Positions 1 through 64,000 of a DNA stretch of 64,000 bases are shown here, piece by piece. The notes below the pieces were generated by a model. It saw nothing but the letters and a program-made list of their open reading frames with translations. It had not been told where the DNA came from and did no database searches. A program made the translations under genes and the position numbers. Positions within the stretch are counted from its first letter, which is position 1, and every line of letters starts with the position of its first letter. Origin of the DNA: Bacteroidota bacterium. GTDB lineage: Bacteria; Bacteroidota; Bacteroidia; UKL13-3. The DNA lies in NCBI GenBank assembly GCA_947457395.1, contig CANGVA010000003.1:78825-142824 (forward strand). Reading direction: 5' to 3'.

Positions 1-192
1 GTTATTCAATCACTGAAGAACCCTATTATCTCTGTTATTTTAATGGACTGTTCAGGTAAAACTATTCTGCAATTAAATGATATTGGTAATGAAGGGGAAT
101 TAGATATCAGCGAGGTTGCTGATGGTATGTATTTACTAAAAGTAAGTACTGCCCAAACCAATGAAATAAAGAAAATTTTGATAAAGCATTAA
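1..192 (+). CDS. 3' end of a T9SS-secreted protein (type-A Por C-terminal sorting domain); 5' part lies outside the window
   Basis: Frame 1 translates to ...DISEVADGMYLLKVSTAQTNEIKKILIKH*, the typical Por_Secre_tail ending (G.Y.LKV... K-rich terminus); stop TAA at 190-192. Confidence 0.6.
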   Translation, partial: VIQSLKNPIISVILMDCSGKTILQLNDIGNEGELDISEVADGMYLLKVSTAQTNEIKKILIKH

Positions 193-200
193 GCCGGCCT

Positions 201-3200
201 ATGAAACAACTCTTCCTCTACTCACTTCTATTTACAGTTTCCGCTAACCTTGCACTTGCTCAGAATATATTTTCAGGAGAGCCGGTGCAGGTTACCGGCA
301 CTATGAATAGTTTTACCACAGCAGCTGCAGCCAATTCTACCTACCGAAGGATTACTACCACAACAGGAAATCCTACGGATGGAAGAGGTCAATGGGTTAA
401 AACCTATAACGCACAGCCAACAGGTGGAGATGTAACCAATACAAATATGCCCGGTGGCTCGGGTGGTGGCTTTTTATTTATTTCAGGACCTCCATCCAAC
501 AGGTTTCAAAATAAATGGGTTTTCTCAGGAGTTGGTCAGGCCAAATTAGATACGATCAATTCAATCTCAGCCTATAATTTTGGTCAGGATATGGGTTTGA
601 ATATGGCCACTCCGGGTAGATACACTTTTGTGTTTAATGATTGTGGTTATACAGCAACCAATGCCTTTTTTTATGTGGGTTACACACAAAATCAGCCGGT
701 GCAACTAAGCGGAGCAGGCATGCAGTTGCTGCAGAATGGCAGTGTTCAGGTACAAATATCAACTTCATCAACACCTTCCGCAACGGAAAGGGTATTTATC
801 AGGTATACACTCAATAACAATTTTGGTACCTCTTCGGGTAGTAGTATTATTCAGTGTTCTTCTATAAACAGTCCTAAAGATACGCTTTGGCAGGCAAATA
901 TTCCTGCGGCTTCTGCAGGAAGTAGCGTAAGCTATTATTTTTTCACATCAACGCTTTCGGCAGCGCAACTAAACGCTCTTAATGAAACGGGTAAGTCTTT
1001 ATGTGCAATTAGCGTTGCAGATAATAACGGATCAAATTTTCAGTATAGTTTTGTTCCAAAATATAATGTGGTATTTAGGATAAATATGGCTGCATTTGCA
1101 TGCACGCCATTCGATTCTATAACCTTAACAGGTAATCAGCAGGCATTAGGAAACTGGATTACATCAAGAAGATTAAAGCCTGTCGGTTCTATATTCTCAG
1201 ATACACTTTTGCTTGATTCAGGTAATTTGTTGGAGTATAAATTCAGATACCACCGCAATGGCCTAGCAAACTGGGAGGGAACATTTTCTACTACTAGTGG
1301 CAACAGAGAGTTAAGAGTTTCAAGAGATACTATATTACCTGCTTTTTGCTTCGGTCAGCAGCAGGCCTGCCCCGCTTTCATTCCTCCCTCACAGATTACC
1401 TTTAGGGTAGATTTAAGCAGAGGTTCACCGGATGTGCAGGGAAGAATATTTGTGATGGGTAATTTTACCCAACAGCCATGGCAACAAGGAGCATTGCGGT
1501 TATTCCCTGTTGCAGGTAAACCCGGACAATACGAAAGAACGATAACTACGTGCAGAGATACGTTATTGTATAAGTTTATAAATGGAGATAGTAGTGTTAT
1601 TGCCAACGCTGAAAGTTTTCCTTCACCATCCCAGCGCACCTGCGTTGTGCCTGCATCAGGAGGAGGGTTTAATAGAAGATTTATTAGGAATGATAGTTTG
1701 CCTGCTGTTTTGGACTTCATGTTTGATAGTTGTATGGCGGCACCTGTTTTACCGAAACTTAAGATTGTATTTGAAGTGAACCTAGAAAAGCAGAAGTGTG
1801 CATTACCTGACTCTGTATGTTTGGTGGGTAACAGTGTTTTTTTGGGTGGTTGGGGAAGTGGCAGAAAAATGACCAGAATACCAGGAACCAATCGCTATAT
1901 AGATTCTTTGCAAATAGATTCAGGACTAGTTTTGCAATATAAATTCAGAGCCCATCGCAATGGGCAAAGTATCTGGGAGGCTGATTTTATGACTCCGAGT
2001 AAAAATAGAGAGCTGCTGGTTAACGGTAACCTAAAAGCAGGTCCTTTCTGTTTTGGAGAAACAGCCAATTGTCCTTCAGGAAATCCTCCGTCTGCAGTAA
2101 AATTCAGAGTTGACTTATCGGATATAATTCCGGATGCTCAGTCAAGGGTATTTGTTATGGGTAATTTCACACAGCCCCAATGGCAGGGCGGTGCACTAAG
2201 GATGCAAGTGGTTTCCGGAAGGCCTGGCTTTTTTGAGCTTACCACACAGGTTTGTGTTGATACTATTTTTTATAAATTCATCAATGGCGATAGTTCAATT
2301 GTAGCAAATGCTGAATCATATCCTGATCCTAATCAGAGAGGATGTTTGATAAGTAATGGACTTGGAGGATTTAACAGAATGCTTGTGAGAAATTCGACAA
2401 ACCTAACGGAAGTAGAATATTTATTTAATAAATGCAGTAAAAAAGAAGAGGCTCAAATCAGTAATCCCGTTCCCACTATAGTTTGTGGTAATGGTATTGT
2501 TACGGTGCAATATAGTTTACGTTTTGCGCAATACACAGATACGATATTCACCATAGAAATCTCAGATACATCAGGAAGCTTTACTCAACCTGTAAATGCC
2601 GGAACAGTTAAGTTGTTTAATCAAACCGGTCAAACCAATCTTGCCATTCCGGCCCCTGCTTTCTCAGGAAAATACTGGATTAGACTTGTTTCTCCTGCAA
2701 GAAGTATTATCAGTTCTGCAATGGAAATCACTAGAAGGTCATCTGTATCAGTTGGCACAATAAGTGGGGCATCTTTTGTAAGAAAGAATGCAATTCACCC
2801 GTATCAAACAACTTTACCTCAAGGCTCAACAGCTATTTGGGAAGTTACCGGAGGTTTAATTCAAACTGGCGGAGGAACGGATAAGATTACCGTACAGTGG
2901 ATGAATGATGGATTACACAGCATCAAGGTAAAAGCCAATGATACCTGTAGTAATCAAACGCAGCTAACTGTTTCAGTTTGTCAGCCGGTAGGTGCAGACA
3001 GTATTATAGGACCAAGACAAGTTAAGCCTGCAGATACGGTTACTTATGAGGCCGCCAATAAATCATTTAGTGTTTACTTATGGCAGATAAGCAGTAATGG
3101 TAAATTAATCAGCGGTGCAGGAACCCCGCAAGTAAAAGTTATCTGGCAAAACGGCACATCCGGTAATGTCAGTGTTTATCCTCCTGAACCGTGTGTTGAT

Positions 3201-3479
3201 ACCTTAAGCATAGCCGTTAATATTGGATCAACCGGAGTGCAACAAGTGCAAAATCATGCAGTATCAATTTACCCAAATCCTTTTACTGATAAAATTTATT
3301 TCAGCGGATTAACCAACCAAACAAATGTCACCATTAAAGGCATAACAGGTGTAATTCATCAAGTGGTATATCATCAGGAGAAAGGCTTCATTGAAACGCA
3401 CATGCTGCCTGCAGGTGTTTATTTTTTAAACATCAGCACTGAATCTGGTTTGCAAATATTTAAATTGATAAAACTTTAA
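201..3479 (+). CDS. Large secreted multi-domain T9SS cargo protein with a conserved N-terminal domain of unknown function, tandem CBM20-like (starch-binding-like) repeats, a PKD/Ig-like region and a C-terminal T9SS sorting domain
   Basis: ATG start followed by signal peptide (MKQLFLYSLLFTVSANLALAQ). Repeated ...LGNW...EYKFR.HRNG..W motifs resemble CBM20/CBM25 starch-binding modules. C-terminus SIYPNPFTDKIYFSGL...GVYFLNI...LIKL = Por_Secre_tail. Confidence 0.7.
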   Translation: MKQLFLYSLLFTVSANLALAQNIFSGEPVQVTGTMNSFTTAAAANSTYRRITTTTGNPTDGRGQWVKTYNAQPTGGDVTNTNMPGGSGGGFLFISGPPSNRFQNKWVFSGVGQAKLDTINSISAYNFGQDMGLNMATPGRYTFVFNDCGYTATNAFFYVGYTQNQPVQLSGAGMQLLQNGSVQVQISTSSTPSATERVFIRYTLNNNFGTSSGSSIIQCSSINSPKDTLWQANIPAASAGSSVSYYFFTSTLSAAQLNALNETGKSLCAISVADNNGSNFQYSFVPKYNVVFRINMAAFACTPFDSITLTGNQQALGNWITSRRLKPVGSIFSDTLLLDSGNLLEYKFRYHRNGLANWEGTFSTTSGNRELRVSRDTILPAFCFGQQQACPAFIPPSQITFRVDLSRGSPDVQGRIFVMGNFTQQPWQQGALRLFPVAGKPGQYERTITTCRDTLLYKFINGDSSVIANAESFPSPSQRTCVVPASGGGFNRRFIRNDSLPAVLDFMFDSCMAAPVLPKLKIVFEVNLEKQKCALPDSVCLVGNSVFLGGWGSGRKMTRIPGTNRYIDSLQIDSGLVLQYKFRAHRNGQSIWEADFMTPSKNRELLVNGNLKAGPFCFGETANCPSGNPPSAVKFRVDLSDIIPDAQSRVFVMGNFTQPQWQGGALRMQVVSGRPGFFELTTQVCVDTIFYKFINGDSSIVANAESYPDPNQRGCLISNGLGGFNRMLVRNSTNLTEVEYLFNKCSKKEEAQISNPVPTIVCGNGIVTVQYSLRFAQYTDTIFTIEISDTSGSFTQPVNAGTVKLFNQTGQTNLAIPAPAFSGKYWIRLVSPARSIISSAMEITRRSSVSVGTISGASFVRKNAIHPYQTTLPQGSTAIWEVTGGLIQTGGGTDKITVQWMNDGLHSIKVKANDTCSNQTQLTVSVCQPVGADSIIGPRQVKPADTVTYEAANKSFSVYLWQISSNGKLISGAGTPQVKVIWQNGTSGNVSVYPPEPCVDTLSIAVNIGSTGVQQVQNHAVSIYPNPFTDKIYFSGLTNQTNVTIKGITGVIHQVVYHQEKGFIETHMLPAGVYFLNISTESGLQIFKLIKL
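1060..2436 (+). repeat. Internal tandem duplication inside CDS 201..3479: two ~680-nt units (1060-1745 and 1765-2436), each encoding two CBM-like modules
   Basis: Protein segments YNVVFRINM...YKFRYHRNGLANWEGTFSTTSGNRELRV...FRVDLSRGSPDVQGRIFVMGNF...YKFINGDSSVIANAESFP and KIVFEVNLEK...YKFRAHRNGQSIWEADFMTPSKNRELLV...FRVDLSDIIPDAQSRVFVMGNF...YKFINGDSSIVANAESYP align at roughly 55-60% identity by eye. Confidence 0.7.
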
Positions 3480-3490
3480 AAAATGAACCT

Positions 3491-5602
3491 ATGAAATTAA
3501 AATTACTTCTATCAAAGGTTAATTGTTTAACCTTGTTGCTTCTATTTGTATTTTGCTCCTTGCATCTTCATGCACAAAATATCTTTTCAGGAGAACCTGT
3601 TCAGGTAACCGGCAGTATGAGTAGCTACGGTACATCAGCAGCAGCCAATGCTACCTACAGAAGAATAACTACTACTATTGGCAATCCAACGGATGGCAGA
3701 GGGCAGTGGGTTAAAACTTACAATGCCCAAGTAACGGGTGGTGATGTAACAAATGCCAATATGCCGGGAGGAGGCAGTGCAGGTTTTCTTTTTATATCCG
3801 GTCCTGCTGCAAATCGTTTTCAGAATAAGTGGGTATTCAGTAACATTGCTCAGGCCCGCAAAGACTCCGTCAATATTGCTGATGCTTATAACACAGGTCA
3901 GGATATGGGATTAAATATGAGCACAGCTGGCAGGTATACATTTGTATTTAATGATTGTGGATATACCAGTGTTAATGCTAGATATTATGTTGGCTATACT
4001 TTGAATATTCCCGTGATACCAACAAACGTCTCGCAAAGCATACAAGCTAATAATAGTGTACTTGTAAATATTACTACTTCTGCTGCGCCATCTCCGGGTG
4101 AACGTGTATTTGTTAGATTTACTAGTGCTGCAACTTTTGCATCTACTAGCACCACTAACATTGTAGAGGCAATATCAACCAATGCACCAGCTAATACAAC
4201 CTGGCAGGCAACTATTCCTTCGCAGGCTCCAGGTACCTCAATCAGGTATTATGCGTTTACTTCTACGTTACCTCTTTCCCGTTTAAATCAGCTAACTGAA
4301 TTAGACAGAACATTGTGTTGCCTACAGGTAAATGATAATGGTGGAAATAATTATATTGTTGCTTTTGCACCTAAATTCAATGTTACATTCTCGGTTGACG
4401 TTACGAACAGTAATTGTTCAGGCATAGATTCCGTTACGATTACCGGTTCTGTTGCCGCTATGTCAATTTGGGGCAACGGACACAGACTTAATAGGGTAGG
4501 AACAACAAATGTTTATAACAGGACATTGCAACTTGATTCAGGAGTTGCGGTTGAGTATAAGTTTCGTTTTCACAGGAATGGTGCTACTAATTGGGAAGGC
4601 ACCTTTTCAACACCTTCAGGAAACAGAGAATTGGTTCCAATCAAAGATAGTACGCTTAGCACACCTTGCTTTGGTACTACATCTGCATGTGTAGCAATTC
4701 CTCCTCCATCTAATATAACATTTGCAGTTAATTTAACCGGACAGTCACCAGATCCGCTTGGTAGAATTTATGTAATTGGTAATTTTGGAACAGCCACCTG
4801 GATAAGTGGTGCTATACGTATGACTCCTATTGCAGGTTTGCCAAATCACTTTCAGGCTGTAGTGAACAATGTTTGTCCTGCTTCGTTTGAGTATAAATTT
4901 GTTAATGGAGACAGTTCGGTAATTGGTAACCAAGAAAGCTTCCCAAATCCTGCACAACGCGCATGTGTTATAAGCAATGGCTTTGGCGGATTTAATCGCG
5001 TTTATACTAGGGTTAATGCCAATCCGGTGCTGTTAGGGTTTGTATTTAATGCATGTAATACAGCACTTCCTGTTCAGTTTATAAGTATATCGGCCATTCG
5101 CAAAGGGGCAGGTGCAATAATTAATTGGACAACTGCATCCGAAACCAATAATAGGGGTTTCTTTATTCAAAGGTCAATTAACGGTGTTGATTTCGAAGAT
5201 ATGGGATTTGTTGAAGGTTCCGGTGAAAGTAAGACTCAAAGAAACTACTCGTTCCATGATAAGGATGCCAATCAAATTAGTTATTACAGAATTAAGCAGG
5301 TAGATTTTAATGAAACCTACGCTTATTCAAAGATTGTAACATTAGAAGCGCTCACTTCGGATTTAAATTTGGGTGTATACCCAATTCCTTTTAAGGACAA
5401 TGTGAAAATTCACTTCAATGAGGAGATTGATGGTAATATTTCATGGAGTCTATATAATACCAGTGGCATGCTGCTGCAAGAAGGTGAGCATGCTAAAACA
5501 AATTCATTTGAGTTGAGCGGCCTGGCTAACTATCAGGCGGGCGTCTACTATTTGAAAGTAATGTGTAACAAGGTTACTAAAACAGTTAAGTTAATTAAAT
5601 AA
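3491..5602 (+). CDS. Paralog of the preceding gene: secreted T9SS cargo protein with the same N-terminal domain, one copy of the double CBM-like unit, and a Por C-terminal sorting domain
   Basis: Signal peptide. N-terminal ~300 aa nearly collinear with ORF 201..3479 (QNIFSGEPVQVTG.M.S....AAAN.TYRRITTT.GNPTDGRGQWVKTYNAQ...). C-terminus LNLGVYPIPFKDNVKIHF...GVYYLKV...KLIK. Confidence 0.7.
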   Translation: MKLKLLLSKVNCLTLLLLFVFCSLHLHAQNIFSGEPVQVTGSMSSYGTSAAANATYRRITTTIGNPTDGRGQWVKTYNAQVTGGDVTNANMPGGGSAGFLFISGPAANRFQNKWVFSNIAQARKDSVNIADAYNTGQDMGLNMSTAGRYTFVFNDCGYTSVNARYYVGYTLNIPVIPTNVSQSIQANNSVLVNITTSAAPSPGERVFVRFTSAATFASTSTTNIVEAISTNAPANTTWQATIPSQAPGTSIRYYAFTSTLPLSRLNQLTELDRTLCCLQVNDNGGNNYIVAFAPKFNVTFSVDVTNSNCSGIDSVTITGSVAAMSIWGNGHRLNRVGTTNVYNRTLQLDSGVAVEYKFRFHRNGATNWEGTFSTPSGNRELVPIKDSTLSTPCFGTTSACVAIPPPSNITFAVNLTGQSPDPLGRIYVIGNFGTATWISGAIRMTPIAGLPNHFQAVVNNVCPASFEYKFVNGDSSVIGNQESFPNPAQRACVISNGFGGFNRVYTRVNANPVLLGFVFNACNTALPVQFISISAIRKGAGAIINWTTASETNNRGFFIQRSINGVDFEDMGFVEGSGESKTQRNYSFHDKDANQISYYRIKQVDFNETYAYSKIVTLEALTSDLNLGVYPIPFKDNVKIHFNEEIDGNISWSLYNTSGMLLQEGEHAKTNSFELSGLANYQAGVYYLKVMCNKVTKTVKLIK

Positions 5603-5630
5603 GAATTAATAAATTTCAATATTTAACTAA

Positions 5631-5661
5631 AAACACCTGACTGATTCAGTCAGGTGTTTTT
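5631..5661. terminator. Bidirectional intrinsic terminator between convergent genes
   Basis: aaacacctgactg-att-cagtcaggtgttttt: a 10-13 bp perfect GC-containing stem with a 3-nt loop, an A-tract on the 5' side and a T-tract on the 3' side. Lies 29 bp after the stop of 3491..5602 and ~95 bp after the end of 5756..6841 (minus). Confidence 0.65.
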
Positions 5662-5755
5662 AGTTTGAAGGTAGAGTGAATTTAAATCCATGAAAAATAA
5701 GTGCAATTTTATTTTTTAATATGTAAATGTATTCACTGCGATAATTTTCATCCTG

Positions 5756-6841
5756 TTAAAACTTGTATACAAAATCAAGATAAGGAAGCGTTACATTTCT
5801 GGTATCAGGATCAGGTGCAATATTAACTACTGCAAAATCAATGCTGATTGCATTACTTGGCATAAAGCGTAAGCCAAGTGATAAAGCAGTTGAGTAAAAA
5901 TTCTTCTTTTCGTATACAGATTCCATCCATTCACTCCCGGTTCCGCTGGCTCGCAGCACTTGTCTATTATAACCTGCTCTTGGAATCATCCAGTTTTCTG
6001 TAACCAAAGAAATTTTCTTTGATATCCTTGTCATGCCATTTATGGTAGCTATGGGTCCTGGTGTAGCACTGTATTTATTATCAAAGCTGGCAAAGCCATA
6101 ACCTGCGCCAAGGGTAATATTGTGCTCGGTAGAACCATAGGTAGCGAGGCCATAGGCAACCCCTGCGCTTAGTCCCATTTCACTAAGAAAGGATTGGGTA
6201 AATAATATACCTGCACCGGTATAAAAACGTTCGGTTAGTTTAAATGATACTTTCGGAGTGATATAAAACAGAAAAGGTATTACAACACCTCCTCCAACAG
6301 TGAGGTTATTGGTTATCCCCACGTTGACCGAGTTGCCTATGATATAGGCATTTTGAAAATAGCCTTCTTTCTTTTTTAACGGAATAGCACTGGGTGCAAA
6401 AAAGTAGCGGGTAGCATTGGGATTGGCAAACCAAATACTACCTTTTCTGCTTGCAAATAAAGAGTAAGATGTAATTTTACTTATCATATTTACCGGGAAG
6501 GAGATGATGCCAGCAGAGCCTGTTTTAAGAAATACAACGCCACCGTTTAAACCAATCATTTCCCCTATATAGGTTTTCCCATTGGCAGCCTCAATCACTA
6601 TTTTGTCTTCGAGTTTATTAATATCTATTTCTTTAACTTCTTTCACAGCAATGGCAACCCTGCCTAAATTAAAATCATAAATAGCAACAGAGTCTGATTG
6701 TTGGTAATCAAGCAAACCATAAATTGTAGAGCCATCATTGAGTAATAAGGTGACTACAGATAAACCTATACTATCCGCTGATTGTCCCTTTGTAGCTAAG
6801 TTAGATATAGTTAGAAAAAATAAAGTAATTATCAGGCGCAT
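5756..6841 (-). CDS. Hypothetical secreted protein (N-terminal signal peptide; Gly/Ala-rich, possibly beta-rich)
   Basis: ATG start; MRLIITLFFLTISNLATKGQ signal peptide. No motif recognised. Confidence 0.5.
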   Translation of the reverse strand: MRLIITLFFLTISNLATKGQSADSIGLSVVTLLLNDGSTIYGLLDYQQSDSVAIYDFNLGRVAIAVKEVKEIDINKLEDKIVIEAANGKTYIGEMIGLNGGVVFLKTGSAGIISFPVNMISKITSYSLFASRKGSIWFANPNATRYFFAPSAIPLKKKEGYFQNAYIIGNSVNVGITNNLTVGGGVVIPFLFYITPKVSFKLTERFYTGAGILFTQSFLSEMGLSAGVAYGLATYGSTEHNITLGAGYGFASFDNKYSATPGPIATINGMTRISKKISLVTENWMIPRAGYNRQVLRASGTGSEWMESVYEKKNFYSTALSLGLRFMPSNAISIDFAVVNIAPDPDTRNVTLPYLDFVYKF

Positions 6842-7020
6842 ATATTTTCTTTAGCTTGGTTTTTATAAAAAAACCAGAACAGTTTAGTGTTTCAAAAGTA
6901 TATATAAGTATTTTTCAATTTCATGATTTCCATCATCATAATTTCTTTACTATACTTATGAAAAATATCAATCAGTAAGGTCCTGCAAACAGCTAGTTGA
7001 TTTGTTATTTTTGATAAACG

Positions 7021-8232
7021 ATGAAGGAGGAACTCTTACATTTTATTTGGCAAAGCAAGTTGCTTGCAGGAAATAAACTATTCACAACTAATGGTGAGCC
7101 TATTCAAATAATCAAGCAGGGTATATATAATAAAGATGCAGGACCTGATTTCCTCAATGCACGTATAAAAATTGGTGGAACAGAGTGGGCAGGCAATCTG
7201 GAAATGCATATTCATTCCTCAGAATGGCTGCAGCACCGCCATCAAAATGACCGAGCCTATGATAATGTTATTTTACACGTAGTCTACCATCATGATAAAC
7301 CTGTTTTAAACAAACATGGGCAAGAATTACCTACACTTGAATTAAAAGAACTGCTCCAACCTGCACTCATCAGAAAGTATACATACCTCCTTCAGAACAA
7401 GCATACCATAGCCTGTGAGACTATTTTTAGATTACCTGATCCTGTAAAAACAAATCTTTGGCTAAGCAGACTATTAATTGAGCGTCTTGAACATAAATGT
7501 AATTATCTGAACGATTTATTAATCAGAACAAATCAAAATTGGGAGCAGAGTTTTTATTTGTTTACTGCAAGGTACTTTGGTATGAAAACAAATGCACAGC
7601 CTTTTGAATGGCTTGCAGAACGCATACCACTTATTGCTTTAGCTAAACATAAGGAGAGACCTGAGCAAATATTGGCAATGCTTATGGGAACTGCAGGATT
7701 GATTGATGAAACGAAGCAGCCAGATTTGCAGGCTGAATTCTTATTTCTTCAGCATAAGTATCATCTGGAAGCCTTGCCTAGACATGTCTGGAAATTTTCA
7801 CAAACAAGACCGGCTAATTTCCCAACAGTTCGTATTAAGCAATTTGCTGCCTTGATTCATGAGTCATCACATCTTTTTTCAAAGGTGATGCAGGTAAGAG
7901 ATGTATGTGAGTTGGAGGAACTCTATACTGTTACTGGCGAGTCAAAACTCAGTAGACAATCCATTCAACTAATACTAATCAATACCAGTATACCTGCTTT
8001 ATTTTTATACGGAAAAAAAATGAATAAGCCCGAGTTATGTGAAAAGGCACTGTCTTTTATAGAAGAATTGAACGCAGAACAAAACGCAACCATTCGATTT
8101 TGGGCATCTAAAGGGCTTAAGGCTCAAAATGCAGCACAAAGTCAGGCATTATTGCAACTTAATCAGTACTATTGTACTCAATTAGCCTGTTTGACATGCA
8201 TGTTCGGACAAAATATTTTATTAAATGAATAG
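7021..8232 (+). CDS. DUF2851 family protein
   Basis: N-terminus MKEELLHFIWQSKLL...GPDFLNARIKIGG..WAGN.EMHI.SSEW..H.H..D..Y.NVILHVV matches the conserved start of Bacteroidota DUF2851 proteins as I recall them. Length ~400 aa is typical. Confidence 0.65.
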   Translation: MKEELLHFIWQSKLLAGNKLFTTNGEPIQIIKQGIYNKDAGPDFLNARIKIGGTEWAGNLEMHIHSSEWLQHRHQNDRAYDNVILHVVYHHDKPVLNKHGQELPTLELKELLQPALIRKYTYLLQNKHTIACETIFRLPDPVKTNLWLSRLLIERLEHKCNYLNDLLIRTNQNWEQSFYLFTARYFGMKTNAQPFEWLAERIPLIALAKHKERPEQILAMLMGTAGLIDETKQPDLQAEFLFLQHKYHLEALPRHVWKFSQTRPANFPTVRIKQFAALIHESSHLFSKVMQVRDVCELEELYTVTGESKLSRQSIQLILINTSIPALFLYGKKMNKPELCEKALSFIEELNAEQNATIRFWASKGLKAQNAAQSQALLQLNQYYCTQLACLTCMFGQNILLNE

Positions 8233-8791
8233 ATTAATTATTCTTAGTTTTTTTATCCTACCCTTGGCAGCTGTTTGTCAGCCTGCCTTGTACTTTTATA
8301 ATGCGCAAGTCAACAAGATCATTGTAGCAAAACCCGGTGATCAGCTCGTGGTAATGTATAAAGGATACAACAACCAGACTGAATTTTATAGAGAAATTAT
8401 TACAGAGATTACAGACAGTACGGTAACGCTTGGTAATAACTATAACCATGCAAATAATTTTATTAGCAGGGGTCAAAAGCGAAAAGCAGAGAAATTAGGA
8501 CCCAATTTTAAAGTTATTGCCATTAAAGATATTGTTGCTTTCAGAAGAATTGGTGTAGGTAGTATACTAACAAAATCTGTATTGCAGATTGGGTCGGTGC
8601 TAGGTTTAGTCGTTTTAGCTGAAGACGTCTTTGAATCATCTAGTTTTAGTTCATCAGAAAAATTTCTAATTACATTTGGTGCAGGCTTAGCAACCAAGGT
8701 TCTTTTAACCATATTATTCCCGGAAGGCGTGAAGTATCAAATGAGTGATGGTTGGCAATCATCTTCGGTTAAACCGCAAACAGCCAGATAG
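8225..8791 (+). CDS. Hypothetical secreted/membrane protein (signal peptide; hydrophobic C-terminal half)
   Basis: ATG overlapping the upstream stop by 8 nt; MNRLIILSFFILPLAAVCQ signal. Confidence 0.45.
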   Translation: MNRLIILSFFILPLAAVCQPALYFYNAQVNKIIVAKPGDQLVVMYKGYNNQTEFYREIITEITDSTVTLGNNYNHANNFISRGQKRKAEKLGPNFKVIAIKDIVAFRRIGVGSILTKSVLQIGSVLGLVVLAEDVFESSSFSSSEKFLITFGAGLATKVLLTILFPEGVKYQMSDGWQSSSVKPQTAR

Positions 8792-8839
8792 CCGGAGCCA
8801 AGATATTAATTGAAATCAAATTTGGATACATTTGTAAAC

Positions 8840-9055
8840 ATGGAAAAAATCAAATACTTCTTCGAAAAGCATGCTTTTGGTGTATGCACCTATATCGGGG
8901 ATAAGTTTGGCATTTCTGTTTCCCGTATCAGGCTTTATTTTATATATACATCTTTCATAACCATGGGTTCGCCTATCATATTTTATCTTGTTGCTGCTTT
9001 CTGGATTAATCTAAGAAAGTATATCAGAAGTAATAAAACAATCTGGGATTTATAA
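8840..9055 (+). CDS. PspC-domain membrane protein (phage-shock protein C family)
   Basis: MEKIKYFFEKHAFGVCTYIGDKFGISVSRIRLYFIYTSFITMGSPIIFYLVAAFWIN matches the PspC domain (G.C.G.A..FG.....R..F). The ORF-track start at 8810 is TTG and the first ATG is at 8840. The stop overlaps the HK start (TAATG at 9053-9057). Confidence 0.6.
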   Translation: MEKIKYFFEKHAFGVCTYIGDKFGISVSRIRLYFIYTSFITMGSPIIFYLVAAFWINLRKYIRSNKTIWDL

Positions 9056-10191
9056 TGCCGAATTTATTCAAAGCATTTTATTACGTAAAGAAACCCGGTA
9101 TTATTTTCGCATTTTTATCGGTGTATATTGTTGCAGCTTTTAGTTGGTGGACCTACTCTCATATTCGATCTGCGCAAAGTCTGTCTGCCATGCACACTCA
9201 AAAACTGGAGCTGATGTGCTACAAGGCAACACTGGAGTGCAACGGTACAGTAGCGCAGGAGATGATTAGGGATACAATAGCATTTAAAACTTTCTTTGAT
9301 GCCAACTGGCCAGAACTTGAAGTTGTTTTTGATCAAAATTTAAATCCGCTCGAGAATTACATGATTAGGCCCCGTAAGGAATCATATATTCAAATAGATA
9401 AAAAGTTTGATCGAAAGATAAATATGTACCTCATGGAAGGTGTAGTAATGGTTTTCATTCTATTTTGGGGTATTGTATGGATTTACCGTTCATTACTTTC
9501 ACGGCTCATGCTAAATCGCTGGCAAAATAATTTTCTACTCTCGGTTACCCATGAATTAAAAACACCACTGGCTTCTATTAAACTTTATCTGGAAACTTTA
9601 TTGAAACGCGATTTAAGCAGAGAGCAAGCCCAGGTTATGATTACCAATTCCATTAGTGATGTAAATCGCTTAAAAGATCTGGTTGATAATATTCTTATAG
9701 CAACTCAACTTGACAGCAAACGTTATACGCTTAATAAAGTCAATATCAATATGAGTGAGGTGGTATCTCAATGTATTGAAAAGTATGCTCTACCCAGAAA
9801 TTTAACACAGCGCCTCATTTGCCAGATACAGGATGATATTTATATGATGGCTGATCAACTGGCAATTGAAACGGTTGTGGTTAATTTGCTGAGCAATGCC
9901 AATAAGTATTCACCGGCCGAAGGTTTGATTACCGTGAAACTGAATATGAGTGAGAATAAGGATAACGTGATATTGAGTGTATCCGATGAAGGGAATGGCA
10001 TTAGTGAAGCAGATAAAAGAAACCTGTTTAATAAATTTTTCCGTATTGGTGATGAGAGTGTCAGAAAAACAAAAGGAACAGGACTTGGCCTCTTCATTGT
10101 AAAAAATCTGTTAAACCTTATGCAGGGCGAGATAGTTGTAAAAGATAACCAACCTAAAGGGACTATCTTTGAACTATCATTCAAAGCATAA
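9055..10191 (+). CDS. Sensor histidine kinase (HisKA + HATPase_c), two N-terminal TM helices
   Basis: H-box LSVTHELKTPLASIKLYLETL; N/G boxes NLLSNANKYS, GTGLGLFIVKNL. Confidence 0.85.
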   Translation: MPNLFKAFYYVKKPGIIFAFLSVYIVAAFSWWTYSHIRSAQSLSAMHTQKLELMCYKATLECNGTVAQEMIRDTIAFKTFFDANWPELEVVFDQNLNPLENYMIRPRKESYIQIDKKFDRKINMYLMEGVVMVFILFWGIVWIYRSLLSRLMLNRWQNNFLLSVTHELKTPLASIKLYLETLLKRDLSREQAQVMITNSISDVNRLKDLVDNILIATQLDSKRYTLNKVNINMSEVVSQCIEKYALPRNLTQRLICQIQDDIYMMADQLAIETVVVNLLSNANKYSPAEGLITVKLNMSENKDNVILSVSDEGNGISEADKRNLFNKFFRIGDESVRKTKGTGLGLFIVKNLLNLMQGEIVVKDNQPKGTIFELSFKA

Positions 10192-10194
10192 ATC

Positions 10195-10890
10195 ATGATT
10201 AGAATATTACTGGTAGAAGATGAAGAACATCTTTATCATGCCCTAAAACTTAATCTAGAACTGGAGGGGTACACCGTAGTGCTTGCAACAGACGGGAATA
10301 GCGCAGTGAAAGCATTTAGAGAGCAGAAGTTTGACTTGGTTATTCTTGATATTATGCTTCCTGAAATGAATGGACTGATGGTATGTGAGCACATCAGACT
10401 TCACGATAACGATGTACCAGTACTTTTTCTTTCGGCCAAGAATACACCTGCCGATCGTATACAAGGATTGCGTAAAGGCGCAGATGATTATTTAACCAAA
10501 CCTTTTGATTTAGAAGAGTTGCTGCTACGGGTAAAAAAGTTAATTGAGAAAAGTCAAAAATATCAGCACGTTGAAGCAGGCAAGCTAGCTTCTGTATATA
10601 CATTTGGTAAGAACAAAATAAATTTTGAAAGTTATGAGGCCGTTGGAGTAAATGGAAGAGTAGATTTAACCAAAAAAGAAATATTGCTTATGAAGTTGCT
10701 TATCGAGAATAAAAATCAGGTTGTAAGCAGAGAGCATATTCTAAAAGTAGTTTGGGATTACACGGTTATACCTAATACACGTACAATCGACAATTTTATT
10801 CTTGCACTAAGAAAATATTTTGAAGACGATCCAAGAAATCCTCGTTATATTTTATCACAAAGAGGTGTTGGATACAAATTTGTTGATTAA
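10195..10890 (+). CDS. OmpR-family response regulator (receiver + winged-helix DNA-binding domain)
   Basis: MIRILLVEDEEHL...FDLVILDIMLPEMNGL...KPF; C-terminal LSQRGVGYKF winged helix. Confidence 0.9.
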   Translation: MIRILLVEDEEHLYHALKLNLELEGYTVVLATDGNSAVKAFREQKFDLVILDIMLPEMNGLMVCEHIRLHDNDVPVLFLSAKNTPADRIQGLRKGADDYLTKPFDLEELLLRVKKLIEKSQKYQHVEAGKLASVYTFGKNKINFESYEAVGVNGRVDLTKKEILLMKLLIENKNQVVSREHILKVVWDYTVIPNTRTIDNFILALRKYFEDDPRNPRYILSQRGVGYKFVD

Positions 10891-10891
10891 A

Positions 10892-11248
10892 TTAAAACGG
10901 CCACCAGCGAGGCTTGTCAGATTTTATTCCAATATATACTCCGTCTTTTCTTAACTCTGTCGGATACGTTTCTACATAATCTCCCTGCATTCCTTTACCT
11001 GTTTTGGCATCGTATTTATATCTGTGAACCGGGCAAACCACCATTCCTCTCTCACACCAGCCACCCATACCAAATCGTGCTCCGGCATGCGGACATTTAT
11101 CATCAACTGCAAAATAACCTAGCTCTGTTCGGGCCATGCATAATCGCTTACCGTCAATTTCAATGGTACGAGTTGTATTGAGTTGCTGCGGTTCTGCACC
11201 ATGCTTACTAAAATCATATACTTTATACCAGATAATTCTTTTACTCAT
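10892..11248 (-). CDS. Rieske [2Fe-2S] domain protein (NirD-like small ferredoxin subunit)
   Basis: Two Rieske boxes, CPHAGARF and CPVHRYKYD. Confidence 0.75.
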   Translation of the reverse strand: MSKRIIWYKVYDFSKHGAEPQQLNTTRTIEIDGKRLCMARTELGYFAVDDKCPHAGARFGMGGWCERGMVVCPVHRYKYDAKTGKGMQGDYVETYPTELRKDGVYIGIKSDKPRWWPF

Positions 11249-11250
11249 GG

Positions 11251-11697
11251 TTATTGTTGAAGCGGTGTTAAGATGAGTTTCATTTGCATGCTCGACTGGT
11301 CATTTTTCATTATTAGAATGAGCGTATCATTAATGAGCTTTTCAATTGGTATAATCTTATCTGTTTTTTTGCCTTCTTTCTCCGTAATAAAACGAATGGA
11401 TTTTCCTTCCAGCTCCCATTTTCCTTCTGTTTTGGCTACCGCATTGCCGGTTAGGTAACTGCCATCATCATTAAATACATGGATATTTTTTTTGAGTACA
11501 TCGGTTATCAGCGTTTTTGTTACCTCTTGCATATTACCTTGCAGGGTATCACTTTGAACCAGCGATTGTGATTCATTCATAAAAACAACATCACTTACCT
11601 GCCAGGCTTGGCAAAGCATCTTTTCCTGCTTATTGCTGCATGAAATCATATACATGCATGCAATGCAGCATGTCCATAGTATTATGTTCTTTACCAT
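11251..11697 (-). CDS. Hypothetical lipoprotein
   Basis: Signal with lipobox-like MYMISCSNK; co-directional with and 2 nt upstream of the Rieske gene. Confidence 0.5.
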   Translation of the reverse strand: MVKNIILWTCCIACMYMISCSNKQEKMLCQAWQVSDVVFMNESQSLVQSDTLQGNMQEVTKTLITDVLKKNIHVFNDDGSYLTGNAVAKTEGKWELEGKSIRFITEKEGKKTDKIIPIEKLINDTLILIMKNDQSSMQMKLILTPLQQ

Positions 11698-11732
11698 ATT
11701 TAAATGTGAATATTAAATCTCCTCAAAAAAAG

Positions 11733-11740
11733 TATTTTTG
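11733..11740 (+). promoter_or_regulatory. Candidate Bacteroidota -7 promoter element (TAnnTTTG) upstream of pgk
   Basis: tatttttg lies ~30 bp upstream of the pgk ATG. No clear -33 TTTG partner was found. Confidence 0.25.
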
Positions 11741-11769
11741 CCCAACTTTTACATAAATAATTTATTGCC

Positions 11770-12984
11770 ATGCAAACTGTTGATCATATCTCATTTACAG
11801 GGAAAAAAGCCCTTATTCGTGTTGATTTTAATGTTCCGCTTGATAAAAAAACATATGAGATCACAGATGATGCGCGTATAAGGGCAACCATACCTACAAT
11901 AAAAAAAATTTTGGCAGATGGCGGCTCATGCATCCTCATGTCACACCTCGGCAGACCTCTCAAAAAATTAAAGGAAGATGGCTCTGTTGATTATGATAAA
12001 CATACACTGAAGCATACCGTTAACCGCACTGCTGAGTTGTTGGGGGTTCCGGTAAAATTTGCTGAAGATTGCATGGGCCAACAAACAGCACAAATGGCAG
12101 CAGCATTGAAACCGGGAGAGGTATTACTTCTTGAAAACGTGAGATTATATAAGGAAGAGGAAAAAGGAGATGTTGAGTTTGCACGCAAGCTGTCTTCCTA
12201 CGGAGATGTATATGTAAATGATGCATTTGGAACAGCTCACCGAGCCCATGCATCTACTACAGTAGTTGCGCAATTTTTTCCTAAAGCCAAATGCTTTGGT
12301 TATGTAATGGCCAGAGAAATTGAAAATGCCGAGAAAGTGATGAAAAACGCAGCCAGACCTTTTACCGCCATTACAGGTGGTGCAAAAGTTTCCGATAAAC
12401 TTCTCATATTGAATAATCTAATAGACCGGGTTGATAACCTTATTATTGGCGGTGGTATGGCATATACTTTTTTAAAGGCAATGGGATATGAGATTGGTTC
12501 CTCTTTATGTGAGGATGATAGATTGGATTTGTGTTTATCATTGATTAAAAAGGCAGAAAGCAAGGGCGTAAAACTGTTGCTGCCGGAAGATTCAGTTGTG
12601 GCTGATGCCTTCTCTAACGATGCCAACCATAAAGTATGTGATAATAAAATGATTGAAAAAGGCTGGATGGGCCTGGATATTGGGCCAAAGGCCATCGAGG
12701 CAAATAACGCAGTTATCAGGGCTTCAAAAACCATTTTATGGAACGGGCCAATGGGTGTGTTTGAAATGAGTAATTATGAAAAAGGTACTAAAGCAGCAGC
12801 CATTGCAGTTGCTCAGGCAACCGATGATGGTGCTTTCTCACTTATAGGTGGGGGAGATAGTGCCGCAGCAGTTGCTAAATTCGGTTTTGAAAGCAAAGTA
12901 AGTTATGTTTCTACAGGAGGAGGCGCATTGCTTGAGTATTTTGAAGGTAAGGAGTTGCCGGGTATAAAAGCCATTCTTAATTAA
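11770..12984 (+). CDS. pgk: Phosphoglycerate kinase
   Basis: Full-length PGK signature: [34 protein letters not shown]. Confidence 0.95.
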
Positions 12985-13005
12985 AGTACTAAGTTGTTCC
13001 GATAA

Positions 13006-13368
13006 ATGCTAAACCTACTCAGATATAAATATGCAATGCTCTGGGCAGGATTTATTTTGTTTGCAACCATTGCCAATACAGGTACATTGGAGCAATTAAG
13101 TTTAGATAGTTTATTTGCTTTTGATAAACCCATACATCTGATTTTGTTTGCTGTTCAAACCCATTTAATCATTATTGCACAGGCATCACCAGTTAAACAA
13201 CAAATCAGAATTGCTGCTGCAATTGCCGGAGTTTACGGTATTTTAACCGAAGTAATGCAGGGATGGCTAACACTGAGCCGTACATTTGATTACTTTGATA
13301 TGCTGGCTGATTTTATTGGTTGTCTGTTGCTATACATCTGGCACATGCGTAAGCTTAAAAAAGTATGA
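13006..13368 (+). CDS. Hypothetical small membrane protein (possibly VanZ-like)
   Basis: Three or four hydrophobic segments; stop overlaps the next start (ATGA at 13365). Confidence 0.4.
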   Translation: MLNLLRYKYAMLWAGFILFATIANTGTLEQLSLDSLFAFDKPIHLILFAVQTHLIIIAQASPVKQQIRIAAAIAGVYGILTEVMQGWLTLSRTFDYFDMLADFIGCLLLYIWHMRKLKKV

Positions 13369-14009
13369 GCACGCATTATATTCAGGTTAAAAAAACTGCA
13401 CGGTATTTTACCATCGGTACAATACAACCAGGTACCACAGAGGTTTGGTTTGTTTTACACGGATATGCCCAGCTGGCAGCAGATTTTATTAAACACTTTG
13501 AATGCCTTGATAATAGTCATCGCCTGATTATTGCCCCTGAAGGTCTGAATAAATTTTATGCCAAAGGCTTTGGAGGGAAGCCTGCCGCATCGTGGATGAC
13601 AAGTGAAGACCGCATCCATGAAATAGCGGATTATATTGACTACCTGAATCAGCTTTCTGAATCTCTTAAACTGCCATCTAGCAGTATCAAAGTTATACTA
13701 CTGGGTTTTTCTCAGGGAGTTGCAACAGCCTCCAGGTGGGTGGCTAGCGGCAGTGTTTCATTTGATCATTTCATTGTATGTTCCGGTGAAATTGCGGCCG
13801 AGATGCAGCAACCTGTGCACCCCATGTTATTAAAAACTCCGATAACATATATTACCGGTAATGCAGATAAATTAATTTCGCAAGAAAAGCTTCAGGCGTA
13901 TACCAAACTTATGAAAGCTTTGAATGCCCGTATCATTACTTTTGAGGGTGGACATGTCATTGATGAGCAGAGTGTGCTGCAGGTGGCTAATAATGGATTT
14001 GCACAATAA
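13365..14009 (+). CDS. Alpha/beta hydrolase, phospholipase/carboxylesterase family
   Basis: Nucleophile elbow LLGFSQGVATA (GFSQG); size and layout match the PF02230-type esterases. Confidence 0.7.
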   Translation: MSTHYIQVKKTARYFTIGTIQPGTTEVWFVLHGYAQLAADFIKHFECLDNSHRLIIAPEGLNKFYAKGFGGKPAASWMTSEDRIHEIADYIDYLNQLSESLKLPSSSIKVILLGFSQGVATASRWVASGSVSFDHFIVCSGEIAAEMQQPVHPMLLKTPITYITGNADKLISQEKLQAYTKLMKALNARIITFEGGHVIDEQSVLQVANNGFAQ

Positions 14010-14051
14010 CTTTCACAAGCTTACTTTTACGGCTGATAACATTTTTATATC

Positions 14052-14798
14052 ATGACACTTTTAACTGGAAAAAATGCATTGGTAACAGGTGCCACCAGAG
14101 GCATTGGCAAGGGTATAGCACTTAAACTTGCACAACAAGGAGCAAATATCGCTTTTACGTTTGTTAGTTCTGTAGAAAAAGCAAGGGCTTTTGAAGCCGA
14201 ATTGGCTGCACTTGGAGTAAAAGCAAGAGGTTTTCAAAGTAATGCAGCAGAGTTTGCTGAAGCGGATAAAATTGTAGATGAAATTGTGAAGGATTTCGGA
14301 TCACTGGATATATTGGTAAATAACGCTGGTATTACCCGTGATGGTTTGCTCATGCGAATGACAGAACAGCAATGGGACGAAGTTATGAATACTAACTTAA
14401 AATCAGCTTTTGCATTAACCAAATCCGCTATGCGCCCGATGATGAAGGCCAAGGCAGGTTCTATTATCAATATTACATCTGTTGTAGGCATTACCGGTAA
14501 TGCAGGACAGGCTAATTATGCTGCTTCTAAAGCCGGGATGATTGGATTTACCAAATCTGTTGCCAAGGAGCTAGGATCACGCAATATTCGCTGCAATGCC
14601 ATTGCTCCCGGTTTTATTGAAACCGAAATGACAGAGGCTTTAACAGCAGAGGTTCGTGCAGAGTGGACCAAAGGCATTGCGCTGAAGCGTGGCGGATCTC
14701 CTGAAGATGTGGCAAATTGTGTACTATTCCTTGCATCCGATCTCTCAGCTTATATCAGCGGCCAAACCATCAATGTTTGTGGTGGTATGGTTATGTAA
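14052..14798 (+). CDS. fabG: 3-oxoacyl-[acyl-carrier-protein] reductase (SDR)
   Basis: TGATRGIGKGIA, NNAGITRD, YAASKAG, IAPGFIETEMT; high collinearity with FabG. Confidence 0.8.
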   Translation: MTLLTGKNALVTGATRGIGKGIALKLAQQGANIAFTFVSSVEKARAFEAELAALGVKARGFQSNAAEFAEADKIVDEIVKDFGSLDILVNNAGITRDGLLMRMTEQQWDEVMNTNLKSAFALTKSAMRPMMKAKAGSIINITSVVGITGNAGQANYAASKAGMIGFTKSVAKELGSRNIRCNAIAPGFIETEMTEALTAEVRAEWTKGIALKRGGSPEDVANCVLFLASDLSAYISGQTINVCGGMVM

Positions 14799-14821
14799 TG
14801 GATTTTTGCTAAAGCAAGTTC

Positions 14822-16915
14822 ATGTTTCTAAGCACTGAATTATCTGCATGGCTTATTATTCCTTCATTGCTGGTTGCAATAACCGGTGCATGGATTTTAT
14901 ACCGTAATCATAAATTTGAATTTACTGACAGGTTCTCGCGCTGGTTAGATAAGCTTTTATTGTTTATAAGATTTGCAGGACTTTTTATTCTTTGTTTACT
15001 CATCCTTGGCCCGCTATTTAAATGGATATCTTCCAAAACAGAAAAACCTTATATCATTCTTGCGCTGGATAATTCTCAGTCTGTTTTAGCGGTGAAAGAT
15101 TCGGCTAAGGTAAGACAGGCCATTGTAAAATGGAGAGACGAATTGACCGAAGAACTTGAATCTGATTTTGAGGTACGCACTTTTTTATTCGGAAAAAAAA
15201 TGAGTGCAGGTATTCAACCGGATTTTAATGATAAGCAAACGGATATAGCAAATGTATTTAAGGAGATTAATCAAACATTTGATTGGAGAAATACAGGTGC
15301 AGTGGTTCTGGCAACAGATGGTATTTATAATGAAGGTAGTAACCCATTATATGCAGCGGCTGATCTGCGATCGCCAGTTTATGCTGTTGCATTGGGAGAT
15401 ACCGTTCAGCAAAGAGATATCATTATTCAGCAGGTTAGGCACAACCAATTAGTTTATGCAGGTAATATTTTTCCTTTAAGTATTGATCTGCGTGCCTTTG
15501 GATACCAGGGTGCTGCAGCAACCCTAAATGTTAAACACAACGAGCAGGTCATACATAGCAAAGTTATCAATATAGACCGGAGGCAATTTTTTAATACCAT
15601 TCAGCTTGATGTTGAAGCTGGGAAGGAGGGAACACAGCATTACATTATTACAGTTACACCGCTGAGAGGTGAAGCCTCAATTGCAAACAACCGCTATGAT
15701 GTGTTTGTGCAGGTAATAAACGGAAAGCAAAAGATTAAGATTGTTGCATTGGCTTCTCATCCTGATATAGCTGCGCTGCGTAACAGCATAACAGATAATG
15801 AGAATTATGAAGTCAGTGTGCAGTTTGTCAATCAAAATGAAGCAATAAACCTAACTAAAGATATCAGTTTGATGGTATTGCATCAACTACCGGGTCCGCG
15901 TGGCGAAGGTGCTATGCTTATGCGTCAAATCAATGATCAGAAAATTCCTGTTTGGTATATTTTGGGTTCGCAAACCAATCTTTCTATATGGAACCAAATA
16001 GAGAATGGTTTAGTAATAGAATCGGGCCGAATGGGTAGCAATGATGCCCAGCCTATAGTTCAGAATACATTCGCATCGTTTATCTTAAGCACGGAAGATG
16101 CAGAAAGAATTTCAAAATTTCCGCCATTGCTTACACCTTTTGGTAATTATATCATCCGATCAGAGGCAGATGTATTACTCAAACAGCAAATAGGTTATGT
16201 AAAGACAGATTATCCATTGTGGTTTTTTACCAGATCAGAAGGCGTTAGAAAAGGATTTGTTTGCGGAGAGGGGATATGGAAATGGCGGTTGTGGGATTAT
16301 CAGCAAAGTAAACAGCAAACGTTTAATGCACTTATTGGCAAAACAGTTCAATATCTTGCTGTGAAAGACGATAAAGGACGATTCAGAGTAAATCACCATA
16401 AAAGATTTAGTGAGGCTGAATCTGTGATATTTGATGCCGAAGTTTATAATGAAAGCTTTGAACTTATCAATACATCAGATGTACAGATGGTTATTACTGA
16501 TAGCAGAGACAAACAATTTCAGTATACATTCAGTAAAAACGGAAAAGGTTATCAGTTAAATGCAGGGTTAATGCCTCCCGGAAGCTATAGCTTTATAGCA
16601 AAAACCTTAGCCGGCAATAAAAACGAAACAGTAAAGGGCCAGTTTGTTGTTGCCCCCCTTCAGGTAGAGTTTCTTCAAACTACAGCCGATCATCAGCTAT
16701 TACGTGAGCTTTCCTCACAATCTGGAGCCGCATTATTTTACCTGACAGAACCCAAACAACTTGCTAAAGCCATAAGGGATAATGAGAATATTAAACCGGT
16801 AGTTTATAAACAGGAAGAAATTAAAAACTGGATTAATCTGAATTGGATTTTCTTTTTGATCATTGCTCTATTTGGTGTGGAGTGGTTTATCAGAAAATGG
16901 AACGGTGCGATATAA
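14822..16915 (+). CDS. VWA-domain membrane protein (N-terminal TM helices, MIDAS-containing vWA domain, C-terminal TM)
   Basis: ILALDNSQSV (DxSxS MIDAS motif) follows two N-terminal TM helices. C-terminal hydrophobic segment WIFFLIIALFGVEWFI. Confidence 0.6.
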   Translation: MFLSTELSAWLIIPSLLVAITGAWILYRNHKFEFTDRFSRWLDKLLLFIRFAGLFILCLLILGPLFKWISSKTEKPYIILALDNSQSVLAVKDSAKVRQAIVKWRDELTEELESDFEVRTFLFGKKMSAGIQPDFNDKQTDIANVFKEINQTFDWRNTGAVVLATDGIYNEGSNPLYAAADLRSPVYAVALGDTVQQRDIIIQQVRHNQLVYAGNIFPLSIDLRAFGYQGAAATLNVKHNEQVIHSKVINIDRRQFFNTIQLDVEAGKEGTQHYIITVTPLRGEASIANNRYDVFVQVINGKQKIKIVALASHPDIAALRNSITDNENYEVSVQFVNQNEAINLTKDISLMVLHQLPGPRGEGAMLMRQINDQKIPVWYILGSQTNLSIWNQIENGLVIESGRMGSNDAQPIVQNTFASFILSTEDAERISKFPPLLTPFGNYIIRSEADVLLKQQIGYVKTDYPLWFFTRSEGVRKGFVCGEGIWKWRLWDYQQSKQQTFNALIGKTVQYLAVKDDKGRFRVNHHKRFSEAESVIFDAEVYNESFELINTSDVQMVITDSRDKQFQYTFSKNGKGYQLNAGLMPPGSYSFIAKTLAGNKNETVKGQFVVAPLQVEFLQTTADHQLLRELSSQSGAALFYLTEPKQLAKAIRDNENIKPVVYKQEEIKNWINLNWIFFLIIALFGVEWFIRKWNGAI

Positions 16916-16920
16916 CTGGG

Positions 16921-17643
16921 CTATAAACTCATCATTTCTTTAAATTTTACTGATTGCCTCCGCGAAACCTCAACCTTGGTTCCGTCTTTCATTAGGATAA
17001 TAAAACCCGCATTAAAAAATGGCTCAATCTTATCTATATAACGAAGGTTAATAATCTGCTGGCGGTTGGCTCTGAAAAACATACTTGGCGATAATCTTTC
17101 GTCAAGCGCATTGAGAGTTTTATGAATGAGTGGGTGGTATTCATCGAAATAAATTTTTGCATAGTTACCTGCTGATTCTATCACCCTGATATTTTCCAGT
17201 TTTACAAACCAGCATTTTTCCCCATCTCGGATGAATACCTGATCTTTATCTCCTAACTGATTTTTCTGGCTATCGGCAGAAATATCGGCAAGTTCTTTAT
17301 TAACACGCGCAATACCATCTCTTAATCTTTCCGTTTGTATTGGTTTCAGCAAATAATCCAATGCATTAACCTCAAATGCTTTGATGGCAAACTCATTATA
17401 AGCAGTTGTAAAGATTACACATGGTGTATCTATGAGTTCTTCTAGTAGTGCAAAGCCATTTTTTTCGGGCATCTCAATATCCAGAAAAAGTAAGTGCGGT
17501 TTAAGTCTTTCTATCAACTCAACTGCTTCATCGGCATTTCCCGCTTCACCTATAACATCAATTTCAGGAAAATCCTTAAGTAGATTTTTAAGGCCTTCGC
17601 GGGCTAGTCTTTCATCGTCTACAATAATTGTTTTAATGCTCAT
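16921..17643 (-). CDS. LytTR-family response regulator
   Basis: Receiver domain (IIVDDERLAREGL...LFLDIEMP) plus a C-terminal LytTR DNA-binding domain. Confidence 0.85.
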   Translation of the reverse strand: MSIKTIIVDDERLAREGLKNLLKDFPEIDVIGEAGNADEAVELIERLKPHLLFLDIEMPEKNGFALLEELIDTPCVIFTTAYNEFAIKAFEVNALDYLLKPIQTERLRDGIARVNKELADISADSQKNQLGDKDQVFIRDGEKCWFVKLENIRVIESAGNYAKIYFDEYHPLIHKTLNALDERLSPSMFFRANRQQIINLRYIDKIEPFFNAGFIILMKDGTKVEVSRRQSVKFKEMMSL

Positions 17644-18668
17644 GCAGGTAAAATTATTTCAGTAAGTACCGTATTGTTTGCTGTATTTGAAATTCCAAAA
17701 CTTGCTTTTTCATCAAATAAAATCTTTAGCCTTTCAATGGTATTGACTAAGCCTACACCCTGATGGTAGGCTTTAGGCTGATAGACACCTGTGTTTTCAA
17801 TACTGATGTGTAAATGATTACCAAGTCGTTTGGCTGACAGGTTGATGATTCCGCCTTCTTTGCTTGCTGAGATGCCATGTTTAACAGCATTTTCAACAAG
17901 CGTTTGCAGCATCAATGGCGGAACCATACATAGCATGGCTTCTTCTGTAGTTTGTAATACAAATTTTAGTCTTGTATCAAAACGTATGGTTTCTATAGCT
18001 ATATAATCTTTAACCGTTTGCAATTCATCTGCTAGTGATACTGTTTTTTGATTGCCTTTATGAAGTGAACTGCGCAACAAACCGGAAAGTTGATTTATTG
18101 CGTTTTTAGCCATTTCAGGGTTTAAGTCAACCAGTGTACGGATGCTGTTTAATGAATTGAAAAGAAAATGCGGATTGAGTTGTGTTTTTAGGTTATTATA
18201 CTGTGTTTCTTTTACTGCAGCCTCAAGCTGGTAATAATCTCGCTCTGCTTTAAGTGAGCGTTCCCAATATTGAAATAGGTGATAGATGAGAACCCATAGC
18301 AGAACATATTTACCAAAATTGAAAAAGTATGGCATAACCAGTTCAAACGAAAGGGGTATTTCCTGGAATACGGGCAGCAAGAAACGATCTAAACCAATAT
18401 TACTGATTGATAAAACAACCGTCATTACTGCAATAGCCCAGATTAGTCTGGGTATGAGTTTATAAAGTGGCAGTGCCAGCCAGTTTGTTTTAAGCAGAAA
18501 GTTGCGATATAAATGGGTGATGGCAACACCTAAAATTAAATTGATGGCACCGTTGATAAACAGATTTGAATGGTAGCCAAGTATGTTACCATAGCTAATG
18601 ATTTCAATAACATTAAAAAGTGTCCATCCACCCAGTTGGCAATACCAATATAATCGAGCCTTGTTCAT
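17640..18668 (-). CDS. Sensor histidine kinase with N-terminal multi-TM sensor domain (LytS/His_kinase family)
   Basis: LNPHFLFNSLNSIRTL (His_kinase H-box) and a HATPase region. The ORF-track start at 18674 is TTG and the first ATG is at 18668. Overlaps the regulator gene by 4 nt. Confidence 0.8.
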   Translation of the reverse strand: MNKARLYWYCQLGGWTLFNVIEIISYGNILGYHSNLFINGAINLILGVAITHLYRNFLLKTNWLALPLYKLIPRLIWAIAVMTVVLSISNIGLDRFLLPVFQEIPLSFELVMPYFFNFGKYVLLWVLIYHLFQYWERSLKAERDYYQLEAAVKETQYNNLKTQLNPHFLFNSLNSIRTLVDLNPEMAKNAINQLSGLLRSSLHKGNQKTVSLADELQTVKDYIAIETIRFDTRLKFVLQTTEEAMLCMVPPLMLQTLVENAVKHGISASKEGGIINLSAKRLGNHLHISIENTGVYQPKAYHQGVGLVNTIERLKILFDEKASFGISNTANNTVLTEIILPA

Positions 18669-18675
18669 CCTCAAT

Positions 18676-18858
18676 TCAGACTTTTTTCTTTTCAGAAGAG
18701 GTGGGGAATCGATTTATCGGCCCGCCTAATGCAAGTTCTGCTGAGCAGTTTTGCTCTTTAACTGTGCAGTCTGCTTTTTCTTTCTTCTTTACTTTGGTGC
18801 ATGTCTTAAACTGAAATACTCCAAATCCCAGTATAATAATTGCGCTCATCAATTTCAT
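18676..18858 (-). CDS. Small hypothetical protein (60 aa) with an N-terminal hydrophobic segment and a Cys/Lys-rich tail, encoded immediately upstream of the LytS-like kinase
   Basis: MKLMSAIIILGFGVFQFKTCTKVKKKEKADCTVKEQNCS...; stop 1 nt from the 18674 alternative start of the kinase ORF. Coding status uncertain. Confidence 0.3.
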   Translation of the reverse strand: MKLMSAIIILGFGVFQFKTCTKVKKKEKADCTVKEQNCSAELALGGPINRFPTSSEKKKV

Positions 18859-19059
18859 AATTTTGGTGTTTTATGGTGTGGTAATTGATTTCGAAACTAA
18901 CAGATAATTTTTATTATTTAGTCGTTTTTCCGTTTTCGGCAACATTATCGGATAAACGGAAAAACCCCTGACTTTATTTTAGGTCAATTAAGGCTGCTTG
19001 TGGAGAATGGAATTTGATTGACACGCAATTACATGCCATTTTTGAAAGAAAAGACCCCT

Positions 19060-20475
19060 ATGGAAAACAAACATTCACAACTGTATAGCATCATTATTGT
19101 ATTTTTTTTCTGGGGTTTTATTGCCTCTTCCAACGGAATTTTCATTCCCTTTTGCAAATCACATTTTCAGTTAAACCAGTTTCGTTCTCAGCTAATTGAT
19201 ATGACTTTTTATGGCGGCTACTTTGCAGGATCGCTGATTCTATATTTATATGGGCTATTGAGCGGCAAAGATTTGTTGAATAAAATTGGTCTTAAAAAGG
19301 GTATTGTATATGGTTTATTACTTTCCGCGTTGGGCTCCCTGGCAATCATCCCATCGGTTCATGCAGGTTCTTACCCAATGATACTCACCGCATATTTCAT
19401 CATTGCATTGGGCTTCTCTTTGCAACAAACCTGTGCTCAACCCTTTGTTGTAGCTTTGGGAGCAGTTCAAACAGGTGCGCATCGTTTAAACCTGGCAGGT
19501 GGTATTAACTCACTTGGAACAACTGTTGGTCCGGTGGTGGTGAGTTATTTTTTATTTGGCGCCATTGATTCTCCTGCTTCTTCAGCCTCTATAACTTCCA
19601 TTAGTGGCCTGTATGCAGCTGTTGCACTGCTTTTTGCGGCAATGTCTGCATTTTTTGGTTTTTCATCTTTGCCCTCACTAACTAATGATGAACAAATAGA
19701 AAAAGGTGCAGGTGCGCTAGCTTATCCGCATCTGGTGCTAGGTATGCTGGCAATTTTTGTGTATGTGGGTGTTGAGGTAAGTATTCAAAGCAATATGGGT
19801 GCGTTGTTGGCATTGCCAGAATTTGGAGGGTTTGTTGAATCAGGCATTTCGCCTTTTATTTCTTTATACTGGGGCAGTTTAATGATTGGCAGGTGGACCG
19901 GTAGTATTACTATTTTTAATCTCAGTGGCTTTAAAAAGATATTGGCTCAAGTTGTTATTCCGCTGTTGGCATTTGCTGTTGTGTTGGGTGCCAATGCATT
20001 GCACGGCTATCAGGTGTCGGGTATGCTCATGTACATACCTGCCATTGCCTGCCTTATCGTTATCAATGTAATTTGGGGTGATAACCAGTTTAAATCACTA
20101 ACTGCCTTTGCCGCTCTGGGCATAGCTGGCATGATAATCGGTTTATTCAGCACAGGTACGCTTGCCATGTATGCTTTTGTAAGCGGTGGTTTGGCCTGCT
20201 CAGTGCTTTGGCCCTGCATTTTTAGTATTGCCATAGCAGGCTTAGGAAAATATACTTCGCAGGGATCTGCATTTTTAATTATGATGATTGTGGGCGGTGC
20301 AGTTATTCCCCCTGTTCAGGGTTTGCTGGCCGATATGCCTTCAGTGGGTATTCATGCCTCTTACTGGGTTGCTGTATTGTGCTTTATGTATTTGGCATGG
20401 TATGGTATAAAGGCTAAACAGTTGCTTGATAAGCAAGGCATTTCTTTAGATACGGGTTCGGCCTCCGGCCATTAA
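19060..20475 (+). CDS. MFS sugar:H+ symporter, FucP/GluP (fucose/glucose-galactose permease) family
   Basis: Twelve predicted TM helices. N-terminus FFFWGFIASSNGIFIPFCKSHFQL..FQ.QLIDMTFYGGYF is typical of the FucP/GluP subfamily. The ORF-track start at 19018 is TTG and an in-frame ATG is at 19060. Confidence 0.75.
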   Translation: MENKHSQLYSIIIVFFFWGFIASSNGIFIPFCKSHFQLNQFRSQLIDMTFYGGYFAGSLILYLYGLLSGKDLLNKIGLKKGIVYGLLLSALGSLAIIPSVHAGSYPMILTAYFIIALGFSLQQTCAQPFVVALGAVQTGAHRLNLAGGINSLGTTVGPVVVSYFLFGAIDSPASSASITSISGLYAAVALLFAAMSAFFGFSSLPSLTNDEQIEKGAGALAYPHLVLGMLAIFVYVGVEVSIQSNMGALLALPEFGGFVESGISPFISLYWGSLMIGRWTGSITIFNLSGFKKILAQVVIPLLAFAVVLGANALHGYQVSGMLMYIPAIACLIVINVIWGDNQFKSLTAFAALGIAGMIIGLFSTGTLAMYAFVSGGLACSVLWPCIFSIAIAGLGKYTSQGSAFLIMMIVGGAVIPPVQGLLADMPSVGIHASYWVAVLCFMYLAWYGIKAKQLLDKQGISLDTGSASGH

Positions 20476-20541
20476 TTTAAACTTAATCAGGTAATAACAA
20501 AAGTATTGCCTACCTTTGCGCCTCAATTTTTTTAGGTGCTC

Positions 20542-22353
20542 ATGCAACAAAACATTAGAAACATAGCCATCATTGCCCACGTTGACCACGGCAAAACAAC
20601 ACTGGTTGACAAGATTTTACATCAAACCAAACTTTTCCGTGAAAATCAGGAAACAGGAGAACTTATTTTAGATAATAACGACCTGGAGCGCGAACGCGGG
20701 ATTACCATTTTGGCTAAAAATGTATCGGTTAGATACAAAGACGTAAAAATTAATATTATTGACACACCGGGCCACGCGGATTTTGGCGGTGAGGTAGAGC
20801 GTGTATTAAATATGGCTGATGGCGTATTGCTGTTGGTAGACGCGTTTGAGGGCCCTATGCCCCAAACCCGTTTTGTGCTGCATAAAGCCCTTTCATTGGG
20901 CAAGAAACCAATTGTGGTTATTAATAAGGTAGACAAACCTAACTGTAGGCCGGATGAGGTTCATGATGCAGTTTTTGATTTGTTTTTTAATCTGGATGCT
21001 ACAGAAGAGCAATTAAATTTTCATACCATTTACGGAAGCTCAAAAATGGGCTGGATGGGAAGAGATTGGAAAACACCTACAGAAGATTTTACTGCATTGC
21101 TTGACGATATAATTGAGCAAATACCTCCTCCGGTGGTTCATGAAGGTACGTTGCAAATGCAAATTACCTCACTTGATTATTCTTCATTCACCGGTCGTAT
21201 TGCAGTAGGCCGTCTGTTAAGAGGTTCACTAAAAGTAAATCAGCCGGTTTCTTTGGTTAAGCGTGATGGTTCCATACAGAAAAGCCGTGTGAAGGAGTTA
21301 TATACATTTGAAGGATTGGGCCGTGCTAAAGTTGAAGAAGTAAAGGCTGGTGACATTTGTGCGGTTTTTGGTATTGAAGGTTTTGAAATTGGTGATACCA
21401 TTGCTGATTTTGAAAACCCTGAAGGCTTAAAACCAATTGCCATAGATGAGCCAACCATGAGCATGTTGTTTACCATTAATAACTCTCCGTTTTTTGGCAA
21501 AGAAGGTAAGTTTGTAACCAGCCGCCACCTTAGAGATCGTCTGGAGAAAGAAACTGAAAAGAATCTGGCATTAAAACTGGAAGATACCGACTCACCTGAT
21601 GCCATTCTGGTATATGGTCGCGGTATTCTGCACTTGTCTATTCTGATTGAAACCATGAGGCGTGAAGGGTATGAATTGCAGGTTGGTCAGCCACGTGTAA
21701 TTGTAAAGGAAATAGATGGTGCAAAATGTGAACCAATAGAGATTTTAACAGTAGATACACCTGAAGAATCTGCAGGAAAAGTTATTGAGTTGGTTAGCCA
21801 GCGCAAAGGTGAGTTATTGGTTATGGAGCCTAAAGGTGATTTACAACATCTTGAATTTAGTATTCCATCTCGCGGCATTATTGGTCTAAGAAATAATATT
21901 CTCACAGCCACTGCCGGTGAGGCCATTATGGCACATCGATTAAAAGGATATGAGCCTTGGAAAGGGCAAATCCCATCCCGTCTGGCAGGCGTATTAATCA
22001 GTGGTGACAAAGGAACGGCAACAGCCTATGCCATTGATAAGTTGCAGGATAGAGGTCGTTTCTTTATTGAACCGGGTGATGAGGTGTATGAAGGACAGGT
22101 TGTGGGTGAGAATATCAGACCCGATGATATGGTTTTGAATATCATACGAGCCAAACAACTTACCAATTTTCGTGCAGCAGGTAGTGATGATAATGTTAAA
22201 ATTGCACCAAAAATTAATTTTTCGTTGGAAGAGTGCATGGAATATATCCAGGAAGATGAATACGTTGAGATAACTCCAAAATCCTTAAGGTTAAGAAAGA
22301 TATTGTTGAATGAAAATGATCGCAAGCGCGCCAAAAATGCGGCATTGGCTTAA
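20542..22353 (+). CDS. typA: Translational GTPase TypA/BipA
   Basis: [39 protein letters not shown]; full-length collinearity with BipA. Confidence 0.95.
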
Positions 22354-22383
22354 GATGTAGTTGACATATTTGATGATAAAAAA

Positions 22384-22419
22384 GAACCCCGGCAGAGTTA
22401 AGGCCGGGGTTTCTTTTTT
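22384..22419 (+). terminator. Intrinsic terminator after typA
   Basis: gaaccccggc-agagttaag-gccggggtttcttttttc: GC-rich 10-bp stem followed by a T-tract. Confidence 0.7.
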
Positions 22420-22532
22420 CTTGGTTGTTACACCAATACCCACAATTATGAAAAAAATTAACTCTAATTACTCAGCAAACATATGGTGAAAAAATTTTAA
22501 CAAAAACAGTTATTGATTTTTTACATTCGTTT

Positions 22533-23426
22533 ATGCAGCACACAATAAAATTAAAAAGTAACCACGGCTTTGAATGGATTGATTTGGTTGAGCCTACCGA
22601 TGAAGAACTCCAAGCCATGGCTAGTGCATATAAACTGCATCCGGCAGCTGTGCAGGATTGTTTGCAACCGGAGCATTTACCAAAGTATGAGTTAATAGAG
22701 GATGTGCAGTTCATGATTTGTCGCTACTATGATAGCGAGTGCCCCAAAAATGCAGATTCTATTCGGCTGATAAGTCGTAAGCTGGCTATTTTCTGGGGAA
22801 AGGATTTTATCATAACTGTTCACCGTAAATCTTTTGAAGCATTTGATGAGGTGGCTGGTCGCGCACATACGATTGATCAACCTTATGTGCTGGTGTGTAA
22901 GTTGGTTAAAGCCTGCCTTCAAACGTATGAAGAGCCACTGCAAAAACTGGATACTGAAATTGATTTTTATGAAAGCCGTATCTTTTTAAAAAAACGCATA
23001 CCCGATTTACTAAAAAACCTTTATTTTATTAAACGCAAAACTTATGTTATCAGGCGTATATCTAATCTTAGCAAAGAGATTCCGGAAAAACTTGGCACCA
23101 ACAATAAGCGCATACCTGCTTATCAGGATCTGAAAGATTACTACATCAAACTAGATACTGTGATAGAAGAGGTATATGACAGTATTAACAGTTTAATGAA
23201 TATTTATATTTCACTCTCGTCTCAACGCACCAATGAGGTTATGCGCACCTTAACTGTGTTTACTGCTTTTTTTCTGCCTCTAACATTTATTGTGGGTGTT
23301 TATGGCATGAACTTTCATTACATGCCAGAACTCAATCACCCATCCGGCTACCCAATTGTTCTGGGCCTTATGCTGCTCATTACCCTGTTCATCTGGATTT
23401 GGTTTAAAAGAAAAGGCTGGATGTGA
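22533..23426 (+). CDS. corA: CorA-family Mg2+/Co2+ transporter
   Basis: Two C-terminal TM helices with the signature YGMNF (GVYGMNFHYMPEL). Confidence 0.85.
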   Translation: MQHTIKLKSNHGFEWIDLVEPTDEELQAMASAYKLHPAAVQDCLQPEHLPKYELIEDVQFMICRYYDSECPKNADSIRLISRKLAIFWGKDFIITVHRKSFEAFDEVAGRAHTIDQPYVLVCKLVKACLQTYEEPLQKLDTEIDFYESRIFLKKRIPDLLKNLYFIKRKTYVIRRISNLSKEIPEKLGTNNKRIPAYQDLKDYYIKLDTVIEEVYDSINSLMNIYISLSSQRTNEVMRTLTVFTAFFLPLTFIVGVYGMNFHYMPELNHPSGYPIVLGLMLLITLFIWIWFKRKGWM

Positions 23427-23538
23427 GTTGTTTATGTTGAGGTGAACAAAACAATCTGCTTGAAATTAAACTAACAAATGCTTTGGTTTTATCCGACAGA
23501 TAACTTTATTTTCGCCTCCTGATAATTTTTTTTATCCT

Positions 23539-24678
23539 ATGAATTTTGAATTAACCGAAGAACAATTAGCTGTGCAGCAGGCAGCAAGAGATTTTGCCCA
23601 AACAGAATTATTACCCGGAGTAATTGAGCGTGATGATAAACAGGAGTTTCCGTATGAGCAGGTGAAAAAGCTTGGCGAACTTGGATTTATGGGTATGATG
23701 GTAGATCCGAAGTACGGAGGTTCAGGTATGGATACGATTTCCTATGTATTGGCTATGGAAGAACTTTCAAAAGTTGATGCATCTGCCTCAGTAGTGGTAT
23801 CGGTTAATAATTCTTTGGTATGCTGGGGTATTGAAACTTATGGCACCGAAGAACAAAAACAAAAATACTTGGTACCAATGGCAAGCGGCAAGGTGCATGG
23901 AGCATTCTTGCTGTCAGAGCCTGAGGCGGGTAGTGATGCTACTTCTCAACGCACAACAGCTGAAGATAAAGGAGATTATTACTTATTAAACGGAACCAAA
24001 AACTGGATAACCAACGGAAGTACTGCCACTTATTATCTGGTCATTGCCCAAACCGATGTAGATAAGAAGCATAAAGGCATAAATGCATTTATTGTAGAGA
24101 AAAGCTGGCCGGGTGTTACAATAGGAAAAAAAGAAGATAAAATGGGTATACGCGGAAGCGATACGCATTCTATTATGTTTACCGATGTAAAAGTGCCAAA
24201 AGAAAACAGAATTGGCGAAGATGGTTTTGGATTTAAGTTTGCTATGAAAGTATTAACCGGTGGCCGCATTGGTATTGCTGCGCAAGCCCTGGGTATTGCC
24301 AGCGGTGCCTATGAATTGGCATTAAAATATTCTAAAGAGCGCAAGGCTTTTGGTAAAGAAATTATGCATCACCAGGCCATACAATTTAAACTTGCTGATA
24401 TGGCCACACAAATAGAAGCAGCACGTTTATTGTGCTTAAAAGCTGCGGCATTGAAAGATGCAGACCAAGATTATGCATTAGCCAGTTCTATGGCTAAAGT
24501 ATTTGCATCAGAAACAGCTATGTGGGTTACAACGGAGGCTGTACAAGTGCATGGTGGATATGGTTATGTGAAGGAATACCATGTTGAGCGATTGATGCGC
24601 GATGCAAAAATTACACAGATATATGAAGGCACATCAGAGGTGCAACGAATCGTAATATCGCGAGAGATACTAAAATAG
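23539..24678 (+). CDS. Acyl-CoA dehydrogenase (short/medium-chain type)
   Basis: ACAD N, middle and C-terminal domains; catalytic region YEGTSEVQR. Confidence 0.9.
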   Translation: MNFELTEEQLAVQQAARDFAQTELLPGVIERDDKQEFPYEQVKKLGELGFMGMMVDPKYGGSGMDTISYVLAMEELSKVDASASVVVSVNNSLVCWGIETYGTEEQKQKYLVPMASGKVHGAFLLSEPEAGSDATSQRTTAEDKGDYYLLNGTKNWITNGSTATYYLVIAQTDVDKKHKGINAFIVEKSWPGVTIGKKEDKMGIRGSDTHSIMFTDVKVPKENRIGEDGFGFKFAMKVLTGGRIGIAAQALGIASGAYELALKYSKERKAFGKEIMHHQAIQFKLADMATQIEAARLLCLKAAALKDADQDYALASSMAKVFASETAMWVTTEAVQVHGGYGYVKEYHVERLMRDAKITQIYEGTSEVQRIVISREILK

Positions 24679-24698
24679 GAAAAGTTAAATTGTTAAAT

Positions 24699-26426
24699 AT
24701 GAATTCACCACACACAACCAACCGCTCAACTCTAAAAACCTTTATTTCTAAAAGCGTTCAAAAAACTCTCTTAAAGTTACCTTCTGCCTGCAGATTAGGG
24801 TTGTTATTTATTTTACTTAGTTATTTAACATCTTGTAGTTGGATTTTAATCCCAAGAAAGCAAAAAGTAAACTTTCAAACCGAAAACAAAGATTCAAAAG
24901 TATTTATACGCAATGAGTTGGTTGGTAAAGGCAAATCGTTTACTGCAAAACTAGATAAATTCGGAGTCCAGCAGGTTATTATTAGAACCCCCGATTGTAA
25001 AGATGCATTTGACGTAATTGTACCTGTTAAAAGAACAGTGGCAAGACCATTATTGGTTATACTGAGTTATGGTTTCTTTGTGTATCCTGGTCTTGTGGAT
25101 ATGTATATAGAAGATGATAAGTTTTTCCCGTATAATAAATATATACCATTGAAATCAGGTAACCTGCTTGAGAAAAGAAGCAATAACCAAAAATATGTAA
25201 AGCTGGAGGCAATCAAACTTAAGATTGATGATAAGAATAAAGATATCAGATATATAGATGATGTAGAATATACCACTCATCCTAATATCATCAAGGATAT
25301 TGAAGCAAGAGAGCTTGAGTTCTTTTCAGATGAGCGGAAAAGAGAACAAAAAGAGGCTGCTAAAGCTGCTAAAAGGAAGAAAACTGCGAAAGAACAACTC
25401 GTGTCGGAATCAGACAAAAATGAAGTTCATTATGACGACACCAAATTTTCAGAAATGGTATTCAATACCTTGAAAACTACCGGTTATATTGATACAGTTA
25501 ACAAGGTTTTTCAAGACAATAACAACACCGTTTACCTTGAAGGCGTGATAAAAAAATCGCATTTGTATGAAATAGAAACAAACTTCGCTTCTTTCTATAA
25601 AACTAAACTAAATATTACCTGGTATATTTTGAATAGTTATGGAGAGAAACTTGATTCGCAAAATTTTTGGAGCTATTCAGGTAATTTCCCTGGCTTATTC
25701 CTTGCTAAGGATAAGAGCTACCAAATGTATGCAGATGCTGTTGACTTTTCTTACTTTACCTTATTAAAGAGCGAACAATTTCAAAAGTATCTTGCAGTTG
25801 ATTCCAATTATTCAATCAACGATCAGGTGCTTACTTTAAAAAAACCTACCAAAGTTGTTAAAGAGATTGGTGATGCAACAGCTGCTGCAGTTTCAATTAA
25901 GCGCAGTGACAAAGGACATGGATCTGGCTTTGCCATCACGCATGATGGTTATATTTTAACAAACTATCATGTTATTGCTGGAGATTATGCCGGCAGACCA
26001 GATGATATTAAGGTTGTGCTGTCTGATGGCGAAGAAATTCCTGTTAATGTGGTCAGGTATAACAAGGCAAGAGATTTAGCCTTACTTAAAGTTGAGAAAA
26101 ATTTTGATGTTGTTTTTGAATTGAAAGGCGAGAAAAGCTATAAAAAGCTATCAGAGATTTATGCAGTGGGAACTCCTAAATCACTTGAGTTGGGTCAATC
26201 TGTTAGTTTAGGAATTCTGTCTAATGAGCGCAAAGTAAACAGTGGAAGCATGCTGCAGGTAAATATGAGTATTAACCCCGGTAATAGCGGTGGTGCTCTA
26301 TTTGATAAGGCGGGTGCTCTGCATGGGGTAGTTACTTCTAAATTGGTGGGTTTTGCTACAGAAGGTGTGGGATTTGCTATACCCTCATATCTTATACCTA
26401 GCTATCTAAATTTAAAAGTTGACTAG
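24699..26426 (+). CDS. Trypsin-like (S1) serine peptidase with a ~380-aa N-terminal domain of unknown function; probable lipoprotein
   Basis: C-terminal catalytic triad context: TNYHVI (His), RDLALLKVE (Asp), NPGNSGGALFD (Ser). N-terminal lipobox-like LLSYLTSCSW. The central KR-rich stretch ERKREQKEAAKAAKRKKTAKEQ is predicted coiled-coil/basic. Confidence 0.7.
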   Translation: MNSPHTTNRSTLKTFISKSVQKTLLKLPSACRLGLLFILLSYLTSCSWILIPRKQKVNFQTENKDSKVFIRNELVGKGKSFTAKLDKFGVQQVIIRTPDCKDAFDVIVPVKRTVARPLLVILSYGFFVYPGLVDMYIEDDKFFPYNKYIPLKSGNLLEKRSNNQKYVKLEAIKLKIDDKNKDIRYIDDVEYTTHPNIIKDIEARELEFFSDERKREQKEAAKAAKRKKTAKEQLVSESDKNEVHYDDTKFSEMVFNTLKTTGYIDTVNKVFQDNNNTVYLEGVIKKSHLYEIETNFASFYKTKLNITWYILNSYGEKLDSQNFWSYSGNFPGLFLAKDKSYQMYADAVDFSYFTLLKSEQFQKYLAVDSNYSINDQVLTLKKPTKVVKEIGDATAAAVSIKRSDKGHGSGFAITHDGYILTNYHVIAGDYAGRPDDIKVVLSDGEEIPVNVVRYNKARDLALLKVEKNFDVVFELKGEKSYKKLSEIYAVGTPKSLELGQSVSLGILSNERKVNSGSMLQVNMSINPGNSGGALFDKAGALHGVVTSKLVGFATEGVGFAIPSYLIPSYLNLKVD

Positions 26427-26453
26427 CAATGATACTAGCTCGATTGTTAATAG

Positions 26454-26486
26454 AAAAGGCTGTCCACATAGGGCAGCCTTTTTTAT
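26454..26486. terminator. Probable bidirectional terminator between convergent genes
   Basis: aaaaggctgtcc-acata-gggcagcctttttt: imperfect 11-bp stem with flanking A- and T-tracts. Confidence 0.45.
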
Positions 26487-26508
26487 GCAAGCTAAAAGAT
26501 AGCATTAC

Positions 26509-27450
26509 TTATGATGTTTGACCACCTAAATGATGCAGCATATCTTTGGTCATATTATCTAAATCAAATTCAGGTTTCCAACCCCAGTGATTGCGTGCCT
26601 CGGTATCGTCAATACTGGCAGGCCAGCTATCTGCAATGGCTTGTCTGAAATCCGGCTTATAGCTGATGGTAAACTCAGGAATGTGCTTGCGAATAGACGC
26701 TGCAATCTCTTCCGGATCAAAACTCACGCCTGCTATATTATAGCTGCTGCGTATTTTTACTTTTTCTGCAGGTGCTTCCATGAGTTCAATCGTGGCGCGC
26801 AAAGCGTCCGGCATATACATCATAGGCAAAACAGTTCCTGCTTTCAAAAAGCATTCATAGGTTTTGCTTTTTAAAGCTTCATGATAAATATGCACGGCAT
26901 AATCCGTGGTGCCTCCGCCCGGAGCAGATTTGTATCCAATTAATCCGGGATAGCGCAAACTCCTCACATCTACACCATATTTCTGATGATAATACTCGCA
27001 AAAACGCTCGCCTGCTTGTTTGCTTATGCCGTAAATGGTATTAGGCTCCATTACGGTGTATTGAGGCGTACTAACCCTTGGTGTAGTGGGGCCAAATACA
27101 GCAATGGAACTTGGCCAGTATAATTTCTTTATCAGTCCTTCCTTGGCAGCATCCAAACCGTTAAACAATCCCTGCATGTTCAGGTCCCAGCCCAGCTTTG
27201 GATTTTTTTCAGCTGTGGCCGAAAGCAGTGCGGCCAGCAGGTAAACCTGTGTAATGCCATGCTTTTTTATAATGGCATACATGTTTTCTTTGTCCATTAC
27301 ATCCAGCAATTCATAAGGACCTTCAGCTTGTGCAGGTGCTTTTATATCAGAAGTAACAACATTGTTGGTACCAAAAATTTTTCTGAGTTCTGTACTCAAT
27401 TCGGTACCAATTTGTCCGTTGGCACCAATAATTAAAATCTTTTCAGCCAT
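26509..27450 (-). CDS. tdh: L-threonine 3-dehydrogenase, SDR/UDP-glucose-4-epimerase-like type (NAD-dependent epimerase/dehydratase family)
   Basis: ILIIGANGQIGTEL; SSIAVFGP; YGISK (YxxxK); YPGLIGYKS.PGGGTTDYAV; KYECF. Collinear with the archaeal/bacterial short-chain TDHs as I recall them. Confidence 0.75.
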   Translation of the reverse strand: MAEKILIIGANGQIGTELSTELRKIFGTNNVVTSDIKAPAQAEGPYELLDVMDKENMYAIIKKHGITQVYLLAALLSATAEKNPKLGWDLNMQGLFNGLDAAKEGLIKKLYWPSSIAVFGPTTPRVSTPQYTVMEPNTIYGISKQAGERFCEYYHQKYGVDVRSLRYPGLIGYKSAPGGGTTDYAVHIYHEALKSKTYECFLKAGTVLPMMYMPDALRATIELMEAPAEKVKIRSSYNIAGVSFDPEEIAASIRKHIPEFTISYKPDFRQAIADSWPASIDDTEARNHWGWKPEFDLDNMTKDMLHHLGGQTS

Positions 27451-27580
27451 TGATTGTGCTTAAGCGGGTGTAAAAATAGAACTATTTTGGATTTAGGCCA
27501 TTAAATTATCTGCACATTTATGCCAACCTGAGCCTGATTTTATAACTACGTGTAAATGCCTTAATATTGAGGTGTTAAAA

Positions 27581-28885
27581 ATGCCTTACCTTATTCAAAG
27601 TTTTGATAAAACCACTACAACCATTGGTAGCTTAGTAGAACCTGAGCGCTACCGTGATTTATGGAACCTGCCTTTACATAAGCCAATTATTGCAAGAGGT
27701 GCCGGCCTGTCATATTGCGCTGCTTCTGCAGGCAATCAATGCGTGTCAGTAGATATGCGAAACTTTAACCGCATACTGTCTTTTGATGAAATTAACGGAA
27801 TAATAACCGTAGAGGCGGGTATACCTGCGGGGGAGTTAAATAATTTTCTGATTGGGAAAAACTGGGTTTTGCCAGTGCTTCCCGGTTATCCTGCCATTAC
27901 CATTGGGGGTTGTATTGGGTTTAATGTGCACGGCAAATCACAATACAAAGTTGGTACGTTTATCAATTGGGTAAAATCTATCACCTTATTTCATCCCGAT
28001 ACAGGTTTGCAAACATGCACACCTGATACTGAATTATTTCAATTAACGGTTGGTGGCATGGGCCTTACGGGTATTATTATTTCGGCTACCATTGCATTAA
28101 AAAAAATAGACGGGAACCTCATGTCAATTCAGGCAATGAAGGTGCCGGAGATACAAACCGCTGTGGAGGTAATGGCAACAAAAGCTGAAGAGTATGATTA
28201 TATTTATGCATGGAATAATTTTAACCTAAGGGGTAAGCATTTTGGAAAGGGCATTGTATACCTTGAAAATCATTTACCTGACAGAAAGGAATTAAACCCT
28301 AAGCCATACATCAATAAACTAAATAGATTTAAAAAAATTCCTGTGTTGTATAATGGCCTTACGGTAAAAACCATGAATCGGGTTTATGAATTGATGGATG
28401 CCTTGCAACCCAGGCAACGCGTAATTGATTTGGTGCAGGCTTCATTCCCAATTTATAACAAGGAATTATACTATTATTTTTTTGGTAAAAAAGGGTTTAG
28501 GGAGTACCAAGTGATATTTGATTTAGATAAATGGCAGGCTGCTGTTGCTGAAATTCAGAAGATCATAGCTCAAATGAATATGCCAATTGCATTAGGATCA
28601 TTAAAAATATTTAAAGGGGAGCCTCACAATATCAGTTTCTCAGGCAGCGGACTCTGTGTTACCATTGATGTGCCTAATAACAAAAAATCGATTTCTTTTT
28701 TTGAGGCATTAGATAAAATTACTTTAAAATATGGAGGCATCATTAACTTAAGTAAAGACAGCAGAGCTGATGCCAATTTGGTTAAACATTGTTTCCCGCA
28801 TTATGAACAGTTTAAGCAGGGAATCCATCGGCATGACCCCAACCAGTATTTTGGAAGTGAAATAAGAACCAGATTAGATTTATAA
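27581..28885 (+). CDS. FAD-dependent oxidase homologous to DprE1 (decaprenylphosphoryl-beta-D-ribose 2'-oxidase; FAD_binding_4)
   Basis: RGAGLSY..., LPVLPGYPAITIGGCIGFNVHGKSQ, LFQLTVGGMGLTGIIISATIALKKI and C-terminal INLSKDSRADANLVKHCFP...F align motif-for-motif with M. tuberculosis DprE1 ([69 protein letters not shown]), recalled from memory. The ORF-track start at 27572 is GTG and the first ATG is at 27581. Confidence 0.8.
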   Translation: MPYLIQSFDKTTTTIGSLVEPERYRDLWNLPLHKPIIARGAGLSYCAASAGNQCVSVDMRNFNRILSFDEINGIITVEAGIPAGELNNFLIGKNWVLPVLPGYPAITIGGCIGFNVHGKSQYKVGTFINWVKSITLFHPDTGLQTCTPDTELFQLTVGGMGLTGIIISATIALKKIDGNLMSIQAMKVPEIQTAVEVMATKAEEYDYIYAWNNFNLRGKHFGKGIVYLENHLPDRKELNPKPYINKLNRFKKIPVLYNGLTVKTMNRVYELMDALQPRQRVIDLVQASFPIYNKELYYYFFGKKGFREYQVIFDLDKWQAAVAEIQKIIAQMNMPIALGSLKIFKGEPHNISFSGSGLCVTIDVPNNKKSISFFEALDKITLKYGGIINLSKDSRADANLVKHCFPHYEQFKQGIHRHDPNQYFGSEIRTRLDL

Positions 28886-29628
28886 TGAAACAGGCAGCAA
28901 TTATCATTGGAGCAAGCTCAGGCTTAGGACGCGCATTGGCAGAAGCAATTGCCCGCACAGGCACGGATGTAATAATGAGTGCCCGCGCAGAACAGGAACT
29001 ACAAATTTTGGCCACCCATTTGCGCATCCGTTACCAAATACAGGCAGAGGTTATTCCGTTAGATCTAGCTACCCTTACTACAGCAACTGCTAAAAACTAT
29101 GTTGATCAATGTTTTGAAAAAATGCCACACTGTTCTCAGGTGTATATTACTGCAGGCATTATAGATGAGCTGGATAAAGGAACCGAGGCTGTTGATTATT
29201 TGCCTAAACTTATGCAGGTAAATTGCATGGGCATAAGCTATGTGATGAATGCGTGTTGCCAATGGTTGCAAAATCGGTCAGCCAATATTACCCTTATCTC
29301 TTCCATAGCGGCCATCAGGCCCCGTGGCTCCAATATTGCCTACAGCGCTTCTAAAATTGCACTGGAGTATATGGCATTGGGTTTGAGGCATCATTTTGCG
29401 CAAAGCCCATTGCGCATTCAGGTATACAGGGCTGGTTATATGGAAACCGCTTTAAGCACAGGTAAGAAATTATTGTTTCCTGTTGCAAAGCCTGAGCGTG
29501 TTGCCCGTGTTTTGATTAAAAACAGACATAAAGATACAGGCTTGATCTATGTGCCGGTATTCTGGCTACCTTTATCGTGGGTGCTGCAATATTTGCCTTG
29601 GTTTATATTTAAAAAACTGAAATTTTAA
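28885..29628 (+). CDS. Short-chain dehydrogenase/reductase homologous to DprE2 (decaprenylphosphoryl-2-keto-ribose reductase)
   Basis: Rossmann IIGASSGLGRALA and YSASKIAL (YxxxK). The C-terminal tail LIYVPVFWLPLSWVLQYLPWFIFKKLKF closely parallels the DprE2 tail ...[28 protein letters not shown]. Start overlaps the upstream stop (TAATG at 28883-28887). Confidence 0.75.
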   Translation: MKQAAIIIGASSGLGRALAEAIARTGTDVIMSARAEQELQILATHLRIRYQIQAEVIPLDLATLTTATAKNYVDQCFEKMPHCSQVYITAGIIDELDKGTEAVDYLPKLMQVNCMGISYVMNACCQWLQNRSANITLISSIAAIRPRGSNIAYSASKIALEYMALGLRHHFAQSPLRIQVYRAGYMETALSTGKKLLFPVAKPERVARVLIKNRHKDTGLIYVPVFWLPLSWVLQYLPWFIFKKLKF

Positions 29629-29644
29629 TTACTTTTCCCCCTTC

Positions 29645-30373
29645 ATGAGCAAGTCCAATATCAGTATATTTTTTCCGGTTTATAATGATGAGCGCACCGT
29701 GCAGGCTGTTACAGAAAAAGCACTGGCTTTTGGTAAAGAGTGTGCCGGTTTGTTTGAAGTCATTATTATAAACGACTGCAGTCCGGATAATTCAGGAAAA
29801 ATTGCAGATACATTAGCCCTCACTTATCCAAATGTGCGCGTCATACATCATCCAAAAAATATGGGCTATGGCGCAGCAGTAAAATCTGGTTTGGGTGCAG
29901 CCCAATATGAATATGTCTGTTTTACCGATGGTGATGATGAGTATGATATGGAAGAATTTAAGAAACTCATCAAGCTGAAAGACTATTACGACCTTATAAT
30001 TACCTTTCGCTACAAAAAGATTTATTCCAATAAAAGGATTTTTATTTCTTATATCTACAATCGTTTGCTGCGATGGATATTCAGAACCAACTTTCGTGAT
30101 ATTAGTACTGGTTTACGCCTGGTGAGGAAAGATATATTAGCTGATATAAACCTGATAACAGATAGTCCGTTTATTGGCGCAGAGCTTACTATTAAAACTA
30201 TGCTAAAGGGCTACAGAGTGGGCGAAGTAGGCATACAAACATTTCCGCGTAAATTTGGTCAGGGCGCATCTACCAGCTTTAAAAATATTATGCGCACCAT
30301 TAAAGATATGCGTAAGGTATATCGCGAAATATTTTCAGACCATTATGATTTGCCTAAGAACAGGCAACGATAA
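29645..30373 (+). CDS. GT2-family polyprenyl-phosphate glycosyltransferase (DPM1/DPG-synthase-like; soluble, no TM anchor)
   Basis: IFFPVYNDE, IIINDCSPDNS, TDGDDEY (DxD), MGYGAAVKSG. No hydrophobic C-terminal segments. Confidence 0.8.
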   Translation: MSKSNISIFFPVYNDERTVQAVTEKALAFGKECAGLFEVIIINDCSPDNSGKIADTLALTYPNVRVIHHPKNMGYGAAVKSGLGAAQYEYVCFTDGDDEYDMEEFKKLIKLKDYYDLIITFRYKKIYSNKRIFISYIYNRLLRWIFRTNFRDISTGLRLVRKDILADINLITDSPFIGAELTIKTMLKGYRVGEVGIQTFPRKFGQGASTSFKNIMRTIKDMRKVYREIFSDHYDLPKNRQR

Positions 30374-30384
30374 ATTAATATATT

Positions 30385-31029
30385 ATGAATTACGACCGTA
30401 TTTACGAATATCGCTTTAAGGATGTTGACCGTGAGAAAAAACTCATGACATGGAAAGAGATTGCTACTTTCATATATAATAAGCTGGATAAACCAAAACG
30501 TATGCTTGATCCTGCTGCAGGGGATTGTGAGTTTATTAATCAGATTGCCTCGGAAGAACGCTGGGCGGTTGATATGAGTGAAATAACACCTAAAATGGCG
30601 CAGCAAGGTATTAAGGTAATCACAGGTAATAATTTAGAAGTAGACTTACCCGAAAATTATTTTGATGGGGTTTTTATCTCCAATTTTTTAGAGCACTTGC
30701 ACAGCCAGGAGCAGGTTGCATTTTTTCTGGAGCGCATGTATAAAGCCATCAAACCCGGAGGGCGTATTGCCATCATGGGACCCAACTTTAAATATACCTA
30801 CAAATATTATTTTGATTTTGCTGATCATACTGTGCTGCTTTCTGAAGGCGGAGTTGCCGAGCATTTGTATGGTGCAGGTTTTAATCCCATTGAAGTGCAC
30901 CCAAAATTTTTGCCATTATCATTTAAAAGCAGGTTACCTGTAAATGCATTTTTGGTGCGTACCTATTTAAATATGCCCATGGTTTGGCCTATTATGGGTA
31001 AGCAATTTTTACTCATTGGTCAGAAGTAA
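30385..31029 (+). CDS. Class I SAM-dependent methyltransferase
   Basis: Motif I region LDPAAGDCEF; post-I/II DGVFISNFLEHL, KPGGRIAIMGP. Confidence 0.7.
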   Translation: MNYDRIYEYRFKDVDREKKLMTWKEIATFIYNKLDKPKRMLDPAAGDCEFINQIASEERWAVDMSEITPKMAQQGIKVITGNNLEVDLPENYFDGVFISNFLEHLHSQEQVAFFLERMYKAIKPGGRIAIMGPNFKYTYKYYFDFADHTVLLSEGGVAEHLYGAGFNPIEVHPKFLPLSFKSRLPVNAFLVRTYLNMPMVWPIMGKQFLLIGQK

Positions 31030-31069
31030 AGTTGCCGTAGTAATGCATTTTTTTTAATACTAACGCAAC

Positions 31070-31681
31070 ATGAATATAGCAATTATCGGAACAGGAAATG
31101 TTGGCGGTGCATTGGCTACTGCCTGGGCAGCCAAAGGTCATCATATTTTTCTCGGTGTGCAGGATCTCAATCAGTTTAAGGGTAGGGATTTGCTCAAGAA
31201 TCAACAAACACAGGCATGCTCCATTGCAGAAGCAGTGGCTAAGGCAGATGTGATATTAATGGCCATACCGCCTCAGGCCATTTTTGGTGTGTTAGAATTA
31301 ATGGGTGATGTAACAGGTAAAACCATAATTGATGCCACCAATGCCGTGAGGCTGGCCCCCGATCCCTATAAAACCGTATATCATTGCCTGGCCGATAAAA
31401 CCAAAGCAGATGTGGTAAAATGTTTTAACAGTACCGGTTTTGAAAACATGCTTAATCCGATTTATAATGGGCAAGGCATTGATATGTTTATGGCAGGCGA
31501 TAGTGATAAGGCTAAAGCTATAGCAAGTATTTTGGCAAGCGATGCAGGTTTTGGATCATGTATGGATTTTGGCAAGGCTGATAAGGTTGAACTCTTGGAA
31601 AAATTTGCCCTATCATGGATAAATCTGGCTATTATGCAGGGCCATGGTCGCAACATGGCGTTTAAAGTGGTGCGCAGGTAA
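31070..31681 (+). CDS. NADP-dependent oxidoreductase, F420-dependent-NADP-reductase (FNO/Npd)-like Rossmann protein
   Basis: MNIAIIGTGNVGGALA dinucleotide-binding start; ~200 aa; resembles the FNO/pyrroline-5-carboxylate-reductase-like NADP_oxidored family. Confidence 0.6.
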   Translation: MNIAIIGTGNVGGALATAWAAKGHHIFLGVQDLNQFKGRDLLKNQQTQACSIAEAVAKADVILMAIPPQAIFGVLELMGDVTGKTIIDATNAVRLAPDPYKTVYHCLADKTKADVVKCFNSTGFENMLNPIYNGQGIDMFMAGDSDKAKAIASILASDAGFGSCMDFGKADKVELLEKFALSWINLAIMQGHGRNMAFKVVRR

Positions 31682-31722
31682 GCAACTGCCATCTTGTTTC
31701 AAGTAGTTTTAAAAGAACAGAA

Positions 31723-33333
31723 TTATTGTGCAACCTTAAATCCATCATTGATATCAGAGGTGCGCAGCATTATTTTATCTGCAATGTAATACGTGCAAGG
31801 AAATTGATCCCAGCACAGGTTGTTTGATTGTACCACAAAAACAGGAAACTGATTGATTTGACTTTGTGTGAGTGTATGCTGAGGATAGCGTAGCGGCTTT
31901 ATAAGAGTAATTTTATCTTGGTTATGCCAAATAAGCCAGCATAGCATCAGCGCCACTACTCCCATATATGCTTTACGTGCCATGTTAAATGCAGGTAATG
32001 TATATTGAGACAAGGCTATGCCCATCATCACCACCATATATCCGTACATAAAACGCATATGTGGTCCGCTGTTAAATAACATGAACCAGCCTGCAAGTGC
32101 TGCCAGTGTTTGTATCGGAAAAGATTTTTGTTTAATGGAGATAATCAGCAGGCTCAGCAAAGATGCAACAAACGCTAAAACCATTCCCTTATTAAACAAG
32201 TCGAGTTGATTAAACCAAACCGGCACCCATTGCTCATATGAGAGCTGTGCTGTTTCATAAATATTGGAATAAGGTATGCGTCCCCATCCTTTTAAAACTA
32301 TTTTATCATATTCAAAGTACGAAGCAGGCACTTTCCAGTCTACCTGAAATAGATCTATCTGATTAAATGGATAAAGGAGGAAACCGCCACGTACCACATT
32401 ACCTGCAAGCCATGGCAGCAGCCAGATGCAGCCAAAAACAGCAATTATGGAAACATACAACCAAACCTGTTTGCTGCTGCGCAAGTACCAGAGTAATATT
32501 ATAATTAGAAACACCAGCAGCAAGGCCGTTGCCTTGATTGTGATGCCCCAAAATATCAGCAATGAAATAATGAGGCTGTAAAAGCCTTTTGATGCGTTGC
32601 TTTGTCTGCTCTCCAGGAATAAGTCAAAGCAAAGAAAAATAATACCGGTGATAACAATATCAGGTGTAACGCTGCCAATAAAAGCAGTTTTTACAGTAAG
32701 CAGCAGGAATAAAATAACAGGCACCCTGAACAAACGTTGTTTGGTTTCAAACACATTACGACTAAAATAAATCATGAGCAACACGTACCAAACACCGTTA
32801 AGTACATACACAGATTGCACGTCCATGTTGCGTAAACCGAAAAATGCCTGTAGATGAAACCACCAGTTATTATTTACAAGTGGACGGTTAAAATTACCAA
32901 TGCCAGGTAGCAGTTTGTAATACTCAGACCATTTAATGGCCTGCAGGTGGTAGTCCGCAATATCGCCCGACCCCGGCTTTATGGCTACGCTGATAATTGC
33001 TGTAAGCAGCAGCAGCAAATTAAACCATATGCTTTTGCGAATGCGATACATCAAATCGGGCAACACACTTATCATTTGCTTTTGGCAGGCTGTAAGTGAC
33101 GCGGTGATAAAAATCCAGACTACAACATGACAGCGCCAGTCAATTGGAATGATAAAATGAAGCAGTGAAACGATGCATGAAATAACAGCAAATCCAATAA
33201 TAACCACCAGTGGTGAGCGCAAGTGCCAGGGCTCGTGCTCCCCTGTAAGTTTCATGATAAACAGAATGGTTGTTACTCCTGCAGCATAGCCAATTATAGA
33301 GGCATAGAGCATGAGTAGCAAAACTTCCAGCAT
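31723..33333 (-). CDS. Polytopic integral membrane protein (>=12 predicted TM helices), possible GT-C-type glycosyltransferase or polymerase-like protein
   Basis: 536 aa, almost entirely hydrophobic helices with one sizeable loop; no family motif recognised. Immediately downstream (4 nt) of the YfhO gene. Confidence 0.5.
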   Translation of the reverse strand: MLEVLLLMLYASIIGYAAGVTTILFIMKLTGEHEPWHLRSPLVVIIGFAVISCIVSLLHFIIPIDWRCHVVVWIFITASLTACQKQMISVLPDLMYRIRKSIWFNLLLLLTAIISVAIKPGSGDIADYHLQAIKWSEYYKLLPGIGNFNRPLVNNNWWFHLQAFFGLRNMDVQSVYVLNGVWYVLLMIYFSRNVFETKQRLFRVPVILFLLLTVKTAFIGSVTPDIVITGIIFLCFDLFLESRQSNASKGFYSLIISLLIFWGITIKATALLLVFLIIILLWYLRSSKQVWLYVSIIAVFGCIWLLPWLAGNVVRGGFLLYPFNQIDLFQVDWKVPASYFEYDKIVLKGWGRIPYSNIYETAQLSYEQWVPVWFNQLDLFNKGMVLAFVASLLSLLIISIKQKSFPIQTLAALAGWFMLFNSGPHMRFMYGYMVVMMGIALSQYTLPAFNMARKAYMGVVALMLCWLIWHNQDKITLIKPLRYPQHTLTQSQINQFPVFVVQSNNLCWDQFPCTYYIADKIMLRTSDINDGFKVAQ

Positions 33334-33338
33334 GGTTA

Positions 33339-35783
33339 TTAGCTCTTTTGTTCGGTTTTTCTTCTCCTGAAAAAGGTAAATCCACCCGCAACTACAATCC
33401 CACCATATAAAATAATGGAAGCAAACATTGAAACACGTTCACCCGTTTCTACAACCTCAGGCTCAAACACAAATTCAATGCGATGTTTACCTGCAGGCAC
33501 TTTCATGCCGCGTAATACATAGTTACAGCGAAGATGTTCTGCTGCATTGCCATCAATTGAGGCCTTCCATCCTTTATCGTAGTAGATTTCAGAAAATACT
33601 GCCAGGTTATCCGAACTGCTGTTCGATTCATAAACCAGTTTGTTGGGCGCATAACTTAGCAGTTTAATAGATGATGTAGAATCTGCCGTTGGATTGAATC
33701 CTTTAAGCATTTCAGCAAAACGTTTATCAACCAATGCAGTAGTTTTTGTATTGATTGTTTTAAGTGAGTCTATTTCTGCATCCGCATTATCAACCATCAT
33801 CAGGTTGCTAATAAACCACGCGTTGCCATTTGCTTCCGGATTGGCTTGAGCAAACAAATTATTGGCACTATCACCTACTATAAAGTATTTAACATTGAGC
33901 ATATTAAAAGCCTGCATATTCCCGCGTGATAAGTGAAACTCTATTAATTCCTGATATCTCCGCATTTTAGCGCCATGATATCCGCCAATGGATTTATGCC
34001 AATAGGAGGTGAGGGCATCCTGATCCAGGCGTTGCGTAGTATTGTATACACGGTAATGAATATCTTTATCCTGCAAAATCATTTCATCGGCTTGTGATTT
34101 TGGAAAGGAAGCTTCCAGATTTTTCTTCTTGGTTTCAAAATCTGAATCGTTTAGGTAACGTTTGTCAACGCCCCACAAGTCAATAACAATAAGACCTAAC
34201 AAAACACCCACAAATAATTGCTGCTTCACTTTTCCGTTCAGATAAAACCATATAAGGGTGAATGCAGCACCTATAAACAGTAATGACCTAAGTGCATCCG
34301 CTTTTAGTAAGGCTTCACGGTCCTTAACGATCGATTCTCTAAGCCATTCAGGCAGGCGGTCGTCAACCGGTGAAATGAAGTTAAGAAAAAGATCAGGCAT
34401 AAATGAAAAAACTGCGCATAGCCCCCCAACAATATAAAAGCTGTACAGTAAGGGTTTTTTCAAATCGGCCGGCTTTATTTTTCCTGAAAGCAAATCGCGC
34501 AAGGCAAGCAGGGCAAGCAGCGGAAATGTTGTTTGGGTAATGCACAGAATAAAAGTTACCGAGCGGAATTTGTTATACAAAGGAAAGTTATAGAAGAACA
34601 AATCCGTTAGTGTCATAAAATTTTTGCCCATGGAAAGCATGATGGCCAATACAGAAATGGCCAGTATCCACCATTTTTCAGGCCCTTTGATAACAAATAA
34701 GCCTAGCACAAACAGAAAACAAATGATGGCGCCATAGTATATGGGGCCGGCTGTAAATGGCTGGTCACCCCAGTAAACAGGCATACCCTGAATGATTTGC
34801 TTTGCATTAGGAACCCCGTTTTGCTTTAAGATTTTATAGGTTTCGGATGAGGTGCTGAGTTCTGCCGAACTGGAGCCGCCATAAAAATTAGGGATGAGCA
34901 GGGTAAATGGTTCTGCAACACCATTGCTCCATTGCAGGGCATAATCTTTATCCAATCCGGAGGAGGCAATAGCGGCATTACCTTCGCCTGTAGCCGTTTT
35001 GGTAAGTTCTGATTTGCCACGTATACTATACTTGCCATATTCTTCTGTTGGTAGCAGATTGTTGGCGCCTGTTGCCACACCAACGGCTGCGGCAACAGCC
35101 AGAAATACACCGCAAATAAGTAAGTGTGCGATCTTTTTGTCTTTGGCTGCAATCACAATCTCGGCTATCATCCACACGCCAATCAGAATCATTAGGTAAT
35201 AGGTTATTTGCAAGTGGCCTGCAGCCAGCTGTAGCGATAAAGCAATACCTGTGAGCAAGGCCCCGATAAGCCTGTTTTTGCGTAAAGTATAGTTGATACC
35301 TGCAAGCACCAGAGGCATAAAGGCAATGGCATTGCCTTTGCCTACGTGCCCTGCATCTATATTGATGAGGTTAAAAGAGGAAAACATAAATGCCAGACTT
35401 CCTGCAATGGCCAGCCAGGGCGAGACCTCGAAGGTTAGCAATAAGATATAAAAGCAAATAAACAACAGAAACATCGTGTCTACCGGGTTAGGTAAAACCC
35501 GGCTAATAAAATCACTTACCGTTGATGTGAAGTTGTTTTTATAAGATGGCCCGATGAGATAGGTGGGCATGCCGCTAAACACAGAATTGGTCCAAAAAGT
35601 GCGCTCTCCGCTTGCCTTTTGATATTGTGCAATTTCATTGTAGGTAGCTTGCCATTGCTGCACGTCATGTTGTTTTAGTGCTTTCCCTGAAAGTAACGGA
35701 TTAAAATAAATGATAATGGCAGTAAGGGCAATGATAATGGCAGCCAGATGAGGAAACCATTTTTTCTGCAAAAGTGAATTCAT
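33339..35783 (-). CDS. YfhO-family membrane protein (GT-C fold; polyprenyl-phosphate-sugar-dependent periplasmic glycosyltransferase family)
   Basis: N-terminus MNSLLQKKWFPHLAAIIIALTAIIIYFNPLLSGKALKQHDVQQWQATYNEIAQYQKASGERTFWTNSVFSGMPTYLIG matches the conserved start of Bacteroidota YfhO-family proteins (...QHDI.Q..G...EI..YR..TGEE.LW.NSMFGGMP.YL) as I recall them. ~800 aa, multi-TM N-terminal half with a large C-terminal soluble domain. Confidence 0.7.
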   Translation of the reverse strand: MNSLLQKKWFPHLAAIIIALTAIIIYFNPLLSGKALKQHDVQQWQATYNEIAQYQKASGERTFWTNSVFSGMPTYLIGPSYKNNFTSTVSDFISRVLPNPVDTMFLLFICFYILLLTFEVSPWLAIAGSLAFMFSSFNLINIDAGHVGKGNAIAFMPLVLAGINYTLRKNRLIGALLTGIALSLQLAAGHLQITYYLMILIGVWMIAEIVIAAKDKKIAHLLICGVFLAVAAAVGVATGANNLLPTEEYGKYSIRGKSELTKTATGEGNAAIASSGLDKDYALQWSNGVAEPFTLLIPNFYGGSSSAELSTSSETYKILKQNGVPNAKQIIQGMPVYWGDQPFTAGPIYYGAIICFLFVLGLFVIKGPEKWWILAISVLAIMLSMGKNFMTLTDLFFYNFPLYNKFRSVTFILCITQTTFPLLALLALRDLLSGKIKPADLKKPLLYSFYIVGGLCAVFSFMPDLFLNFISPVDDRLPEWLRESIVKDREALLKADALRSLLFIGAAFTLIWFYLNGKVKQQLFVGVLLGLIVIDLWGVDKRYLNDSDFETKKKNLEASFPKSQADEMILQDKDIHYRVYNTTQRLDQDALTSYWHKSIGGYHGAKMRRYQELIEFHLSRGNMQAFNMLNVKYFIVGDSANNLFAQANPEANGNAWFISNLMMVDNADAEIDSLKTINTKTTALVDKRFAEMLKGFNPTADSTSSIKLLSYAPNKLVYESNSSSDNLAVFSEIYYDKGWKASIDGNAAEHLRCNYVLRGMKVPAGKHRIEFVFEPEVVETGERVSMFASIILYGGIVVAGGFTFFRRRKTEQKS

Positions 35784-36023
35784 GTGTTTTTGTTTAAATT
35801 GGGTTAAACACCCCTATTTAGCTGAAATAGCGGGTTTTCTGTTGCCGAATATATGTTTTGTCTGTTAACCCGCAAAATATGATAAAAATCAATCATAAAA
35901 TTAATGTTTGTATGAATGTCAAAATAGGGTAAAATGGATGTAAACAAAACATACGGGCCCATGGAATTAACTTTATTTGCACCCACTAAAATTAACCCGA
36001 TTCATTATATCCAATCTAAGTCA

Positions 36024-37316
36024 ATGAAAAAACTATTACTTCTTTTAACAGCCGTCTTGTTCATCAGCCAATTACATGCCCAAAATGTCGATTCAGTTTC
36101 GATGGGAGGCGGAACAACTGCTTATCCTTTGGATGTGTATTATAATATTACCACCGGATCCAAGGATACAGCAAGAAATAACAACTGGCATATTGCGTTC
36201 TCCGTGCGTAATGCACAGCCACCAATGAATGTATTACTTGCTGCTACCGTGCGCATCAATATGGCTCGTGGGGTTACGGTATACAAATCAAACCAAGGTC
36301 CTGATTCCTGGTCCAGTTTTGATACGACTAACTGGAGAAACTGGAATGTGGTTAGAGATAGCGACACATCATGGGATGTTGGAGCCTTAAATCAGGGAAG
36401 AACCAATGGGTTTGATTTCGGCTGGGGAGACTACAATATGAATACGCACCATATTGATGGAAAAGTGATCTACCTTTTCGCAATTAGAAATGGTAGCAAT
36501 ACCGTATTTAAGAAACTCATGATTAACCAGCTTACCCGCGATACGGCTTGGAACTTTACTTTTGCTAATCTAAACAATACAGATAGCAACAATGTGCGTT
36601 TTAACAAGGCTGCTTATACCGGTAAAATGTTTGCGTATTATAATTTATTTACTAAAACTTTATTTGATCGAGAGCCATTAAGAGCCAATTGGGACTTATT
36701 GTTTACCCGCTATCATGCTAGGGTAAATTACCTAGGCTCCGATACTTTTTATAATGTAACAGGTGTACTAATCAATCCTACAAATGTGATGGCTGCCCGT
36801 GTTTCAGGTCTACAGCGTGATAGCGTTAATCGTAGCAAAGTTACAGCATACATTTCTATCATTAATACCATTGGTTGGGATTGGAAAGTTTCTCCTATGG
36901 GTCCGCCAACACCATCATGGCCTATTGTTGATACATTGGTGTTTTTTGTAAAAAAGGGCAATCTTATTTATAAATTGTTATTTGACAGATTTGATGCAAA
37001 TCCTAATATGATTGTTTTCAACAAATCATCTATAGATGTTACTTCGGTAAGTAAGGTAAGCAATCCTGTTGCAAGTGTATTGGCGTATCCCAATCCTGCC
37101 AAGACGGATGTAACCATCAAGGTTATAACAGAGGCCTATAATGCCCGTCTTTCAGTTATTGATATAACCGGGAAAACTGTTTACCAAACATCCATGGAAG
37201 TTGCAGACGATGGTTTTCTCTCACAAGTTAAGACCGATCAAATAAGTAAAGGTATTTACTTTTATCATGTAGAAACCCCGATAGGAATGGTAACCGGCAA
37301 ATTTATTGTGGAGTAA
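36024..37316 (+). CDS. Secreted HmuY-like (putative heme-binding) family protein with T9SS C-terminal sorting domain
   Basis: Signal peptide MKKLLLLLTAVLFISQLHAQ (the upstream ORF-track start lies beyond it). NNNWHIAFS and ANWDLLFTRY motifs parallel the downstream lipoprotein and resemble the HmuY WDIAF-type motif. C-terminus LAYPNPAKTDVTIKV...GIYFYHV...KFIVE. Confidence 0.55.
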   Translation: MKKLLLLLTAVLFISQLHAQNVDSVSMGGGTTAYPLDVYYNITTGSKDTARNNNWHIAFSVRNAQPPMNVLLAATVRINMARGVTVYKSNQGPDSWSSFDTTNWRNWNVVRDSDTSWDVGALNQGRTNGFDFGWGDYNMNTHHIDGKVIYLFAIRNGSNTVFKKLMINQLTRDTAWNFTFANLNNTDSNNVRFNKAAYTGKMFAYYNLFTKTLFDREPLRANWDLLFTRYHARVNYLGSDTFYNVTGVLINPTNVMAARVSGLQRDSVNRSKVTAYISIINTIGWDWKVSPMGPPTPSWPIVDTLVFFVKKGNLIYKLLFDRFDANPNMIVFNKSSIDVTSVSKVSNPVASVLAYPNPAKTDVTIKVITEAYNARLSVIDITGKTVYQTSMEVADDGFLSQVKTDQISKGIYFYHVETPIGMVTGKFIVE

Positions 37317-37364
37317 TCCTACTTGGAAAATATTTTTTCATATGGTTTAAAAACAACACTCACC

Positions 37365-39362
37365 ATGTTTTGCATGGTGTTTGTTGTTTTTGTGCCCTCT
37401 ATGGCACAGCAAGCGGACACCGCAAAAAGTAAGCAATTAGATGATGTGGTGATAACGGGGCAGTATGGCGAAAATTCCCTTTCGCAATCGGTTTACAGGG
37501 TAAAGGTAATTGGGCAAAAAAGAATTGAGCAGCAAGGTGCAGTTAACCTGCGTGATTTGTTAAACAATGAACTGAATATGCGTATAAACAACGACCCCGC
37601 ACTGGGTAGTGGTTTAAGCATTCAGGGCATCAATGGGCAAAACATAAAAATTATGATTGATGGTGTGCCCATTATTGGTCGTGAAGGAAATTTTATCGAT
37701 CTCAATCAGCTTAATCTAAATAATATTGAACGAATAGAAGTAGTTGAAGGGCCCATGAGTGTGAGTTTTGGAACCGATGCACTGGGCGGTGTTATTAATC
37801 TTATTACAAAGAAATCATACAAGCATCAGGATCAACTAGGAGCCAAAATATACTACGAAAATATTGGGCAGTATAACCTGAATTTATTTACAAGTATCTA
37901 TTTGAACAGAGAATGGCGTTTGGAGGTAAACGGATCAAGAAACTTTTTTGAAGGCTTTGCTCAAAATGAGGATTCACGCGTAAAACTATGGAAGCCACGC
38001 ACACAATATTTTGGAGATTTAAGTATATCTAAAAAATATTCTAACTCATCGCTCCGTTTAACCGCTAGTATTTTGGATGAGAAGGTTACCAACAGAGATT
38101 CCGGAACCATTACACCTTATAGCGCATACGGAATAGATCAGTATTATTACACCAGAAGGGCATCAACTGCGGTATTTTATGAGCGAAAACTTTTTAGCAA
38201 CCATTCACTACATGTAGTGGCCGCCTACAACCATTACAGGCGCATTGTAAATACTATTAGAAAAGATCTTGTTACACTGGAGGAATCGCTGATACCTGAA
38301 GCTCACTTGCAGGATACAGGTTACTTTAGTAATATAATGAGTAGAGGAACATTCTCCAGAAATAAGGATAAGGCTAAATATAATTATCAGTTTGGTTATG
38401 AAGCAACGCATGATCAGTTTAACGGTAGCCGCATTGCTAATGGTAGTCAATCTATTACAGATATCAGTGGTTTTGCCAGTATGGAACTTAAGTTCTTTCA
38501 GCGGCTGCTGGTTAGGCCCGGAATACGTCTAACCTATAACAGTAAGTATCAGGCCCCGCTTATACCTTCGATAAATATTAAATGGGATATTCGCTCGGAC
38601 CTAAGCCTTCGTGCTTCCTTCGGAAGAGGATTCAGATCACCTACGTTAAAGGAATTGTATTTAAGCTTTACAGATCCTGCACACAATATTAAGGGTAACC
38701 CAGATTTAAAAGCTGAAACGCAAAATAATTATCAGGTAAGTCTAACACACCAGCATAGAATGCAGGACCAAATGCTTAAAATGGATGTCGCATTTTTTTA
38801 CAATGAAATCTTTAACAAAATAGATTTAGTTTTATTAAACAGCACCAATGTGGAGGCACGTTATTCATCCATCAGTGATTTTAGAAATGTCGGTACTAAT
38901 GTTACAGCTGAATATGTGGCACCAGATTATGCAGTGAGTTTGGGCTATGCACTCATAGGTATCAATAATACTTTTACCAATCTATTGGAGTCTGACAAGT
39001 ATTTTACAACCCAGGAGTATCGTTGTAATGCGCGTTATCTGATTCGAAAAATCAAAACGCAGATTTCATTGTTTTATAAGTATAATTCCCGCATGCAGCT
39101 ATTTCAATATAATATTAACGAAGGGCAGGTTAGAACCGGTTTTATTCAAGGATTTGCTTTGTTTGATTTAACAGCAGGCAGAAGTTTTTTTAAACAAAAA
39201 CTGGCTATTCAAACTGGCATAAAAAATATATTGGATGTGCTCAATGTTCAGGCCAGTTTAGTTACTGGTCCGCATGCACCGGCTGGAAACAACGCTGCAG
39301 TAGCAATGGGTAGAACTTACTTTTGTGCAGTTCAATATCAATTAAGTATAGATAAGCGATGA
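37365..39362 (+). CDS. TonB-dependent outer-membrane receptor (HmuR-like)
   Basis: Signal peptide, plug-domain motif IEVVEGPMSVSFGTDALGGVINLITK, and a C-terminal beta-barrel. The ORF-track start at 37323 is TTG and an in-frame ATG is at 37365. Confidence 0.85.
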   Translation: MFCMVFVVFVPSMAQQADTAKSKQLDDVVITGQYGENSLSQSVYRVKVIGQKRIEQQGAVNLRDLLNNELNMRINNDPALGSGLSIQGINGQNIKIMIDGVPIIGREGNFIDLNQLNLNNIERIEVVEGPMSVSFGTDALGGVINLITKKSYKHQDQLGAKIYYENIGQYNLNLFTSIYLNREWRLEVNGSRNFFEGFAQNEDSRVKLWKPRTQYFGDLSISKKYSNSSLRLTASILDEKVTNRDSGTITPYSAYGIDQYYYTRRASTAVFYERKLFSNHSLHVVAAYNHYRRIVNTIRKDLVTLEESLIPEAHLQDTGYFSNIMSRGTFSRNKDKAKYNYQFGYEATHDQFNGSRIANGSQSITDISGFASMELKFFQRLLVRPGIRLTYNSKYQAPLIPSINIKWDIRSDLSLRASFGRGFRSPTLKELYLSFTDPAHNIKGNPDLKAETQNNYQVSLTHQHRMQDQMLKMDVAFFYNEIFNKIDLVLLNSTNVEARYSSISDFRNVGTNVTAEYVAPDYAVSLGYALIGINNTFTNLLESDKYFTTQEYRCNARYLIRKIKTQISLFYKYNSRMQLFQYNINEGQVRTGFIQGFALFDLTAGRSFFKQKLAIQTGIKNILDVLNVQASLVTGPHAPAGNNAAVAMGRTYFCAVQYQLSIDKR

Positions 39363-40375
39363 TTAAAGTTAGATATACCGCATATATGTTGACAATGGCT
39401 ATTTTCTTTTCATCATGTGAGAAGGAGGAAGTGCCCATTAAATTACCACCTAAAGATCATAATGTTGGTATGATGAGCGTTGATTTAGGCACAGAATACG
39501 ATAAGCAGGTTTATATTAATCTTGACTCAGGAATAGTTCAATCAGTAGATAATAATTTATGGGATCTAAGTTTTGATGCAGCACCGGAAGGTTTTGCTAT
39601 TTATATAAATGGAGGCAAGAATGTGTTGGTAGCAAATACCGGTAGCACAGATTTTTCTGATATCAGAATCACTTCTGAGTTAAATTGGCGCTGGGATGAG
39701 TCTTCAGGCAATCCGGATTCACTTGCGTTGAGCAATTGGTGTAATCTGCATAATCGCAGATCATATGACAGTGTTTATGTTATCGATAGGGGAATGGGAT
39801 CAAGCAATGCCAATAATTATTTTAAGTTTAAGATAATTGCTGTGACACCGCAGAAGTATGTTATTTCAGTTGCAGATATGAAGGGCAGATTTATTAAAGA
39901 AACAAATGTTTATAAGTCTCCTGATAAGATGCTGGTATATTTTTCATTCGATAACGGGGGTACATATCATAATTTTGAGCCCTCTATTCACCAATGGCAT
40001 TTTAAGTTTTTACGTTACCGGTGGGTTTATTATGAATTTACCCCACCGCTGCTGTATCAGGTTACAGGTGTTCATTTAAACAAACGAATGTTTGATGTAG
40101 CGGTAGATAGTACACTCCAGTTCTACGATATTAAGTTCGACCACTCCTTGAGTCCTACACTTTGTTATTCAAATGACAGGGATCAAATCGGGTTTGAATG
40201 GAAGTATCCTGATTTTACACCAAATGGTGTGCGCTATCGAACCAGAAGTTATATTAATTACTTTTTAAGACACCAGCACATGCATGCAACCGTTTATAAA
40301 CTTCGTTTTCTCGATTTTTATGACGATAAAGGAAATAAGGGCTCGCCACGGTTTGAATTCCAGCTACTGCATTAA
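39359..40375 (+). CDS. HmuY-like family lipoprotein (paralog of 36024..37316)
   Basis: Lipobox MAIFFSSCEKEE. NNLWDLSFDA and HQWHFKFLRY parallel the NNNWHIAFS and ANWDLLFTRY motifs of the upstream T9SS protein. Start overlaps the receptor stop (ATGA at 39359-39362). Confidence 0.5.
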   Translation: MIKVRYTAYMLTMAIFFSSCEKEEVPIKLPPKDHNVGMMSVDLGTEYDKQVYINLDSGIVQSVDNNLWDLSFDAAPEGFAIYINGGKNVLVANTGSTDFSDIRITSELNWRWDESSGNPDSLALSNWCNLHNRRSYDSVYVIDRGMGSSNANNYFKFKIIAVTPQKYVISVADMKGRFIKETNVYKSPDKMLVYFSFDNGGTYHNFEPSIHQWHFKFLRYRWVYYEFTPPLLYQVTGVHLNKRMFDVAVDSTLQFYDIKFDHSLSPTLCYSNDRDQIGFEWKYPDFTPNGVRYRTRSYINYFLRHQHMHATVYKLRFLDFYDDKGNKGSPRFEFQLLH

Positions 40376-40406
40376 ACATTATGCACAGTAGGTTAGCAAT
40401 GCTTGA

Positions 40407-41666
40407 TTATTTGATACGTAAACGAACATCCACCAGTCTTGTTTTATCAGTAGATACAATGGTGAATTCAAACTTTTCAATTTCAATAATTTCACCTCGT
40501 CTGGGTATATTTTCATACCTGGCAAGAATGTAGCCACCCAAGGTTTGGTAATCACCTTCAGGTATATGGAGGCTGTATTTATCGTTCAGGTAATCTATTT
40601 CAAGGCGGGCATTAAATAGAAATTCCTTTTCGCTGAGTTGCTTTTCGGTAAGTTGCTCCACATCATGCTCATCTTCTATCTCACCAAAAATTTCTTCCAT
40701 AATATCTTCAATGGTTACGATACCTGCAGTAACACCTAGTTCATCAACCACCAGTGCAATACTTTTTCTTGAGCGTGTAAAAATATTCAGAAGTTCATTG
40801 GCAGCCATCGTTTCCGTTGCTATTTCTATTGGTATTAGAATGGAACGAATGGTCTGTGGTTTTTTAAACAGATCTTTCTGGTGCACGTAACCAATTATAT
40901 GGTCTACATTGTTGTTATGCACAAGGATTTTTGAAAGTCCTGTATTCACAAATTTCATATACAAGTCATCAACACTTGACTGTATGGAAATACTAACCAG
41001 TTCTGTTCGGGGGGTCATGCAATCACGTACCTTCACATTGGCAAAATCCAGTGCGTTCTTAAAAATCTCTGTATCCACATCTGCATCTTCGTCCAAATCT
41101 TCTACGCTGTCTGAAATATACTGGTCTAAATCTACCTTGCTAAAAACCGGTGTATTTTCGGTAAAATTTAATTTAAATAAATTGTTCAGAATAAACTTTG
41201 CTAGCCAGGTAATAAAATGCACCAATGGCCAGAACAGATAATATGTGAGCAAGAAAGGAACAGCCAGCACGCGCAATACAATATCAGGGTTTATTCTGAA
41301 TAGAGCCTTAGGAATAAACTCACCCATCACCAAAACAATAATAGTGGATACAACAGTTGATATAAACAATAGCAGAAATTTCTTCTCCGCAATACCGGGT
41401 AATATATCATGTAGAATGGGGTCAAGAAAAGCACCCATATAAATACCATATAAAACTAAGCCCAAATTATTGCCAACAAGCGTGGTGCTTATGAAACGTG
41501 AGGGATTGCTTACAAACGGTGATAGTATTTTAGCTGATAAGCTACCTTGCTTGTTTCTTAGTTCAATCAGCAACTTATTTGCGGTTATAAATGCAATTTC
41601 AATTCCGGAAAAAAACGCAGAAATGAGGATGCTAATAGTGATGATAAGAATGGTGTTTGAATCCAT
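40407..41666 (-). CDS. CorC/HlyC-family transporter-associated protein (DUF21-CBS pair-CorC_HlyC; hemolysin/GldE-like)
   Basis: N-terminal DUF21 TM domain (AFFSGIEIAF), CBS pair, and a C-terminal CorC_HlyC domain. The ORF-track start at 41675 is TTG and an ATG is at 41666. Confidence 0.8.
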   Translation of the reverse strand: MDSNTILIITISILISAFFSGIEIAFITANKLLIELRNKQGSLSAKILSPFVSNPSRFISTTLVGNNLGLVLYGIYMGAFLDPILHDILPGIAEKKFLLLFISTVVSTIIVLVMGEFIPKALFRINPDIVLRVLAVPFLLTYYLFWPLVHFITWLAKFILNNLFKLNFTENTPVFSKVDLDQYISDSVEDLDEDADVDTEIFKNALDFANVKVRDCMTPRTELVSISIQSSVDDLYMKFVNTGLSKILVHNNNVDHIIGYVHQKDLFKKPQTIRSILIPIEIATETMAANELLNIFTRSRKSIALVVDELGVTAGIVTIEDIMEEIFGEIEDEHDVEQLTEKQLSEKEFLFNARLEIDYLNDKYSLHIPEGDYQTLGGYILARYENIPRRGEIIEIEKFEFTIVSTDKTRLVDVRLRIK

Positions 41667-41702
41667 GAGTTTCAAAAATAAGGTAAGCGGCTCAATTAAT
41701 CA

Positions 41703-41882
41703 CTATGGCTTTCCATCACCTTTTTTCCTGCGATAATAAAATATTACTCCAAACAGGATGGCCATGATAAAATATAAATAGCCCTTATCTTTCATTACAT
41801 GTTCAAAAATGCTAATATAAATACCAACCAGAAATGATGATATTGCCAGCACCAGCCAATTATAGAAAATGATGCGTTTCAT
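41703..41882 (-). CDS. Unannotated small membrane protein ORF (59 aa, two predicted TM helices), not in the ORF track because it is under 60 aa
   Basis: MKRIIFYNWLVLAISSFLVGIYISIFEHVMKDKGYLYFIMAILFGVIFYYRRKKGDGKP. Its ATG overlaps the TGA of the upstream lipoprotein gene (ATGA at 41879-41882). Confidence 0.3.
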   Translation of the reverse strand: MKRIIFYNWLVLAISSFLVGIYISIFEHVMKDKGYLYFIMAILFGVIFYYRRKKGDGKP

Positions 41883-42421
41883 GGTTTCTTTAAGTTGATG
41901 GTTCCCCTGATTTTGAAAATCTTGTATTCTGTAAACTCAGTATTGGACTCAAGTCCATCGCCTAGTATAATCTGATCGGGAGTGGTAATGCGAATAAATT
42001 TATCGGTATAAATCTTTTGTGTGGTTTCATCCCAGGTAAGTAATTCTGTTCTCAGCGTATCGCCTTTATTATTAACCAAGATTACATCATCCCGCGCCAC
42101 CATCTTACGCTCTCGATCGAGGCGGATGGCATATTTGGATTTAAGATAACTTTCAACTTTTTTATTTTTATTTAAGAAGTAGGCAGTCATACCTTGCTTC
42201 ATAACGGTTTCATTTCTCTCTTCATTGGCATAACGCTCCATCATGGGTGCAAAAATTTTGGCCTTAACATAACCGGAGTCGGTATAATTAATAACCATAT
42301 TTTTACCTGTTTCCAGCGGCATGTTTCTGCGATCTGTCATCACCTTCACTTTATCCGCATCATTAACACCACAGGCAGCCGTTAAAAAAAAACCAATTAC
42401 AATTAGTAGCGATTTAGTCAT
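41879..42421 (-). CDS. Hypothetical lipoprotein (possibly LptC/OstA-like fold)
   Basis: Lipobox IGFFLTAACGV. The ORF-track start at 42463 lies upstream of the likely ATG at 42421. ~180 aa with a beta-rich, LptC-like composition; the family assignment is weak. Confidence 0.45.
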   Translation of the reverse strand: MTKSLLIVIGFFLTAACGVNDADKVKVMTDRRNMPLETGKNMVINYTDSGYVKAKIFAPMMERYANEERNETVMKQGMTAYFLNKNKKVESYLKSKYAIRLDRERKMVARDDVILVNNKGDTLRTELLTWDETTQKIYTDKFIRITTPDQIILGDGLESNTEFTEYKIFKIRGTINLKKP

Positions 42422-43682
42422 ACTTATAGCGGGTAAACCACTTGTCGCTAACTGAAACACCAAGTGTAAATCTGAAATATTCTTCTTGAATTAACCCAAC
42501 TTTAGTGGTGCCGCGCATGAGGTATTCAAAACCAATGTTTAGTTTGTTTCTTGATTTACCAAGCGGCAGGCCAAGACCAACAGACAGGCCCAGATTGCCA
42601 ATATTTTCACCGTCAATCTTAAGGCTGCCGTTGTTATATCTGATACCAGCACGGTATTCAACCCTGCTGAAATAATTTTTAAAATCGAGATAATTGGGTA
42701 CCCAAGATCCGCCTGCATTTATGCCAAAAGAATTAAACAATGAATCGCTGGATCCAAAGATTCTGTAATCACTCCATTGGGTATAATTTGCCTCTGCACC
42801 CACAAACCATTTATCTTTTTTATTTAAGCCAATACCCAAAGCGTATGATGCAGGTAAAATAATATTACCTGAAATATTGTTGCGATAATCAATGGTATCA
42901 ACCACTCCAATTAAGCCGCCAATACCCATCGATTTAACAAAAAATTCACGTTGTGCGCTTAGATTACTTTGTTGCATTATGCTTCCGGCAATAATTACAC
43001 GGTAATTGGTGTCTTTTAGGTTATGCTGGTATTGAAAACTATATTGAAACTGAAAATCTCCGGCAATAATGCGGTTCTGATTTTCAATATTGAATCGCTT
43101 AAATTCACTAGGAATAATTAGCGTTTGCGTGTTTTCAAGTGTTCCAAAAATATAGGAAGCCTGTATACCGGCAGAGAACCCCTTGAACAATGAAATTCCT
43201 GTACCTCCGTAAAAACGGGTTAACCCGCCCATACCTTTTTGTTTAATGGTAGCAGTATAATCAGGAAAAATAGCTTTGCTGCTCACGTCATAACCCATAT
43301 TGCTATATGGGTCTAAGCCAAATCCAAATCCCCATTTTAACTTGTATGAAAGAGGAAAGGCAATTCTGAAATAGCTAAATGAATAACTTTCAACTGGTGA
43401 TGAGCTGGTTGCATTGGTTAGTGTTCCGTTGCTATATTCTGCACCAGCCTCAATAACTGTTTGCAGCAAGCTGCCATAGGAGGCAGGATTGGTTGAGTTT
43501 ATTTCAAACGGATTATTTAGCGTAAGGCTTAACTGGCCCATGCCAAATTGTTTAACTGTACCGCCAAAATGCTGTTCCCCGATACCAAAGGCAGAATATG
43601 GCGAACGGGTGAAATTTTGTGCCATCGCTGCAAGTGGTATAGCAATCATACAGAAAACCAGCCTAATGGCATTATTTAACAT
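42414..43682 (-). CDS. Hypothetical outer-membrane beta-barrel protein (porin-like)
   Basis: Signal peptide MLNNAIRLVFCMIAIPLAAMAQ; an SPYSAFGIGE motif; alternating amphipathic strands; C-terminal aromatic residue. Confidence 0.5.
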   Translation of the reverse strand: MLNNAIRLVFCMIAIPLAAMAQNFTRSPYSAFGIGEQHFGGTVKQFGMGQLSLTLNNPFEINSTNPASYGSLLQTVIEAGAEYSNGTLTNATSSSPVESYSFSYFRIAFPLSYKLKWGFGFGLDPYSNMGYDVSSKAIFPDYTATIKQKGMGGLTRFYGGTGISLFKGFSAGIQASYIFGTLENTQTLIIPSEFKRFNIENQNRIIAGDFQFQYSFQYQHNLKDTNYRVIIAGSIMQQSNLSAQREFFVKSMGIGGLIGVVDTIDYRNNISGNIILPASYALGIGLNKKDKWFVGAEANYTQWSDYRIFGSSDSLFNSFGINAGGSWVPNYLDFKNYFSRVEYRAGIRYNNGSLKIDGENIGNLGLSVGLGLPLGKSRNKLNIGFEYLMRGTTKVGLIQEEYFRFTLGVSVSDKWFTRYKYD

Positions 43683-44400
43683 TGTAATGGAGTATTTGGT
43701 TAAGTCCTTCCAACACAAGATTGGGGGCAGCAAATATGTTGTTTTTTAGCTGTTTCTGCAAAATACCTGCATTGCCACCGCAAAGTAGGGTTTGCAGTTC
43801 CCGATAGGTTTCTTCATAACGGCTGATGCGCCCATTTATTTCATCAATCAACCCAAAATAGGCTCCGGCAAGCAGGCAAGCAGCGGTGTTTTTACCTGTA
43901 ATTTGTTCAGGTATCTGCCACTCAGGAAGCGGTAGGCGTTGTGTAAAGGTTTGCATGGCGCGCAGGCGCATGTGCAAACCGGGCGAAATAGCACCTCCTT
44001 GATAATGTCCGTCAGCAGTTAACAGATCATATGTAACACAGGTGCCACTATCAATTACCAATACCGGCTTATCCGGATGCCTTGCCTTTGCCCCTGCAAT
44101 ACCAGCAAGTCTGTCGGCTCCTAGTGTTTGTGGAGTTTCATAATCGTTGATGAATGGCAACGGGGTATGAGCGGAAAATATCAGACAAGGCAAGGGAGCA
44201 AGTAATTTCTGAATAAGATTGGAATCAACCGATACAGAACTGATGATGGCAACGGATGCATTATGCAGGTGCGCTGTTATGTTACTTACATCGATTAGTG
44301 GCAGCACATGTAAGGATGCAAGCTCATTGCCGTTAAAATGTGCAAGTTTGATGAGTGTATTACCTGCATCTACCACCAATGTGTGTTTTATTGCAGCCAT
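43672..44400 (-). CDS. coaX: Type III pantothenate kinase
   Basis: LVVDAGNTLIK (DxGNT), GADRL, VIDSGTCVTYD. Confidence 0.85.
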   Translation of the reverse strand: MAAIKHTLVVDAGNTLIKLAHFNGNELASLHVLPLIDVSNITAHLHNASVAIISSVSVDSNLIQKLLAPLPCLIFSAHTPLPFINDYETPQTLGADRLAGIAGAKARHPDKPVLVIDSGTCVTYDLLTADGHYQGGAISPGLHMRLRAMQTFTQRLPLPEWQIPEQITGKNTAACLLAGAYFGLIDEINGRISRYEETYRELQTLLCGGNAGILQKQLKNNIFAAPNLVLEGLNQILHYNVK

Positions 44401-45197
44401 GTAATTTCTTTATTACTGAAATTTGTAACAGTTTTACCGGTTTGTACGCGTAGGCTGCCTTCTTCATTAATACCCATAGGAATGCCCTCTTCCGGTTCTT
44501 TATCTATTAAAAAGCGAGTTTGCAAACCTTTACGGTACATAACTTGTTCGTAAGCAGCAATAAGTGCTCCCAAATCCTGCATATACATTTTGTTAATGCT
44601 GCGCTGCAAGCAATTAATCAATAATTTTAGCAGGGATTTTAGCTCATAATTTGCACCGGTTAGCTGTGCCAAGGATGTGGCATTGCTGCTTGTAAAATGT
44701 GTTTGGTTTATATTCATCCCAATGCCGCAAATGCTTTGCCTGATAAACTCTCCCTGCAGGCTGTTTTCTATTAGTAAGCCGGCAATTTTTTTATCACCCG
44801 CATATATATCATTTGGCCATTTGATGCTTGCCTGCCCATTGGCATATGCAGAAACGAATTCATGCACGCCTAAACTTAATGCCAGGTTTATTTTTACTTG
44901 TTCCTGCGCATGTAGGTTGTGTGGGAATAATACTATGCTTACCGTAAGATTCAGATCTTTTGCTGCTTCCCACTTATTTTCTCCCTGACCCCTTCCTGCA
45001 TATTGGTAATGAGCACAAATAACCGCTCCGTCATCACAGGCGCCCCGCTCGCATAAGTGTTTGGCTATGTTATTGGTAGAATCTGCTTCATCTAGCCAAA
45101 TGACAGAAGATCCAATGTGATGTTGCAAAATGTTTACCTTTGCAGCCAAAGATAGAAAAAATGGCGAAGAAAGAACCTGCAAAAAAGAAAGCAGCAC
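44388..45197 (-). CDS. birA: Biotin--[acetyl-CoA-carboxylase] ligase (BirA, catalytic domain only)
   Basis: WLDEADSTNN, YAGRGQGENKW, KWPNDIY.GDKKIAGLLIE. The ORF-track start at 45197 is GTG and overlaps the divergent rsfS ORF; the true start is probably further in (for example TTG at ~45149). Confidence 0.75.
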   Translation of the reverse strand: MLLSFLQVLSSPFFLSLAAKVNILQHHIGSSVIWLDEADSTNNIAKHLCERGACDDGAVICAHYQYAGRGQGENKWEAAKDLNLTVSIVLFPHNLHAQEQVKINLALSLGVHEFVSAYANGQASIKWPNDIYAGDKKIAGLLIENSLQGEFIRQSICGIGMNINQTHFTSSNATSLAQLTGANYELKSLLKLLINCLQRSINKMYMQDLGALIAAYEQVMYRKGLQTRFLIDKEPEEGIPMGINEEGSLRVQTGKTVTNFSNKEITWLQ

Positions 45198-45634
45198 CTA
45201 AAAAAACAGCAGTAAAAAAAGTAAGTACCAAGCCCAAAGCAGAGCGACCCAAAACAAAGAAAGTTGCAGATGTTACTACCTATAGCAGCATGGCACTTGC
45301 AAAGGCTGTGGCACAGGGTATGTTTGAGTTAAAGGCAGAAGACATTAAGATACTGGATATGCGAAACATTGATAAGGCATCAGCTGACTTCTTTGTTATT
45401 TGTCATGCAAAATCAGATAAACAGGTGGAAGCTATTGGTGATTCAGTAGAAGAAGAAGTTTTTAAAATATTTAAAGAATGGCCGTGGCACCGTGAGGGCT
45501 ATGAAAATTTGGAGTGGGTGTTATTGGACTATATAGATGTGGTGGCGCATATTTTTCAGCAGGAAAAGCGCGAGTTTTATGCAGTAGAGGAACTGTGGGG
45601 CGATGCCGTAGATATCCCTTTTGAGGGAAAATAG
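45161..45634 (+). CDS. rsfS: Ribosome silencing factor RsfS (Iojap family) with a Lys/Ala/Pro-rich N-terminal extension
   Basis: Core DIKILDMRNIDKASADFFVICHAKSDKQVEAIGDSVEE...WVLLDYIDVVAHIFQQEKREFYAVEELWGDA matches the RsfS/DUF143 fold. It is preceded by MAKKEPAKKKAAPKKTAVKKVSTKPKAERPKTKKV. The ORF-track start at 45140 is TTG. Confidence 0.8.
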   Translation: MAKKEPAKKKAAPKKTAVKKVSTKPKAERPKTKKVADVTTYSSMALAKAVAQGMFELKAEDIKILDMRNIDKASADFFVICHAKSDKQVEAIGDSVEEEVFKIFKEWPWHREGYENLEWVLLDYIDVVAHIFQQEKREFYAVEELWGDAVDIPFEGK

Positions 45635-45884
45635 ACGAATGAAGCGATATGCGAGAAACGAGAAAACAGAAGAAAGATCGATGCGCTAAAAGAGCAGAGA
45701 AGTGTGAAACGAAATTCAATGCTGAAATTTGAATGTAAATAGTGCGGTTGTGAACTTTGAACGGCTAAAACTTAACAGCTGATTCTAAATTAACCCATAA
45801 AAAGCCGATCATACAACCTTTCAACCTTGTTGTCTTCTAACCTTCTAATTTTCCCTTCCCCTTAATTTTATTATTTTCGTTGCA

Positions 45885-47048
45885 ATGACTACAGAGCAGC
45901 AACTTGAATTGTCTATTGTAATGCCTTGCCTAAATGAGGCTGAAACAATTGGTGCATGTATTGAAAAAGCAATACGTTACTTAAATCAGCATCATATTAG
46001 GGGAGAAGTAATTGTTTCTGATAACGGAAGTACCGATGGCTCCATTGCTATTGCCGAAAGGCTTGGCGCCCGTGTGGTGCATGCTACTGAAAAGGGTTAT
46101 GGCAGCGCATTGATGTATGGGATAGAAGCAGCATTTGGCAAATATGTAATCATGGGTGACTCGGATGATAGCTATGATTTCTCTGCTCTCAATCCTTTTC
46201 TTATAAAACTACGTGAAGGTTACGATTTGGTGGTAGGCAACCGCTTTAAAGGCGGAATTGGCAAAGGTGCCATGCCTTTTCTGCATAAATATTTAGGTAA
46301 TCCGGTCTTGTCATTTATTGGCAAATTGTTTTTTCATTCACCTGTAAATGATTTTCATTGTGGTTTACGCGGCTTCAGACAGGATATCGTCTCGCTGTTA
46401 AATCTCCGTACCACGGGCATGGAGTTTGCTAGTGAGATGATTGTGAAAGCAAGCTTATTTAAGTTGCGTATCTGCGAAGTGCCAACTACGTTGAGTGTGG
46501 CTGGTCGTAGCCGCCCACCGCACCTGCGCACTTGGCAAGACGGCTGGCGGCATCTACGCTTTTTACTTATTTACAGTCCGCGCTGGCTTTTTTTATATCC
46601 CGGAATATTGTTGATGCTAACCGGTATGCTATCAGGCGGATTTATTATGAATGGCCCTGTTCATTTGTTTAATATTTATTTTGATACCAACACCTTGCTT
46701 TATTCAGGAGCTGCTGCCATTATTGGTTTTCAGTTAATGGTGTTCGGAATTTTTACGCGCAGGTATGCCATTCAAACTGGATTAATGCCCGACCAAAAAA
46801 CAATTTCTCTGGTAGAAAAATGGCTAACTCTGGAACGAGGAATTGTAGTTGGTGTGCTCATTACCCTTGCCGGTGTTGCAGGTTCTGCTTACTCTTTGTA
46901 TCTATGGGATCAGGTTGATTTTGGAACACTGGAATATTCTTCAATTCTGCGTGTTGTTATACCATCGGTTGTTTTTATTATTCTGGGCATTCAAACCATT
47001 TTCTCAAGTTTCTTTTTAAGTGTGCTTTCCCTTAACCGCAAGCGATGA
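45885..47048 (+). CDS. Membrane-anchored GT2 polyprenyl-phosphate glycosyltransferase (GtrB/ArnC/DPM-synthase-like, with C-terminal TM helices)
   Basis: LSIVMPCLNE, VIVSDNGSTDGS, MGDSDDSYDF (DxD), GYGSALMYG. Four hydrophobic helices in the C-terminal 150 aa. Confidence 0.8.
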   Translation: MTTEQQLELSIVMPCLNEAETIGACIEKAIRYLNQHHIRGEVIVSDNGSTDGSIAIAERLGARVVHATEKGYGSALMYGIEAAFGKYVIMGDSDDSYDFSALNPFLIKLREGYDLVVGNRFKGGIGKGAMPFLHKYLGNPVLSFIGKLFFHSPVNDFHCGLRGFRQDIVSLLNLRTTGMEFASEMIVKASLFKLRICEVPTTLSVAGRSRPPHLRTWQDGWRHLRFLLIYSPRWLFLYPGILLMLTGMLSGGFIMNGPVHLFNIYFDTNTLLYSGAAAIIGFQLMVFGIFTRRYAIQTGLMPDQKTISLVEKWLTLERGIVVGVLITLAGVAGSAYSLYLWDQVDFGTLEYSSILRVVIPSVVFIILGIQTIFSSFFLSVLSLNRKR

Positions 47049-47593
47049 AGGCGTTTGATTACTGGCTGCAAAAAAAAAGAATTGCACAGGCTGCGGCATT
47101 TATTAATACAGGCGCTCATGTGTTAGATATTGGTTCATATGATGGCGCACTCTTTAAGCAACTGTACGATAAAAATATTACTGGAGCTGGCGTAGATCCT
47201 CTGGCTAAAACGGCCGGTTATGGCCATTACCGCTTGGTAAAGGGTTTATTTCCACAGGCATTTCAACCCGATGAGTTGTTTGATTGTATTACCATGCTGG
47301 CTGTTTTGGAGCATATTCCGGTAGGGGAGCAGCCTAAACTTGCCCAAGCCTGCCACCAACACCTGAAACCAAAAGGCAGGGTAATTATTACGGTTCCTGC
47401 GCCACAGGTAGATTATATATTGGCAGTTTTGCGCTTTTTGCGCATCATAGACGGCATGTCGCTGGAGGAGCACTATGGCTTTAAAACAACAGATACCCCG
47501 CACATTTTTTCTTCACCTCTATTTAAACTCCTCAGCCACAAAACATTTCAGTTTGGGCTTAATCATGTATTTGTATTTGAAAAAGTATCATAA
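47045..47593 (+). CDS. Class I SAM-dependent methyltransferase (paralogous in type to 30385..31029)
   Basis: VLDIGSYDG (motif I), FDCITMLAVLEHI, KPKGRVIITVP. Start overlaps the GT2 stop (ATGA at 47045-47048). Confidence 0.7.
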   Translation: MKAFDYWLQKKRIAQAAAFINTGAHVLDIGSYDGALFKQLYDKNITGAGVDPLAKTAGYGHYRLVKGLFPQAFQPDELFDCITMLAVLEHIPVGEQPKLAQACHQHLKPKGRVIITVPAPQVDYILAVLRFLRIIDGMSLEEHYGFKTTDTPHIFSSPLFKLLSHKTFQFGLNHVFVFEKVS

Positions 47594-47633
47594 AGGTCTT
47601 TTCTTTACAACTTATTATTAAGCAGCAAGTATT

Positions 47634-49064
47634 GTGAGCAATTCAATTAAAGTAGCAGTTATTGGTGCCGGTCCTGCCGGTATCACAGCTGCATATCAAT
47701 TAAGCAAAGAAATATCATCGGTTGATATATATGAGGCCAGCTCGTCTGTTGGGGGCCTTGCCAAGTCGGTTGAGCTATGGGGGCAAACTGTTGATATTGG
47801 TCCGCACCGTTTTTTTAGTAGCGATACAAGAGTAAACTCTTTATGGCTAGAGGTTGTAAAAGAAGACTATGCTATGGTAAACCGCCTTACGCGTATCCTC
47901 TATAAAAACAATTTATATTTCTATCCAATTAAAGCACTTGACGCGCTTAGTAAACTGGGCCTATTTGAAGCAGCACGCTGTATGCTTAGTTTTGGTCTGG
48001 AAAGAATATTGCCAACCAAGGATAAGAGTACGTTTGAAGGATGGGTGCGCAGCCGCTTTGGGAAAAGGCTCTATGAAATATTTTTTAAAACCTACAGCGA
48101 AAAACTTTGGGGTATTCCCTGCAATGAACTGGATGCTGATTTTGCAGCACAACGCATTAAAAAACTCTCCTTGTGGGAGGCGGTAAAAGCGGCACTGTTT
48201 GGTGATAAAGATAAAAAGCACAAAACGCTGGTGGATGAATTTGCTTACCCATTGCAGGGAACAGGTATGGTTTATAATCGGATGGAGCAGCTGATTAAAG
48301 AAAAAGGTGGCAAAGTATTTTTAAAAACACCTGTAAAGCGTGTGATTGTTGAAGGTGGCATGGCCAAGGGGCTTGAACTGGAAAACGGTGAGATAAAATA
48401 TTACGACCATATTATTTCTTCCATGCCACTTACGCTGCTGGTAAGTCGCATTGATGAAGCACCCCAGCAAATAAAAAGTCTGAATGCACAACTGCGTTTC
48501 AGAAATACCATTATTGTTTTTGTTGAGGTAGATGCAACCAATTTGTTTGAAGACAATTGGCTGTATGTGCATTCAACAGATTTACGCACCGGGCGTATTA
48601 CCAATTTCAGAAACTGGGTACCTCAATTATATAAGGATAAAAAAACCAGCATACTTGCTTTGGAATACTGGTGCTATGACGAAGATGATTTCTGGAAATG
48701 GACAGATGAACAGTTGAACAATTTAGGTATGGAGGAAATACGTAAAACCGGATTAATTGGCGAGGCAAATATTTTACATGCACATACGTATCGCATACCA
48801 CGTTGTTATCCTGTATACTCAAAAGGGTACAAAGAAATTCTGAGCCCTGTTGAGCAATACCTAAGCAGCATTCAGCATCTACATGTAATTGGCCGATATG
48901 GTGCGTTTAAGTATAACAACCAGGATCACTCCATTTTAATGGGTATGCTGGCAGCTGAAAATATTTTAAAGCATACCAAGCACAATCTTTGGGAAATAAA
49001 TACTGATTACGAAAGTTATCAGGAAAGTTCAGTTATTACTAAAACCGGGCTGGTAAAAAAATGA
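47634..49064 (+). CDS. FAD-dependent oxidoreductase of the UDP-galactopyranose-mutase (Glf)-like / amine-oxidase-like family
   Basis: N-terminal KVAVIGAGPAGITAAYQL...IYEASSSVGG (FAD Rossmann). FGKRLYEIFFKTYSEKLWGIPCNELDADFAAQRIKK parallels the E. coli/Klebsiella Glf segment [33 protein letters not shown], recalled from memory. C-terminal GRYGAFKYNNQDHSILMG. GTG start at 47634 (no upstream in-frame ATG). ~100 aa longer than bacterial Glf. Confidence 0.6.
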   Translation: MSNSIKVAVIGAGPAGITAAYQLSKEISSVDIYEASSSVGGLAKSVELWGQTVDIGPHRFFSSDTRVNSLWLEVVKEDYAMVNRLTRILYKNNLYFYPIKALDALSKLGLFEAARCMLSFGLERILPTKDKSTFEGWVRSRFGKRLYEIFFKTYSEKLWGIPCNELDADFAAQRIKKLSLWEAVKAALFGDKDKKHKTLVDEFAYPLQGTGMVYNRMEQLIKEKGGKVFLKTPVKRVIVEGGMAKGLELENGEIKYYDHIISSMPLTLLVSRIDEAPQQIKSLNAQLRFRNTIIVFVEVDATNLFEDNWLYVHSTDLRTGRITNFRNWVPQLYKDKKTSILALEYWCYDEDDFWKWTDEQLNNLGMEEIRKTGLIGEANILHAHTYRIPRCYPVYSKGYKEILSPVEQYLSSIQHLHVIGRYGAFKYNNQDHSILMGMLAAENILKHTKHNLWEINTDYESYQESSVITKTGLVKK

Positions 49065-52003
49065 GTAAGAAAAACACAAGTAAACCGGCCGCTGAGCCGG
49101 TAAAAACAGTAAGTGATCAGGAGCTTACTTTTTTGTTTGTTTCAAAAGGTACTGCTTCAGATGCCAACCTGATTGCTCAGGCTATATTAAAGGTGCGAAC
49201 CGAAGCCTCATTGGTAGTAATGGATTGGAGTTGTGATGCAGAAACCCAACAGGCTATTGCTGCACTCAGAGAGAAAGGACGCTGTCATGTAATAAAAAAT
49301 ATGGATGAGTGGCAGCAACACGCGGGGCAAGTAGTTTATGTGGTAGATGATGCTGCTTCATTTAATCCGCAAGCAGTAGTAACCTGTTTTGCTGCACAAA
49401 AAAAATCGTTCACACATACAGATGCAGTTTATGCAGGTGAGTTTAACAAACAGTCGGGTAAGTTACCGCTTTCTGTTTTTCAAAAAGCAGGTATTGGTTT
49501 ATACAATTTACTGGCTTCAATGCTGCTGCCTGCAGGCATCAAAGATTTTACACATCCATTTATATTTTTTGGCAAGGATGCAGCATTAAAAGGTATTACA
49601 TCCGGTCATACCAAAAGTATCTCCGTTTGCAGCAGGCTGGCTTATTTGCAAACACCTTTCATATCATTAAACCTTACAGGCAAAGAACATCCTTATCGAA
49701 AAGTTCGTTTTAATGTAATTAGCAGCAATATACTGGCCCCGCGCATTAGCTGGTTTATTAAAGATCCGTTGGTGCGTTACGGTGTAGAAGATGCCGCAGG
49801 TTATCAGCCATTATACCGTTTGCTTTTTGTGGCCTTTTTTCTGTTTGCATTTATTGCCATGCCATACTTGAGTCAGGATTTTGGTATTACATGGGATGCA
49901 AAGCGCCACAATCAATATGGCTATCAGATGCTCAATTATTTTACCTCATTTGGCAGTGATTCTACCGCATTATCTGCTACATCACCCATTCAGGAGTTTA
50001 GATACTACGGTGAGCATTTCAATGTAATCAGTGCATTTTTTAATACTTATTTTGGTGTGCTGGGTGAGTTTGAAATGCGCCATTTGCTTAATGCTTTGTA
50101 TGGATTGCTGGCCATGTTATTTGCAGCATTGGCTGCCAAAGAAATCACCTCCTGGCGTGGAGGCTTTTTTGCTTTTGTATTGATTTTTTGTAGTCCCGTA
50201 TTTTTCGGACACAGCATGAATAACCCAACGGATATTCCTTTTGCAGCGGGTTCTGCTATGGCACTTTATTATTTATTAAAGGTGCTTAAAAATTTACCTG
50301 CACCAACATTATCGCATCTGGTATGGTGTGCAGCAGGTATAGGCATGGCCATCGGATCTCGTGTGGGTGGCATCATCTGGTATGCCTACACCGGTTTGTT
50401 TCTTGGCTTGGCATGGTTGTTTATTGCAAAGAAAGATGGCATGGGTAAAGCCATTAAAATGATTTGGCCTTATGCACGTATCTTATTGCTTATCGTGATT
50501 ATTGGTCACTTGGTTGGTATTTCCTTATGGCCGTTTGCCCAGCAAAAACCATTTACCAACTGGTATGAGGCACTTAAAAAATCAACTGAGGGTGCTTACT
50601 TTACCTATAACCATGAATTATTTGAAGGTGTTCGGATGTACATGGCCAACGTGCCCTGGTATTATTTGCCTAAGTTTATTTTTATTAATACACCGGAAGT
50701 GGTTTGGGCCGGTTTGCTTTTACTCGTGCCGCTTATCTGGGTTTTAAAGAAAACGTATACCCGCTGGTACCTCATTGGTGTGGTATTATTTGTTGCAATA
50801 TTTCCTATAGCTTATGCTGAGGTTCAGAGCATGTATTATTATAATGGCTGGAGGCATTATCTGTTTGTATATCCGCCAATTGTGGTGTTGGCTGCTTGTG
50901 GCTGGGATGCCTTGGGCGCTGTTATCAGAAATAAAATGGCATCACATCTTGCATTGGCAGGCGTGCTGGTTTTAAGTATGCTTCCGGTTTCGTGGATGAT
51001 TGCCAATCATCCCAACCAATGTGTGTATTTTAATACCCTTAGTGGCGGAACCCGGGCAGCTTATGGTAAATACGAAATGGATTATTACTCTAACTCATGC
51101 CGTGCCGCAGCAGAATGGCTTTCCAAGCAAGAGCCCAATAAAAAATTACTGGTAGGCATCAATAATGAACCACTTACTGCATCCTACTATGCCAATAAGT
51201 TTAATCCCAATATGGAGTTCAGGTGGATGCGAGAGTATGAGGAACAAAAAATCCCTTGGGACTATGCTATCCTAACCTCACGCACATATTCTTCAAAAGA
51301 GTTGGCTAATGGAGCATTCCCTCCTAAAGGAACTGTTTATACAGTTGAAGCAGATGGCATGCCGCTGGCGGCTGTTGTTAAAAGGGAAAATGACTGGATG
51401 CCCAAGGGGTATCAGGCATTTGAAGCCAGAAATTATGATACCGCACTTATCTGTTTTAGGAATGCCGAAGCCTACAACCCAAAAGATGAAGAGGTTTTTC
51501 GCATGCTGGGTTTAACTTTCATGGCGATGCGTAATGCAACAGAAGCCACCAGAAGTTTAAATAAAGCCATTGATATATATCCTGAAAATTACATGGCATG
51601 GTCGGCTCTGGGCTTGGTAGAAATTAACCTAAATAAAAATCCGGATAAAGCTATTGAATATTTTAGAAAAGCCAATGAGTATAAGTTTAATTATACCGAT
51701 GCATACTATTACACAGCCATGGCATACTATCAGAAAAAAGATTTTTCTGAAGGAATAAAATATCTGGAGATGGCAGTAAAACGTGGCGGTGGTAGTGTGG
51801 CTGATGTTTATTATAATCTTGGACTCGGCTATTTTAATACAGGCAGTTATAAAAAAGCGGAAGACAACATGATACTAGCACTTACGCTGGAGCCTAACAA
51901 TGCTATGTCATACCGCTTACTTGCAGAAGTGTTTAGCAAACAAGGTAAAAATGCCGAAGCTGAGGAGTGTATGAGAAGATATGCAGCACTGGGTGGAAAA
52001 TAA
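49061..52003 (+). CDS. Large membrane glycosyltransferase-like protein: N-terminal cytoplasmic GT-A-like domain, GT-C-like multi-TM core (ArnT/PMT-type topology) and C-terminal TPR repeats
   Basis: aa ~1-240 soluble (VVYVVDDAASF resembles a DxD region). aa ~250-650 has >=10 TM helices, with Asp-containing first loop YLSQDFGITWDAKRHNQYGY. aa ~770-980 has tandem TPR-like repeats (AEAYNPKDEEVFRMLGLTF..., AIDIYPENYMAWSALG..., YYNLGLGYFNTGSYKKAEDN...). Start overlaps the upstream stop (ATGA at 49061-49064). Confidence 0.6.
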   Translation: MSKKNTSKPAAEPVKTVSDQELTFLFVSKGTASDANLIAQAILKVRTEASLVVMDWSCDAETQQAIAALREKGRCHVIKNMDEWQQHAGQVVYVVDDAASFNPQAVVTCFAAQKKSFTHTDAVYAGEFNKQSGKLPLSVFQKAGIGLYNLLASMLLPAGIKDFTHPFIFFGKDAALKGITSGHTKSISVCSRLAYLQTPFISLNLTGKEHPYRKVRFNVISSNILAPRISWFIKDPLVRYGVEDAAGYQPLYRLLFVAFFLFAFIAMPYLSQDFGITWDAKRHNQYGYQMLNYFTSFGSDSTALSATSPIQEFRYYGEHFNVISAFFNTYFGVLGEFEMRHLLNALYGLLAMLFAALAAKEITSWRGGFFAFVLIFCSPVFFGHSMNNPTDIPFAAGSAMALYYLLKVLKNLPAPTLSHLVWCAAGIGMAIGSRVGGIIWYAYTGLFLGLAWLFIAKKDGMGKAIKMIWPYARILLLIVIIGHLVGISLWPFAQQKPFTNWYEALKKSTEGAYFTYNHELFEGVRMYMANVPWYYLPKFIFINTPEVVWAGLLLLVPLIWVLKKTYTRWYLIGVVLFVAIFPIAYAEVQSMYYYNGWRHYLFVYPPIVVLAACGWDALGAVIRNKMASHLALAGVLVLSMLPVSWMIANHPNQCVYFNTLSGGTRAAYGKYEMDYYSNSCRAAAEWLSKQEPNKKLLVGINNEPLTASYYANKFNPNMEFRWMREYEEQKIPWDYAILTSRTYSSKELANGAFPPKGTVYTVEADGMPLAAVVKRENDWMPKGYQAFEARNYDTALICFRNAEAYNPKDEEVFRMLGLTFMAMRNATEATRSLNKAIDIYPENYMAWSALGLVEINLNKNPDKAIEYFRKANEYKFNYTDAYYYTAMAYYQKKDFSEGIKYLEMAVKRGGGSVADVYYNLGLGYFNTGSYKKAEDNMILALTLEPNNAMSYRLLAEVFSKQGKNAEAEECMRRYAALGGK

Positions 52004-52056
52004 GATTGAGAGAACACTGCATAAATATTTCAAACCTAACAACACGAAATCATCAC

Positions 52057-53001
52057 ATGCAACAAGTAACAGGTAAGCGAATACTGCTCGTAATTATTAA
52101 CTGCATTATTCTGCTTAGTTTGTACGCACAAGATACCTTGCCAAAGGTTACTTCAGGAAAAGTAGAGCGCATCAGTAATTTTAAATCAGGATTTATCACA
52201 CCACGTCATATTGATATCTGGGTTCCTCCGGGCTATCCGGATTCAGGTAAATATGAGGTTTTATATATGCATGATGGACAAATGCTATACGACTCTGCCA
52301 ATACATGGAATAAGCAGGCATGGGAAATAGATAAAGTTGCTACAAAACTTATGCAATCAGGCAGGGTTAAGAACTTTATTGTTGTGGGGATTTGGAATGG
52401 CGGGCAAACCCGACACAGTGATTATTTTCCGCAGAAACCATTTGAGCTTCTCCTCAATAACACAGAACGTGATACCATTACCTCACAATTACAAAGTGCC
52501 GGGCGCATAACAACAGTATTTAAACCACAATCAGATAATTATTTGAAATTTATTGTGAATGAGTTAAAACCGATGATTGATAAAAGCTATGCAGTATATA
52601 CAAAACCGGAGCATACATTTATTGCAGGAAGTAGCATGGGCGGGTTAATTTCTTTGTATGCCGTATGCGAGTATCCGGAAGTATTTGGTGGTGCAGCATG
52701 TTTATCTACGCATTGGCCAGGCACGTTTAATGTTTTAAATAATCCGTTTCCATTAGCCATGCAGCTTTATCTAACAACGCAACTGCCCGATTCCAAGGAT
52801 CATCGTATTTATTTTGATTTTGGCAACCAGACGCTGGATGCACTATACCCACCTTTACAGAAAAATGTGGATGATATCATGCGCGCAATGAAATATAATC
52901 AAACCAACTGGATTACCTATTTTGATGAAGGTGCCGAACACAGTGAGCGTGCGTGGCGAAATAGATTGCATCTGCCGCTACTGTTTTTATTTTCGAGGTA
53001 G
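52057..53001 (+). CDS. Alpha/beta hydrolase (putative esterase family, enterochelin-esterase/esterase-D-like)
   Basis: Signal peptide; nucleophile elbow FIAGSSMGG (GxSxG); catalytic His near the C-terminus (EGAEHSERAW). Confidence 0.7.
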   Translation: MQQVTGKRILLVIINCIILLSLYAQDTLPKVTSGKVERISNFKSGFITPRHIDIWVPPGYPDSGKYEVLYMHDGQMLYDSANTWNKQAWEIDKVATKLMQSGRVKNFIVVGIWNGGQTRHSDYFPQKPFELLLNNTERDTITSQLQSAGRITTVFKPQSDNYLKFIVNELKPMIDKSYAVYTKPEHTFIAGSSMGGLISLYAVCEYPEVFGGAACLSTHWPGTFNVLNNPFPLAMQLYLTTQLPDSKDHRIYFDFGNQTLDALYPPLQKNVDDIMRAMKYNQTNWITYFDEGAEHSERAWRNRLHLPLLFLFSR

Positions 53002-53131
53002 TTTTTACAGCACTAATTCATACATCAGCCAAAACCCTCAATTCCTTTTTAAGTACCCCTATTATGCGAATTGGTTTAATTCCTCATTGAACTGCAAACA
53101 ATTCCTATATTCGTTTGCATTAAATTATCTT

Positions 53132-54469
53132 ATGAATAAAAAGTTGGGTTTATTGGATTGTATCATGCTTATCATGGGCAGTATGATTGGGTCAGGAATT
53201 TTTATTGTACCTGCTGCCATGAGCCGCGATTTACAATCGCCTGCTATATTGCTTTTGGCATGGGTTGTTACGGCCTTTATTACAGTAATCGCTGCTTTGA
53301 ATTATGGTGAACTTTCTGCCATGATACCTAAAGCAGGAGGTCAATATGTGTATTTGCAACGAGCTTATAATAACTTATTTGGATTTTTATATGGATGGAC
53401 TCTTTTTGCCGTTATTCAAACCGGCACCATAGCTGCTGTTGCTGTTGCATTTGCCAAATTTACCGGAGTTTTTTTGCCAATTATTTCTGATAAGGTAGTG
53501 TTGCTTGATTTAGGAATGATACAGATACAATCGCAACAAGCTCTTGCCATGCTTGTGATATGGATACTTACCATTTTTAATTTTTTACCTGTTAAAAACG
53601 GAGCCATACTTCAAAATACATTCACCTTTACAAAAATTGGTGCCATTGTATTTCTGTTGTTGGCAGGCCTGTACCATTTGTATGGCAAAGGAATGCAACC
53701 CATTTCTTATGCGCTTCCTTCCGGTAATATTTCTTACTGGGGCTTATTTTGTGCTGCACTGGTTGGCTCCATCTTCTCTGCAGATGCATGGAACAATATA
53801 ACGTTTACAGGAGGAGAGATTGCGCAACCACAACGAAATTTACCTCTATCACTGCTCATAGGCACACTCAGCGTTACTGCCTTATATGTTTTTATTAACT
53901 GGATTTATATCGGGGTATTACCTTTTGATGCCATAGAGCATGCTCCTTCAGACAGGGTAGGCACCTTACTATTGCAAACGGTTATGGGCGATATAGGCAT
54001 GTATGTAATGGCTGCATTTATTATGATTTCTACTTTCGGCTGCATCAATGGTATTACGTTATCCGGTGCAAGGGTTTATTATGCTATGGCACTTGATGGA
54101 TTGTTTTTTAAACGTGCGGCAACAAAGAATATTAACGATTCTCCGCAGGCTGCTCTGGTTATGCAGGCTATTTGGACCAGCATATTAACGCTTAGTGGCT
54201 CATACAGTGATCTGCTGGATTATGTGGTTTTTGCTGTGCTACTTTTTTATATACTCACTGTTGCCGGGATATTTATTCTCAGAAAAAAGGAGCCGCATAC
54301 CATAAGACCTTATAAGGTTTGGGGTTATCCTTACCTTCCTGCATTATATATAATGCTGGCCATGTTTGTATGCCTGAGCTTACTAATTTTTAAGCCTTTA
54401 TATACCTATCCGGGGCTTGCCATAGTCCTTGCAGGTATTCCTATATATTATCTGATTCGTAAAAAGTAA
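53132..54469 (+). CDS. APC-superfamily amino acid permease
   Basis: Twelve TM helices; GSMIGSGIFIVPA signature. The ORF-track start at 52922 overlaps the upstream gene; ATG at 53132. Confidence 0.85.
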   Translation: MNKKLGLLDCIMLIMGSMIGSGIFIVPAAMSRDLQSPAILLLAWVVTAFITVIAALNYGELSAMIPKAGGQYVYLQRAYNNLFGFLYGWTLFAVIQTGTIAAVAVAFAKFTGVFLPIISDKVVLLDLGMIQIQSQQALAMLVIWILTIFNFLPVKNGAILQNTFTFTKIGAIVFLLLAGLYHLYGKGMQPISYALPSGNISYWGLFCAALVGSIFSADAWNNITFTGGEIAQPQRNLPLSLLIGTLSVTALYVFINWIYIGVLPFDAIEHAPSDRVGTLLLQTVMGDIGMYVMAAFIMISTFGCINGITLSGARVYYAMALDGLFFKRAATKNINDSPQAALVMQAIWTSILTLSGSYSDLLDYVVFAVLLFYILTVAGIFILRKKEPHTIRPYKVWGYPYLPALYIMLAMFVCLSLLIFKPLYTYPGLAIVLAGIPIYYLIRKK

Positions 54470-54562
54470 TCACTACTTTTTACCCAATTAGGGTCTTCCG
54501 GGGATGATTCTTTTCTATACCTGATAAAATTTTATTTGCAATGGTTTTAATTCGCAGTAAAG

Positions 54563-55651
54563 ATGGGAATAAAGAAGCTCTTTTTTATTTTATTGCATGC
54601 CATTGTCTTTGCTGCAAATGCACAACAGGATTCGTTGCGTAGTGTTTTTAGTTATGGGGCAACCCTTCATAAGGGCTTTATTTTTGCCCATAGCAGGGAG
54701 GTACAAAATACAGCCAATTCTTATCCTACAGGTTTTCAAATAGACTTTAACTGGCAACTGGCTGATGCCAAAACCTGGAATACTTGCTATTGCTATCCAA
54801 AAACCGGATTTTTTATCCAGTACTTTAATTTTGACAATCAGATTTTGGGCCATGCCATTACCACAGCCGCGTTCATTGAACCATATTTTTCTTTTACGAA
54901 TCGCATCAATATGGCATTAAAGGCAGCAGCAGGATTATCTTATTTAACCAATCCGTATCATCCCGTAAATAATCCAAGCAACTTGTCATATAGTTTACCG
55001 GTTACCGGTTTTGTTTCATTGGGTTTGGGTGCTCACATTAAACTTTCGCAGCGTTTAAATATGAGTGCATATGTTCATTATAACCATGTATCTAACGGGG
55101 GTATCAAAGACCCGAATAAAGGTGTAAACTGGCCAACGGCTGCTTTGGGTATAGACTATAAGCCTATTGCAGCAGTTCTTCCTGTGAGGGAAAAAATAAG
55201 ATATAAAAACTATAAGGGTAAGCCACCCCGCTTGGATATTAGTGCATTTTGGTCGAGCAAAACGGTTCAGGCAGGAGAGAAGGATAGATGGATGATTGGA
55301 GGAGTAGCTGCGCAGATGAGCAAGCAAATCGGCATATTTAATGCACTTACCTTCGGAGCGGAATGGAATATAGATAATTCACTCAGGGAAAGACTCAAGC
55401 GCGATGGGAAAACCGATATAAGCAATCAGCGGATGGCTATTACCGGTGGTCATGAATTTTTAATGGGTAAGATTATTTTTAGTCAGCAACTGGGTATTTA
55501 TCTATTTAACCCAAGTGGATATTTTGATCCGGTTTTTCAACGTTATGGATTATGGTATCGATTTACCGAGCATTGGGGTGTGGGCATGAACGTGCTGGCA
55601 CACCGGCAGGTTGCCAATTTCCTTGATTTCAGGTTAGTTTATAGTCTTTAA
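54563..55651 (+). CDS. Acyloxyacyl hydrolase / PagL-like lipid A deacylase family outer-membrane protein
   Basis: Signal peptide; beta-barrel-like alternating pattern; His-x-Ser-Asn-Gly catalytic motif in YVHYNHVSNGGI. Confidence 0.55.
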   Translation: MGIKKLFFILLHAIVFAANAQQDSLRSVFSYGATLHKGFIFAHSREVQNTANSYPTGFQIDFNWQLADAKTWNTCYCYPKTGFFIQYFNFDNQILGHAITTAAFIEPYFSFTNRINMALKAAAGLSYLTNPYHPVNNPSNLSYSLPVTGFVSLGLGAHIKLSQRLNMSAYVHYNHVSNGGIKDPNKGVNWPTAALGIDYKPIAAVLPVREKIRYKNYKGKPPRLDISAFWSSKTVQAGEKDRWMIGGVAAQMSKQIGIFNALTFGAEWNIDNSLRERLKRDGKTDISNQRMAITGGHEFLMGKIIFSQQLGIYLFNPSGYFDPVFQRYGLWYRFTEHWGVGMNVLAHRQVANFLDFRLVYSL

Positions 55652-56241
55652 GGCTTGTTGCGTTCGCCTGCAGTTATTGCAATGGATAAGTTATTTTCTA
55701 CTGGCACCTTTGGGCAAGAATAGCGATGGCTGTGCGCACAATATGGATAGTAGCTTAGGTTAAAATCTACTTCGGTTTCAGATGCGTTGGGTGAGTAGGA
55801 TATATCCAGATAACGACCTCCTTCATAAGTTTCTTTGCCATTGGTAGCATCTGCAAAAGGAACAAAAAGTATACGTTGTGTACGCATTTTTTCATTCTGA
55901 TATCCAATTAATGAGTAGGCTATTCCGTTTAGGGTAAAATTGAGCTGCGCAGCTTGGAAGTAAGGCCTGAAATCTCCGCGTGAATGGGGCAATTCAATAG
56001 CACCAGTATTGGGCAGCCAAAGTACTTTTGCTTTTACTTTAAAATGTTCATCGGGTGCAAAATGAAAGATTCCATTAAATGAAAGACGCTCTGAAGCATC
56101 TAATGGAGTTTGTGTGCTATCTGAGAATGTAGCGGCATATTGCTTATGCTGTTTTGTTACGGATTGGATATACGCCTTATCAGTTTTGTTGCAACCAATT
56201 AAAACGGGTAGCCATGCAAGTGCCAGAATAATTTTATTCAT
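55648..56241 (-). CDS. DUF1684-domain lipoprotein
   Basis: Lipobox VLIGCNK. C-terminal YEGGRYLDI...DFNLSYYPYCAHSHRYSCPKVPVENNLSIAITAGE matches the DUF1684 NPYCAY...CP...N motif. Confidence 0.6.
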   Translation of the reverse strand: MNKIILALAWLPVLIGCNKTDKAYIQSVTKQHKQYAATFSDSTQTPLDASERLSFNGIFHFAPDEHFKVKAKVLWLPNTGAIELPHSRGDFRPYFQAAQLNFTLNGIAYSLIGYQNEKMRTQRILFVPFADATNGKETYEGGRYLDISYSPNASETEVDFNLSYYPYCAHSHRYSCPKVPVENNLSIAITAGERNKP

Positions 56242-57166
56242 TTATTTCAATTTCCTGCGATTGCAATACATCCTTATTAGTTGCGCTGTTTCGATGCACA
56301 AAGGCTAGAATTTTTGTGTGTTTTTTCGTGATAATAAAGCGAGGTCTGTCGGAAGGGATATTATATAAGTAACGTTTTTTAATTACCCTGCCGGCTGTAA
56401 GTGTGATGCCTGATTTATTCAATAATTCACCTGTATAAAGCGTAAACATATCACGTAATACATGGTTGTGCACGTAAGCTGAATCAAACTTTTGTGTAAT
56501 TATTCCATCTACAACGGTTTGGTATTCTTGCACATCAATCATACTGTCCTCCAGTAGCATCACACTTAAATAATTGGAGTCGGTTTGTGCCTGTGTATAG
56601 TGCATACTCACCTCAATCAGGATTTGATTAGCAGCAGCAGGCAGCTGCTTTATTTCAAGATTTACCGGAGTGGTGAGGGCGTCACGCTCTTTTATTTTGG
56701 CATTCCATATTGTTCGGTCGGTTAAGATTGCCAACTGATCAGTAAATTTTACACGGTCAACACTGCCGCGCGGAAGTGAGTTAGGAGTACCTATTATTTG
56801 TTCACAAATAGCTTTTCCTGCGTCTGTTCTAAAGTCCTGCTTGCTTATAAATGGAGTAGTAACCGGATCTACAAAAGATCCCAAAGCTGAAATATTAGGA
56901 TGAATTACTACTAAATTTAATCTGCCTTGTAATTCAGTTTTAGTAGCTAGAGCAATTTTGGTTGCATCCGGACAATTTGGACATTTTACTCCTGATATAT
57001 CCTCCAGCAGTGTGATTTTTCGTTGAGGTGCCGGAATATTATTATCTATATAGGTGGTATCAAATAATATTTTAGGCGGGTTATAATCTATAAATGGTGG
57101 TTCTTCTTCGCAGCTGCTAAAAAGCACCAACGCCATACCCCATGCAAGCAGATTTAATCTTTTCAT
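56234..57166 (-). CDS. Hypothetical lipoprotein (possibly Omp28-related)
   Basis: Lipobox LVLFSSCEEE; CPNCPD Cys pair; ~300 aa. Confidence 0.45.
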   Translation of the reverse strand: MKRLNLLAWGMALVLFSSCEEEPPFIDYNPPKILFDTTYIDNNIPAPQRKITLLEDISGVKCPNCPDATKIALATKTELQGRLNLVVIHPNISALGSFVDPVTTPFISKQDFRTDAGKAICEQIIGTPNSLPRGSVDRVKFTDQLAILTDRTIWNAKIKERDALTTPVNLEIKQLPAAANQILIEVSMHYTQAQTDSNYLSVMLLEDSMIDVQEYQTVVDGIITQKFDSAYVHNHVLRDMFTLYTGELLNKSGITLTAGRVIKKRYLYNIPSDRPRFIITKKHTKILAFVHRNSATNKDVLQSQEIEINE

Positions 57167-57175
57167 TTGTCAAAT

Positions 57176-58852
57176 TTAAAAATTTGTTGTCAAAGTAATT
57201 CGGCCCCCGCTAAAAGCAGGCTCTATGCGGCAAACACCACCGGTGCAATTAACACCCTGGGGCTGCTTTAAAAATGCCACGGTTAAGCGTGATGTTTTAT
57301 AAGTGTAGGCAGCAAAAAAGTTGTAGTAATGAATAAACTCAAACTTTTCGCCTGGTCCAGGTTTATTGATGGTGCCATGTTCGATATTTATCAAATCACC
57401 TGCTGCAAACGACCAATGAGGTGCAATATTATATTCAATCAATGCATTCACAAACTTGCCAAGATCCTGATTGGTATGCATATATTGCCACTCAAACCTT
57501 AAAGAGCGCGTAGAATTAAACTTATAGGTAAATTCACCAAACGGAGTAATGGCATTAACATAAGGTGCTTTCTCCTGTGGTTTGCCCTCAAACAGTACCT
57601 GATTATATCCGATAAATTGAATGCCTGCCATCATTTTAAATGCAGAGGTAAATTTATAAGTTGCGTCTATATAAAACTCGCTGAATAAGCGCGTTGTGCT
57701 ATCCCATTTAATTTCAGGTATGGCGTTTTTAAAATTAACTCCGCTAAGCATATTAACTGCAGATGTGTTTACATTCATGGCAAACTTTTTATTTGGCTTG
57801 AATGTAATTTCAAGTTGTGCGGCATTTTCACCAAGCTCCTGCACCACTGAGTTATAGCGAGCCAGTAATCTATACGTATTTTGGCGTGTTAGTGCAGGTA
57901 AATAGTTAATTACTGCACTATTAGGGAAAGGTTGTATTTCTAATGGATTAACACGTAACGGATACGTTTCAATTCTGCGTATTTGACCATTGATACCAAG
58001 ACCTTTTGTTGCATAAGAAAGACTCGCATAATAAACGTTGCCTCCTTTTTTAACTAATGTATTGCTGTAATCTAAAATTGCTTCGGGCGACTTATTGCAA
58101 TACTCCAGATAGAGTGTAAACTTTTTGTAGTTGAGTGTATTATAGATATTCCAAGAATACACATTATATGTAGGATTAAATCTTTTCTCAAGTGCATAGC
58201 CATTAATTGTATTAGCAATTTGGCTCATGGTGTTCTGGTCGAGTGTTCTATTTACCAAGGAAGCTCCCATATCCAAAATGGCATTTTCTGAAACAGGTAA
58301 ACGGTATTCTACATTGCCTCCTTTGATAACAGGCTCTCTGAAATCAAAGCGGAATTTTTGTCTGCCTGTAAATGCTTTAATGCGTAAGTTTTCATTCGGG
58401 GTATAAACAATGCGTGCCCCTTGAATTGCAAAATCTATACCTATGTTACGATCTTCGTATGCACGAAAGATGAGGCCAGTACCAAACTGATCGTAAAAGT
58501 AACCTCCTGTGATACTGAATTTATCTATCTCCTTTGTTATTTCCCAATAGCCCAGTCCCTGATTTGTATATGCCTGAAAAGGATTGAATAGCGGAGAATT
58601 ATTGAATAAATCATAACGAACAGTAAAGTTAAAGCCATGCAGTTTATAATTCATAAAGAGCCATGCTTCTGTAGATGACTTTTCTCTCAAATACTGTGTA
58701 GTGTTAGCTCCAATTCTATCATCACGCATATAGAATTGTGTATTCATCTGAAAATTGCCTGAAAATTGACCTTTGTCTGTTAACTCGCCTCCTTGCTGTG
58801 CTTTCAAGGTGAAAGAAGCAAGCATTAGCGCAACAACATAAATTTTTCTCAT
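57176..58852 (-). CDS. Hypothetical outer-membrane beta-barrel protein
   Basis: Signal peptide MRKIYVVALMLASFTLKAQQ (upstream ORF-track start is non-ATG). Alternating aromatic/hydrophilic strand pattern throughout; terminal Phe. Confidence 0.5.
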   Translation of the reverse strand: MRKIYVVALMLASFTLKAQQGGELTDKGQFSGNFQMNTQFYMRDDRIGANTTQYLREKSSTEAWLFMNYKLHGFNFTVRYDLFNNSPLFNPFQAYTNQGLGYWEITKEIDKFSITGGYFYDQFGTGLIFRAYEDRNIGIDFAIQGARIVYTPNENLRIKAFTGRQKFRFDFREPVIKGGNVEYRLPVSENAILDMGASLVNRTLDQNTMSQIANTINGYALEKRFNPTYNVYSWNIYNTLNYKKFTLYLEYCNKSPEAILDYSNTLVKKGGNVYYASLSYATKGLGINGQIRRIETYPLRVNPLEIQPFPNSAVINYLPALTRQNTYRLLARYNSVVQELGENAAQLEITFKPNKKFAMNVNTSAVNMLSGVNFKNAIPEIKWDSTTRLFSEFYIDATYKFTSAFKMMAGIQFIGYNQVLFEGKPQEKAPYVNAITPFGEFTYKFNSTRSLRFEWQYMHTNQDLGKFVNALIEYNIAPHWSFAAGDLINIEHGTINKPGPGEKFEFIHYYNFFAAYTYKTSRLTVAFLKQPQGVNCTGGVCRIEPAFSGGRITLTTNF

Positions 58853-58929
58853 AATTGGGTTAAATGGCCCGACAATTATATGCATATTAAACAATATTCT
58901 ACTGATTATCTTATCTGTTTTAAAGCTAC

Positions 58930-61900
58930 TTATTCCTTCATTAATTTTAATTGAGTGGATATTTGCTCGCTATAAACAGTGATGACGTAAAGACCATTTT
59001 TAAGTTCACCAATTTTTAGTTCAACTTTACCGGATTCATTGCCCGGTCCATCAGCTACTTTTTTACCTTTAAAATCCGTTATATACCAGTATTGAATTGA
59101 TTTATCACACTCAATAACAACATTTGTTGATGCAGGGTTTGGATAAATCATAACGTTTTTCTTGGCGGCATACCTATCAATCAACCCGGTTGAAAAACTA
59201 TTTTTTAGCTGCAGGCTAAATGTATCAGTTGAAATACGCTGATAATTGCCAGTTGTTGCTACAACGCGCCAACTGCCATTATATGTTTTACCCTGACCAA
59301 CACCAATTGAAAGTGCAAGTGTGCGCAGCTGCTGATTATTTAACACAAGTGTGGTATCATTTCCTCCGTTGCCTGATGCACTTTTATAATCGGGTGTTGC
59401 AAATAAACCGCTACTATCTGTTTTATCCAATTCCAGAGAATAGGTTGGCAAGGATACAATGGGCAAATTTATACTACGCTGCCACTTAAAGATTAATTGC
59501 GTTGCAGGCATGGTGTCAATATTCACTACACTATTGTCTGTTGGTAGCAGTAATGAATAAACTTCAAGTGAGTCATTTGTTTTAATATCTATCGGATAGC
59601 GCGGAATAATTTGATAGCCGTCAAACTGAAATGGTGCAAACATGCTTGAGCTTACTTGATTTCCAATGCCTGTCACCGAAAAAATGGAAGCTTTCGGTAG
59701 TGGCTGTCCTGCTACTGCAGATGTGCTCAGTATTCTAATTATTAATGTGTCAGTTGTTCCAACTTTAACAACTTTTACAGAGGAATTTACCGTGGGCCAG
59801 TTACTTCCTGCAGGAGCTGTAACAAACCTAAGCCGGTTTAACTGCACAAGTTTATTTTCTGTTGATTCATTTAGCGTATTTACTACTTCAGCCTTTTGAA
59901 GTTGTCGTGAATCGGTGAGTTTTATTACTGTATCCAGATTTTGAAAAACGGCAAGTCCTCTTTGCGTCCCAACCATTCCGCTAATCTGTAAACTATCGCC
60001 TTCCATAGGCGTGTAGCCAAATTTATTTGCAGGACTAATAATTTGAATACCTCCGCTACCATCGGCAAGCATAAAACTTAATCCATTAAATGTTTGATTA
60101 AATCCATAAACAAGTCCTCGGATGGTGGCTTCCTTATTTAAGGAATCTACAACTCCGGTTATCGGATTTGTTTTGTTGATGCTGCCAATGCTAAAAAAAG
60201 GCGATAGTGGCTTGGAAGCAACCTGAAGGCTTGCTGCAGAACTATACACAGAGTCAAAATCTTCTACTACCCATGCACTCACGAAATACTTTTTTGAATT
60301 ACTCAATCCGGATACCGTTACAAAATTACTGTCTGCTTTATAAATGCAGTAAGCCAAGCTGTCAAACCTGTATGTGCTGCCGTTTTTAAATACAGGCGAT
60401 GCAATAATGGAAACTATACCTGCAGTTTGAAGGCCGTGATTAATAATGGTGTCTTCCTTTAAGAAAAGGATGGTAGAATATTTTGTATTGTTATAACCCA
60501 CAGGTTTTTGCCAGGTAATTCGTGCGCTTGTGGATGTAAAAGGTGTACTTGATAATTGAAATACAGGTTGGGGTAAGGGGACTTGTTGCGTAAATGAGGA
60601 GGTGGTAGCTTGTGAATATGCGGAATCTGCATCATTCACAATCAGTATCAGTATATGATATCTCTTTGCGTTTTGTAAGCCGAAAACAGTTACCTGTTGT
60701 AAATCGGTTTTGGCAATGCAAAATGCAGCTCCATCATTTTGATAAATGGTGCCTGCACCAATAACGTTATTAGCCTGATAACGTGAAACGGAAACAGTGG
60801 GTACCTGCACGTTAATATTACTATCAGCTTTTATAAAAACCAATACGCTGGAAGCAGCAGCATTATAGGCAGCCGGCAATGTCCATGAAATTTGCGTACT
60901 TGTAACCAAATCTCCAGTAAATGAGATATTGCTAACCGGTTGTGGTACACTTGCTGTTTGAAAAGAATCACTACTGATTATTGAATACGCAGAGTCGTTG
61001 TCTCTTGCTGCATAACCAATAAGATGATACCAGGTAGCCTGATTTAATCCGCGTAAAAAAACATGGTTACTATCACCTTTATAAATACATTTTGCTGCAC
61101 TATCAAAAGGATATCGGCTGCTCTGGGTTGAAAGGAGATCATCTGACGCAGTAAATCTTCCAGGAGACTGATTAAGGTTGCCTGCTGCAGGTGCCGATCC
61201 TGCTTTAAGAAACAATAGCATGGTTTGCGCACTATCTGCATAGCCAATGGGCTTTGACCAGTTTATTATTGCTTGCTGCCTACCGATTTGACTAAAGGAA
61301 AAAGTAGGGATGGGATTTGGTTTGGGTATAACAGATGATGGTGTTTTAAATGTGATTGTAAAGTTATCAATAGCCAGGGCATCATCATTACCTGCCACAT
61401 TTACATCAAACCAGCGCAGGTATAAAGTATCGCCATTATTTAAGGTTAAACTACCTATTTCAATACTACTGTAAATTCGCTGATTCGCTGTATCGTTTCC
61501 ATTCTGAGCTCCGGCTGGAGTAGTACTGCCAAATCTTTTAGACACCAGATTCAGACGTGAGTCTTTTGTCCAAGTTCCATTGGCTGTTAGCAAACCGCCA
61601 TTATTAATACCATAAAAAAATTCAGAACTATCAGGTGTAGTTCTGCTTCCACCTGTTCTCCATTGCTCCATGATAAAATTAAGCTCAACAGCATTAATGG
61701 TATTGCCGGTTTGATTGATATAGCGAGCTCCGATATTACTCAGTACACTTCCACTAGATAAACTGCCGAGTGCACGGTCAAACGCATTGGTATTGCCATA
61801 GCTATAGGTGTTACCTGTTGCAGCAGAACCAATATCTGCCGCATAAGTAGTATTGGCACTTGTGCCTGTTTCGGCAAATAGCCAACCATCCGGCAAGGGC

Positions 61901-62037
61901 AATGAGGCCACTCCAATTCTGGCAAGTGAGTCCATGTTGTTAACATAAGCTGTGCCTGGCTGTAGGATGCTTACCTGTGCAAACATCTGAAACGGAATGA
62001 AGGTAAATAAACTGCCAAATATTAGGATGATTCTCAT
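58930..62037 (-). CDS. Large (~1035 aa) T9SS cargo protein with repeated Fn3/Ig-like modules and a Por C-terminal sorting domain
   Basis: Signal peptide MRIILIFGSLFTFIPFQMFAQ. Three modules of the form W.KP.GY...A.....L.FLK..S. C-terminus VMIYPNPASTNVVIECD...GLYVITV...KLMKE. ATG at 62037 lies within the ORF-track ORF. Confidence 0.7.
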   Translation of the reverse strand: MRIILIFGSLFTFIPFQMFAQVSILQPGTAYVNNMDSLARIGVASLPLPDGWLFAETGTSANTTYAADIGSAATGNTYSYGNTNAFDRALGSLSSGSVLSNIGARYINQTGNTINAVELNFIMEQWRTGGSRTTPDSSEFFYGINNGGLLTANGTWTKDSRLNLVSKRFGSTTPAGAQNGNDTANQRIYSSIEIGSLTLNNGDTLYLRWFDVNVAGNDDALAIDNFTITFKTPSSVIPKPNPIPTFSFSQIGRQQAIINWSKPIGYADSAQTMLLFLKAGSAPAAGNLNQSPGRFTASDDLLSTQSSRYPFDSAAKCIYKGDSNHVFLRGLNQATWYHLIGYAARDNDSAYSIISSDSFQTASVPQPVSNISFTGDLVTSTQISWTLPAAYNAAASSVLVFIKADSNINVQVPTVSVSRYQANNVIGAGTIYQNDGAAFCIAKTDLQQVTVFGLQNAKRYHILILIVNDADSAYSQATTSSFTQQVPLPQPVFQLSSTPFTSTSARITWQKPVGYNNTKYSTILFLKEDTIINHGLQTAGIVSIIASPVFKNGSTYRFDSLAYCIYKADSNFVTVSGLSNSKKYFVSAWVVEDFDSVYSSAASLQVASKPLSPFFSIGSINKTNPITGVVDSLNKEATIRGLVYGFNQTFNGLSFMLADGSGGIQIISPANKFGYTPMEGDSLQISGMVGTQRGLAVFQNLDTVIKLTDSRQLQKAEVVNTLNESTENKLVQLNRLRFVTAPAGSNWPTVNSSVKVVKVGTTDTLIIRILSTSAVAGQPLPKASIFSVTGIGNQVSSSMFAPFQFDGYQIIPRYPIDIKTNDSLEVYSLLLPTDNSVVNIDTMPATQLIFKWQRSINLPIVSLPTYSLELDKTDSSGLFATPDYKSASGNGGNDTTLVLNNQQLRTLALSIGVGQGKTYNGSWRVVATTGNYQRISTDTFSLQLKNSFSTGLIDRYAAKKNVMIYPNPASTNVVIECDKSIQYWYITDFKGKKVADGPGNESGKVELKIGELKNGLYVITVYSEQISTQLKLMKE

Positions 62038-62051
62038 AGCTTTCAAATTAA

Positions 62052-63020
62052 ATGATTATTTGGTTAATATTGAGGGTCGTATTACTTCATAATATACACT
62101 CCTTTCCAATGACAGAAACCATAAAGTCAAAATGGTACTACCAGCTATTAGCAGCGCCACTATTGCTGCTGATGATGTTGCCTTTGTCCTTACTTTATTT
62201 GCTGTCAGACATGCTTTATTATATCATGTACTATATGATTGGTTACCGAAAAAAAGTTGTTTATACCAATTTGCACAATGCTTTCCCTGATAAGTCGGCT
62301 GCTGAAATTGATGCCATTGCAAAAAAATATTACCGTTATTTAATTGATTTGATGATTGAAACTTATAAAGTTGTAAACCTAAGTAAAAGGGAATTAAAAA
62401 GAAGATGCACCTATGATGAGGCTTCAGTGCAACTGATAGATTCCTTTTATCAAAATAATCAGAGTGTAATTATGGTATTGGGCCATTGGGGTAATTGGGA
62501 GTGGGGTGGCCATTCCTTTATGATGCATCATCCCTATCCATCCTATGTGTTATATCACCCCATTAAAAATCCGTTTTTTAACTGGCTTACAGCCAAAATT
62601 CGTATGCGTTTTGGCATGAACTTGCTCAATATGCATCTTGCTGCAAAAAAAATGATTGCCCTGCGCAAGCAAAGAACCATCACTGCATTTATAGCAGATC
62701 AAACTCCTTCCAATCCTAAGGATGCGCTTTGGCTCACGTTTCTTAGCCAGCCAACTCCCGTGCTAACCGGTGCGGAATTTATGGCAAAGAAATTAAACTT
62801 TCCTGTTGCTTATGCATCGGTAAAAAGATTACGTAGGGGTTATTATCATGTTTCTTTTAAGCTGGTAACTGATAATCCTGCTGCAACATCTGAAAATGAA
62901 ATCACAGAAAAATATACAAGGTTGCTGGAACAAGATATCATCAGTTGTCCTGAAACATGGTTATGGAGCCACAGGCGTTGGAAGCACAATCCTCCAACTA
63001 GTGGTGCTGCTGAAAAATAA
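62052..63020 (+). CDS. Lipid A biosynthesis acyltransferase (LpxL/HtrB lauroyl/myristoyl acyltransferase family)
   Basis: N-terminal TM helix and HWGNWEW-type region; overall LpxL-like collinearity (GHWGNWEWGG, FIADQTPSNPKDALWLTFLSQPTPV). The start may instead be the ATG at 62109. Confidence 0.65.
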   Translation: MIIWLILRVVLLHNIHSFPMTETIKSKWYYQLLAAPLLLLMMLPLSLLYLLSDMLYYIMYYMIGYRKKVVYTNLHNAFPDKSAAEIDAIAKKYYRYLIDLMIETYKVVNLSKRELKRRCTYDEASVQLIDSFYQNNQSVIMVLGHWGNWEWGGHSFMMHHPYPSYVLYHPIKNPFFNWLTAKIRMRFGMNLLNMHLAAKKMIALRKQRTITAFIADQTPSNPKDALWLTFLSQPTPVLTGAEFMAKKLNFPVAYASVKRLRRGYYHVSFKLVTDNPAATSENEITEKYTRLLEQDIISCPETWLWSHRRWKHNPPTSGAAEK

Positions 63021-63999
63021 AAGTAGGAGAGATGCGATCCATTTTATCGGATATTTTCTTTAGTGCCTTGGGTACCTGCAGGCGTATGCCAAAGTAAACA
63101 GAACCACTGGCAATAAAATAAGTAAGTTTAGATTGGTTACCAAGTGGCATGTTGTATGCATCAGCCATGGAGGTTAAGCCGGCATAAAAGCGGTTTCCAT
63201 TATAGCCAATACCAAACCTAGATAAGGCACGTGGTAATATTACCCAACGGCTACTCCCCGAATTATATTCAAGAAAAAGTTCCTGATATTGACTGGTTGC
63301 TCCCAAGCAAATGGAGCCCGTTATAAAAAATCGCTGAAAAAACACCAGTGTGTGTGAGTAACCCGGTAATAAGGATAAACTGTAAAAATTACCATCTTCA
63401 AAACGTGAGCGTAGTTCATAAAAATTATTGATTCCTTTTGGCACAATAGCCGAATCGCTTCTGATACTGAAATATGATAATGACCCATTTAGTAAAAATG
63501 AGCCTGCACTTTTTTTCTGTATTTCATTCTGCACAAAGGTAGATCGGTATGAATATTTCTTATGATTAAATATATAGTATGCGTTTCCTCCAATACTAGT
63601 TGTACTTATGTCTGCACGCATCGGAAAATTATCGCCATAGGCTTCTACCAGTGCAGGAAATCGTTTATAGTTTTCCAGATAATATCCGGAGTAGTCAGAG
63701 TAATACAAATTAAACCCAAATTTTTTTCCGTAGCTATTTAATTGTAAGTTTAAGTAATCCGTTTTTCCTCTTTTTTCAGCCTGTGTGTTTTTTAATCCTA
63801 CTGAAAAAGCAAAACCTAACCACTTATGCATAAAGCGTAAACCAAAATTTATACTTTCATTGGGTTCAAATGTTAAAACACGTTTATCCTGTACCTCAAA
63901 ATGATTGCGTGAGTTATAAAGAAATCCTGTAAGCTGTATCAGATTTGTTTTGTCATCTACATAGGTAGCACGTGTATATTTTATTCCTTTCTTATTCAT
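62998..63999 (-). CDS. Hypothetical protein, beta-rich (possible outer-membrane protein). The start at the window edge may be truncated
   Basis: Long ORF with ATG at 63997-63999, 1 nt from the window end. Aromatic-rich alternating pattern; C-terminal Phe-rich end. Confidence 0.4.
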   Translation of the reverse strand: MNKKGIKYTRATYVDDKTNLIQLTGFLYNSRNHFEVQDKRVLTFEPNESINFGLRFMHKWLGFAFSVGLKNTQAEKRGKTDYLNLQLNSYGKKFGFNLYYSDYSGYYLENYKRFPALVEAYGDNFPMRADISTTSIGGNAYYIFNHKKYSYRSTFVQNEIQKKSAGSFLLNGSLSYFSIRSDSAIVPKGINNFYELRSRFEDGNFYSLSLLPGYSHTLVFFQRFFITGSICLGATSQYQELFLEYNSGSSRWVILPRALSRFGIGYNGNRFYAGLTSMADAYNMPLGNQSKLTYFIASGSVYFGIRLQVPKALKKISDKMDRISPTFIFQQHH

Positions 64000-64000
64000 G

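Follow-up and report, generated by a model that had tools for sequence, protein, structure and literature searches.

Paired T9SS cargo genes with CBM20 modules and no recognisable catalytic domain behind two secreted amylase genes in a freshwater Bacteroidota bacterium

ORF1 and ORF2, adjacent genes in a freshwater member of the Bacteroidota, encode secreted proteins in which starch-binding-type modules follow a shared N-terminal domain (here, the head). The textbook example of the SusC/D paradigm, with its lipoprotein binders SusD, SusE and SusF beside a TonB-dependent transporter, is how Bacteroidota use starch. The layout described here differs from that paradigm: enzymes and non-catalytic binders are all type IX secretion system (T9SS) cargo, and no SusC/D genes lie nearby. 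The explanation that we favour, and consider probable, is that ORF1 and ORF2 are non-catalytic, T9SS-delivered binders of alpha-glucan (starch or glycogen) that serve the co-encoded amylases.

The amylase cluster and the modules of ORF1 and ORF2

ORF1 and ORF2 are the last members of a four-gene cluster on one strand, in the order GH13+CBM25/53 amylase, CBM48-GH13_47 amylase, ORF1, ORF2, and all four products are T9SS cargo. The third T9SS gene that the sequence-only reading had placed just upstream of the pair is indeed there: the gene ending at position 192 encodes the 931-aa CBM48-GH13_47 alpha-amylase (Pfam Alpha-amylase, CBM_48 and Por_Secre_tail), whose closest PDB match is 8xx9/8xxa (E 3.5e-174), an entry described as Rhodothermus marinus RmGH13_47A. 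The first gene of the cluster (amy1), 5' of this one, encodes a 900-aa protein with GH13, CBM25/53 and a C-terminal sorting domain (CTD). Gaps of 8 and 11 nt flank ORF1, a spacing that suggests co-transcription of the cluster genes. A scan for sigma-70 promoters and terminators returned no more sites than shuffled sequence did, with a consensus unsuited to Bacteroidota, and scanning the window (the whole 64,000-nt stretch analysed) for Rfam families and tRNAs gave no matches. Several further CTD-bearing genes are present, and beyond nt 12000 the 10 largest ORFs of the window include no T9SS machinery component.

The earlier reading had also proposed a check for a PUL upstream. No SusC or SusD genes were found within the flanks examined, up to 10 kb on each side of ORF2 (L001), and in L004, L006 and L008 unrelated genes (an Fe-S protein, a SprB-repeat protein), rather than SusC/D, lie directly 5' of the cluster. 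Within these flanks a canonical PUL is thus ruled out; the upstream neighbours are instead two T9SS-secreted GH13 amylases, which strengthen the link of ORF1 and ORF2 to starch.

Table 1. Features of the locus (positions in the window).
Feature	Residues	Position	Strand	Basis
Upstream alpha-amylase gene, 3' end (T9SS type A sorting domain)		1..192	+	Translation identical to tail of 931-aa protein in L001
ORF1: signal peptide, head, two (CBM20 + CBM20-like) units, unassigned segment, two PKD_6, T9SS CTD	1092 aa	201..3479	+	
ORF1 signal peptide, LALA before QNIF, mature N-terminus Gln	1-20	201..260	+	Sequence reading, putative cleavage site
ORF1 head, two beta-sandwich lobes, without Pfam model	21-287	261..1061	+	Profile A5, E 3.6e-121
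ORF1 CBM20 module 1	286-390	1056..1370	+	Pfam CBM_20 at 290-360; profile A3, E 1.9e-46
ORF1 diverged CBM20-like module 1	392-515	1374..1745	+	Profile A4
ORF1 CBM20 module 2	518-624	1752..2072	+	Pfam/profile match
ORF1 diverged CBM20-like module 2	628-750	2082..2450	+	Profile match
ORF1 segment	751-854	2451..2762	+	No Pfam match
ORF1 two PKD_6 domains	~855-930 and 932-1001	2763..3203	+	
ORF1 T9SS type A C-terminal sorting domain	1023-1092	3267..3476	+	Por_Secre_tail 35 bits; TIGR04183 40.7 bits
ORF2: signal peptide, head, CBM20, CBM20-like module, 'mid' domain, T9SS CTD	703 aa	3491..5602	+	
ORF2 head (lobe 1 ~29-173, lobe 2 ~174-295)	29-295	3575..4375	+	
ORF2 CBM20 module	294-400	4370..4690	+	
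ORF2 diverged CBM20-like module	402-528	4694..5074	+	Profile A4; alone, no PDB/Pfam sequence match
ORF2 'mid' domain	528-625	5072..5365	+	No Pfam model
ORF2 T9SS type A C-terminal sorting domain	629-703	5375..5599	+	Por_Secre_tail 36.7 bits; TIGR04183 43.7 bits

The two proteins are, as had been proposed, tandem paralogous T9SS cargo, with 55% identity across 512 aa. Both have hydrophobic leaders that, as read from the sequence, end in ALA (ORF1) or LHA (ORF2) before QN and have no lipobox Cys. Their type A CTDs exceed both thresholds applied (23 bits for TIGR04183, 27 bits for PF18962) and match at the extreme C-terminus, at residues 1023-1091 of 1092 in ORF1 and 629-703 of 703 in ORF2. No method used found a catalytic domain or a recognisable glycoside hydrolase family in either protein, in agreement with the earlier reading, and the domain searches found no cohesin/dockerin-like or other recognisable protein-protein modules. 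The 'mid' domain of ORF2 recurs in relatives of about 460 aa composed of head, mid and CTD (e.g. L033, L037, L040, L055 and L074).

Pfam CBM_20 (PF00686) matches both proteins above its gathering score of 23.3, with 38.4 bits in ORF1 and 27.6 bits in ORF2. The modules have the CBM20 beta-sandwich fold, and their profile (A3) matches solved CBM20s at E 1.8e-5 to 3e-3, among them those of Hypocrea jecorina glucoamylase (1.8e-5), Stbd1 (2e-5) and CGTases. Residues W34, K64, W75, E76, N85 and R86 are invariant among 21 CBM20 module sequences, in columns aligned with the canonical site (LGNW, YKF, WE, NR), and HMMER aligns the LGNW, YKF and TWES of the modules with the same motifs in the H. jecorina enzyme. 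We take binding site 1 to be the Trp...Lys...Trp-Glu...Asn set, after W543/K578/W590/N595 of Aspergillus niger glucoamylase. Two double-CBM units and a PKD-like region had been described in ORF1, and both are present. The assignment of the modules to CBM20/25 holds for CBM20 but not for CBM25: each unit is a canonical CBM20 followed by a diverged CBM20-like module, Cys-containing and invisible to Pfam, whose profile (A4) is homologous to that of the CBM20 module (hhalign probability 92%, E 6.7e-7).

The head domain and its family

The head of about 267 aa is 61% identical between ORF1 and ORF2 and matches no Pfam model and no known catalytic family, which agrees with its earlier description as a highly conserved N-terminal domain of unknown function. 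Its structure is predicted with confidence (pLDDT 91) as two beta-sandwich lobes. The best structural matches are starch binders (the X25 module of Ruminococcus bromii Sca5, SusF and CBM21), and Foldseek returned no match in the PDB at E < 1e-3. A profile search of the head sequence against the PDB, a Pfam search of the half-domains, and hhalign comparisons with the proteins' own CBM20 and CBM20-like modules and the amylase CBM25/53 likewise found no match. A sub-threshold CBM_56 match covers aa 178-247 of the ORF1 head.

No above-threshold CBM53/CBM25 match is found in the ORF1 and ORF2 heads, and close relatives reach E 0.0043 at best; in a remote branch of the family, 10 of 42 members have a lobe 2 that matches Pfam CBM53, the best at E 3.5e-9, and residues 190-222 of one member, P0158, score 28.0 bits against a cut-off of 27.6. 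The profile of that branch matches the ORF1 and ORF2 heads at E 1e-41 to 1e-44, and by these profile comparisons lobe 2 appears to be a remote relative of CBM53. Visual inspection suggests that lobe 2 has another residue in place of the Trp of the 'WDNN' motif of CBM25/53 (it reads DDN or NNN), and the canonical site may be lost. The domain's earlier description as novel is accurate in that neither Pfam nor the PDB holds a sequence match, but it needs qualification given the two-lobed beta-sandwich fold, the CBM53-like lobe and a large family that is mostly unconnected with starch.

At 50% identity, this family comprises at least 657 clusters. With few exceptions the head takes the N-terminal position in T9SS proteins, and its homologs all begin QN(I/V)(F/Y) right after a hydrophobic leader. 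Its fusion partners are mostly non-starch parts (SprB repeats, PKD, DUF2341, MopE motifs, long unannotated regions), and most members have no CBM20 and lie in housekeeping neighbourhoods devoid of carbohydrate-active genes; its occurrence is therefore not confined to starch systems, and its ligand may be a different one. CBM20-like modules directly follow the head in 14 of 143 family representatives, eight of them in the remote branch, and distant branches again combine it with CBM20, CBM48 or X25-like modules. Five neighbourhoods of remote proteins combining head and CBM were examined, four of them on contigs too short to inform; in one remote member, P0152, a GH13 cyclomaltodextrinase-like gene lies 79 nt downstream. 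Two candidate identities for the head were rejected: an AA13-like LPMO, because nearly all family members start, once mature, with Gln and the family has no invariant His, and a copper or Met-motif domain, suggested by invariant Met residues in close relatives, because these are not conserved in the remote branch.

Roles beside the amylases

Because all modules of ORF1 and ORF2 are of binding type, and because their genes lie directly behind two secreted amylase genes, the proteins most likely hold starch or glycogen for these enzymes. The explanation builds on what the analysis shows of the domain content, the lack of a catalytic domain, the T9SS signal, the conserved CBM20 site residues and the amylase neighbourhood. 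The earlier suggestion of secreted, non-enzymatic glycan-binding proteins is supported: a lack of any CBM, or a match of the head to a catalytic family, would have refuted it, but CBM20 matches above threshold and the head resembles no catalytic family in sequence. Sec would export each protein, with signal peptidase I leaving an N-terminal Gln; the type A CTD would then carry it through the T9SS across the outer membrane, to be attached to the cell surface by its C-terminus or released. We infer that the CBM20 modules, two in ORF1 and one in ORF2, bind alpha-1,4-glucan helices via the canonical Trp/Lys/Trp/Asn site, each with its diverged partner beside it; the distal two-lobed head would add reach and possibly more binding sites. 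The outcome would be multivalent attachment of the cell, or of an enzyme pool, to insoluble alpha-glucan, in freshwater presumably algal starch granules or cyanobacterial glycogen, which the co-encoded amylases could then degrade near the cell.

If the head recognised something other than alpha-glucan, such as a phytoplankton or detritus surface polymer or a partner protein of the cell, the proteins would act as bridging adhesins. They would then hold the bacterium on prey or particles and at the same time place the starch-binding modules, and would not be starch binders alone. The predominance of non-starch fusions and housekeeping contexts in the family is consistent with such a role, as is the position of the head at the extreme N-terminus, which would be the distal tip of a C-terminally anchored T9SS cargo and a typical adhesin layout; moreover, the identity of 45-58% that it keeps across loci titled Chitinophagaceae to Flavobacterium, Runella and Saprospiraceae points to a ligand that is shared and conserved. 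We nevertheless consider bridging unlikely, given the starch-binding character of the best structural matches, the CBM53-like second lobe, and the co-occurrence of the head with CBM20, CBM48 and X25-like modules in distant branches and with adjacent GH13 genes in two of these. The head could also be an unrecognised catalytic or granule-disrupting domain (a new enzyme acting on alpha-glucan, or a loosening factor of LPMO or expansin type) targeted by CBM20. A catalytic domain followed by CBM20 is common in enzymes that attack starch granules, as in AA13 LPMOs, and the head directly follows the signal peptide, is unusually conserved and keeps the acidic residues E7, D127 and E176 in both branches of its family; as it has no Pfam model, annotation alone cannot exclude a new activity. 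Such an activity appears highly improbable.

A further alternative shares the binding mechanism of the favoured explanation and differs from it only in localisation. With the CTD removed, the proteins would diffuse and coat granules, recruiting or retaining amylases or keeping the substrate from competitors, and would not tether the cell. Type A CTDs can lead to anchoring or release, and that of AmyB in Flavobacterium johnsoniae directs release (PMC12618676); both co-encoded amylases, further, have CBMs of their own. The lack of recognisable enzyme-recruiting modules argues against release, and the spacer-like PKD_6 and 'mid' domains before the CTD fit a cell-surface stalk; we regard release as unlikely.

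Non-catalytic starch binding as proposed here is a known strategy, and multi-X25 binders without catalytic function are established in SusE/F, Sas20 and Sca5 (PMC9112005). The role of ORF1 and ORF2 would be analogous to that of SusE and SusF of Bacteroides thetaiotaomicron (SusF, PDB 4FE9), but those are lipoproteins of a SusC/SusD locus, whereas the leaders of ORF1 and ORF2 are of the signal peptidase I kind and their CTDs are T9SS type A; Pfam finds no SusE (PF14292) or SusF_SusE match in them, and their binding modules are of CBM20 type. Sas20 and Sca5 of the R. bromii amylosome are likewise analogous in role but belong to a Gram-positive system assembled by dockerin-cohesin pairing and sortase; the X25-2 module of Sca5 (PDB 7RPY), which has a four-Trp clamshell site, is among the best structural matches of the head, at 15% identity and without sequence-level homology. 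Compared with the CBM20s of glucoamylase, CGTase, beta-amylase, Stbd1 and laforin, those of ORF1 and ORF2 are not enzyme-attached and are paired with a CBM20-like partner. The CBM53/CBM25 modules of starch synthase III and bacterial amylases are matched by lobe 2 of remote heads, one above the gathering score, but are undetectable in ORF1 and ORF2; the co-encoded amylase carries a true CBM25/53. A precedent for delivery is AmyB, a starch-active Bacteroidota T9SS cargo with a type A CTD whose secretion by this route is established in F. johnsoniae (PMC12618676), but AmyB is an enzyme. Literature searches for a described T9SS starch binder of the ORF1/ORF2 kind found nothing, and the combination of T9SS delivery with an uncharacterised head is what distinguishes the present case.

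A T9SS-only layout may be common among freshwater Bacteroidota feeding on phytoplankton storage glucans. It is possible, if doubtful, that the head is the founder of a new carbohydrate-binding family, with one X25-like and one degenerate CBM53-like lobe, that tips hundreds of T9SS proteins and, in this lineage, forms with CBM20 cassettes a SusC/D-independent 'surface amylosome' for algal starch granules. If the head does bind alpha-glucan, or a different glycan abundant in phytoplankton, a new CBM family would be defined, and with it a tip-adhesin architecture that is widespread. Since the family is large, has no Pfam model and sits at the tip of many T9SS proteins, identifying its ligand would give an annotation to hundreds of surface proteins now called 'hypothetical'.

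Recurrence of the genes and of the CBM20 cassette

In favour of the alpha-glucan explanation, five further genomes keep a GH13_47-type gene ahead of an ORF2-type gene. Four of them also have ORF1, which is absent from L006, the only one in which amy1 was detected upstream. Counting against it, five other loci with a head + double-CBM gene (L010-L014) have no GH13 detected in the flanks examined, up to 8 kb. Ongoing diversification had been suggested for the pair, and it is partly borne out by the number of repeat units, which ranges from 1 to 3 among orthologs; the split between ORF1 and ORF2 and the unit duplications are, however, older than the divergence of related genomes. Paralogs and repeat units are positionally orthologous across genomes, which rules out a recent tandem duplication. 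The CBM20/CBM20-like pair also occurs in proteins composed of a stand-alone cassette and a CTD; it behaves as a mobile cassette, provides a clean example of module shuffling, and could serve as a starch-targeting tag.

The amylase genes upstream and the four-gene layout

The exact ORF2 sequence was found on 17 public contigs; the longest among the contigs listed (L001, JGI metagenome 3300032294, 94 kb) also carries ORF1 and reaches upstream past the window. Two genes lie directly 5' of ORF1 on this contig (see table). The window's first 192 nt encode the last 63 residues of the 931-aa amylase, whose stop lies 8 nt before the ORF1 start; a third T9SS gene had been proposed just upstream, and the frame ending at nt 192 does have a CTD-like tail. 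The 931-aa enzyme matches PDB 8xx9/8xxa (E 3.5e-174), described in the entry as the Rhodothermus marinus alpha-amylase RmGH13_47A, represented by its CBM48-A-B-C domains and bound to a branched pentasaccharide. The nearest structures to the 900-aa enzyme are CGTase and alpha-amylase GH13.

The upstream neighbours were also checked for a PUL; two T9SS GH13 genes were found there instead, with no SusC/SusD within up to 10 kb on either side of ORF2 on L001, nor among the ORFs that precede the cluster directly in three related genomes. The four genes therefore form a compact T9SS cargo set, in which two alpha-glucan hydrolases are followed by two proteins without a catalytic domain. The next gene 3' of ORF2 is a convergent 361-aa ORF, kept beside the cluster on other ORF2-bearing contigs. 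It has a signal-peptide-like start and no Pfam match, and its last residue is aromatic (...FVYKF), as is typical for outer-membrane beta-barrels.

Coordinates and content of the features discussed (window positions unless a locus or residues are named)
Feature	Position	Strand	Size	Content
Amylase gene preceding the 931-aa gene	L001	same as ORF1	900 aa	GH13 catalytic domain, CBM25/CBM53, Big_5, T9SS CTD
Amylase gene adjoining ORF1	L001	same as ORF1	931 aa	CBM48, GH13 catalytic domain, T9SS CTD
N-terminal extra region of GH13_47 amylase	L001 3907-4600		~230 aa	sub-threshold DUF4961, 22.6 bits vs 27.1
ORF1	201-3479	+	1092 aa	
ORF1 head	residues 21-287	+		61% identical to ORF2 head
ORF2	3491-5602	+	703 aa	
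ORF2 head	residues 29-295	+		61% identical to ORF1 head
ORF2 mid domain	5072-5365 (aa 528-625)			
Convergent ORF	5756-6841	-	361 aa	
YfhO-like membrane protein	33339-35783	-		
PMT_2/TPR protein	49061-52003	+	980 aa	PMT_2 glycosyltransferase-like membrane domain, C-terminal TPR repeats
DUF6029 family protein	57176-58894	-		DUF6029, 410 bits
SusE-domain protein	58930-62046	-	1037 aa	SusE domain PF14292, residues 822-927, 36.6 bits; then T9SS type A CTD
T9SS protein of sister clade	L010 7693-10278; L011 10034-12619; L014 10038-12617	same as head gene	~860 aa	

Binding modules of ORF1 and ORF2

ORF1 and ORF2, separated by 11 nt, align over 512 aa at 55% identity (BLASTP); as proposed, they are tandem paralogs with a common N-terminal domain (heads 61% identical). 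Pfam places CBM_20 over its gathering score of 23.3 in both (38.4 bits in ORF1, 27.6 bits in ORF2), Por_Secre_tail at both C-terminal extremities, and two PKD_6 domains in ORF1; NCBIfam identifies TIGR04183, the T9SS type A sorting domain, in each. The expected CBM20-type modules and type A CTD are thus present, and no catalytic family was found in either protein at E <= 1 in Pfam or NCBIfam. The sequence-only reading is borne out in all particulars as an observation, and its interpretation of the pair as possible glycan-binding surface proteins that are not enzymes is essentially right. Non-catalytic starch-binding surface proteins were already known; what is new here is the combination of T9SS delivery with an unmodelled but widespread two-lobed head at the front.

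After the head comes a ~235-aa unit made up of a CBM20 module (residues 294-400 in ORF2) and a diverged CBM20-like module (402-528 in ORF2); residues 518-752 of ORF1 are a second copy, 42% identical to the ORF2 unit (second internal BLASTP match). A profile of the first module of each unit (A3; 21 sequences from the window and related genomes) matches the solved CBM20s of H. jecorina glucoamylase, Stbd1, maltotetraohydrolase and CGTases, and its LGNW, YKF and TWES motifs align with the equivalent motifs of the H. jecorina domain (HMMER). W34, K64, W75, E76, N85 and R86 (module numbering) are invariant in A3, and we take them to correspond to binding site 1 of CBM20. A profile of the second module (A4) has no sequence match in Pfam or PDB, yet it aligns with A3 at an hhalign probability of 92% (E 6.7e-7), which shows the two modules to be homologous; the first Trp, along with YKF, is retained.

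ORF1-type and ORF2-type genes fall into separate clades across five genomes, and the repeat units are positionally orthologous between genomes, so the duplications are older than these lineages. Unit number in ORF1 orthologs is 1, 2 or 3, and the L006 genome is without ORF1. The ORF2 architecture corresponds to a ~460-aa head-mid-CTD form, found at several related loci, with an inserted CBM cassette. The mid domain, which separates the binding modules from the CTD, has the pattern …NWTT..E.N…F.IQRS.NG.DF…YYRIKQVDFNE…YS.IV; it lacks a Pfam model and is found again in many T9SS proteins of the retrieved loci.

The head family and its relation to starch

Neither head has a Pfam match, even when its halves are searched separately, and a PDB search with the 42-sequence head profile returned nothing. 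The AlphaFold2 model built from the same 42-sequence alignment is all-beta and confident (pLDDT 90.9, pTM 0.90), with two sandwich lobes at roughly model residues 1-145 and 146-267; lower-ranked structural matches include the TVA I N-domain, GlgE and CBM56. Lobe 1 features kept in both head branches include the LFxSGP and NKW motifs, Y121, D127 and Y130, and W86, Y121 and Y130 (mature ORF2 numbering) are candidate platform residues. An LPMO-like role is rejected on account of the N-terminal Gln and the lack of a conserved His, and a Cu/Met site because the remote branch does not conserve the Met residues.

Searched against 1.84 billion representatives, the trimmed head profile (A5) recovers at least 657 clusters at E <= 1e-3, of which 420 reach E <= 1e-10. 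The proteins range from about 340 to 4460 aa, and the head almost always occupies residues ~20-300, straight after the leader. The heads of ORF1 and ORF2 are both picked up by the remote-branch profile (E 1e-41 to 1e-44), so the branches constitute one family. A T9SS CTD is present in 34 of 42 remote members scanned, and a Pfam CBM53 match in 10 (best E 3.5e-9); the match sits in lobe 2 in all five members localised, and in one of the remote members (P0158) spans residues 190-222 (28.0 bits vs a cut-off of 27.6). Given these matches within one family, lobe 2 thus appears to be a diverged CBM53/25-type module. DUF4961, the sub-threshold match in the GH13_47 amylase, strongly matches three of the 42 remote proteins (best E 3.7e-14).

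A link between the head and starch is favoured by the CBM20-like modules that directly follow it in 14 of 143 family representatives (eight of which belong to the remote branch), by CBM_20, CBM_48, AMPK1_CBM or X25-like Pfam domains in five or six of the 42 remote members, and by one remote protein (P0152) that joins a head to four CBM20-like modules and a CTD, with a GH13 cyclomaltodextrinase-like gene 79 nt downstream. However, the majority of family members instead carry SprB repeats, PKD, DUF2341, MopE motifs or unannotated regions; the short-form members examined (3/3) lie in housekeeping-gene surroundings; and no GH13 was detected within up to 8 kb of flank near the head and unit gene in the sister clade L010-L014. 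On this evidence we regard the head as an N-terminal module in general use among T9SS surface proteins, with a probably distal position; it appears to derive from folds of starch-binding type and to have entered alpha-glucan systems on more than one occasion. In the sister clade, the next same-strand gene overlaps or abuts the head and double-CBM gene and encodes a ~860-aa T9SS protein. The CTD is the sole Pfam match in the one scanned (L010), and this protein could be an unrecognised enzyme partner.

Proposed role and other genes in the window

ORF1 and ORF2 would be exported by Sec, transit the T9SS through their type A CTDs, and then be attached to the cell surface or released. Type A CTDs are compatible with either fate, and the amylase AmyB is secreted via such a CTD in F. 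johnsoniae (PMC12618676). Outside the cell, the CBM20 sites would allow multivalent alpha-glucan binding, with the head at the far end, and may thereby keep the cell, insoluble glucan and the two secreted amylases together; SusE/SusF and Sas20/Sca5 are functional analogues (PMC9112005). What the head family binds is the most valuable question raised by this locus.

The closest cluster relatives (L004-L014 and the CANH*/JBI* records) come from MAGs, several named as pond samples, which is consistent with storage glucans of phytoplankton being the natural substrate. The species names on some of these records are implausible (Vulcanococcus, Variovorax, Chitinophaga pinensis); mis-binned or mislabelled contigs probably account for this.

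Elsewhere in the window, the 1037-aa protein again has a Sus-type binding module on T9SS cargo rather than on a lipoprotein, the second such case in the genome; its first ~820 residues have no Pfam match. The DUF6029 gene lies directly downstream on the same strand, and its product may be a partner outer-membrane protein. The PMT_2/TPR and YfhO-like genes are of envelope glycosylation type, unconnected to ORF1 and ORF2.

Follow-up and report, generated by a model that had tools for sequence, protein, structure and literature searches.

The DprE1/DprE2 couple, a leading drug target in tuberculosis, also provides the textbook example of a sugar epimerised on its lipid carrier: a VAO-type FAD oxidase and a classical short-chain dehydrogenase/reductase (SDR) with a hydrophobic/basic tail, encoded by adjacent and often overlapping genes with GT-C transferases nearby, convert polyprenyl-phosphate ribofuranose to arabinofuranose in mycobacteria, for Pseudomonas pilin glycosylation and for rhizobial Nod factors; the homologs described so far all belong to pentofuranose pathways that run from PRPP to ribose to arabinose. 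The view of an earlier, sequence-only reading of the DNA considered here, that pairs outside the actinobacteria are known mainly from the Pseudomonas pilin and rhizobial Nod-factor systems, is dated, since Kelly et al. (2024, PMC11127046) report them from numerous glycan loci of Gram-negative bacteria, and, among the loci compared below, a canonical phosphoribosyltransferase–DprE1–DprE2–GT39 arrangement is found on a Bacteroidota plasmid (Chondrinema). Kelly et al. describe a three-component pentofuranose system (UbiA-type PPPRS, MATE flippase and a GT-C transferase of family GT136), and say that they are unaware of further epimerases in systems for O-antigen side-chain glycosylation (PMC11127046).

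Two further groups of systems are relevant. The Gtr-type and CsbB/GtcA/YfhO systems combine a GT2 polyprenyl-phosphate sugar synthase with a small flippase and a GT-C transferase. In GtrB, ArnC and archaeal DPMS, C-terminal transmembrane helices serve as a membrane anchor; some other polyprenyl-phosphate glycosyltransferases, the DPM1-type and PpgS-type enzymes, have no transmembrane helix. In the lipid A pathways of the Arn, Francisella and Bordetella systems (ArnC/ArnD/ArnT-type), a GT2 loads undecaprenyl phosphate, the sugar is modified on the lipid, and a GT-C enzyme then transfers it.

The locus described here lies within a 64,000-nucleotide stretch of Bacteroidota DNA (the ‘window’), where genes for an FAD oxidase, an SDR, a GT2 and a methyltransferase form a four-gene, operon-like unit (the ‘cassette’), with two convergent genes downstream:

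27581..28885, plus strand: DprE1-family FAD-dependent oxidase, 434 aa, GT2-linked clade (Pfam FAD_binding_4, NCBIfam, PDB, Foldseek)
28885..29628, plus strand: DprE2-type short-chain dehydrogenase/reductase, 247 aa (Pfam adh_short, NCBIfam)
29645..30373, plus strand: small soluble GT2, predicted polyprenyl-phosphate glycosyltransferase type, 242 aa (Pfam Glycos_transf_2, 98.6 bits)
30385..31029, plus strand: class I SAM-dependent methyltransferase, 214 aa, frequent fourth cassette gene (Pfam Methyltransf_11/12/25)
31723..33333, minus strand: DUF8201 / LIC_10190-family polytopic membrane protein, 536 aa, GT-C glycosyltransferase fold
33339..35783, minus strand: YfhO-family GT-C membrane protein, 814 aa (Pfam YfhO, E 1.6e-15)

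The sequence-only reading, concerned with the first two genes, did not recognise the GT2 as a member of the unit, and likewise passed over the methyltransferase and both GT-C-fold proteins encoded downstream. There is no GC-island signature (0.38–0.41 for the cassette, as for its flanks), and a promoter/terminator scan returned sites no more numerous than in shuffled sequence. Two neighbours were considered and rejected: the divergent upstream ‘epimerase’ (26509–27450), as a nucleotide-sugar enzyme for the module, is an SDR-type L-threonine 3-dehydrogenase (PDB 2yy7, E 3e-136), and an NADP oxidoreductase (31070–31681), as a member of the unit, is missing both from the syntenic relative L003 and from all distant loci.

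Working along the cassette, the oxidase probably starts at the ATG at 27581 rather than the GTG at 27572, because 19 homologs compared all share M1, S7 and D9. It carries the motifs RGAGLSY (aa 39–45), LPVLPG (97–102), GGCIGFNVHGK (109–119), TVGGMGLTGII (156–166) and KDSR (392–395), and aligns end-to-end (37–449 of 449) with the NCBIfam DprE1 equivalog model NF053785 at 230.9 bits (E 3.5e-68), below the curated equivalog cut-off of 500 bits; the same model gives 808.5 for Rhodococcus DprE1 and 404–428 for Gram-negative/Bacteroidota UbiA-linked homologs. Full-length sequence matches in the PDB (phmmer) are to DprE1 only (E 4e-35), the next family following at E 1e-5, and with an AlphaFold model (pLDDT 88.5) the top 49 Foldseek matches are all DprE1 (E about 1e-33, TM 0.81–0.85); a resemblance far above chance level. 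In sequence and in model alike, the fold is the two-domain one of the VAO/PCMH type, which binds FAD and includes a substrate domain of the DprE1 type. The automatic label given by both JGI and KEGG to proteins of this type is decaprenylphospho-beta-D-ribofuranose 2-oxidase.

The SDR gene follows at a TAATG junction, AGATTTATAATGAAACAGGC, in which the TAA stop (28883–28885) and the ATG (28885–28887) overlap by one base, and through which the SDR is translationally coupled to the oxidase. The protein has a Gly-rich Rossmann motif (GASSGLG, 9–15) and a catalytic YSASK (153–157), with G9, Y153 and K157 invariant across 60 sequences. Its hydrophobic/basic tail, LIYVPVFWLPLSWVLQYLPWFIFKKLKF, ending IFKKLKF, aligns with that of Rhodococcus DprE2 and of all UbiA-linked partners, and conforms to the DprE2-type pattern Y-x-P-x-x-W ... 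P-x-x-[IVL]-[FY]-[KR]-[KR]. Alignment with the DprE2 model NF053786 is again end-to-end (9–251 of 252; 77.6 bits against a curated cut-off of 250), whilst the best NCBIfam match among 18,950 models is PRK07102 (NF005489; 126.5 bits against 267), the DprE2-type partner SDR of Gram-negative UbiA-linked, arabinofuranose-type loci. By comparison, PRK07102 gives 322–359 for the UbiA-linked partners, and the DprE2 model gives 399 for Rhodococcus DprE2. The earlier description of an adjacent DprE1-like oxidase and DprE2-like SDR is thus borne out by the open reading frames and their one-base overlap, by the presence of every motif it quoted in either protein, and by the alignment of the tail; the PDB, NCBIfam and Foldseek matches likewise uphold homology to DprE1/DprE2, the best matches being neither generic alditol/lactone oxidases nor unrelated SDRs.

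The two proteins are, then, genuinely related to the enzymes with which mycobacteria epimerise lipid-linked ribose to arabinose, with DprE1 and the DprE2-type reductases as their closest known families. Judged from their sequences, they are not orthologs of the ribose epimerase, because both score far below the relevant cut-offs (231 vs 500 and 77.6 vs 250 bits) and both fall, in distance trees (50/50 bootstraps each), in a clade separate from the actinobacterial, rhizobial and other UbiA phosphoribosyltransferase-linked pairs tested. Identity to the DprE1/DprE2 systems is only 22–32%. In the other, canonical clade, the arrangement UbiA-(GtrA)-FADox-SDR is found in 6/8 plasmid loci.

What sets the present branch apart is its association with the GT2. 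The GT-A catalytic domain of this protein, which has the acidic metal-binding motif, can be aligned throughout, including the C-terminal R-x-x-G-x-S region, and whole-domain alignments are obtained only with polyprenyl-phosphate glycosyltransferases: residues 5–218 with ArnC (9hwj), reaching across the C-terminal R-x-F-G-x-S motif (RKFGQGAS vs REFGESK), and residues 5–213 with DPM synthase (5mlz). NCBIfam matches covering most of its length are to AglJ, Dol-P-hexose transferase, ArnC and PpgS, all under their cut-offs. This moderate similarity (E about 1e-8 to both ArnC and DPMS) points to an enzyme of the polyprenyl-phosphate glycosyltransferase type. Neither the GT2 nor any of its orthologs has a predicted transmembrane helix or hydrophobic segment; the missing membrane anchor does not disqualify it from this class, which includes the DPM1- and PpgS-type enzymes.

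We examined 89 related loci, 80 of them metagenome loci found with patterns derived from the GT2-linked clade, such that the counts describe this clade and not the family as a whole; a scan of genome contigs with a single protein recovered three close relatives only, and is uninformative on distribution. In 60/64 loci, from distant phyla, the oxidase gene is directly followed by that of the SDR, so that the pair is conserved as neighbours. Of 42 loci, 41 have a neighbouring GT2 (the ortholog in 31, another GT2 in 10) and one has none, and the same FADox-SDR-GT2 succession is found in Arcticibacter, Daviesbacteria (CPR), Nitrospiraceae, Chitinophagaceae and bacteria known from metagenomes. No cassette gene is better conserved than that of the GT2, which shows 61–72% identity in Daviesbacteria, Nitrospiraceae, Arcticibacter and others, where the oxidase reaches 42–53%. 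Methyltransferases are present in 19/42 loci, with orthologs of the window's enzyme (35% identical) adjoining the cassette in loci L006 and L008. In one further locus (L101), a GT2 ortholog (71% identical) is accompanied by a methyltransferase and a membrane protein but not by the oxidoreductase pair; this fits the oxidase and SDR being an add-on that diversifies the sugar. The GT2-linked branch is widespread and apparently unstudied: in the open-access literature searched, a DprE1-like pair is nowhere described as linked to a GT2.

At the far end of the locus, the DUF8201 and YfhO-family proteins are candidate transferases for a lipid-linked sugar, their association being weaker than that of the cassette genes: linkage is seen in close relatives only, plus one distant case (L084), in which a YfhO-like protein is convergent just after the GT2. 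YfhO is a known GT-C family (PMC7389260; also Pfam), and the window's member, with 12 predicted transmembrane segments, has weak NCBIfam matches to the streptococcal PgfM1/PgfM2 models. More generally, a large polytopic membrane protein lies within 6 kb in 26/31 long loci, often directly after the GT2; no one GT-C family is common to all loci, several lineage-specific families occurring instead. Neighbouring nucleotide-sugar and C-methyltransferase genes give no consistent signal across loci as to the donor sugar: a TviB-like dehydrogenase and an SDR are present in L101, and GalE-like genes in 8 loci.

Components expected of a canonical arabinofuranose pathway are missing from this arrangement. 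Searches with phmmer and tblastn found no PPPRS or GtrA in the 64-kb window, every gene between 26.5 and 35.8 kb was assigned to families other than PPPRS or MATE/GtrA-type flippases, and no flippase was found within the window. Neither a DPPRS-type UbiA nor a GtrA was present in the 89 loci, the sole nearby UbiA (in L009) failing to match DPPRS models. Unlike the described DprE1/DprE2 systems, including the three-component system with its PPPRS and MATE flippase, the locus lacks a nearby phosphatase, a flippase of the GtrA/MATE kind and a phosphoribosyltransferase of the UbiA type, and a GT2 occupies the place of the entry enzyme.

A comparison of active sites shows a shared framework and altered surroundings. 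Using a list of DprE1 catalytic and FAD-site residues drawn in part from PMC6128881 (Table 2), we find M. tuberculosis Lys418, His132, Lys134, Gln336, Lys367, Trp230, Tyr60 and Gly117 all kept in the window oxidase, as K392, H117, K119, Q310, K342, W211, Y45 and G102; G118, L338 and F344 are also conserved. The eight listed first are invariant in 57 clade members, with the exception of Tyr60 (Tyr in 51/57). The lining of the ribose-type pocket (Gln334, Val365, Ser/Val228, Asn/Thr385 and Leu317, M. tuberculosis numbering) is not preserved in the GT2-linked clade: Ser/Val228 becomes Tyr (55/57), Gln334 Glu (57/57), Val365 Ser (55/57) and Asn385 Cys (45/57), with Leu317 replaced by Ile/Val. In nine canonical sequences Gln334, Val365 and Leu317 are retained, position 228 is Val, Ser or Met and position 385 Thr, Ser or Asn; the Tyr or Cys of the clade is never seen. 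The clade-specific residues of the window oxidase are Y209, E308, S340, C359 and T361. Cys387, the benzothiazinone site of DprE1, is Thr in this protein.

On balance we favour a reading in which the cassette and the downstream GT-C proteins constitute an extracytoplasmic glycosylation module, in which the GT2 makes the lipid-linked donor and the pair remodels the sugar on its carrier by epimerisation. From its family resemblance, the soluble GT2 would act at the cytoplasmic face, moving a sugar from a nucleotide-sugar onto polyprenyl (undecaprenyl) phosphate. The DprE1-like flavoenzyme, with its conserved Lys/His/Lys/Gln framework, would then turn a secondary hydroxyl of the lipid-linked sugar into a ketone, the oxidised position being taken as C2 by analogy with DprE1, and the epimer would arise when the DprE2-like SDR, using NAD(P)H, reduces this ketone from its other face. 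The epimerised donor would be flipped by some flippase, and GT-C enzymes (here DUF8201 and/or YfhO, in other lineages other families) would pass the sugar to an envelope acceptor; at some stage, the methyltransferase probably O-methylates it.

The assumption of C2 can be questioned. The pair could act on the GT2 product at another carbon, or the keto sugar made by the oxidase could itself be the useful intermediate, offering for instance a site to be methylated or aminated, while the SDR takes part in another step; the clade-specific pocket changes imply a different substrate geometry, and besides the methyltransferases noted above there are C-methyltransferase (Methyltransf_13/14) genes in 7 loci and a DegT aminotransferase in L006. 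Nevertheless, neither aminotransferase nor C-methyltransferase is a conserved part of the cassette, and the SDR is seldom missing and has diverged along with the oxidase, as DprE2 has with DprE1, so that we regard such a reading as unlikely.

We think it quite unlikely that the pair performs the canonical conversion of polyprenyl-phosphate ribofuranose to arabinofuranose, its substrate coming from a UbiA-type phosphoribosyltransferase whose gene lies at another site in the genome, and the GT2 having some other role. Homology at the family level, the conserved catalytic residues and the JGI label would all accord with it, as would the situation in M. tuberculosis, where the phosphoribosyltransferase gene likewise stands apart from dprE1. 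Set against this are the score of the oxidase (231 bits vs 404–428 for Gram-negative UbiA-linked homologs and 808 for Rhodococcus), the fully supported separate clade, the clade-wide alteration of pocket residues, the lack of a DPPRS-type UbiA in the window and the 89 loci, and the near-obligate, highly conserved GT2, which would be left unexplained. With a GT2 as the apparent entry enzyme in place of a PRPP-dependent phosphoribosyltransferase of the UbiA type, ribofuranose is an improbable substrate and arabinofuranose an improbable product. The sequence-only reading had suggested a polyprenyl-phosphate donor of ‘D-Araf or another C2-epimer’; the second option survives, and the first is unlikely given the absence of that phosphoribosyltransferase from the window and the 89 loci.

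It is very unlikely, finally, that the GT2 is an ordinary Leloir transferase with a non-polyprenyl acceptor, the oxidase and SDR modifying a soluble or glycolipid substrate and the likeness to a lipid-linked pathway being superficial: the GT2 does lack a transmembrane helix, its best PDB match (3bcv, an uncharacterised GT2) covers the N-terminal half only and all its NCBIfam matches are under cut-off, but its full-domain alignments, R-x-F-G-x-S motif included, are with polyprenyl-phosphate enzymes alone, members of that class without transmembrane helices exist, GT-C-fold or other large polytopic proteins, users of lipid-phosphate sugars, accompany the cassette in most long loci (26/31), and those relatives of the pair that have been characterised all use a polyprenyl-phosphate sugar as substrate.

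Returning to the glycosylation module, the pair probably remodels a lipid-linked sugar other than the mycobacterial one, for decoration of the cell surface. The locus resembles the Gtr-type and CsbB/GtcA/YfhO systems in bringing together a polyprenyl-phosphate-type GT2 and YfhO-family or other GT-C proteins, and in its predicted extracytoplasmic lipid-phosphate donor. It departs from them in that the window GT2 is soluble, no GtrA/GtcA-type flippase was found, and an oxidase/reductase pair is proposed to act between donor synthesis and transfer, a step undescribed for those systems in the literature searched. The proposed sequence of GT2 loading, on-lipid tailoring and GT-C transfer also parallels the Arn-type lipid A pathways; there, the tailoring is deformylation or deacetylation by enzymes unrelated to DprE1/DprE2, rather than redox epimerisation.

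Whether the branch as a whole represents a way of making rare envelope sugars that has so far gone undescribed, shared by Bacteroidota, CPR, Nitrospirota and numerous uncultured bacteria, in which a DPM1/GtrB-like GT2 loads polyprenyl phosphate with an ordinary sugar derived from a nucleotide sugar, a dedicated DprE1/DprE2-like clade epimerises it on the lipid, and interchangeable GT-C transferases receive the donor, is in our judgement evenly poised. If so, it would provide a donor for a sugar without a nucleotide-sugar pathway, and would merge two paradigms described as distinct: Gtr-type addition of hexose side chains and the DprE1/DprE2 pentofuranose pathway. It would correct a systematic mis-annotation in JGI and KEGG and offer new enzymes for the glycoengineering toolbox. 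A sister clade tied to a GT2 would make on-lipid redox epimerisation a more general means of diversifying surface glycans, and would predict that abundant bacteria of fresh water and soil carry envelope sugars not yet known.

The oxidase/SDR pair, the small GT2 and their immediate neighbours are arranged as follows.

Features of the cassette and adjoining genes (window positions).
26509-27450, minus strand: L-threonine 3-dehydrogenase, SDR-type, the divergent upstream gene (PDB 2yy7, E 3e-136)
27581-28885, plus strand: FAD oxidase, 434 aa from ATG
28885-29628, plus strand: SDR, 247 aa
29645-30373, plus strand: GT2, 242 aa, 16-base gap after the SDR
30385-31029, plus strand: SAM methyltransferase, 214 aa, 11-base gap after the GT2
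31070-31681, plus strand: NADP oxidoreductase, F420_oxidored family, 203 aa, between the methyltransferase and GT-C genes
31723-33333, convergent with the cassette: LIC_10190/DUF8201 membrane protein, 536 aa
33339-35783, convergent with the cassette: YfhO protein, 814 aa

Both reading frames of the pair lie on the plus strand exactly where the sequence-only reading had placed them; the TAA stop and ATG start overlap by one base (...TTA TAATG AAA...), as it described, and all of the motifs it quoted are found in the two proteins. We place the oxidase start at ATG 27581 rather than an upstream GTG because M1, S7 and D9 are invariant across 19 homologs. On a Pfam look, the divergent upstream gene was a candidate sugar epimerase of a glycan module; its PDB match rules this out.

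The oxidase, named ‘FAD-binding oxidoreductase’ by NCBI and decaprenylphospho-beta-D-ribofuranose 2-oxidase by JGI, carries a Pfam FAD_binding_4 domain. Against all PDB sequences its full-length matches are to DprE1 only (E 4e-35), the second-best family aligning through the FAD domain alone (E 1e-5). An AlphaFold model built with 19 homologs as input (pLDDT 88.5) finds DprE1 structures as its best 49 Foldseek matches (E ~1e-33, TM 0.81-0.85), followed by galactonolactone dehydrogenase (E 2e-23). Alignment with the NCBIfam DprE1 model runs end to end at 231 bits (E 3.5e-68), short of the equivalog cut-off of 500, and scores on this model are graded: 808 for Rhodococcus, 404-428 for Gram-negative/Bacteroidota UbiA-linked oxidases and 231 for the window.

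When 18,950 NCBIfam models are compared with the SDR, PRK07102 scores highest (126.5 bits), and the DprE2 model also aligns full-length (77.6 bits); both scores fall below cut-off. In Chondrinema, Rhizobium, Sinorhizobium and Burkholderia, SDRs encoded beside the DprE1 homologs of UbiA-linked loci pass the PRK07102 cut-off with 322-359 bits and score 171-198 on the DprE2 model; for Rhodococcus DprE2 itself the corresponding figures are 162 and 399. Since these partners exceed its cut-off, PRK07102 represents the Gram-negative DprE2-type reductase, and the nearest families of the window SDR are precisely of the DprE2 kind. No variation is seen at G9, Y153 and K157 across 60 sequences, and the C-terminal tail, LIYVPVFWLPLSWVLQYLPWFIFKKLKF, aligns with that of Rhodococcus DprE2 and of every other partner SDR, so that the DprE2-like tail noted earlier proves a signature common to all those aligned. 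At the level of the superfamily, the DprE1/DprE2 assignment is sound.

That the pair is orthologous to the ribose epimerase is unsupported, given the sub-cut-off score (231 against 500) and a separate clade: neighbour-joining (distance-based) trees built for the oxidases (65 sequences) and for the SDRs (60) both split GT2-linked from UbiA-linked/actinobacterial sequences in 50/50 bootstraps, the canonical set being small (eight plasmid loci and one PDB sequence). The division is visible in the active site, numbered on the M. smegmatis DprE1 sequence with pocket residues from PMC6128881 (Table 2). Common to both clades are Tyr60, Gly117, His132, Gly133, Lys134, Trp230, Gln336, Leu363, Lys367, Phe369 and Lys418. 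In the GT2-linked clade Gln334 is replaced by Glu (57/57), Ser228/Val by Tyr and Val365 by Ser (55/57 each) and Asn385 by Cys (45/57); the Cys387 position holds Ala or Thr, the window oxidase having Thr361. The oxidase chemistry is therefore probably retained, with the sugar-facing part of the pocket altered.

Known pathways are entered through a UbiA-type PRPP-dependent phosphoribosyltransferase. We find no such gene in the 64-kb window or 89 related loci, the stretches of genome searched, and one may lie farther away; the sole UbiA protein near a cassette (locus L009) does not match DPPRS models. Nor is a GtrA-type flippase found in the window or those 89 loci. The D-arabinofuranose that the sequence-only reading named as one option is, with no phosphoribosyltransferase in these loci, an unlikely product. 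Homologs from a tblastn search of a plasmid collection are only 23-32% identical, and the order UbiA-(GtrA)-oxidase-SDR is seen in six of the eight plasmid loci opened, including a Sinorhizobium locus adjoining nodABC; the Rhodococcus order is GtrA-DprE1-DprE2-AftA. Another of the six, a canonical locus on the Bacteroidota plasmid of Chondrinema litorale (NZ_CP111066, L090, 6006-11871), encodes decaprenyl-phosphate phosphoribosyltransferase, DprE1-like oxidase, SDR, acyltransferase and GT39; Bacteroidota thus do have the arabinofuranose-type pathway, and both clades occur in the phylum. In the canonical locus of Rhizobium leguminosarum pR132503 (L091, 4914-6455), the 513-aa UbiA protein matches PRK08238 at 640 bits, its phosphoribosyltransferase portion spanning residues 230-502; its layout may be akin to the phosphatase-PPPRS fusion reported in Citrobacter ORF15.

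Oxidase, SDR and GT2 make up, in that order, the conserved unit. Close relatives come from Sphingobacteriales and Bacteroidia MAGs, and the order is shared by the distant homologs (42-53% identity) of Arcticibacter, Candidatus Daviesbacteria (CPR), Nitrospiraceae and two further bacteria. By BLASTP, conservation in these distant loci is highest in GT2 (61-72% identity), ahead of the SDR (33-50%) and, where a locus has one, the methyltransferase (35%). Counting these together with 80 further metagenome loci, retrieved by patterns from the GT2-linked clade, the SDR directly follows the oxidase in 60 of 64 loci with sufficient DNA; the orthologous small GT2 is present in 31/42, another GT2 adjoins in 10/42 and one has none, and a methyltransferase occurs in 19/42. 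Family size is similar from either side (1918 matches with GT2 as query versus 1696), and two of three contexts from the GT2-side search (L100, from Chitinophagaceae, and L102) hold the full cassette. The third, in a Flavobacteriales MAG (JACJZT01, L101, 7001-9268), has a 71%-identical GT2 ortholog with no oxidase/SDR pair nearby, in a capsule-type locus where a TviB-like UDP-GlcNAc 6-dehydrogenase and an SDR epimerase/dehydratase precede it and a 501-aa membrane protein (no Pfam) and a methyltransferase follow; this suggests that the pair is an optional add-on to the GT2.

The cassette GT2 has no predicted TM helices, and only polyprenyl-phosphate glycosyltransferases align across its whole catalytic domain: in the PDB, ArnC (residues 5-218, RKFGQGAS opposite REFGESK) and archaeal DPM synthase; in NCBIfam, AglJ, Dol-P-hexose transferase, ArnC and PpgS. 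Remaining GT2-family matches cover the N-terminal half only. A second GT2 of the window (45885-47048, plus strand, 387 aa) is 29% identical to the cassette GT2 across 197 residues, with a flavin amine-oxidase-like gene (47634-49064) ~0.6 kb downstream, past a 182-aa ORF.

Of the membrane partners, the DUF8201 protein has a GT-C fold. Its 37%-identical homolog in Bacteroidetes bacterium B1 (NKJG01, L098, 9001-13536) sits beside a different small GT2 (22% identity to that of the cassette) and two NAD-dependent epimerase/dehydratase genes, which supports a putative GT-C role for DUF8201 alongside small GT2 donor synthases. YfhO is an established GT-C family that, in Gram-positive bacteria, works together with a GT2 and a small flippase to glycosylate teichoic acids (PMC7389260); the window has YfhO and GT2, but no GtrA-type flippase was found there. 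A YfhO-like gene is likewise convergent to GT2 in distant locus L084, and large polytopic proteins of several unrelated families lie within 6 kb of the cassette in 26 of 31 long loci, often right after GT2. LPG_synthase_TM (MprF flippase-domain-like) proteins, candidate flippases for the lipid-linked sugar, occur in seven metagenome loci (among them L079, 9010-9972), where in one subclade their genes directly precede the oxidase; the window cluster has no counterpart. Sugar C-methyltransferase-type genes (Methyltransf_13/14) near the cassette in seven loci (e.g. L034, 1062-2297; L006, 14331-15578) and FkbM-type methyltransferases in five hint at frequent methylation or branching of the final sugar. 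The NADP oxidoreductase, kept in a 90%-identical relative (L001) and absent from a syntenic one (L003) and all distant loci, seems to have been inserted or lost recently. Flanking genes are housekeeping or typical of Bacteroidota (BipA, acyl-CoA dehydrogenase, T9SS-sorted protein, TonB receptor with HmuY); 35934-40375 (plus strand), with a T9SS-sorted protein (Por_Secre_tail), TonB-dependent receptor and HmuY-like protein in series, is of an uptake type common in the phylum, for haem or another ligand.

Homology, conservation of the catalytic residues, gene linkage, the clade split and the GT-C fold are direct observations; the pathway drawn from them is inferred, as regards every reaction, the lipid-bound substrate, the position epimerised and what DUF8201 and YfhO do. 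GT2 would transfer sugar from a nucleotide sugar to polyprenyl phosphate; the DprE1-like oxidase and DprE2-like reductase would invert one hydroxyl via a keto intermediate; the lipid-linked donor would be flipped across the membrane and its sugar, probably methylated by the methyltransferase, attached to an envelope acceptor by the GT-C enzymes. The identity of the donor sugar is not deducible from the neighbouring genes of cassette loci. Kelly et al. 2024 (PMC11127046) describe three-component pentofuranose systems of PPPRS, MATE flippase and GT136, with DprE1/E2 homologs present where arabinofuranose is made, and state that, among systems that glycosylate O-antigen side chains, they are aware of no further epimerases. 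The PRPP route is described again in a 2026 natural-product paper (PMC13110770). In the open-access full-text literature searched, no DprE1-like pair is described as coupled to GT2, though an earlier description may exist elsewhere. The window pair belongs to a clade of the DprE1/DprE2 system that is distinct, widespread and coupled to a GT2.

Follow-up and report, generated by a model that had tools for sequence, protein, structure and literature searches.

Can a DprE1/DprE2-like enzyme pair act on a lipid-linked sugar that was loaded by a GT2 glycosyltransferase rather than built from PRPP, and if so, which enzyme uses the product? DprE1 and DprE2 are a tuberculosis drug target, and the mycobacterial decaprenyl-phospho-arabinose pathway to which they belong also comprises the UbiA-type DPPRS Rv3806c, the phosphatase Rv3807c, Rv3789 and the Emb/Aft GT-C enzymes. 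The question is raised by a 64,000-nucleotide stretch of Bacteroidota DNA (the window), in which an adjacent FAD oxidase and SDR, homologous to DprE1/DprE2, lie beside a GT2 gene. Unlike the mycobacterial pathway, the locus has neither a UbiA-type phosphoribosyltransferase nor a phosphatase, and a soluble GT2 takes the donor-forming position.

Gene content of the locus

All seven open reading frames of the original prediction were confirmed at their coordinates and strands, and domain and profile matches bore out the family proposed for each of them.

27581-28885, plus strand: E1, DprE1-like FAD-dependent oxidase (FAD_binding_4, DprE1 model)
28885-29628, plus strand: E2, classical SDR, DprE2-like by position (adh_short, DprE2 model)
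29645-30373, plus strand: GT2, soluble, 242 aa (Glycos_transf_2)
30385-31029, plus strand: class I SAM methyltransferase (Methyltransf_11/12/25)
31070-31681, plus strand: F420_oxidored/FNO-like NADP-binding protein (F420_oxidored)
31723-33333, minus strand: DUF8201/LIC_10190 polytopic membrane protein, 536 aa (NCBIfam LIC_10190)
33339-35783, minus strand: YfhO-family protein, 814 aa (Pfam YfhO)

The five plus-strand genes converge on the two minus-strand genes as two operons, and the intergenic gaps, both inside each unit and between them, are an operon-like 5-41 nt. An N-terminal signal peptide is absent from E1, E2, GT2 and the methyltransferase. The remaining polytopic proteins of the window are an MFS sugar transporter, an amino-acid transporter, a GtrB-like GT2 and a TPR membrane protein.

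Predicted synthesis and epimerisation of the donor

The E1 reading frame opens at a GTG at 27572, and the ATG at 27581 fits the 434-aa homologs. E1 has no membrane anchor. It matches Pfam FAD_binding_4 (PF01565) with 73 bits and the full length of the NCBIfam DprE1 model NF053785 (positions 37-449 of 449) with 231 bits, where the equivalog cutoff is 500. The catalytic lysine of the DprE1 KDSR motif is Lys418 in M. tuberculosis. In E1, which retains the DprE1 fold, the active-site H117-G118-K119 and K392-D393-S394 are invariant among 21 homologs and align with the matching residues of a solved DprE1 structure (PDB 4aut, E 4e-35), to which, as to solved DprE1 structures generally, E1 is about 30% identical. 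As judged from these matches, E1 is a DprE1 homolog and not an equivalog, and its predicted role is oxidation of the 2'-OH on a sugar linked to polyprenyl phosphate. E2, which shares 1 nt of its start with the stop of E1 and follows it in the gene order of dprE1-dprE2, scores 96 bits against adh_short and 78 bits against the DprE2 model NF053786 (cutoff 250), its top NCBIfam match being the generic SDR PRK07102 (126 bits); its predicted substrate is the 2-keto intermediate, which it would reduce to give the epimer. Since both proteins fall far below the equivalog cutoffs, their substrate need not resemble decaprenyl-phosphoribose.

The GT2 (Glycos_transf_2, 99 bits) has no predicted TM helix, and its DGD motif (D95-G96-D97) is invariant. 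It aligns to ArnC (9hwj) over residues 5-218, to DPMS of P. furiosus (5mlz) over 5-213, to AglJ over 6-227 and to PpgS over 8-204, and both its GT-A domain with the DXD and its C-terminal juxtamembrane region align to GtrB/ArnC/DPMS/PpgS-type members, although all of its profile scores are under the equivalog cutoffs. Across phyla the GT2 is 54-69% identical, whereas E1 is 32-53% identical, and it is far more conserved than either E1 or E2, as would be expected if the donor and the lipid acceptor were both invariant. We predict from these alignments that the GT2 is a polyprenyl-phosphate sugar synthase that uses an NDP-sugar.

It is also conceivable, if quite improbable, that no lipid-linked sugar is made at all, and that an ordinary GT2 acts on an Und-PP-linked glycan or a small molecule while the FAD oxidase and SDR tailor a soluble sugar or nucleotide sugar. 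The family scores are all under curated cutoffs, in the PDB the GT2 is matched best by an uncharacterised Bacteroides GT2 that aligns to the N-terminal half only, and some loci found with the GT2 as seed lie in ordinary polysaccharide clusters, such as L096 with its NeuB, NeuC and cytidylyltransferase genes. However, the similarity to the polyprenyl-phosphate transferases ArnC, DPMS, AglJ and PpgS is full-length, the very high conservation is atypical of GT2s that use glycan acceptors, every substrate known for the DprE1 family is a polyprenyl-phosphate sugar, and GT-C and flippase-like neighbours recur beside the trio.

Conservation of the E1-E2-GT2 trio and the source of the sugar

The three genes keep their order in Bacteroidota, Acidobacteriota, Acidimicrobiia, Proteobacteria, Bdellovibrionota, Planctomycetota, Melainabacteria and CPR, so for the trio the gene-neighbourhood conservation that had been proposed as a check is seen across many phyla. 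E2 adjoins E1 in 69 of 71 independent E1-seeded loci, and a GT2 homolog is adjacent in 54 of the 71, with 50% or more identity to the GT2 of the window in 46 cases; the association is therefore above chance. When the search was reversed and seeded with the GT2, about 26 of the 38 metagenome loci whose upstream DNA was long enough had E1 nearby (counted by hand). About 10 of the 38 lacked E1 and E2, which suggests that the GT2 product is usable without epimerisation. In a second set of loci a GtrB-like, TM-anchored GT2 lies directly ahead of E1-E2, indicating that coupling to polyprenyl-phosphate GT2s is general. Open reading frames were called crudely in high-GC loci.

The original prediction suggested that the donor may be built by the GT2, and noted that the window lacks a UbiA-type PRPP transferase. 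Among window open reading frames of at least 150 aa, none is UbiA-like (about 300 aa with 8-9 TM helices). Moreover, none of 104 (70 + 34) membrane open reading frames within about 10 kb of E1 at 80 loci matched the UbiA family (PF01040). We conclude that members of this DprE1/E2 clade go with a GT2, and not with the PRPP route, at the loci examined, which bears out both statements.

A classical route would nevertheless begin elsewhere in the genome, with a UbiA-type transferase and a phosphatase making Und-P-ribofuranose, E1/E2 converting it to Und-P-arabinofuranose, and the GT2 making a different donor. All characterised DprE1/E2 systems, and the candidates of Kelly et al. 2024 (PMC11127046), do begin with PRPP; a homolog of an AftB-like arabinofuranosyltransferase (257 bits) lies about 1 kb from the methyltransferase-E1 genes of a Microthrixaceae locus (L067); and our UbiA search of this genome covered 64 kb only. 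On the other hand, the absence of UbiA from the neighbourhood of E1 stands against the frequency with which a GT2 is adjacent, E1 scores less than half of the DprE1 equivalog cutoff, and the PRPP-route systems of Kelly et al. encode PPPRS alongside their other components. We therefore give this route little credence, and consider loading by the GT2 the better account of the donor.

Candidate transferases

The Pfam copy used gave no match for the 536-aa protein, but NCBIfam LIC_10190 (NF047510; cutoff 100) matches it with 204 bits, and all 66 of its 66 homologs carry PF26626/DUF8201. The YfhO protein matches Pfam PF09586 with 57 bits (cutoff 28.5) over residues 704-781 only, the C-terminal 80 or so; 48 of 48 homologs match that family too. 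In its structure model the TM helices run to about residue 543, residues 549-773 form a beta-rich domain, and a last helix spans 776-813. This is the architecture of B. subtilis YfhO, the GT-C of a lipoteichoic acid system, which has about 13 TM helices, the last two of them separated by a large extracytoplasmic domain (PMC5836110). Both window proteins model as GT-C folds, so that GT-C candidates do lie beside the GT2.

From genome to genome, three different donor cassettes are found convergent on DUF8201: GT2-A with a methyltransferase (L081), two epimerases with GT2-A (L082), and E1-E2-GT2-methyltransferase (the window and L166). The donor operon beside DUF8201 thus behaves as an exchangeable cassette, with E1-E2-GT2, with or without the methyltransferase, sitting where related genomes have a different GT2, and local synteny ties it more clearly to DUF8201 than to YfhO. 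The 536-aa protein had been cast as a possible adjunct to YfhO; that role does not fit a protein that itself models as a GT-C and on which three cassettes converge. We consider DUF8201, on its modelled fold a predicted GT-C glycosyltransferase, to be the most likely user of the lipid-linked donor, with the YfhO-family GT-C of the same operon as a second candidate.

The part given to YfhO in the original prediction stands as far as its family and GT-C model go, but its position beside the trio carries less weight. Orthologs 61-69% identical stand alone amid housekeeping genes in loci L168 and L169, DUF8201 likewise stands by itself in L084 and L085, and many YfhO orthologs of 60-70% identity in Bacteroidota are solitary or paired with DUF8201 only, without DprE-like genes. 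Adjacency to the trio therefore counts for less than was assumed. In this Bacteroidota lineage YfhO and DUF8201 form a conserved, resident pair that occurs also without the trio, and the adjacency could reflect insertion beside resident genes rather than function.

Taken to its end, this would mean that the trio, perhaps with the methyltransferase, makes an epimerised lipid-linked sugar for a GT-C elsewhere or for use on the cytoplasmic face, with YfhO and DUF8201 as unrelated residents. Their homologs do occur without E1/E2, often without any adjacent GT2; YfhO, with 19,791 representatives at E<=1e-3, is a very large family; and L168 retains the right-hand order of YfhO, T9SS-tail protein and TonB receptor without the trio. 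Against this, three different GT2 cassettes are convergent on DUF8201, the methyltransferase beside DUF8201 in L081, in company with a different GT2 and no E1/E2, is 72% identical to that of the window, the trio has acquired YfhO-like neighbours independently in both Acidobacteriota and Obscuribacterales, and the window has no other GT-C candidate beside the trio, the nearest being about 14 kb off. We regard unrelated residents as unlikely, and favour use of the donor by one or both neighbours.

In the wider set, 49 of 70 loci had a neighbouring protein of 400 aa or more with 6 or more TM helices, and the annotated polytopic neighbours were PMT_2 (11), Agl23-like (6), YfhO (5), PMT (3) and AftB-like (1). 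The density of such neighbours is modestly enriched near E1, at 0.89 per 10 kb versus 0.58 in the outer flanks.

Accessory genes and the flippase

The methyltransferase adjoins the trio in 28 of 71 E1-seeded loci and is 90% identical in L166. Because it is cytoplasmic, it possibly acts on the lipid-linked sugar. The FNO-like protein (F420_oxidored, 60 bits; weak PDB matches to FNO and STEAP4) had been counted as part of the system, but its gene is confined to the window and the nearest relative, L001. It is missing from L003 and L166, which retain all other parts and have an Acyl_transf_3 gene as a variable extra in its place. It is thus not a conserved part of the locus; we regard it as accessory, and its membership of the system as doubtful.

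No flippase gene of the GtrA, SMR, MATE, Wzx or TIGR00374-like type was found at the locus, and between 26.5 and 36 kb there is no other small or medium membrane open reading frame besides the two GT-C candidates. The third component of a three-component system is therefore missing here, and the likeness to such systems that had been drawn holds for the GT2 and the GT-C but not for the flippase. Related loci do have flippase-type genes: GtrA in L167, where GtrA, PMT_2 and a GtrB-like GT2 lie directly upstream of the trio; TIGR00374-like genes in L035, L037 and L061, and probably in L069, which clusters with these three and lies outside the scanned set; and MATE.

Discussion

From homology, predicted folds and gene neighbourhoods, we infer that the locus fairly probably directs extracytoplasmic glycosylation by way of a lipid carrier, with the sugar epimerised on the lipid and fed to the DUF8201 and YfhO GT-Cs. 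At the inner membrane face, the soluble GT2 would load undecaprenyl phosphate with a sugar taken from a nucleotide sugar. E1 would then oxidise the hydroxyl adjoining the anomeric carbon, and E2 would reduce the ketone from the other face to give the 2-epimer, the sugar being still lipid-bound, by the chemistry of mycobacterial DprE1/DprE2. The methyltransferase may perhaps methylate the lipid-linked sugar, and a flippase would carry the donor across the membrane, where the DUF8201 GT-C, the YfhO-family GT-C or both would transfer the sugar to an acceptor in the periplasm, for example LPS, a glycoprotein or a polysaccharide. The overall logic of the original prediction, in which the GT2 charges polyprenyl phosphate, the DprE1/E2-like pair epimerises and a GT-C transfers outside the cytoplasm, thus agrees with the co-conservation of the trio and the models of both membrane proteins.

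The predicted 2-epimerisation on polyprenyl phosphate, followed by extracytoplasmic GT-C transfer, is shared with the mycobacterial pathway, which differs in that E1 and E2 here are far under the equivalog cutoffs, the GT-Cs are DUF8201 and YfhO, and the host is a Gram-negative Bacteroidota. The systems of Kelly et al. (PNAS 2024; PMC11127046) add pentofuranose side chains by means of PPPRS-PRP, a MATE flippase and a GT136 GT-C, with DprE1/E2 homologs for Araf, an SDR for Xylf and PRPP as the postulated common entry. They resemble our proposal in that a GT-C in the periplasm adds, after polymerisation, a sugar that is carried on a lipid and in some cases epimerised there, and since loci with and without epimerase genes are known, these genes are accessory. 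In contrast, the entry enzyme here is a GT2, and PPPRS and MATE are absent from the locus.

A GT2 that makes an Und-P-sugar from an NDP-sugar for a GT-C outside the cytoplasm is common to GtrA/GtrB/Gtr*, CsbB/YfhO-GtcA, GacI/GacL, ArnC/ArnT and PpgS/Rv3779; like PpgS, the window GT2 is short and TM-less, whereas the locus lacks the GtrA/GtcA-type flippase of Gtr-type systems. We know of no DprE1/E2-type epimerase that acts on the lipid-linked intermediate of any of these systems, and found none in the papers searched. The nearest example of editing on the lipid is ArnD, which deformylates Und-P-L-Ara4FN in the Arn pathway. For methylthioxylose, Angala et al. in 2017 reportedly proposed epimerisation at the nucleotide-sugar stage and not on the lipid, with no involvement of DprE1/E2 homologs. 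Mycobacterial methylthioxylose capping (MtxS GT2 and MtxT GT-C), in which the GT2 generates a polyprenyl-phosphate-linked pentofuranose donor, is nonetheless a precedent for a GT2, and not a UbiA enzyme, supplying an unusual sugar to a GT-C (PMC12088412).

Such a system had been thought undescribed in Bacteroidota, and our literature search likewise found no paper describing an E1-E2-GT2 system; the locus may be a new variant of three-component periplasmic glycosylation. More tentatively, though we take the possibility seriously, the trio could be a widespread, undescribed and PRPP-independent route of GT2 loading from an ordinary nucleotide sugar and on-lipid 2-epimerisation that feeds many unrelated GT-C families across more than 10 phyla, including CPR, with the cassette having here replaced a resident GT2 beside DUF8201, itself a new GT-C family. 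If this is true, the trio would make the donor of a sugar that has no nucleotide-activated form.

Gene organization and family assignments

The seven genes form two convergent units, five on the forward strand and two on the reverse, whose ends are separated by 41 nt. The coordinates, strands and family calls of the original prediction were all borne out.

Genes of the locus (window coordinates, strand, description)
27581-28885, +, E1, a DprE1-like FAD oxidase (FAD_binding_4; match to the DprE1 model)
28885-29628, +, E2, a DprE2-like classical SDR whose start overlaps the E1 stop by one base
29645-30373, +, GT2, a soluble 242-aa GT2 glycosyltransferase
30385-31029, +, MT, a class I SAM methyltransferase
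31070-31681, +, FNO-like NADP-binding protein, the last gene of the forward unit
35783-33339, -, YfhO-like protein of 814 aa, above the Pfam YfhO cutoff, the first gene of the reverse unit
33333-31723, -, polytopic 536-aa protein of the LIC_10190/DUF8201 family (DUF8201 below), 5 nt after the YfhO-like gene

Along its full length E1 matches the DprE1 equivalog model, but with 231 bits where the cutoff is 500, and it shares about 30% identity with solved DprE1 structures (E 4e-35); its His-Gly-Lys motif and the lysine of KDSR are aligned and invariant in 21 homologs. E2 scores 78 bits against the DprE2 model, for which the cutoff is 250. E1 is outside the DprE1 equivalog family, E2 is probably outside that of DprE2, and the locus is probably not one in which the donor enters from PRPP through a UbiA-type PRPP:polyprenyl-phosphate phosphoribosyltransferase (PPPRS). 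Residues 5-218 of GT2 align to ArnC and to an archaeal Dol-P-Man synthase, with AglJ and PpgS also matching, and no transmembrane (TM) helix is predicted in it. N-terminal signal peptides are absent from the enzymes of the forward operon. DUF8201 scores 204 bits with the LIC_10190 model (cutoff 100), and the alignment by which the YfhO-like protein passes the Pfam cutoff is restricted to its C-terminal 80 or so residues. Promoter and terminator scans, which are ill-suited to Bacteroidota promoters, found sites no more often than in shuffled sequence.

Conservation of the E1-E2-GT2 trio

A scan seeded on an alignment of E1 homologs, with one genome per species, gave 80 loci (related loci in other genomes or contigs carry L numbers here) from Bacteroidota, Acidobacteriota, Acidimicrobiia, Alpha-, Beta- and Gammaproteobacteria, Bdellovibrionota, Planctomycetota, Nitrospira, Obscuribacterales, Rokubacteria, Binatia and CPR groups. 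Adjacency was counted in 71 loci, those whose downstream sequence extends for 2.5 kb or more. L065, from the cultured Piscinibacter koreensis ID0723, has all three genes of the trio. E2 adjoins E1 in 69 and a GT2 homolog is adjacent in 54, counts that uphold, for the trio, the neighbourhood conservation proposed as a check on the original prediction; 46 of the 54 GT2 homologs are at least 50% identical to that of the window, and an MT homolog is adjacent in 28 of the 71 loci. The gene order E1-E2-GT2 is nearly invariant. Across phyla, identity is 54-69% for GT2, 32-53% for E1 and 29-44% for E2, and the high conservation of GT2 fits an enzyme with an invariant donor and an invariant acceptor.

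In a second group of loci, a longer, TM-anchored, GtrB-like GT2 directly precedes E1-E2, and therefore the coupling of the E1/E2 clade to polyprenyl-phosphate-type GT2s is general. As a reverse test, metagenome contigs were searched with GT2; by hand count of the 38 loci with enough upstream DNA, E1 is close by in about 26 and missing from about 10. The loci lacking E1 indicate that the product of GT2 is usable alone and that E1/E2 are a frequent add-on, in parallel with the Ribf and Araf systems of Kelly et al. (PMC11127046).

The window comes from a Sphingobacteriales/Bacteroidia bacterium. In the closest genome locus, L001 of JAJTFA01, most of the locus genes are 90-99% identical to those of the window (E1, 90%; E2, GT2 and MT, 98-99%), with DUF8201 at 79%. 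The corresponding values for L166 are 60% for E1 and 57% for E2, against 85% for GT2, 90% for MT and 82% for YfhO. This uneven divergence suggests that E1/E2 and DUF8201 evolve faster or are exchanged by recombination.

Entry of the sugar donor

Pfam and NCBIfam scans of the membrane ORFs near the loci (70 large, 34 smaller) identified PMT_2 (11), YfhO (5), PMT (3), Agl23-like (6) and LPG_synthase_TM/TIGR00374 'flippase-like' (4-5) proteins, together with GtrA, MATE, Wzx-like and one AftB-like protein. No UbiA family member was found among these ORFs, nor any UbiA-like ORF within the 64-kb window. Therefore, a donor built by GT2 rather than from PRPP, which had been proposed for the window, is supported for the whole clade at the level of gene neighbourhoods.

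We know of no evidence for nucleotide-activated ribofuranose, which a ribofuranosyl donor made by GT2 would require. The genes beside the E1-less GT2 loci, from which the sugar might be deduced, present no consistent nucleotide-sugar pathway; nonulosonic-acid genes occur in L096, and at L164 there are an FkbM methyltransferase and a GT9. A Microthrixaceae MAG encodes a GT-C clearly similar to the terminal beta-(1->2)-arabinofuranosyltransferase AftB (L067:7185-9074, -; 257 bits over its N-terminal 360 residues), some 1 kb away from the methyltransferase-E1 genes of the conserved set described above; this neighbour hints at arabinofuranose in that lineage.

Candidate transferases and a putative exchangeable donor cassette

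AlphaFold models of the two membrane proteins, each built with 47-48 homologs, were confident, with a pLDDT of 91 and a pTM of 0.93 for DUF8201 and of 92 and 0.91 for the YfhO-like protein. The comparison list for the latter comprises STT3B (19.6), AftD (18.1), Pmt4, Pmt2, PglB and AftA. It has an invariant Asp40 immediately past the first TM helix and a beta-rich domain between the last two, the same architecture as that described for Bacillus subtilis YfhO, the GT-C of lipoteichoic acid glycosylation. In DUF8201, where a GT-C catalytic acidic residue would be sought in the first extracytoplasmic loop, a conserved acidic cluster (D124, D127 and E137) lies in the long loop that follows the fifth helix. 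We predict from the model that this protein is a second GT-C, of a family that has had no assigned function. It had been cast as a 12-TM protein perhaps aiding YfhO; a part in transfer is retained, and the accessory status gives way to that of a predicted GT-C in its own right. The analysis thus gives DUF8201/LIC_10190 a testable proposed function as a GT-C glycosyltransferase.

Which of the two would use the donor can be weighed from the places where they occur apart. In other Bacteroidota, YfhO orthologs are abundant at 60-70% identity; L168 and L169 have the YfhO gene on its own, and in L168 the genes to the right of it in the window (T9SS-tail protein and TonB receptor) keep their order although E1/E2 are absent. 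L170 has the same YfhO-DUF8201 tandem with no donor operon adjoining, and L084 and L085 have DUF8201 alone. Three different donor cassettes, that is, operons beside DUF8201 predicted to make a lipid-linked sugar, converge on DUF8201: E1-E2-GT2-MT in the window, L001, L003 and L166; a 245-aa GT2-A (25% identical to the window GT2) with a methyltransferase 72% identical to the window MT in L081; and two NDP-sugar epimerase/dehydratase genes with GT2-A in L082. In Acidobacteriota (L049 and L052) and Obscuribacterales (L042 and L050), the trio is independently flanked by YfhO-like proteins, and YfhO is therefore still a credible user of the donor. We consider DUF8201 at least as likely as YfhO to be the partner of the donor operon.

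GT2-A (L081:11286-12023, L082:10621-11355 and L170:3989-4732) is 75-80% identical among these loci, but its identity to the window GT2 is only 22-25%. These genomes lack E1/E2, and in them GT2-A adjoins DUF8201 or is located close to it; the 64-kb window contains no ortholog.

L082 and L166 share a common frame of threonine dehydrogenase, a polytopic protein of about 550 aa, donor operon and DUF8201, and therefore the stretch that separates the dehydrogenase from DUF8201 behaves like a donor cassette that can be exchanged. Such an exchangeable operon is a plausible mechanism of surface-glycan variation.

The partner transferases of the trio are themselves diverse. A 467-aa membrane family follows the trio in four Bacteroidota loci (L004, L005, L007 and L008), and profile-profile comparison found no relation of this family to DUF8201 (probability 8.6%) or YfhO (probability 0.4%).

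Flanking and accessory genes

The FNO-like reductase, originally counted as part of the system, is restricted to the window and L001; it is absent from L003 and from L166, where the variable extra gene is an Acyl_transf_3, and the protein is accessory at best. For the SDR divergent from E1 (26509-27450, -), a reading as a nucleotide- or lipid-sugar epimerase was dropped, as a full-length PDB match (2yy7, 457 bits) identifies the protein as an L-threonine 3-dehydrogenase of the SDR type. This gene accompanies the locus in L001-L003, L166 and L082, and is a housekeeping gene bordering the variable donor-cassette region.

No flippase gene is present at the window locus; L167 carries GtrA and other related loci carry MATE. 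In several proteobacterial loci, an LPG_synthase_TM/TIGR00374 'flippase-like' protein of about 320 aa is encoded directly upstream of E1 (L035:9016-9969, L037:9010-9969, L061:9010-9969 and, by cluster membership, L069 at about 3147-4082), and might be the flippase that exports the lipid-linked donor. In the Bacteroidota contig of L167 (5406-9454; E1 50% identical), GtrA, a PMT_2 GT-C, a 312-aa GT2 and an amine-oxidase-like flavoprotein make up a full set of the classical kind directly upstream of E1-E2-GT2.

Further genes of the window lie beyond YfhO.

Neighbouring genes (window coordinates, strand, description)
35934-40375, +, T9SS C-terminal-domain protein, TonB-dependent receptor and HmuY-like protein, after YfhO
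41879-42463, -, LptC-related protein
42414-43733, -, BamG-family outer-membrane assembly protein (354 bits)
45885-52003, +, second candidate lipid-linked glycosylation set, made up of the next three entries
start of set, +, 387-aa GT2 with four C-terminal TM helices (AglJ-like, 125 bits; PpgS, 66 bits)
after the 387-aa GT2, +, ORFs of 182 and 476 aa
end of set, +, 980-aa protein with 8 TM helices and TPR repeats at its C terminus, perhaps a TPR-bearing GT-C

The LptC-related and BamG-family genes place envelope-biogenesis genes close to the locus. The T9SS protein and TonB receptor occupy the same place beside YfhO in L166 and L168, and in L168 a gene set that has OLD-family nuclease and UvrD-helicase domains, possibly a defence island, stands in the place of DUF8201.

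Proposed mechanism and relation to known systems

We suggest that GT2 would move a sugar from an NDP-sugar onto undecaprenyl phosphate, that E1 would oxidise its 2-hydroxyl and E2 reduce the resulting ketone so that the lipid then carries the 2-epimer, and that the cytoplasmic MT may then methylate the lipid-linked sugar. A flippase would export this donor, and DUF8201, YfhO or both would pass the sugar to a periplasmic acceptor. Drawn throughout from sequence, predicted folds and gene neighbourhoods, this mechanism seems to us moderately probable. It keeps the gene identities and the GT2 entry of the original prediction, and departs from it over the membership of the FNO-like protein and the accessory role of the 536-aa protein.

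DprE1/DprE2 chemistry is known from mycobacterial arabinan synthesis and a few PRPP-fed pentofuranose systems. The mycobacterial DPA pathway resembles the window locus in its E1/E2 chemistry and use of a GT-C, whereas entry there is by a UbiA-type enzyme and PRPP. Entry through a GT2 and transfer by a GT-C are shared with the Gtr-type, CsbB/YfhO, ArnC/ArnT and PpgS/Rv3779 systems, in none of which do we know of a DprE-type epimerase. Kelly et al. (2024; PMC11127046) postulated PRPP as the common entry point, which is the current view; their pentofuranose three-component systems comprise PPPRS-PRP, a MATE and a GT136, with DprE1/E2 homologs for Araf, and so share these homologs with the window locus but differ in having PRPP entry in place of GT2. 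A GT2 does make a polyprenyl-phosphate pentofuranose donor in MtxS/MtxT (PMC12088412). In the window locus, entry by a GT2, as in Gtr-type systems, is joined to an on-lipid epimerase like that of the DPA and Kelly et al. systems.

Literature searches for DprE1/DprE2 in Bacteroidetes and for DprE1-like proteins or homologs returned nothing relevant beyond PMC11127046 and a preprint on Pseudomonas aeruginosa TfpW, and we found no publication on this combination or on what DUF8201/LIC_10190 does. The locus is best filed as a previously undescribed variant of three-component periplasmic glycosylation.

The conservation of a GT2-E1-E2 trio in many phyla extends DprE1/E2 biology in an unexpected way that can be tested directly. 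If the E1/E2 clade is tied to GT2 in so many phyla, on-lipid epimerisation would be a general route to diversify periplasmic sugar donors, and one or more surface sugars yet to be found would then be expected in Bacteroidota, Acidobacteriota, Nitrospira, Bdellovibrionota and CPR bacteria.
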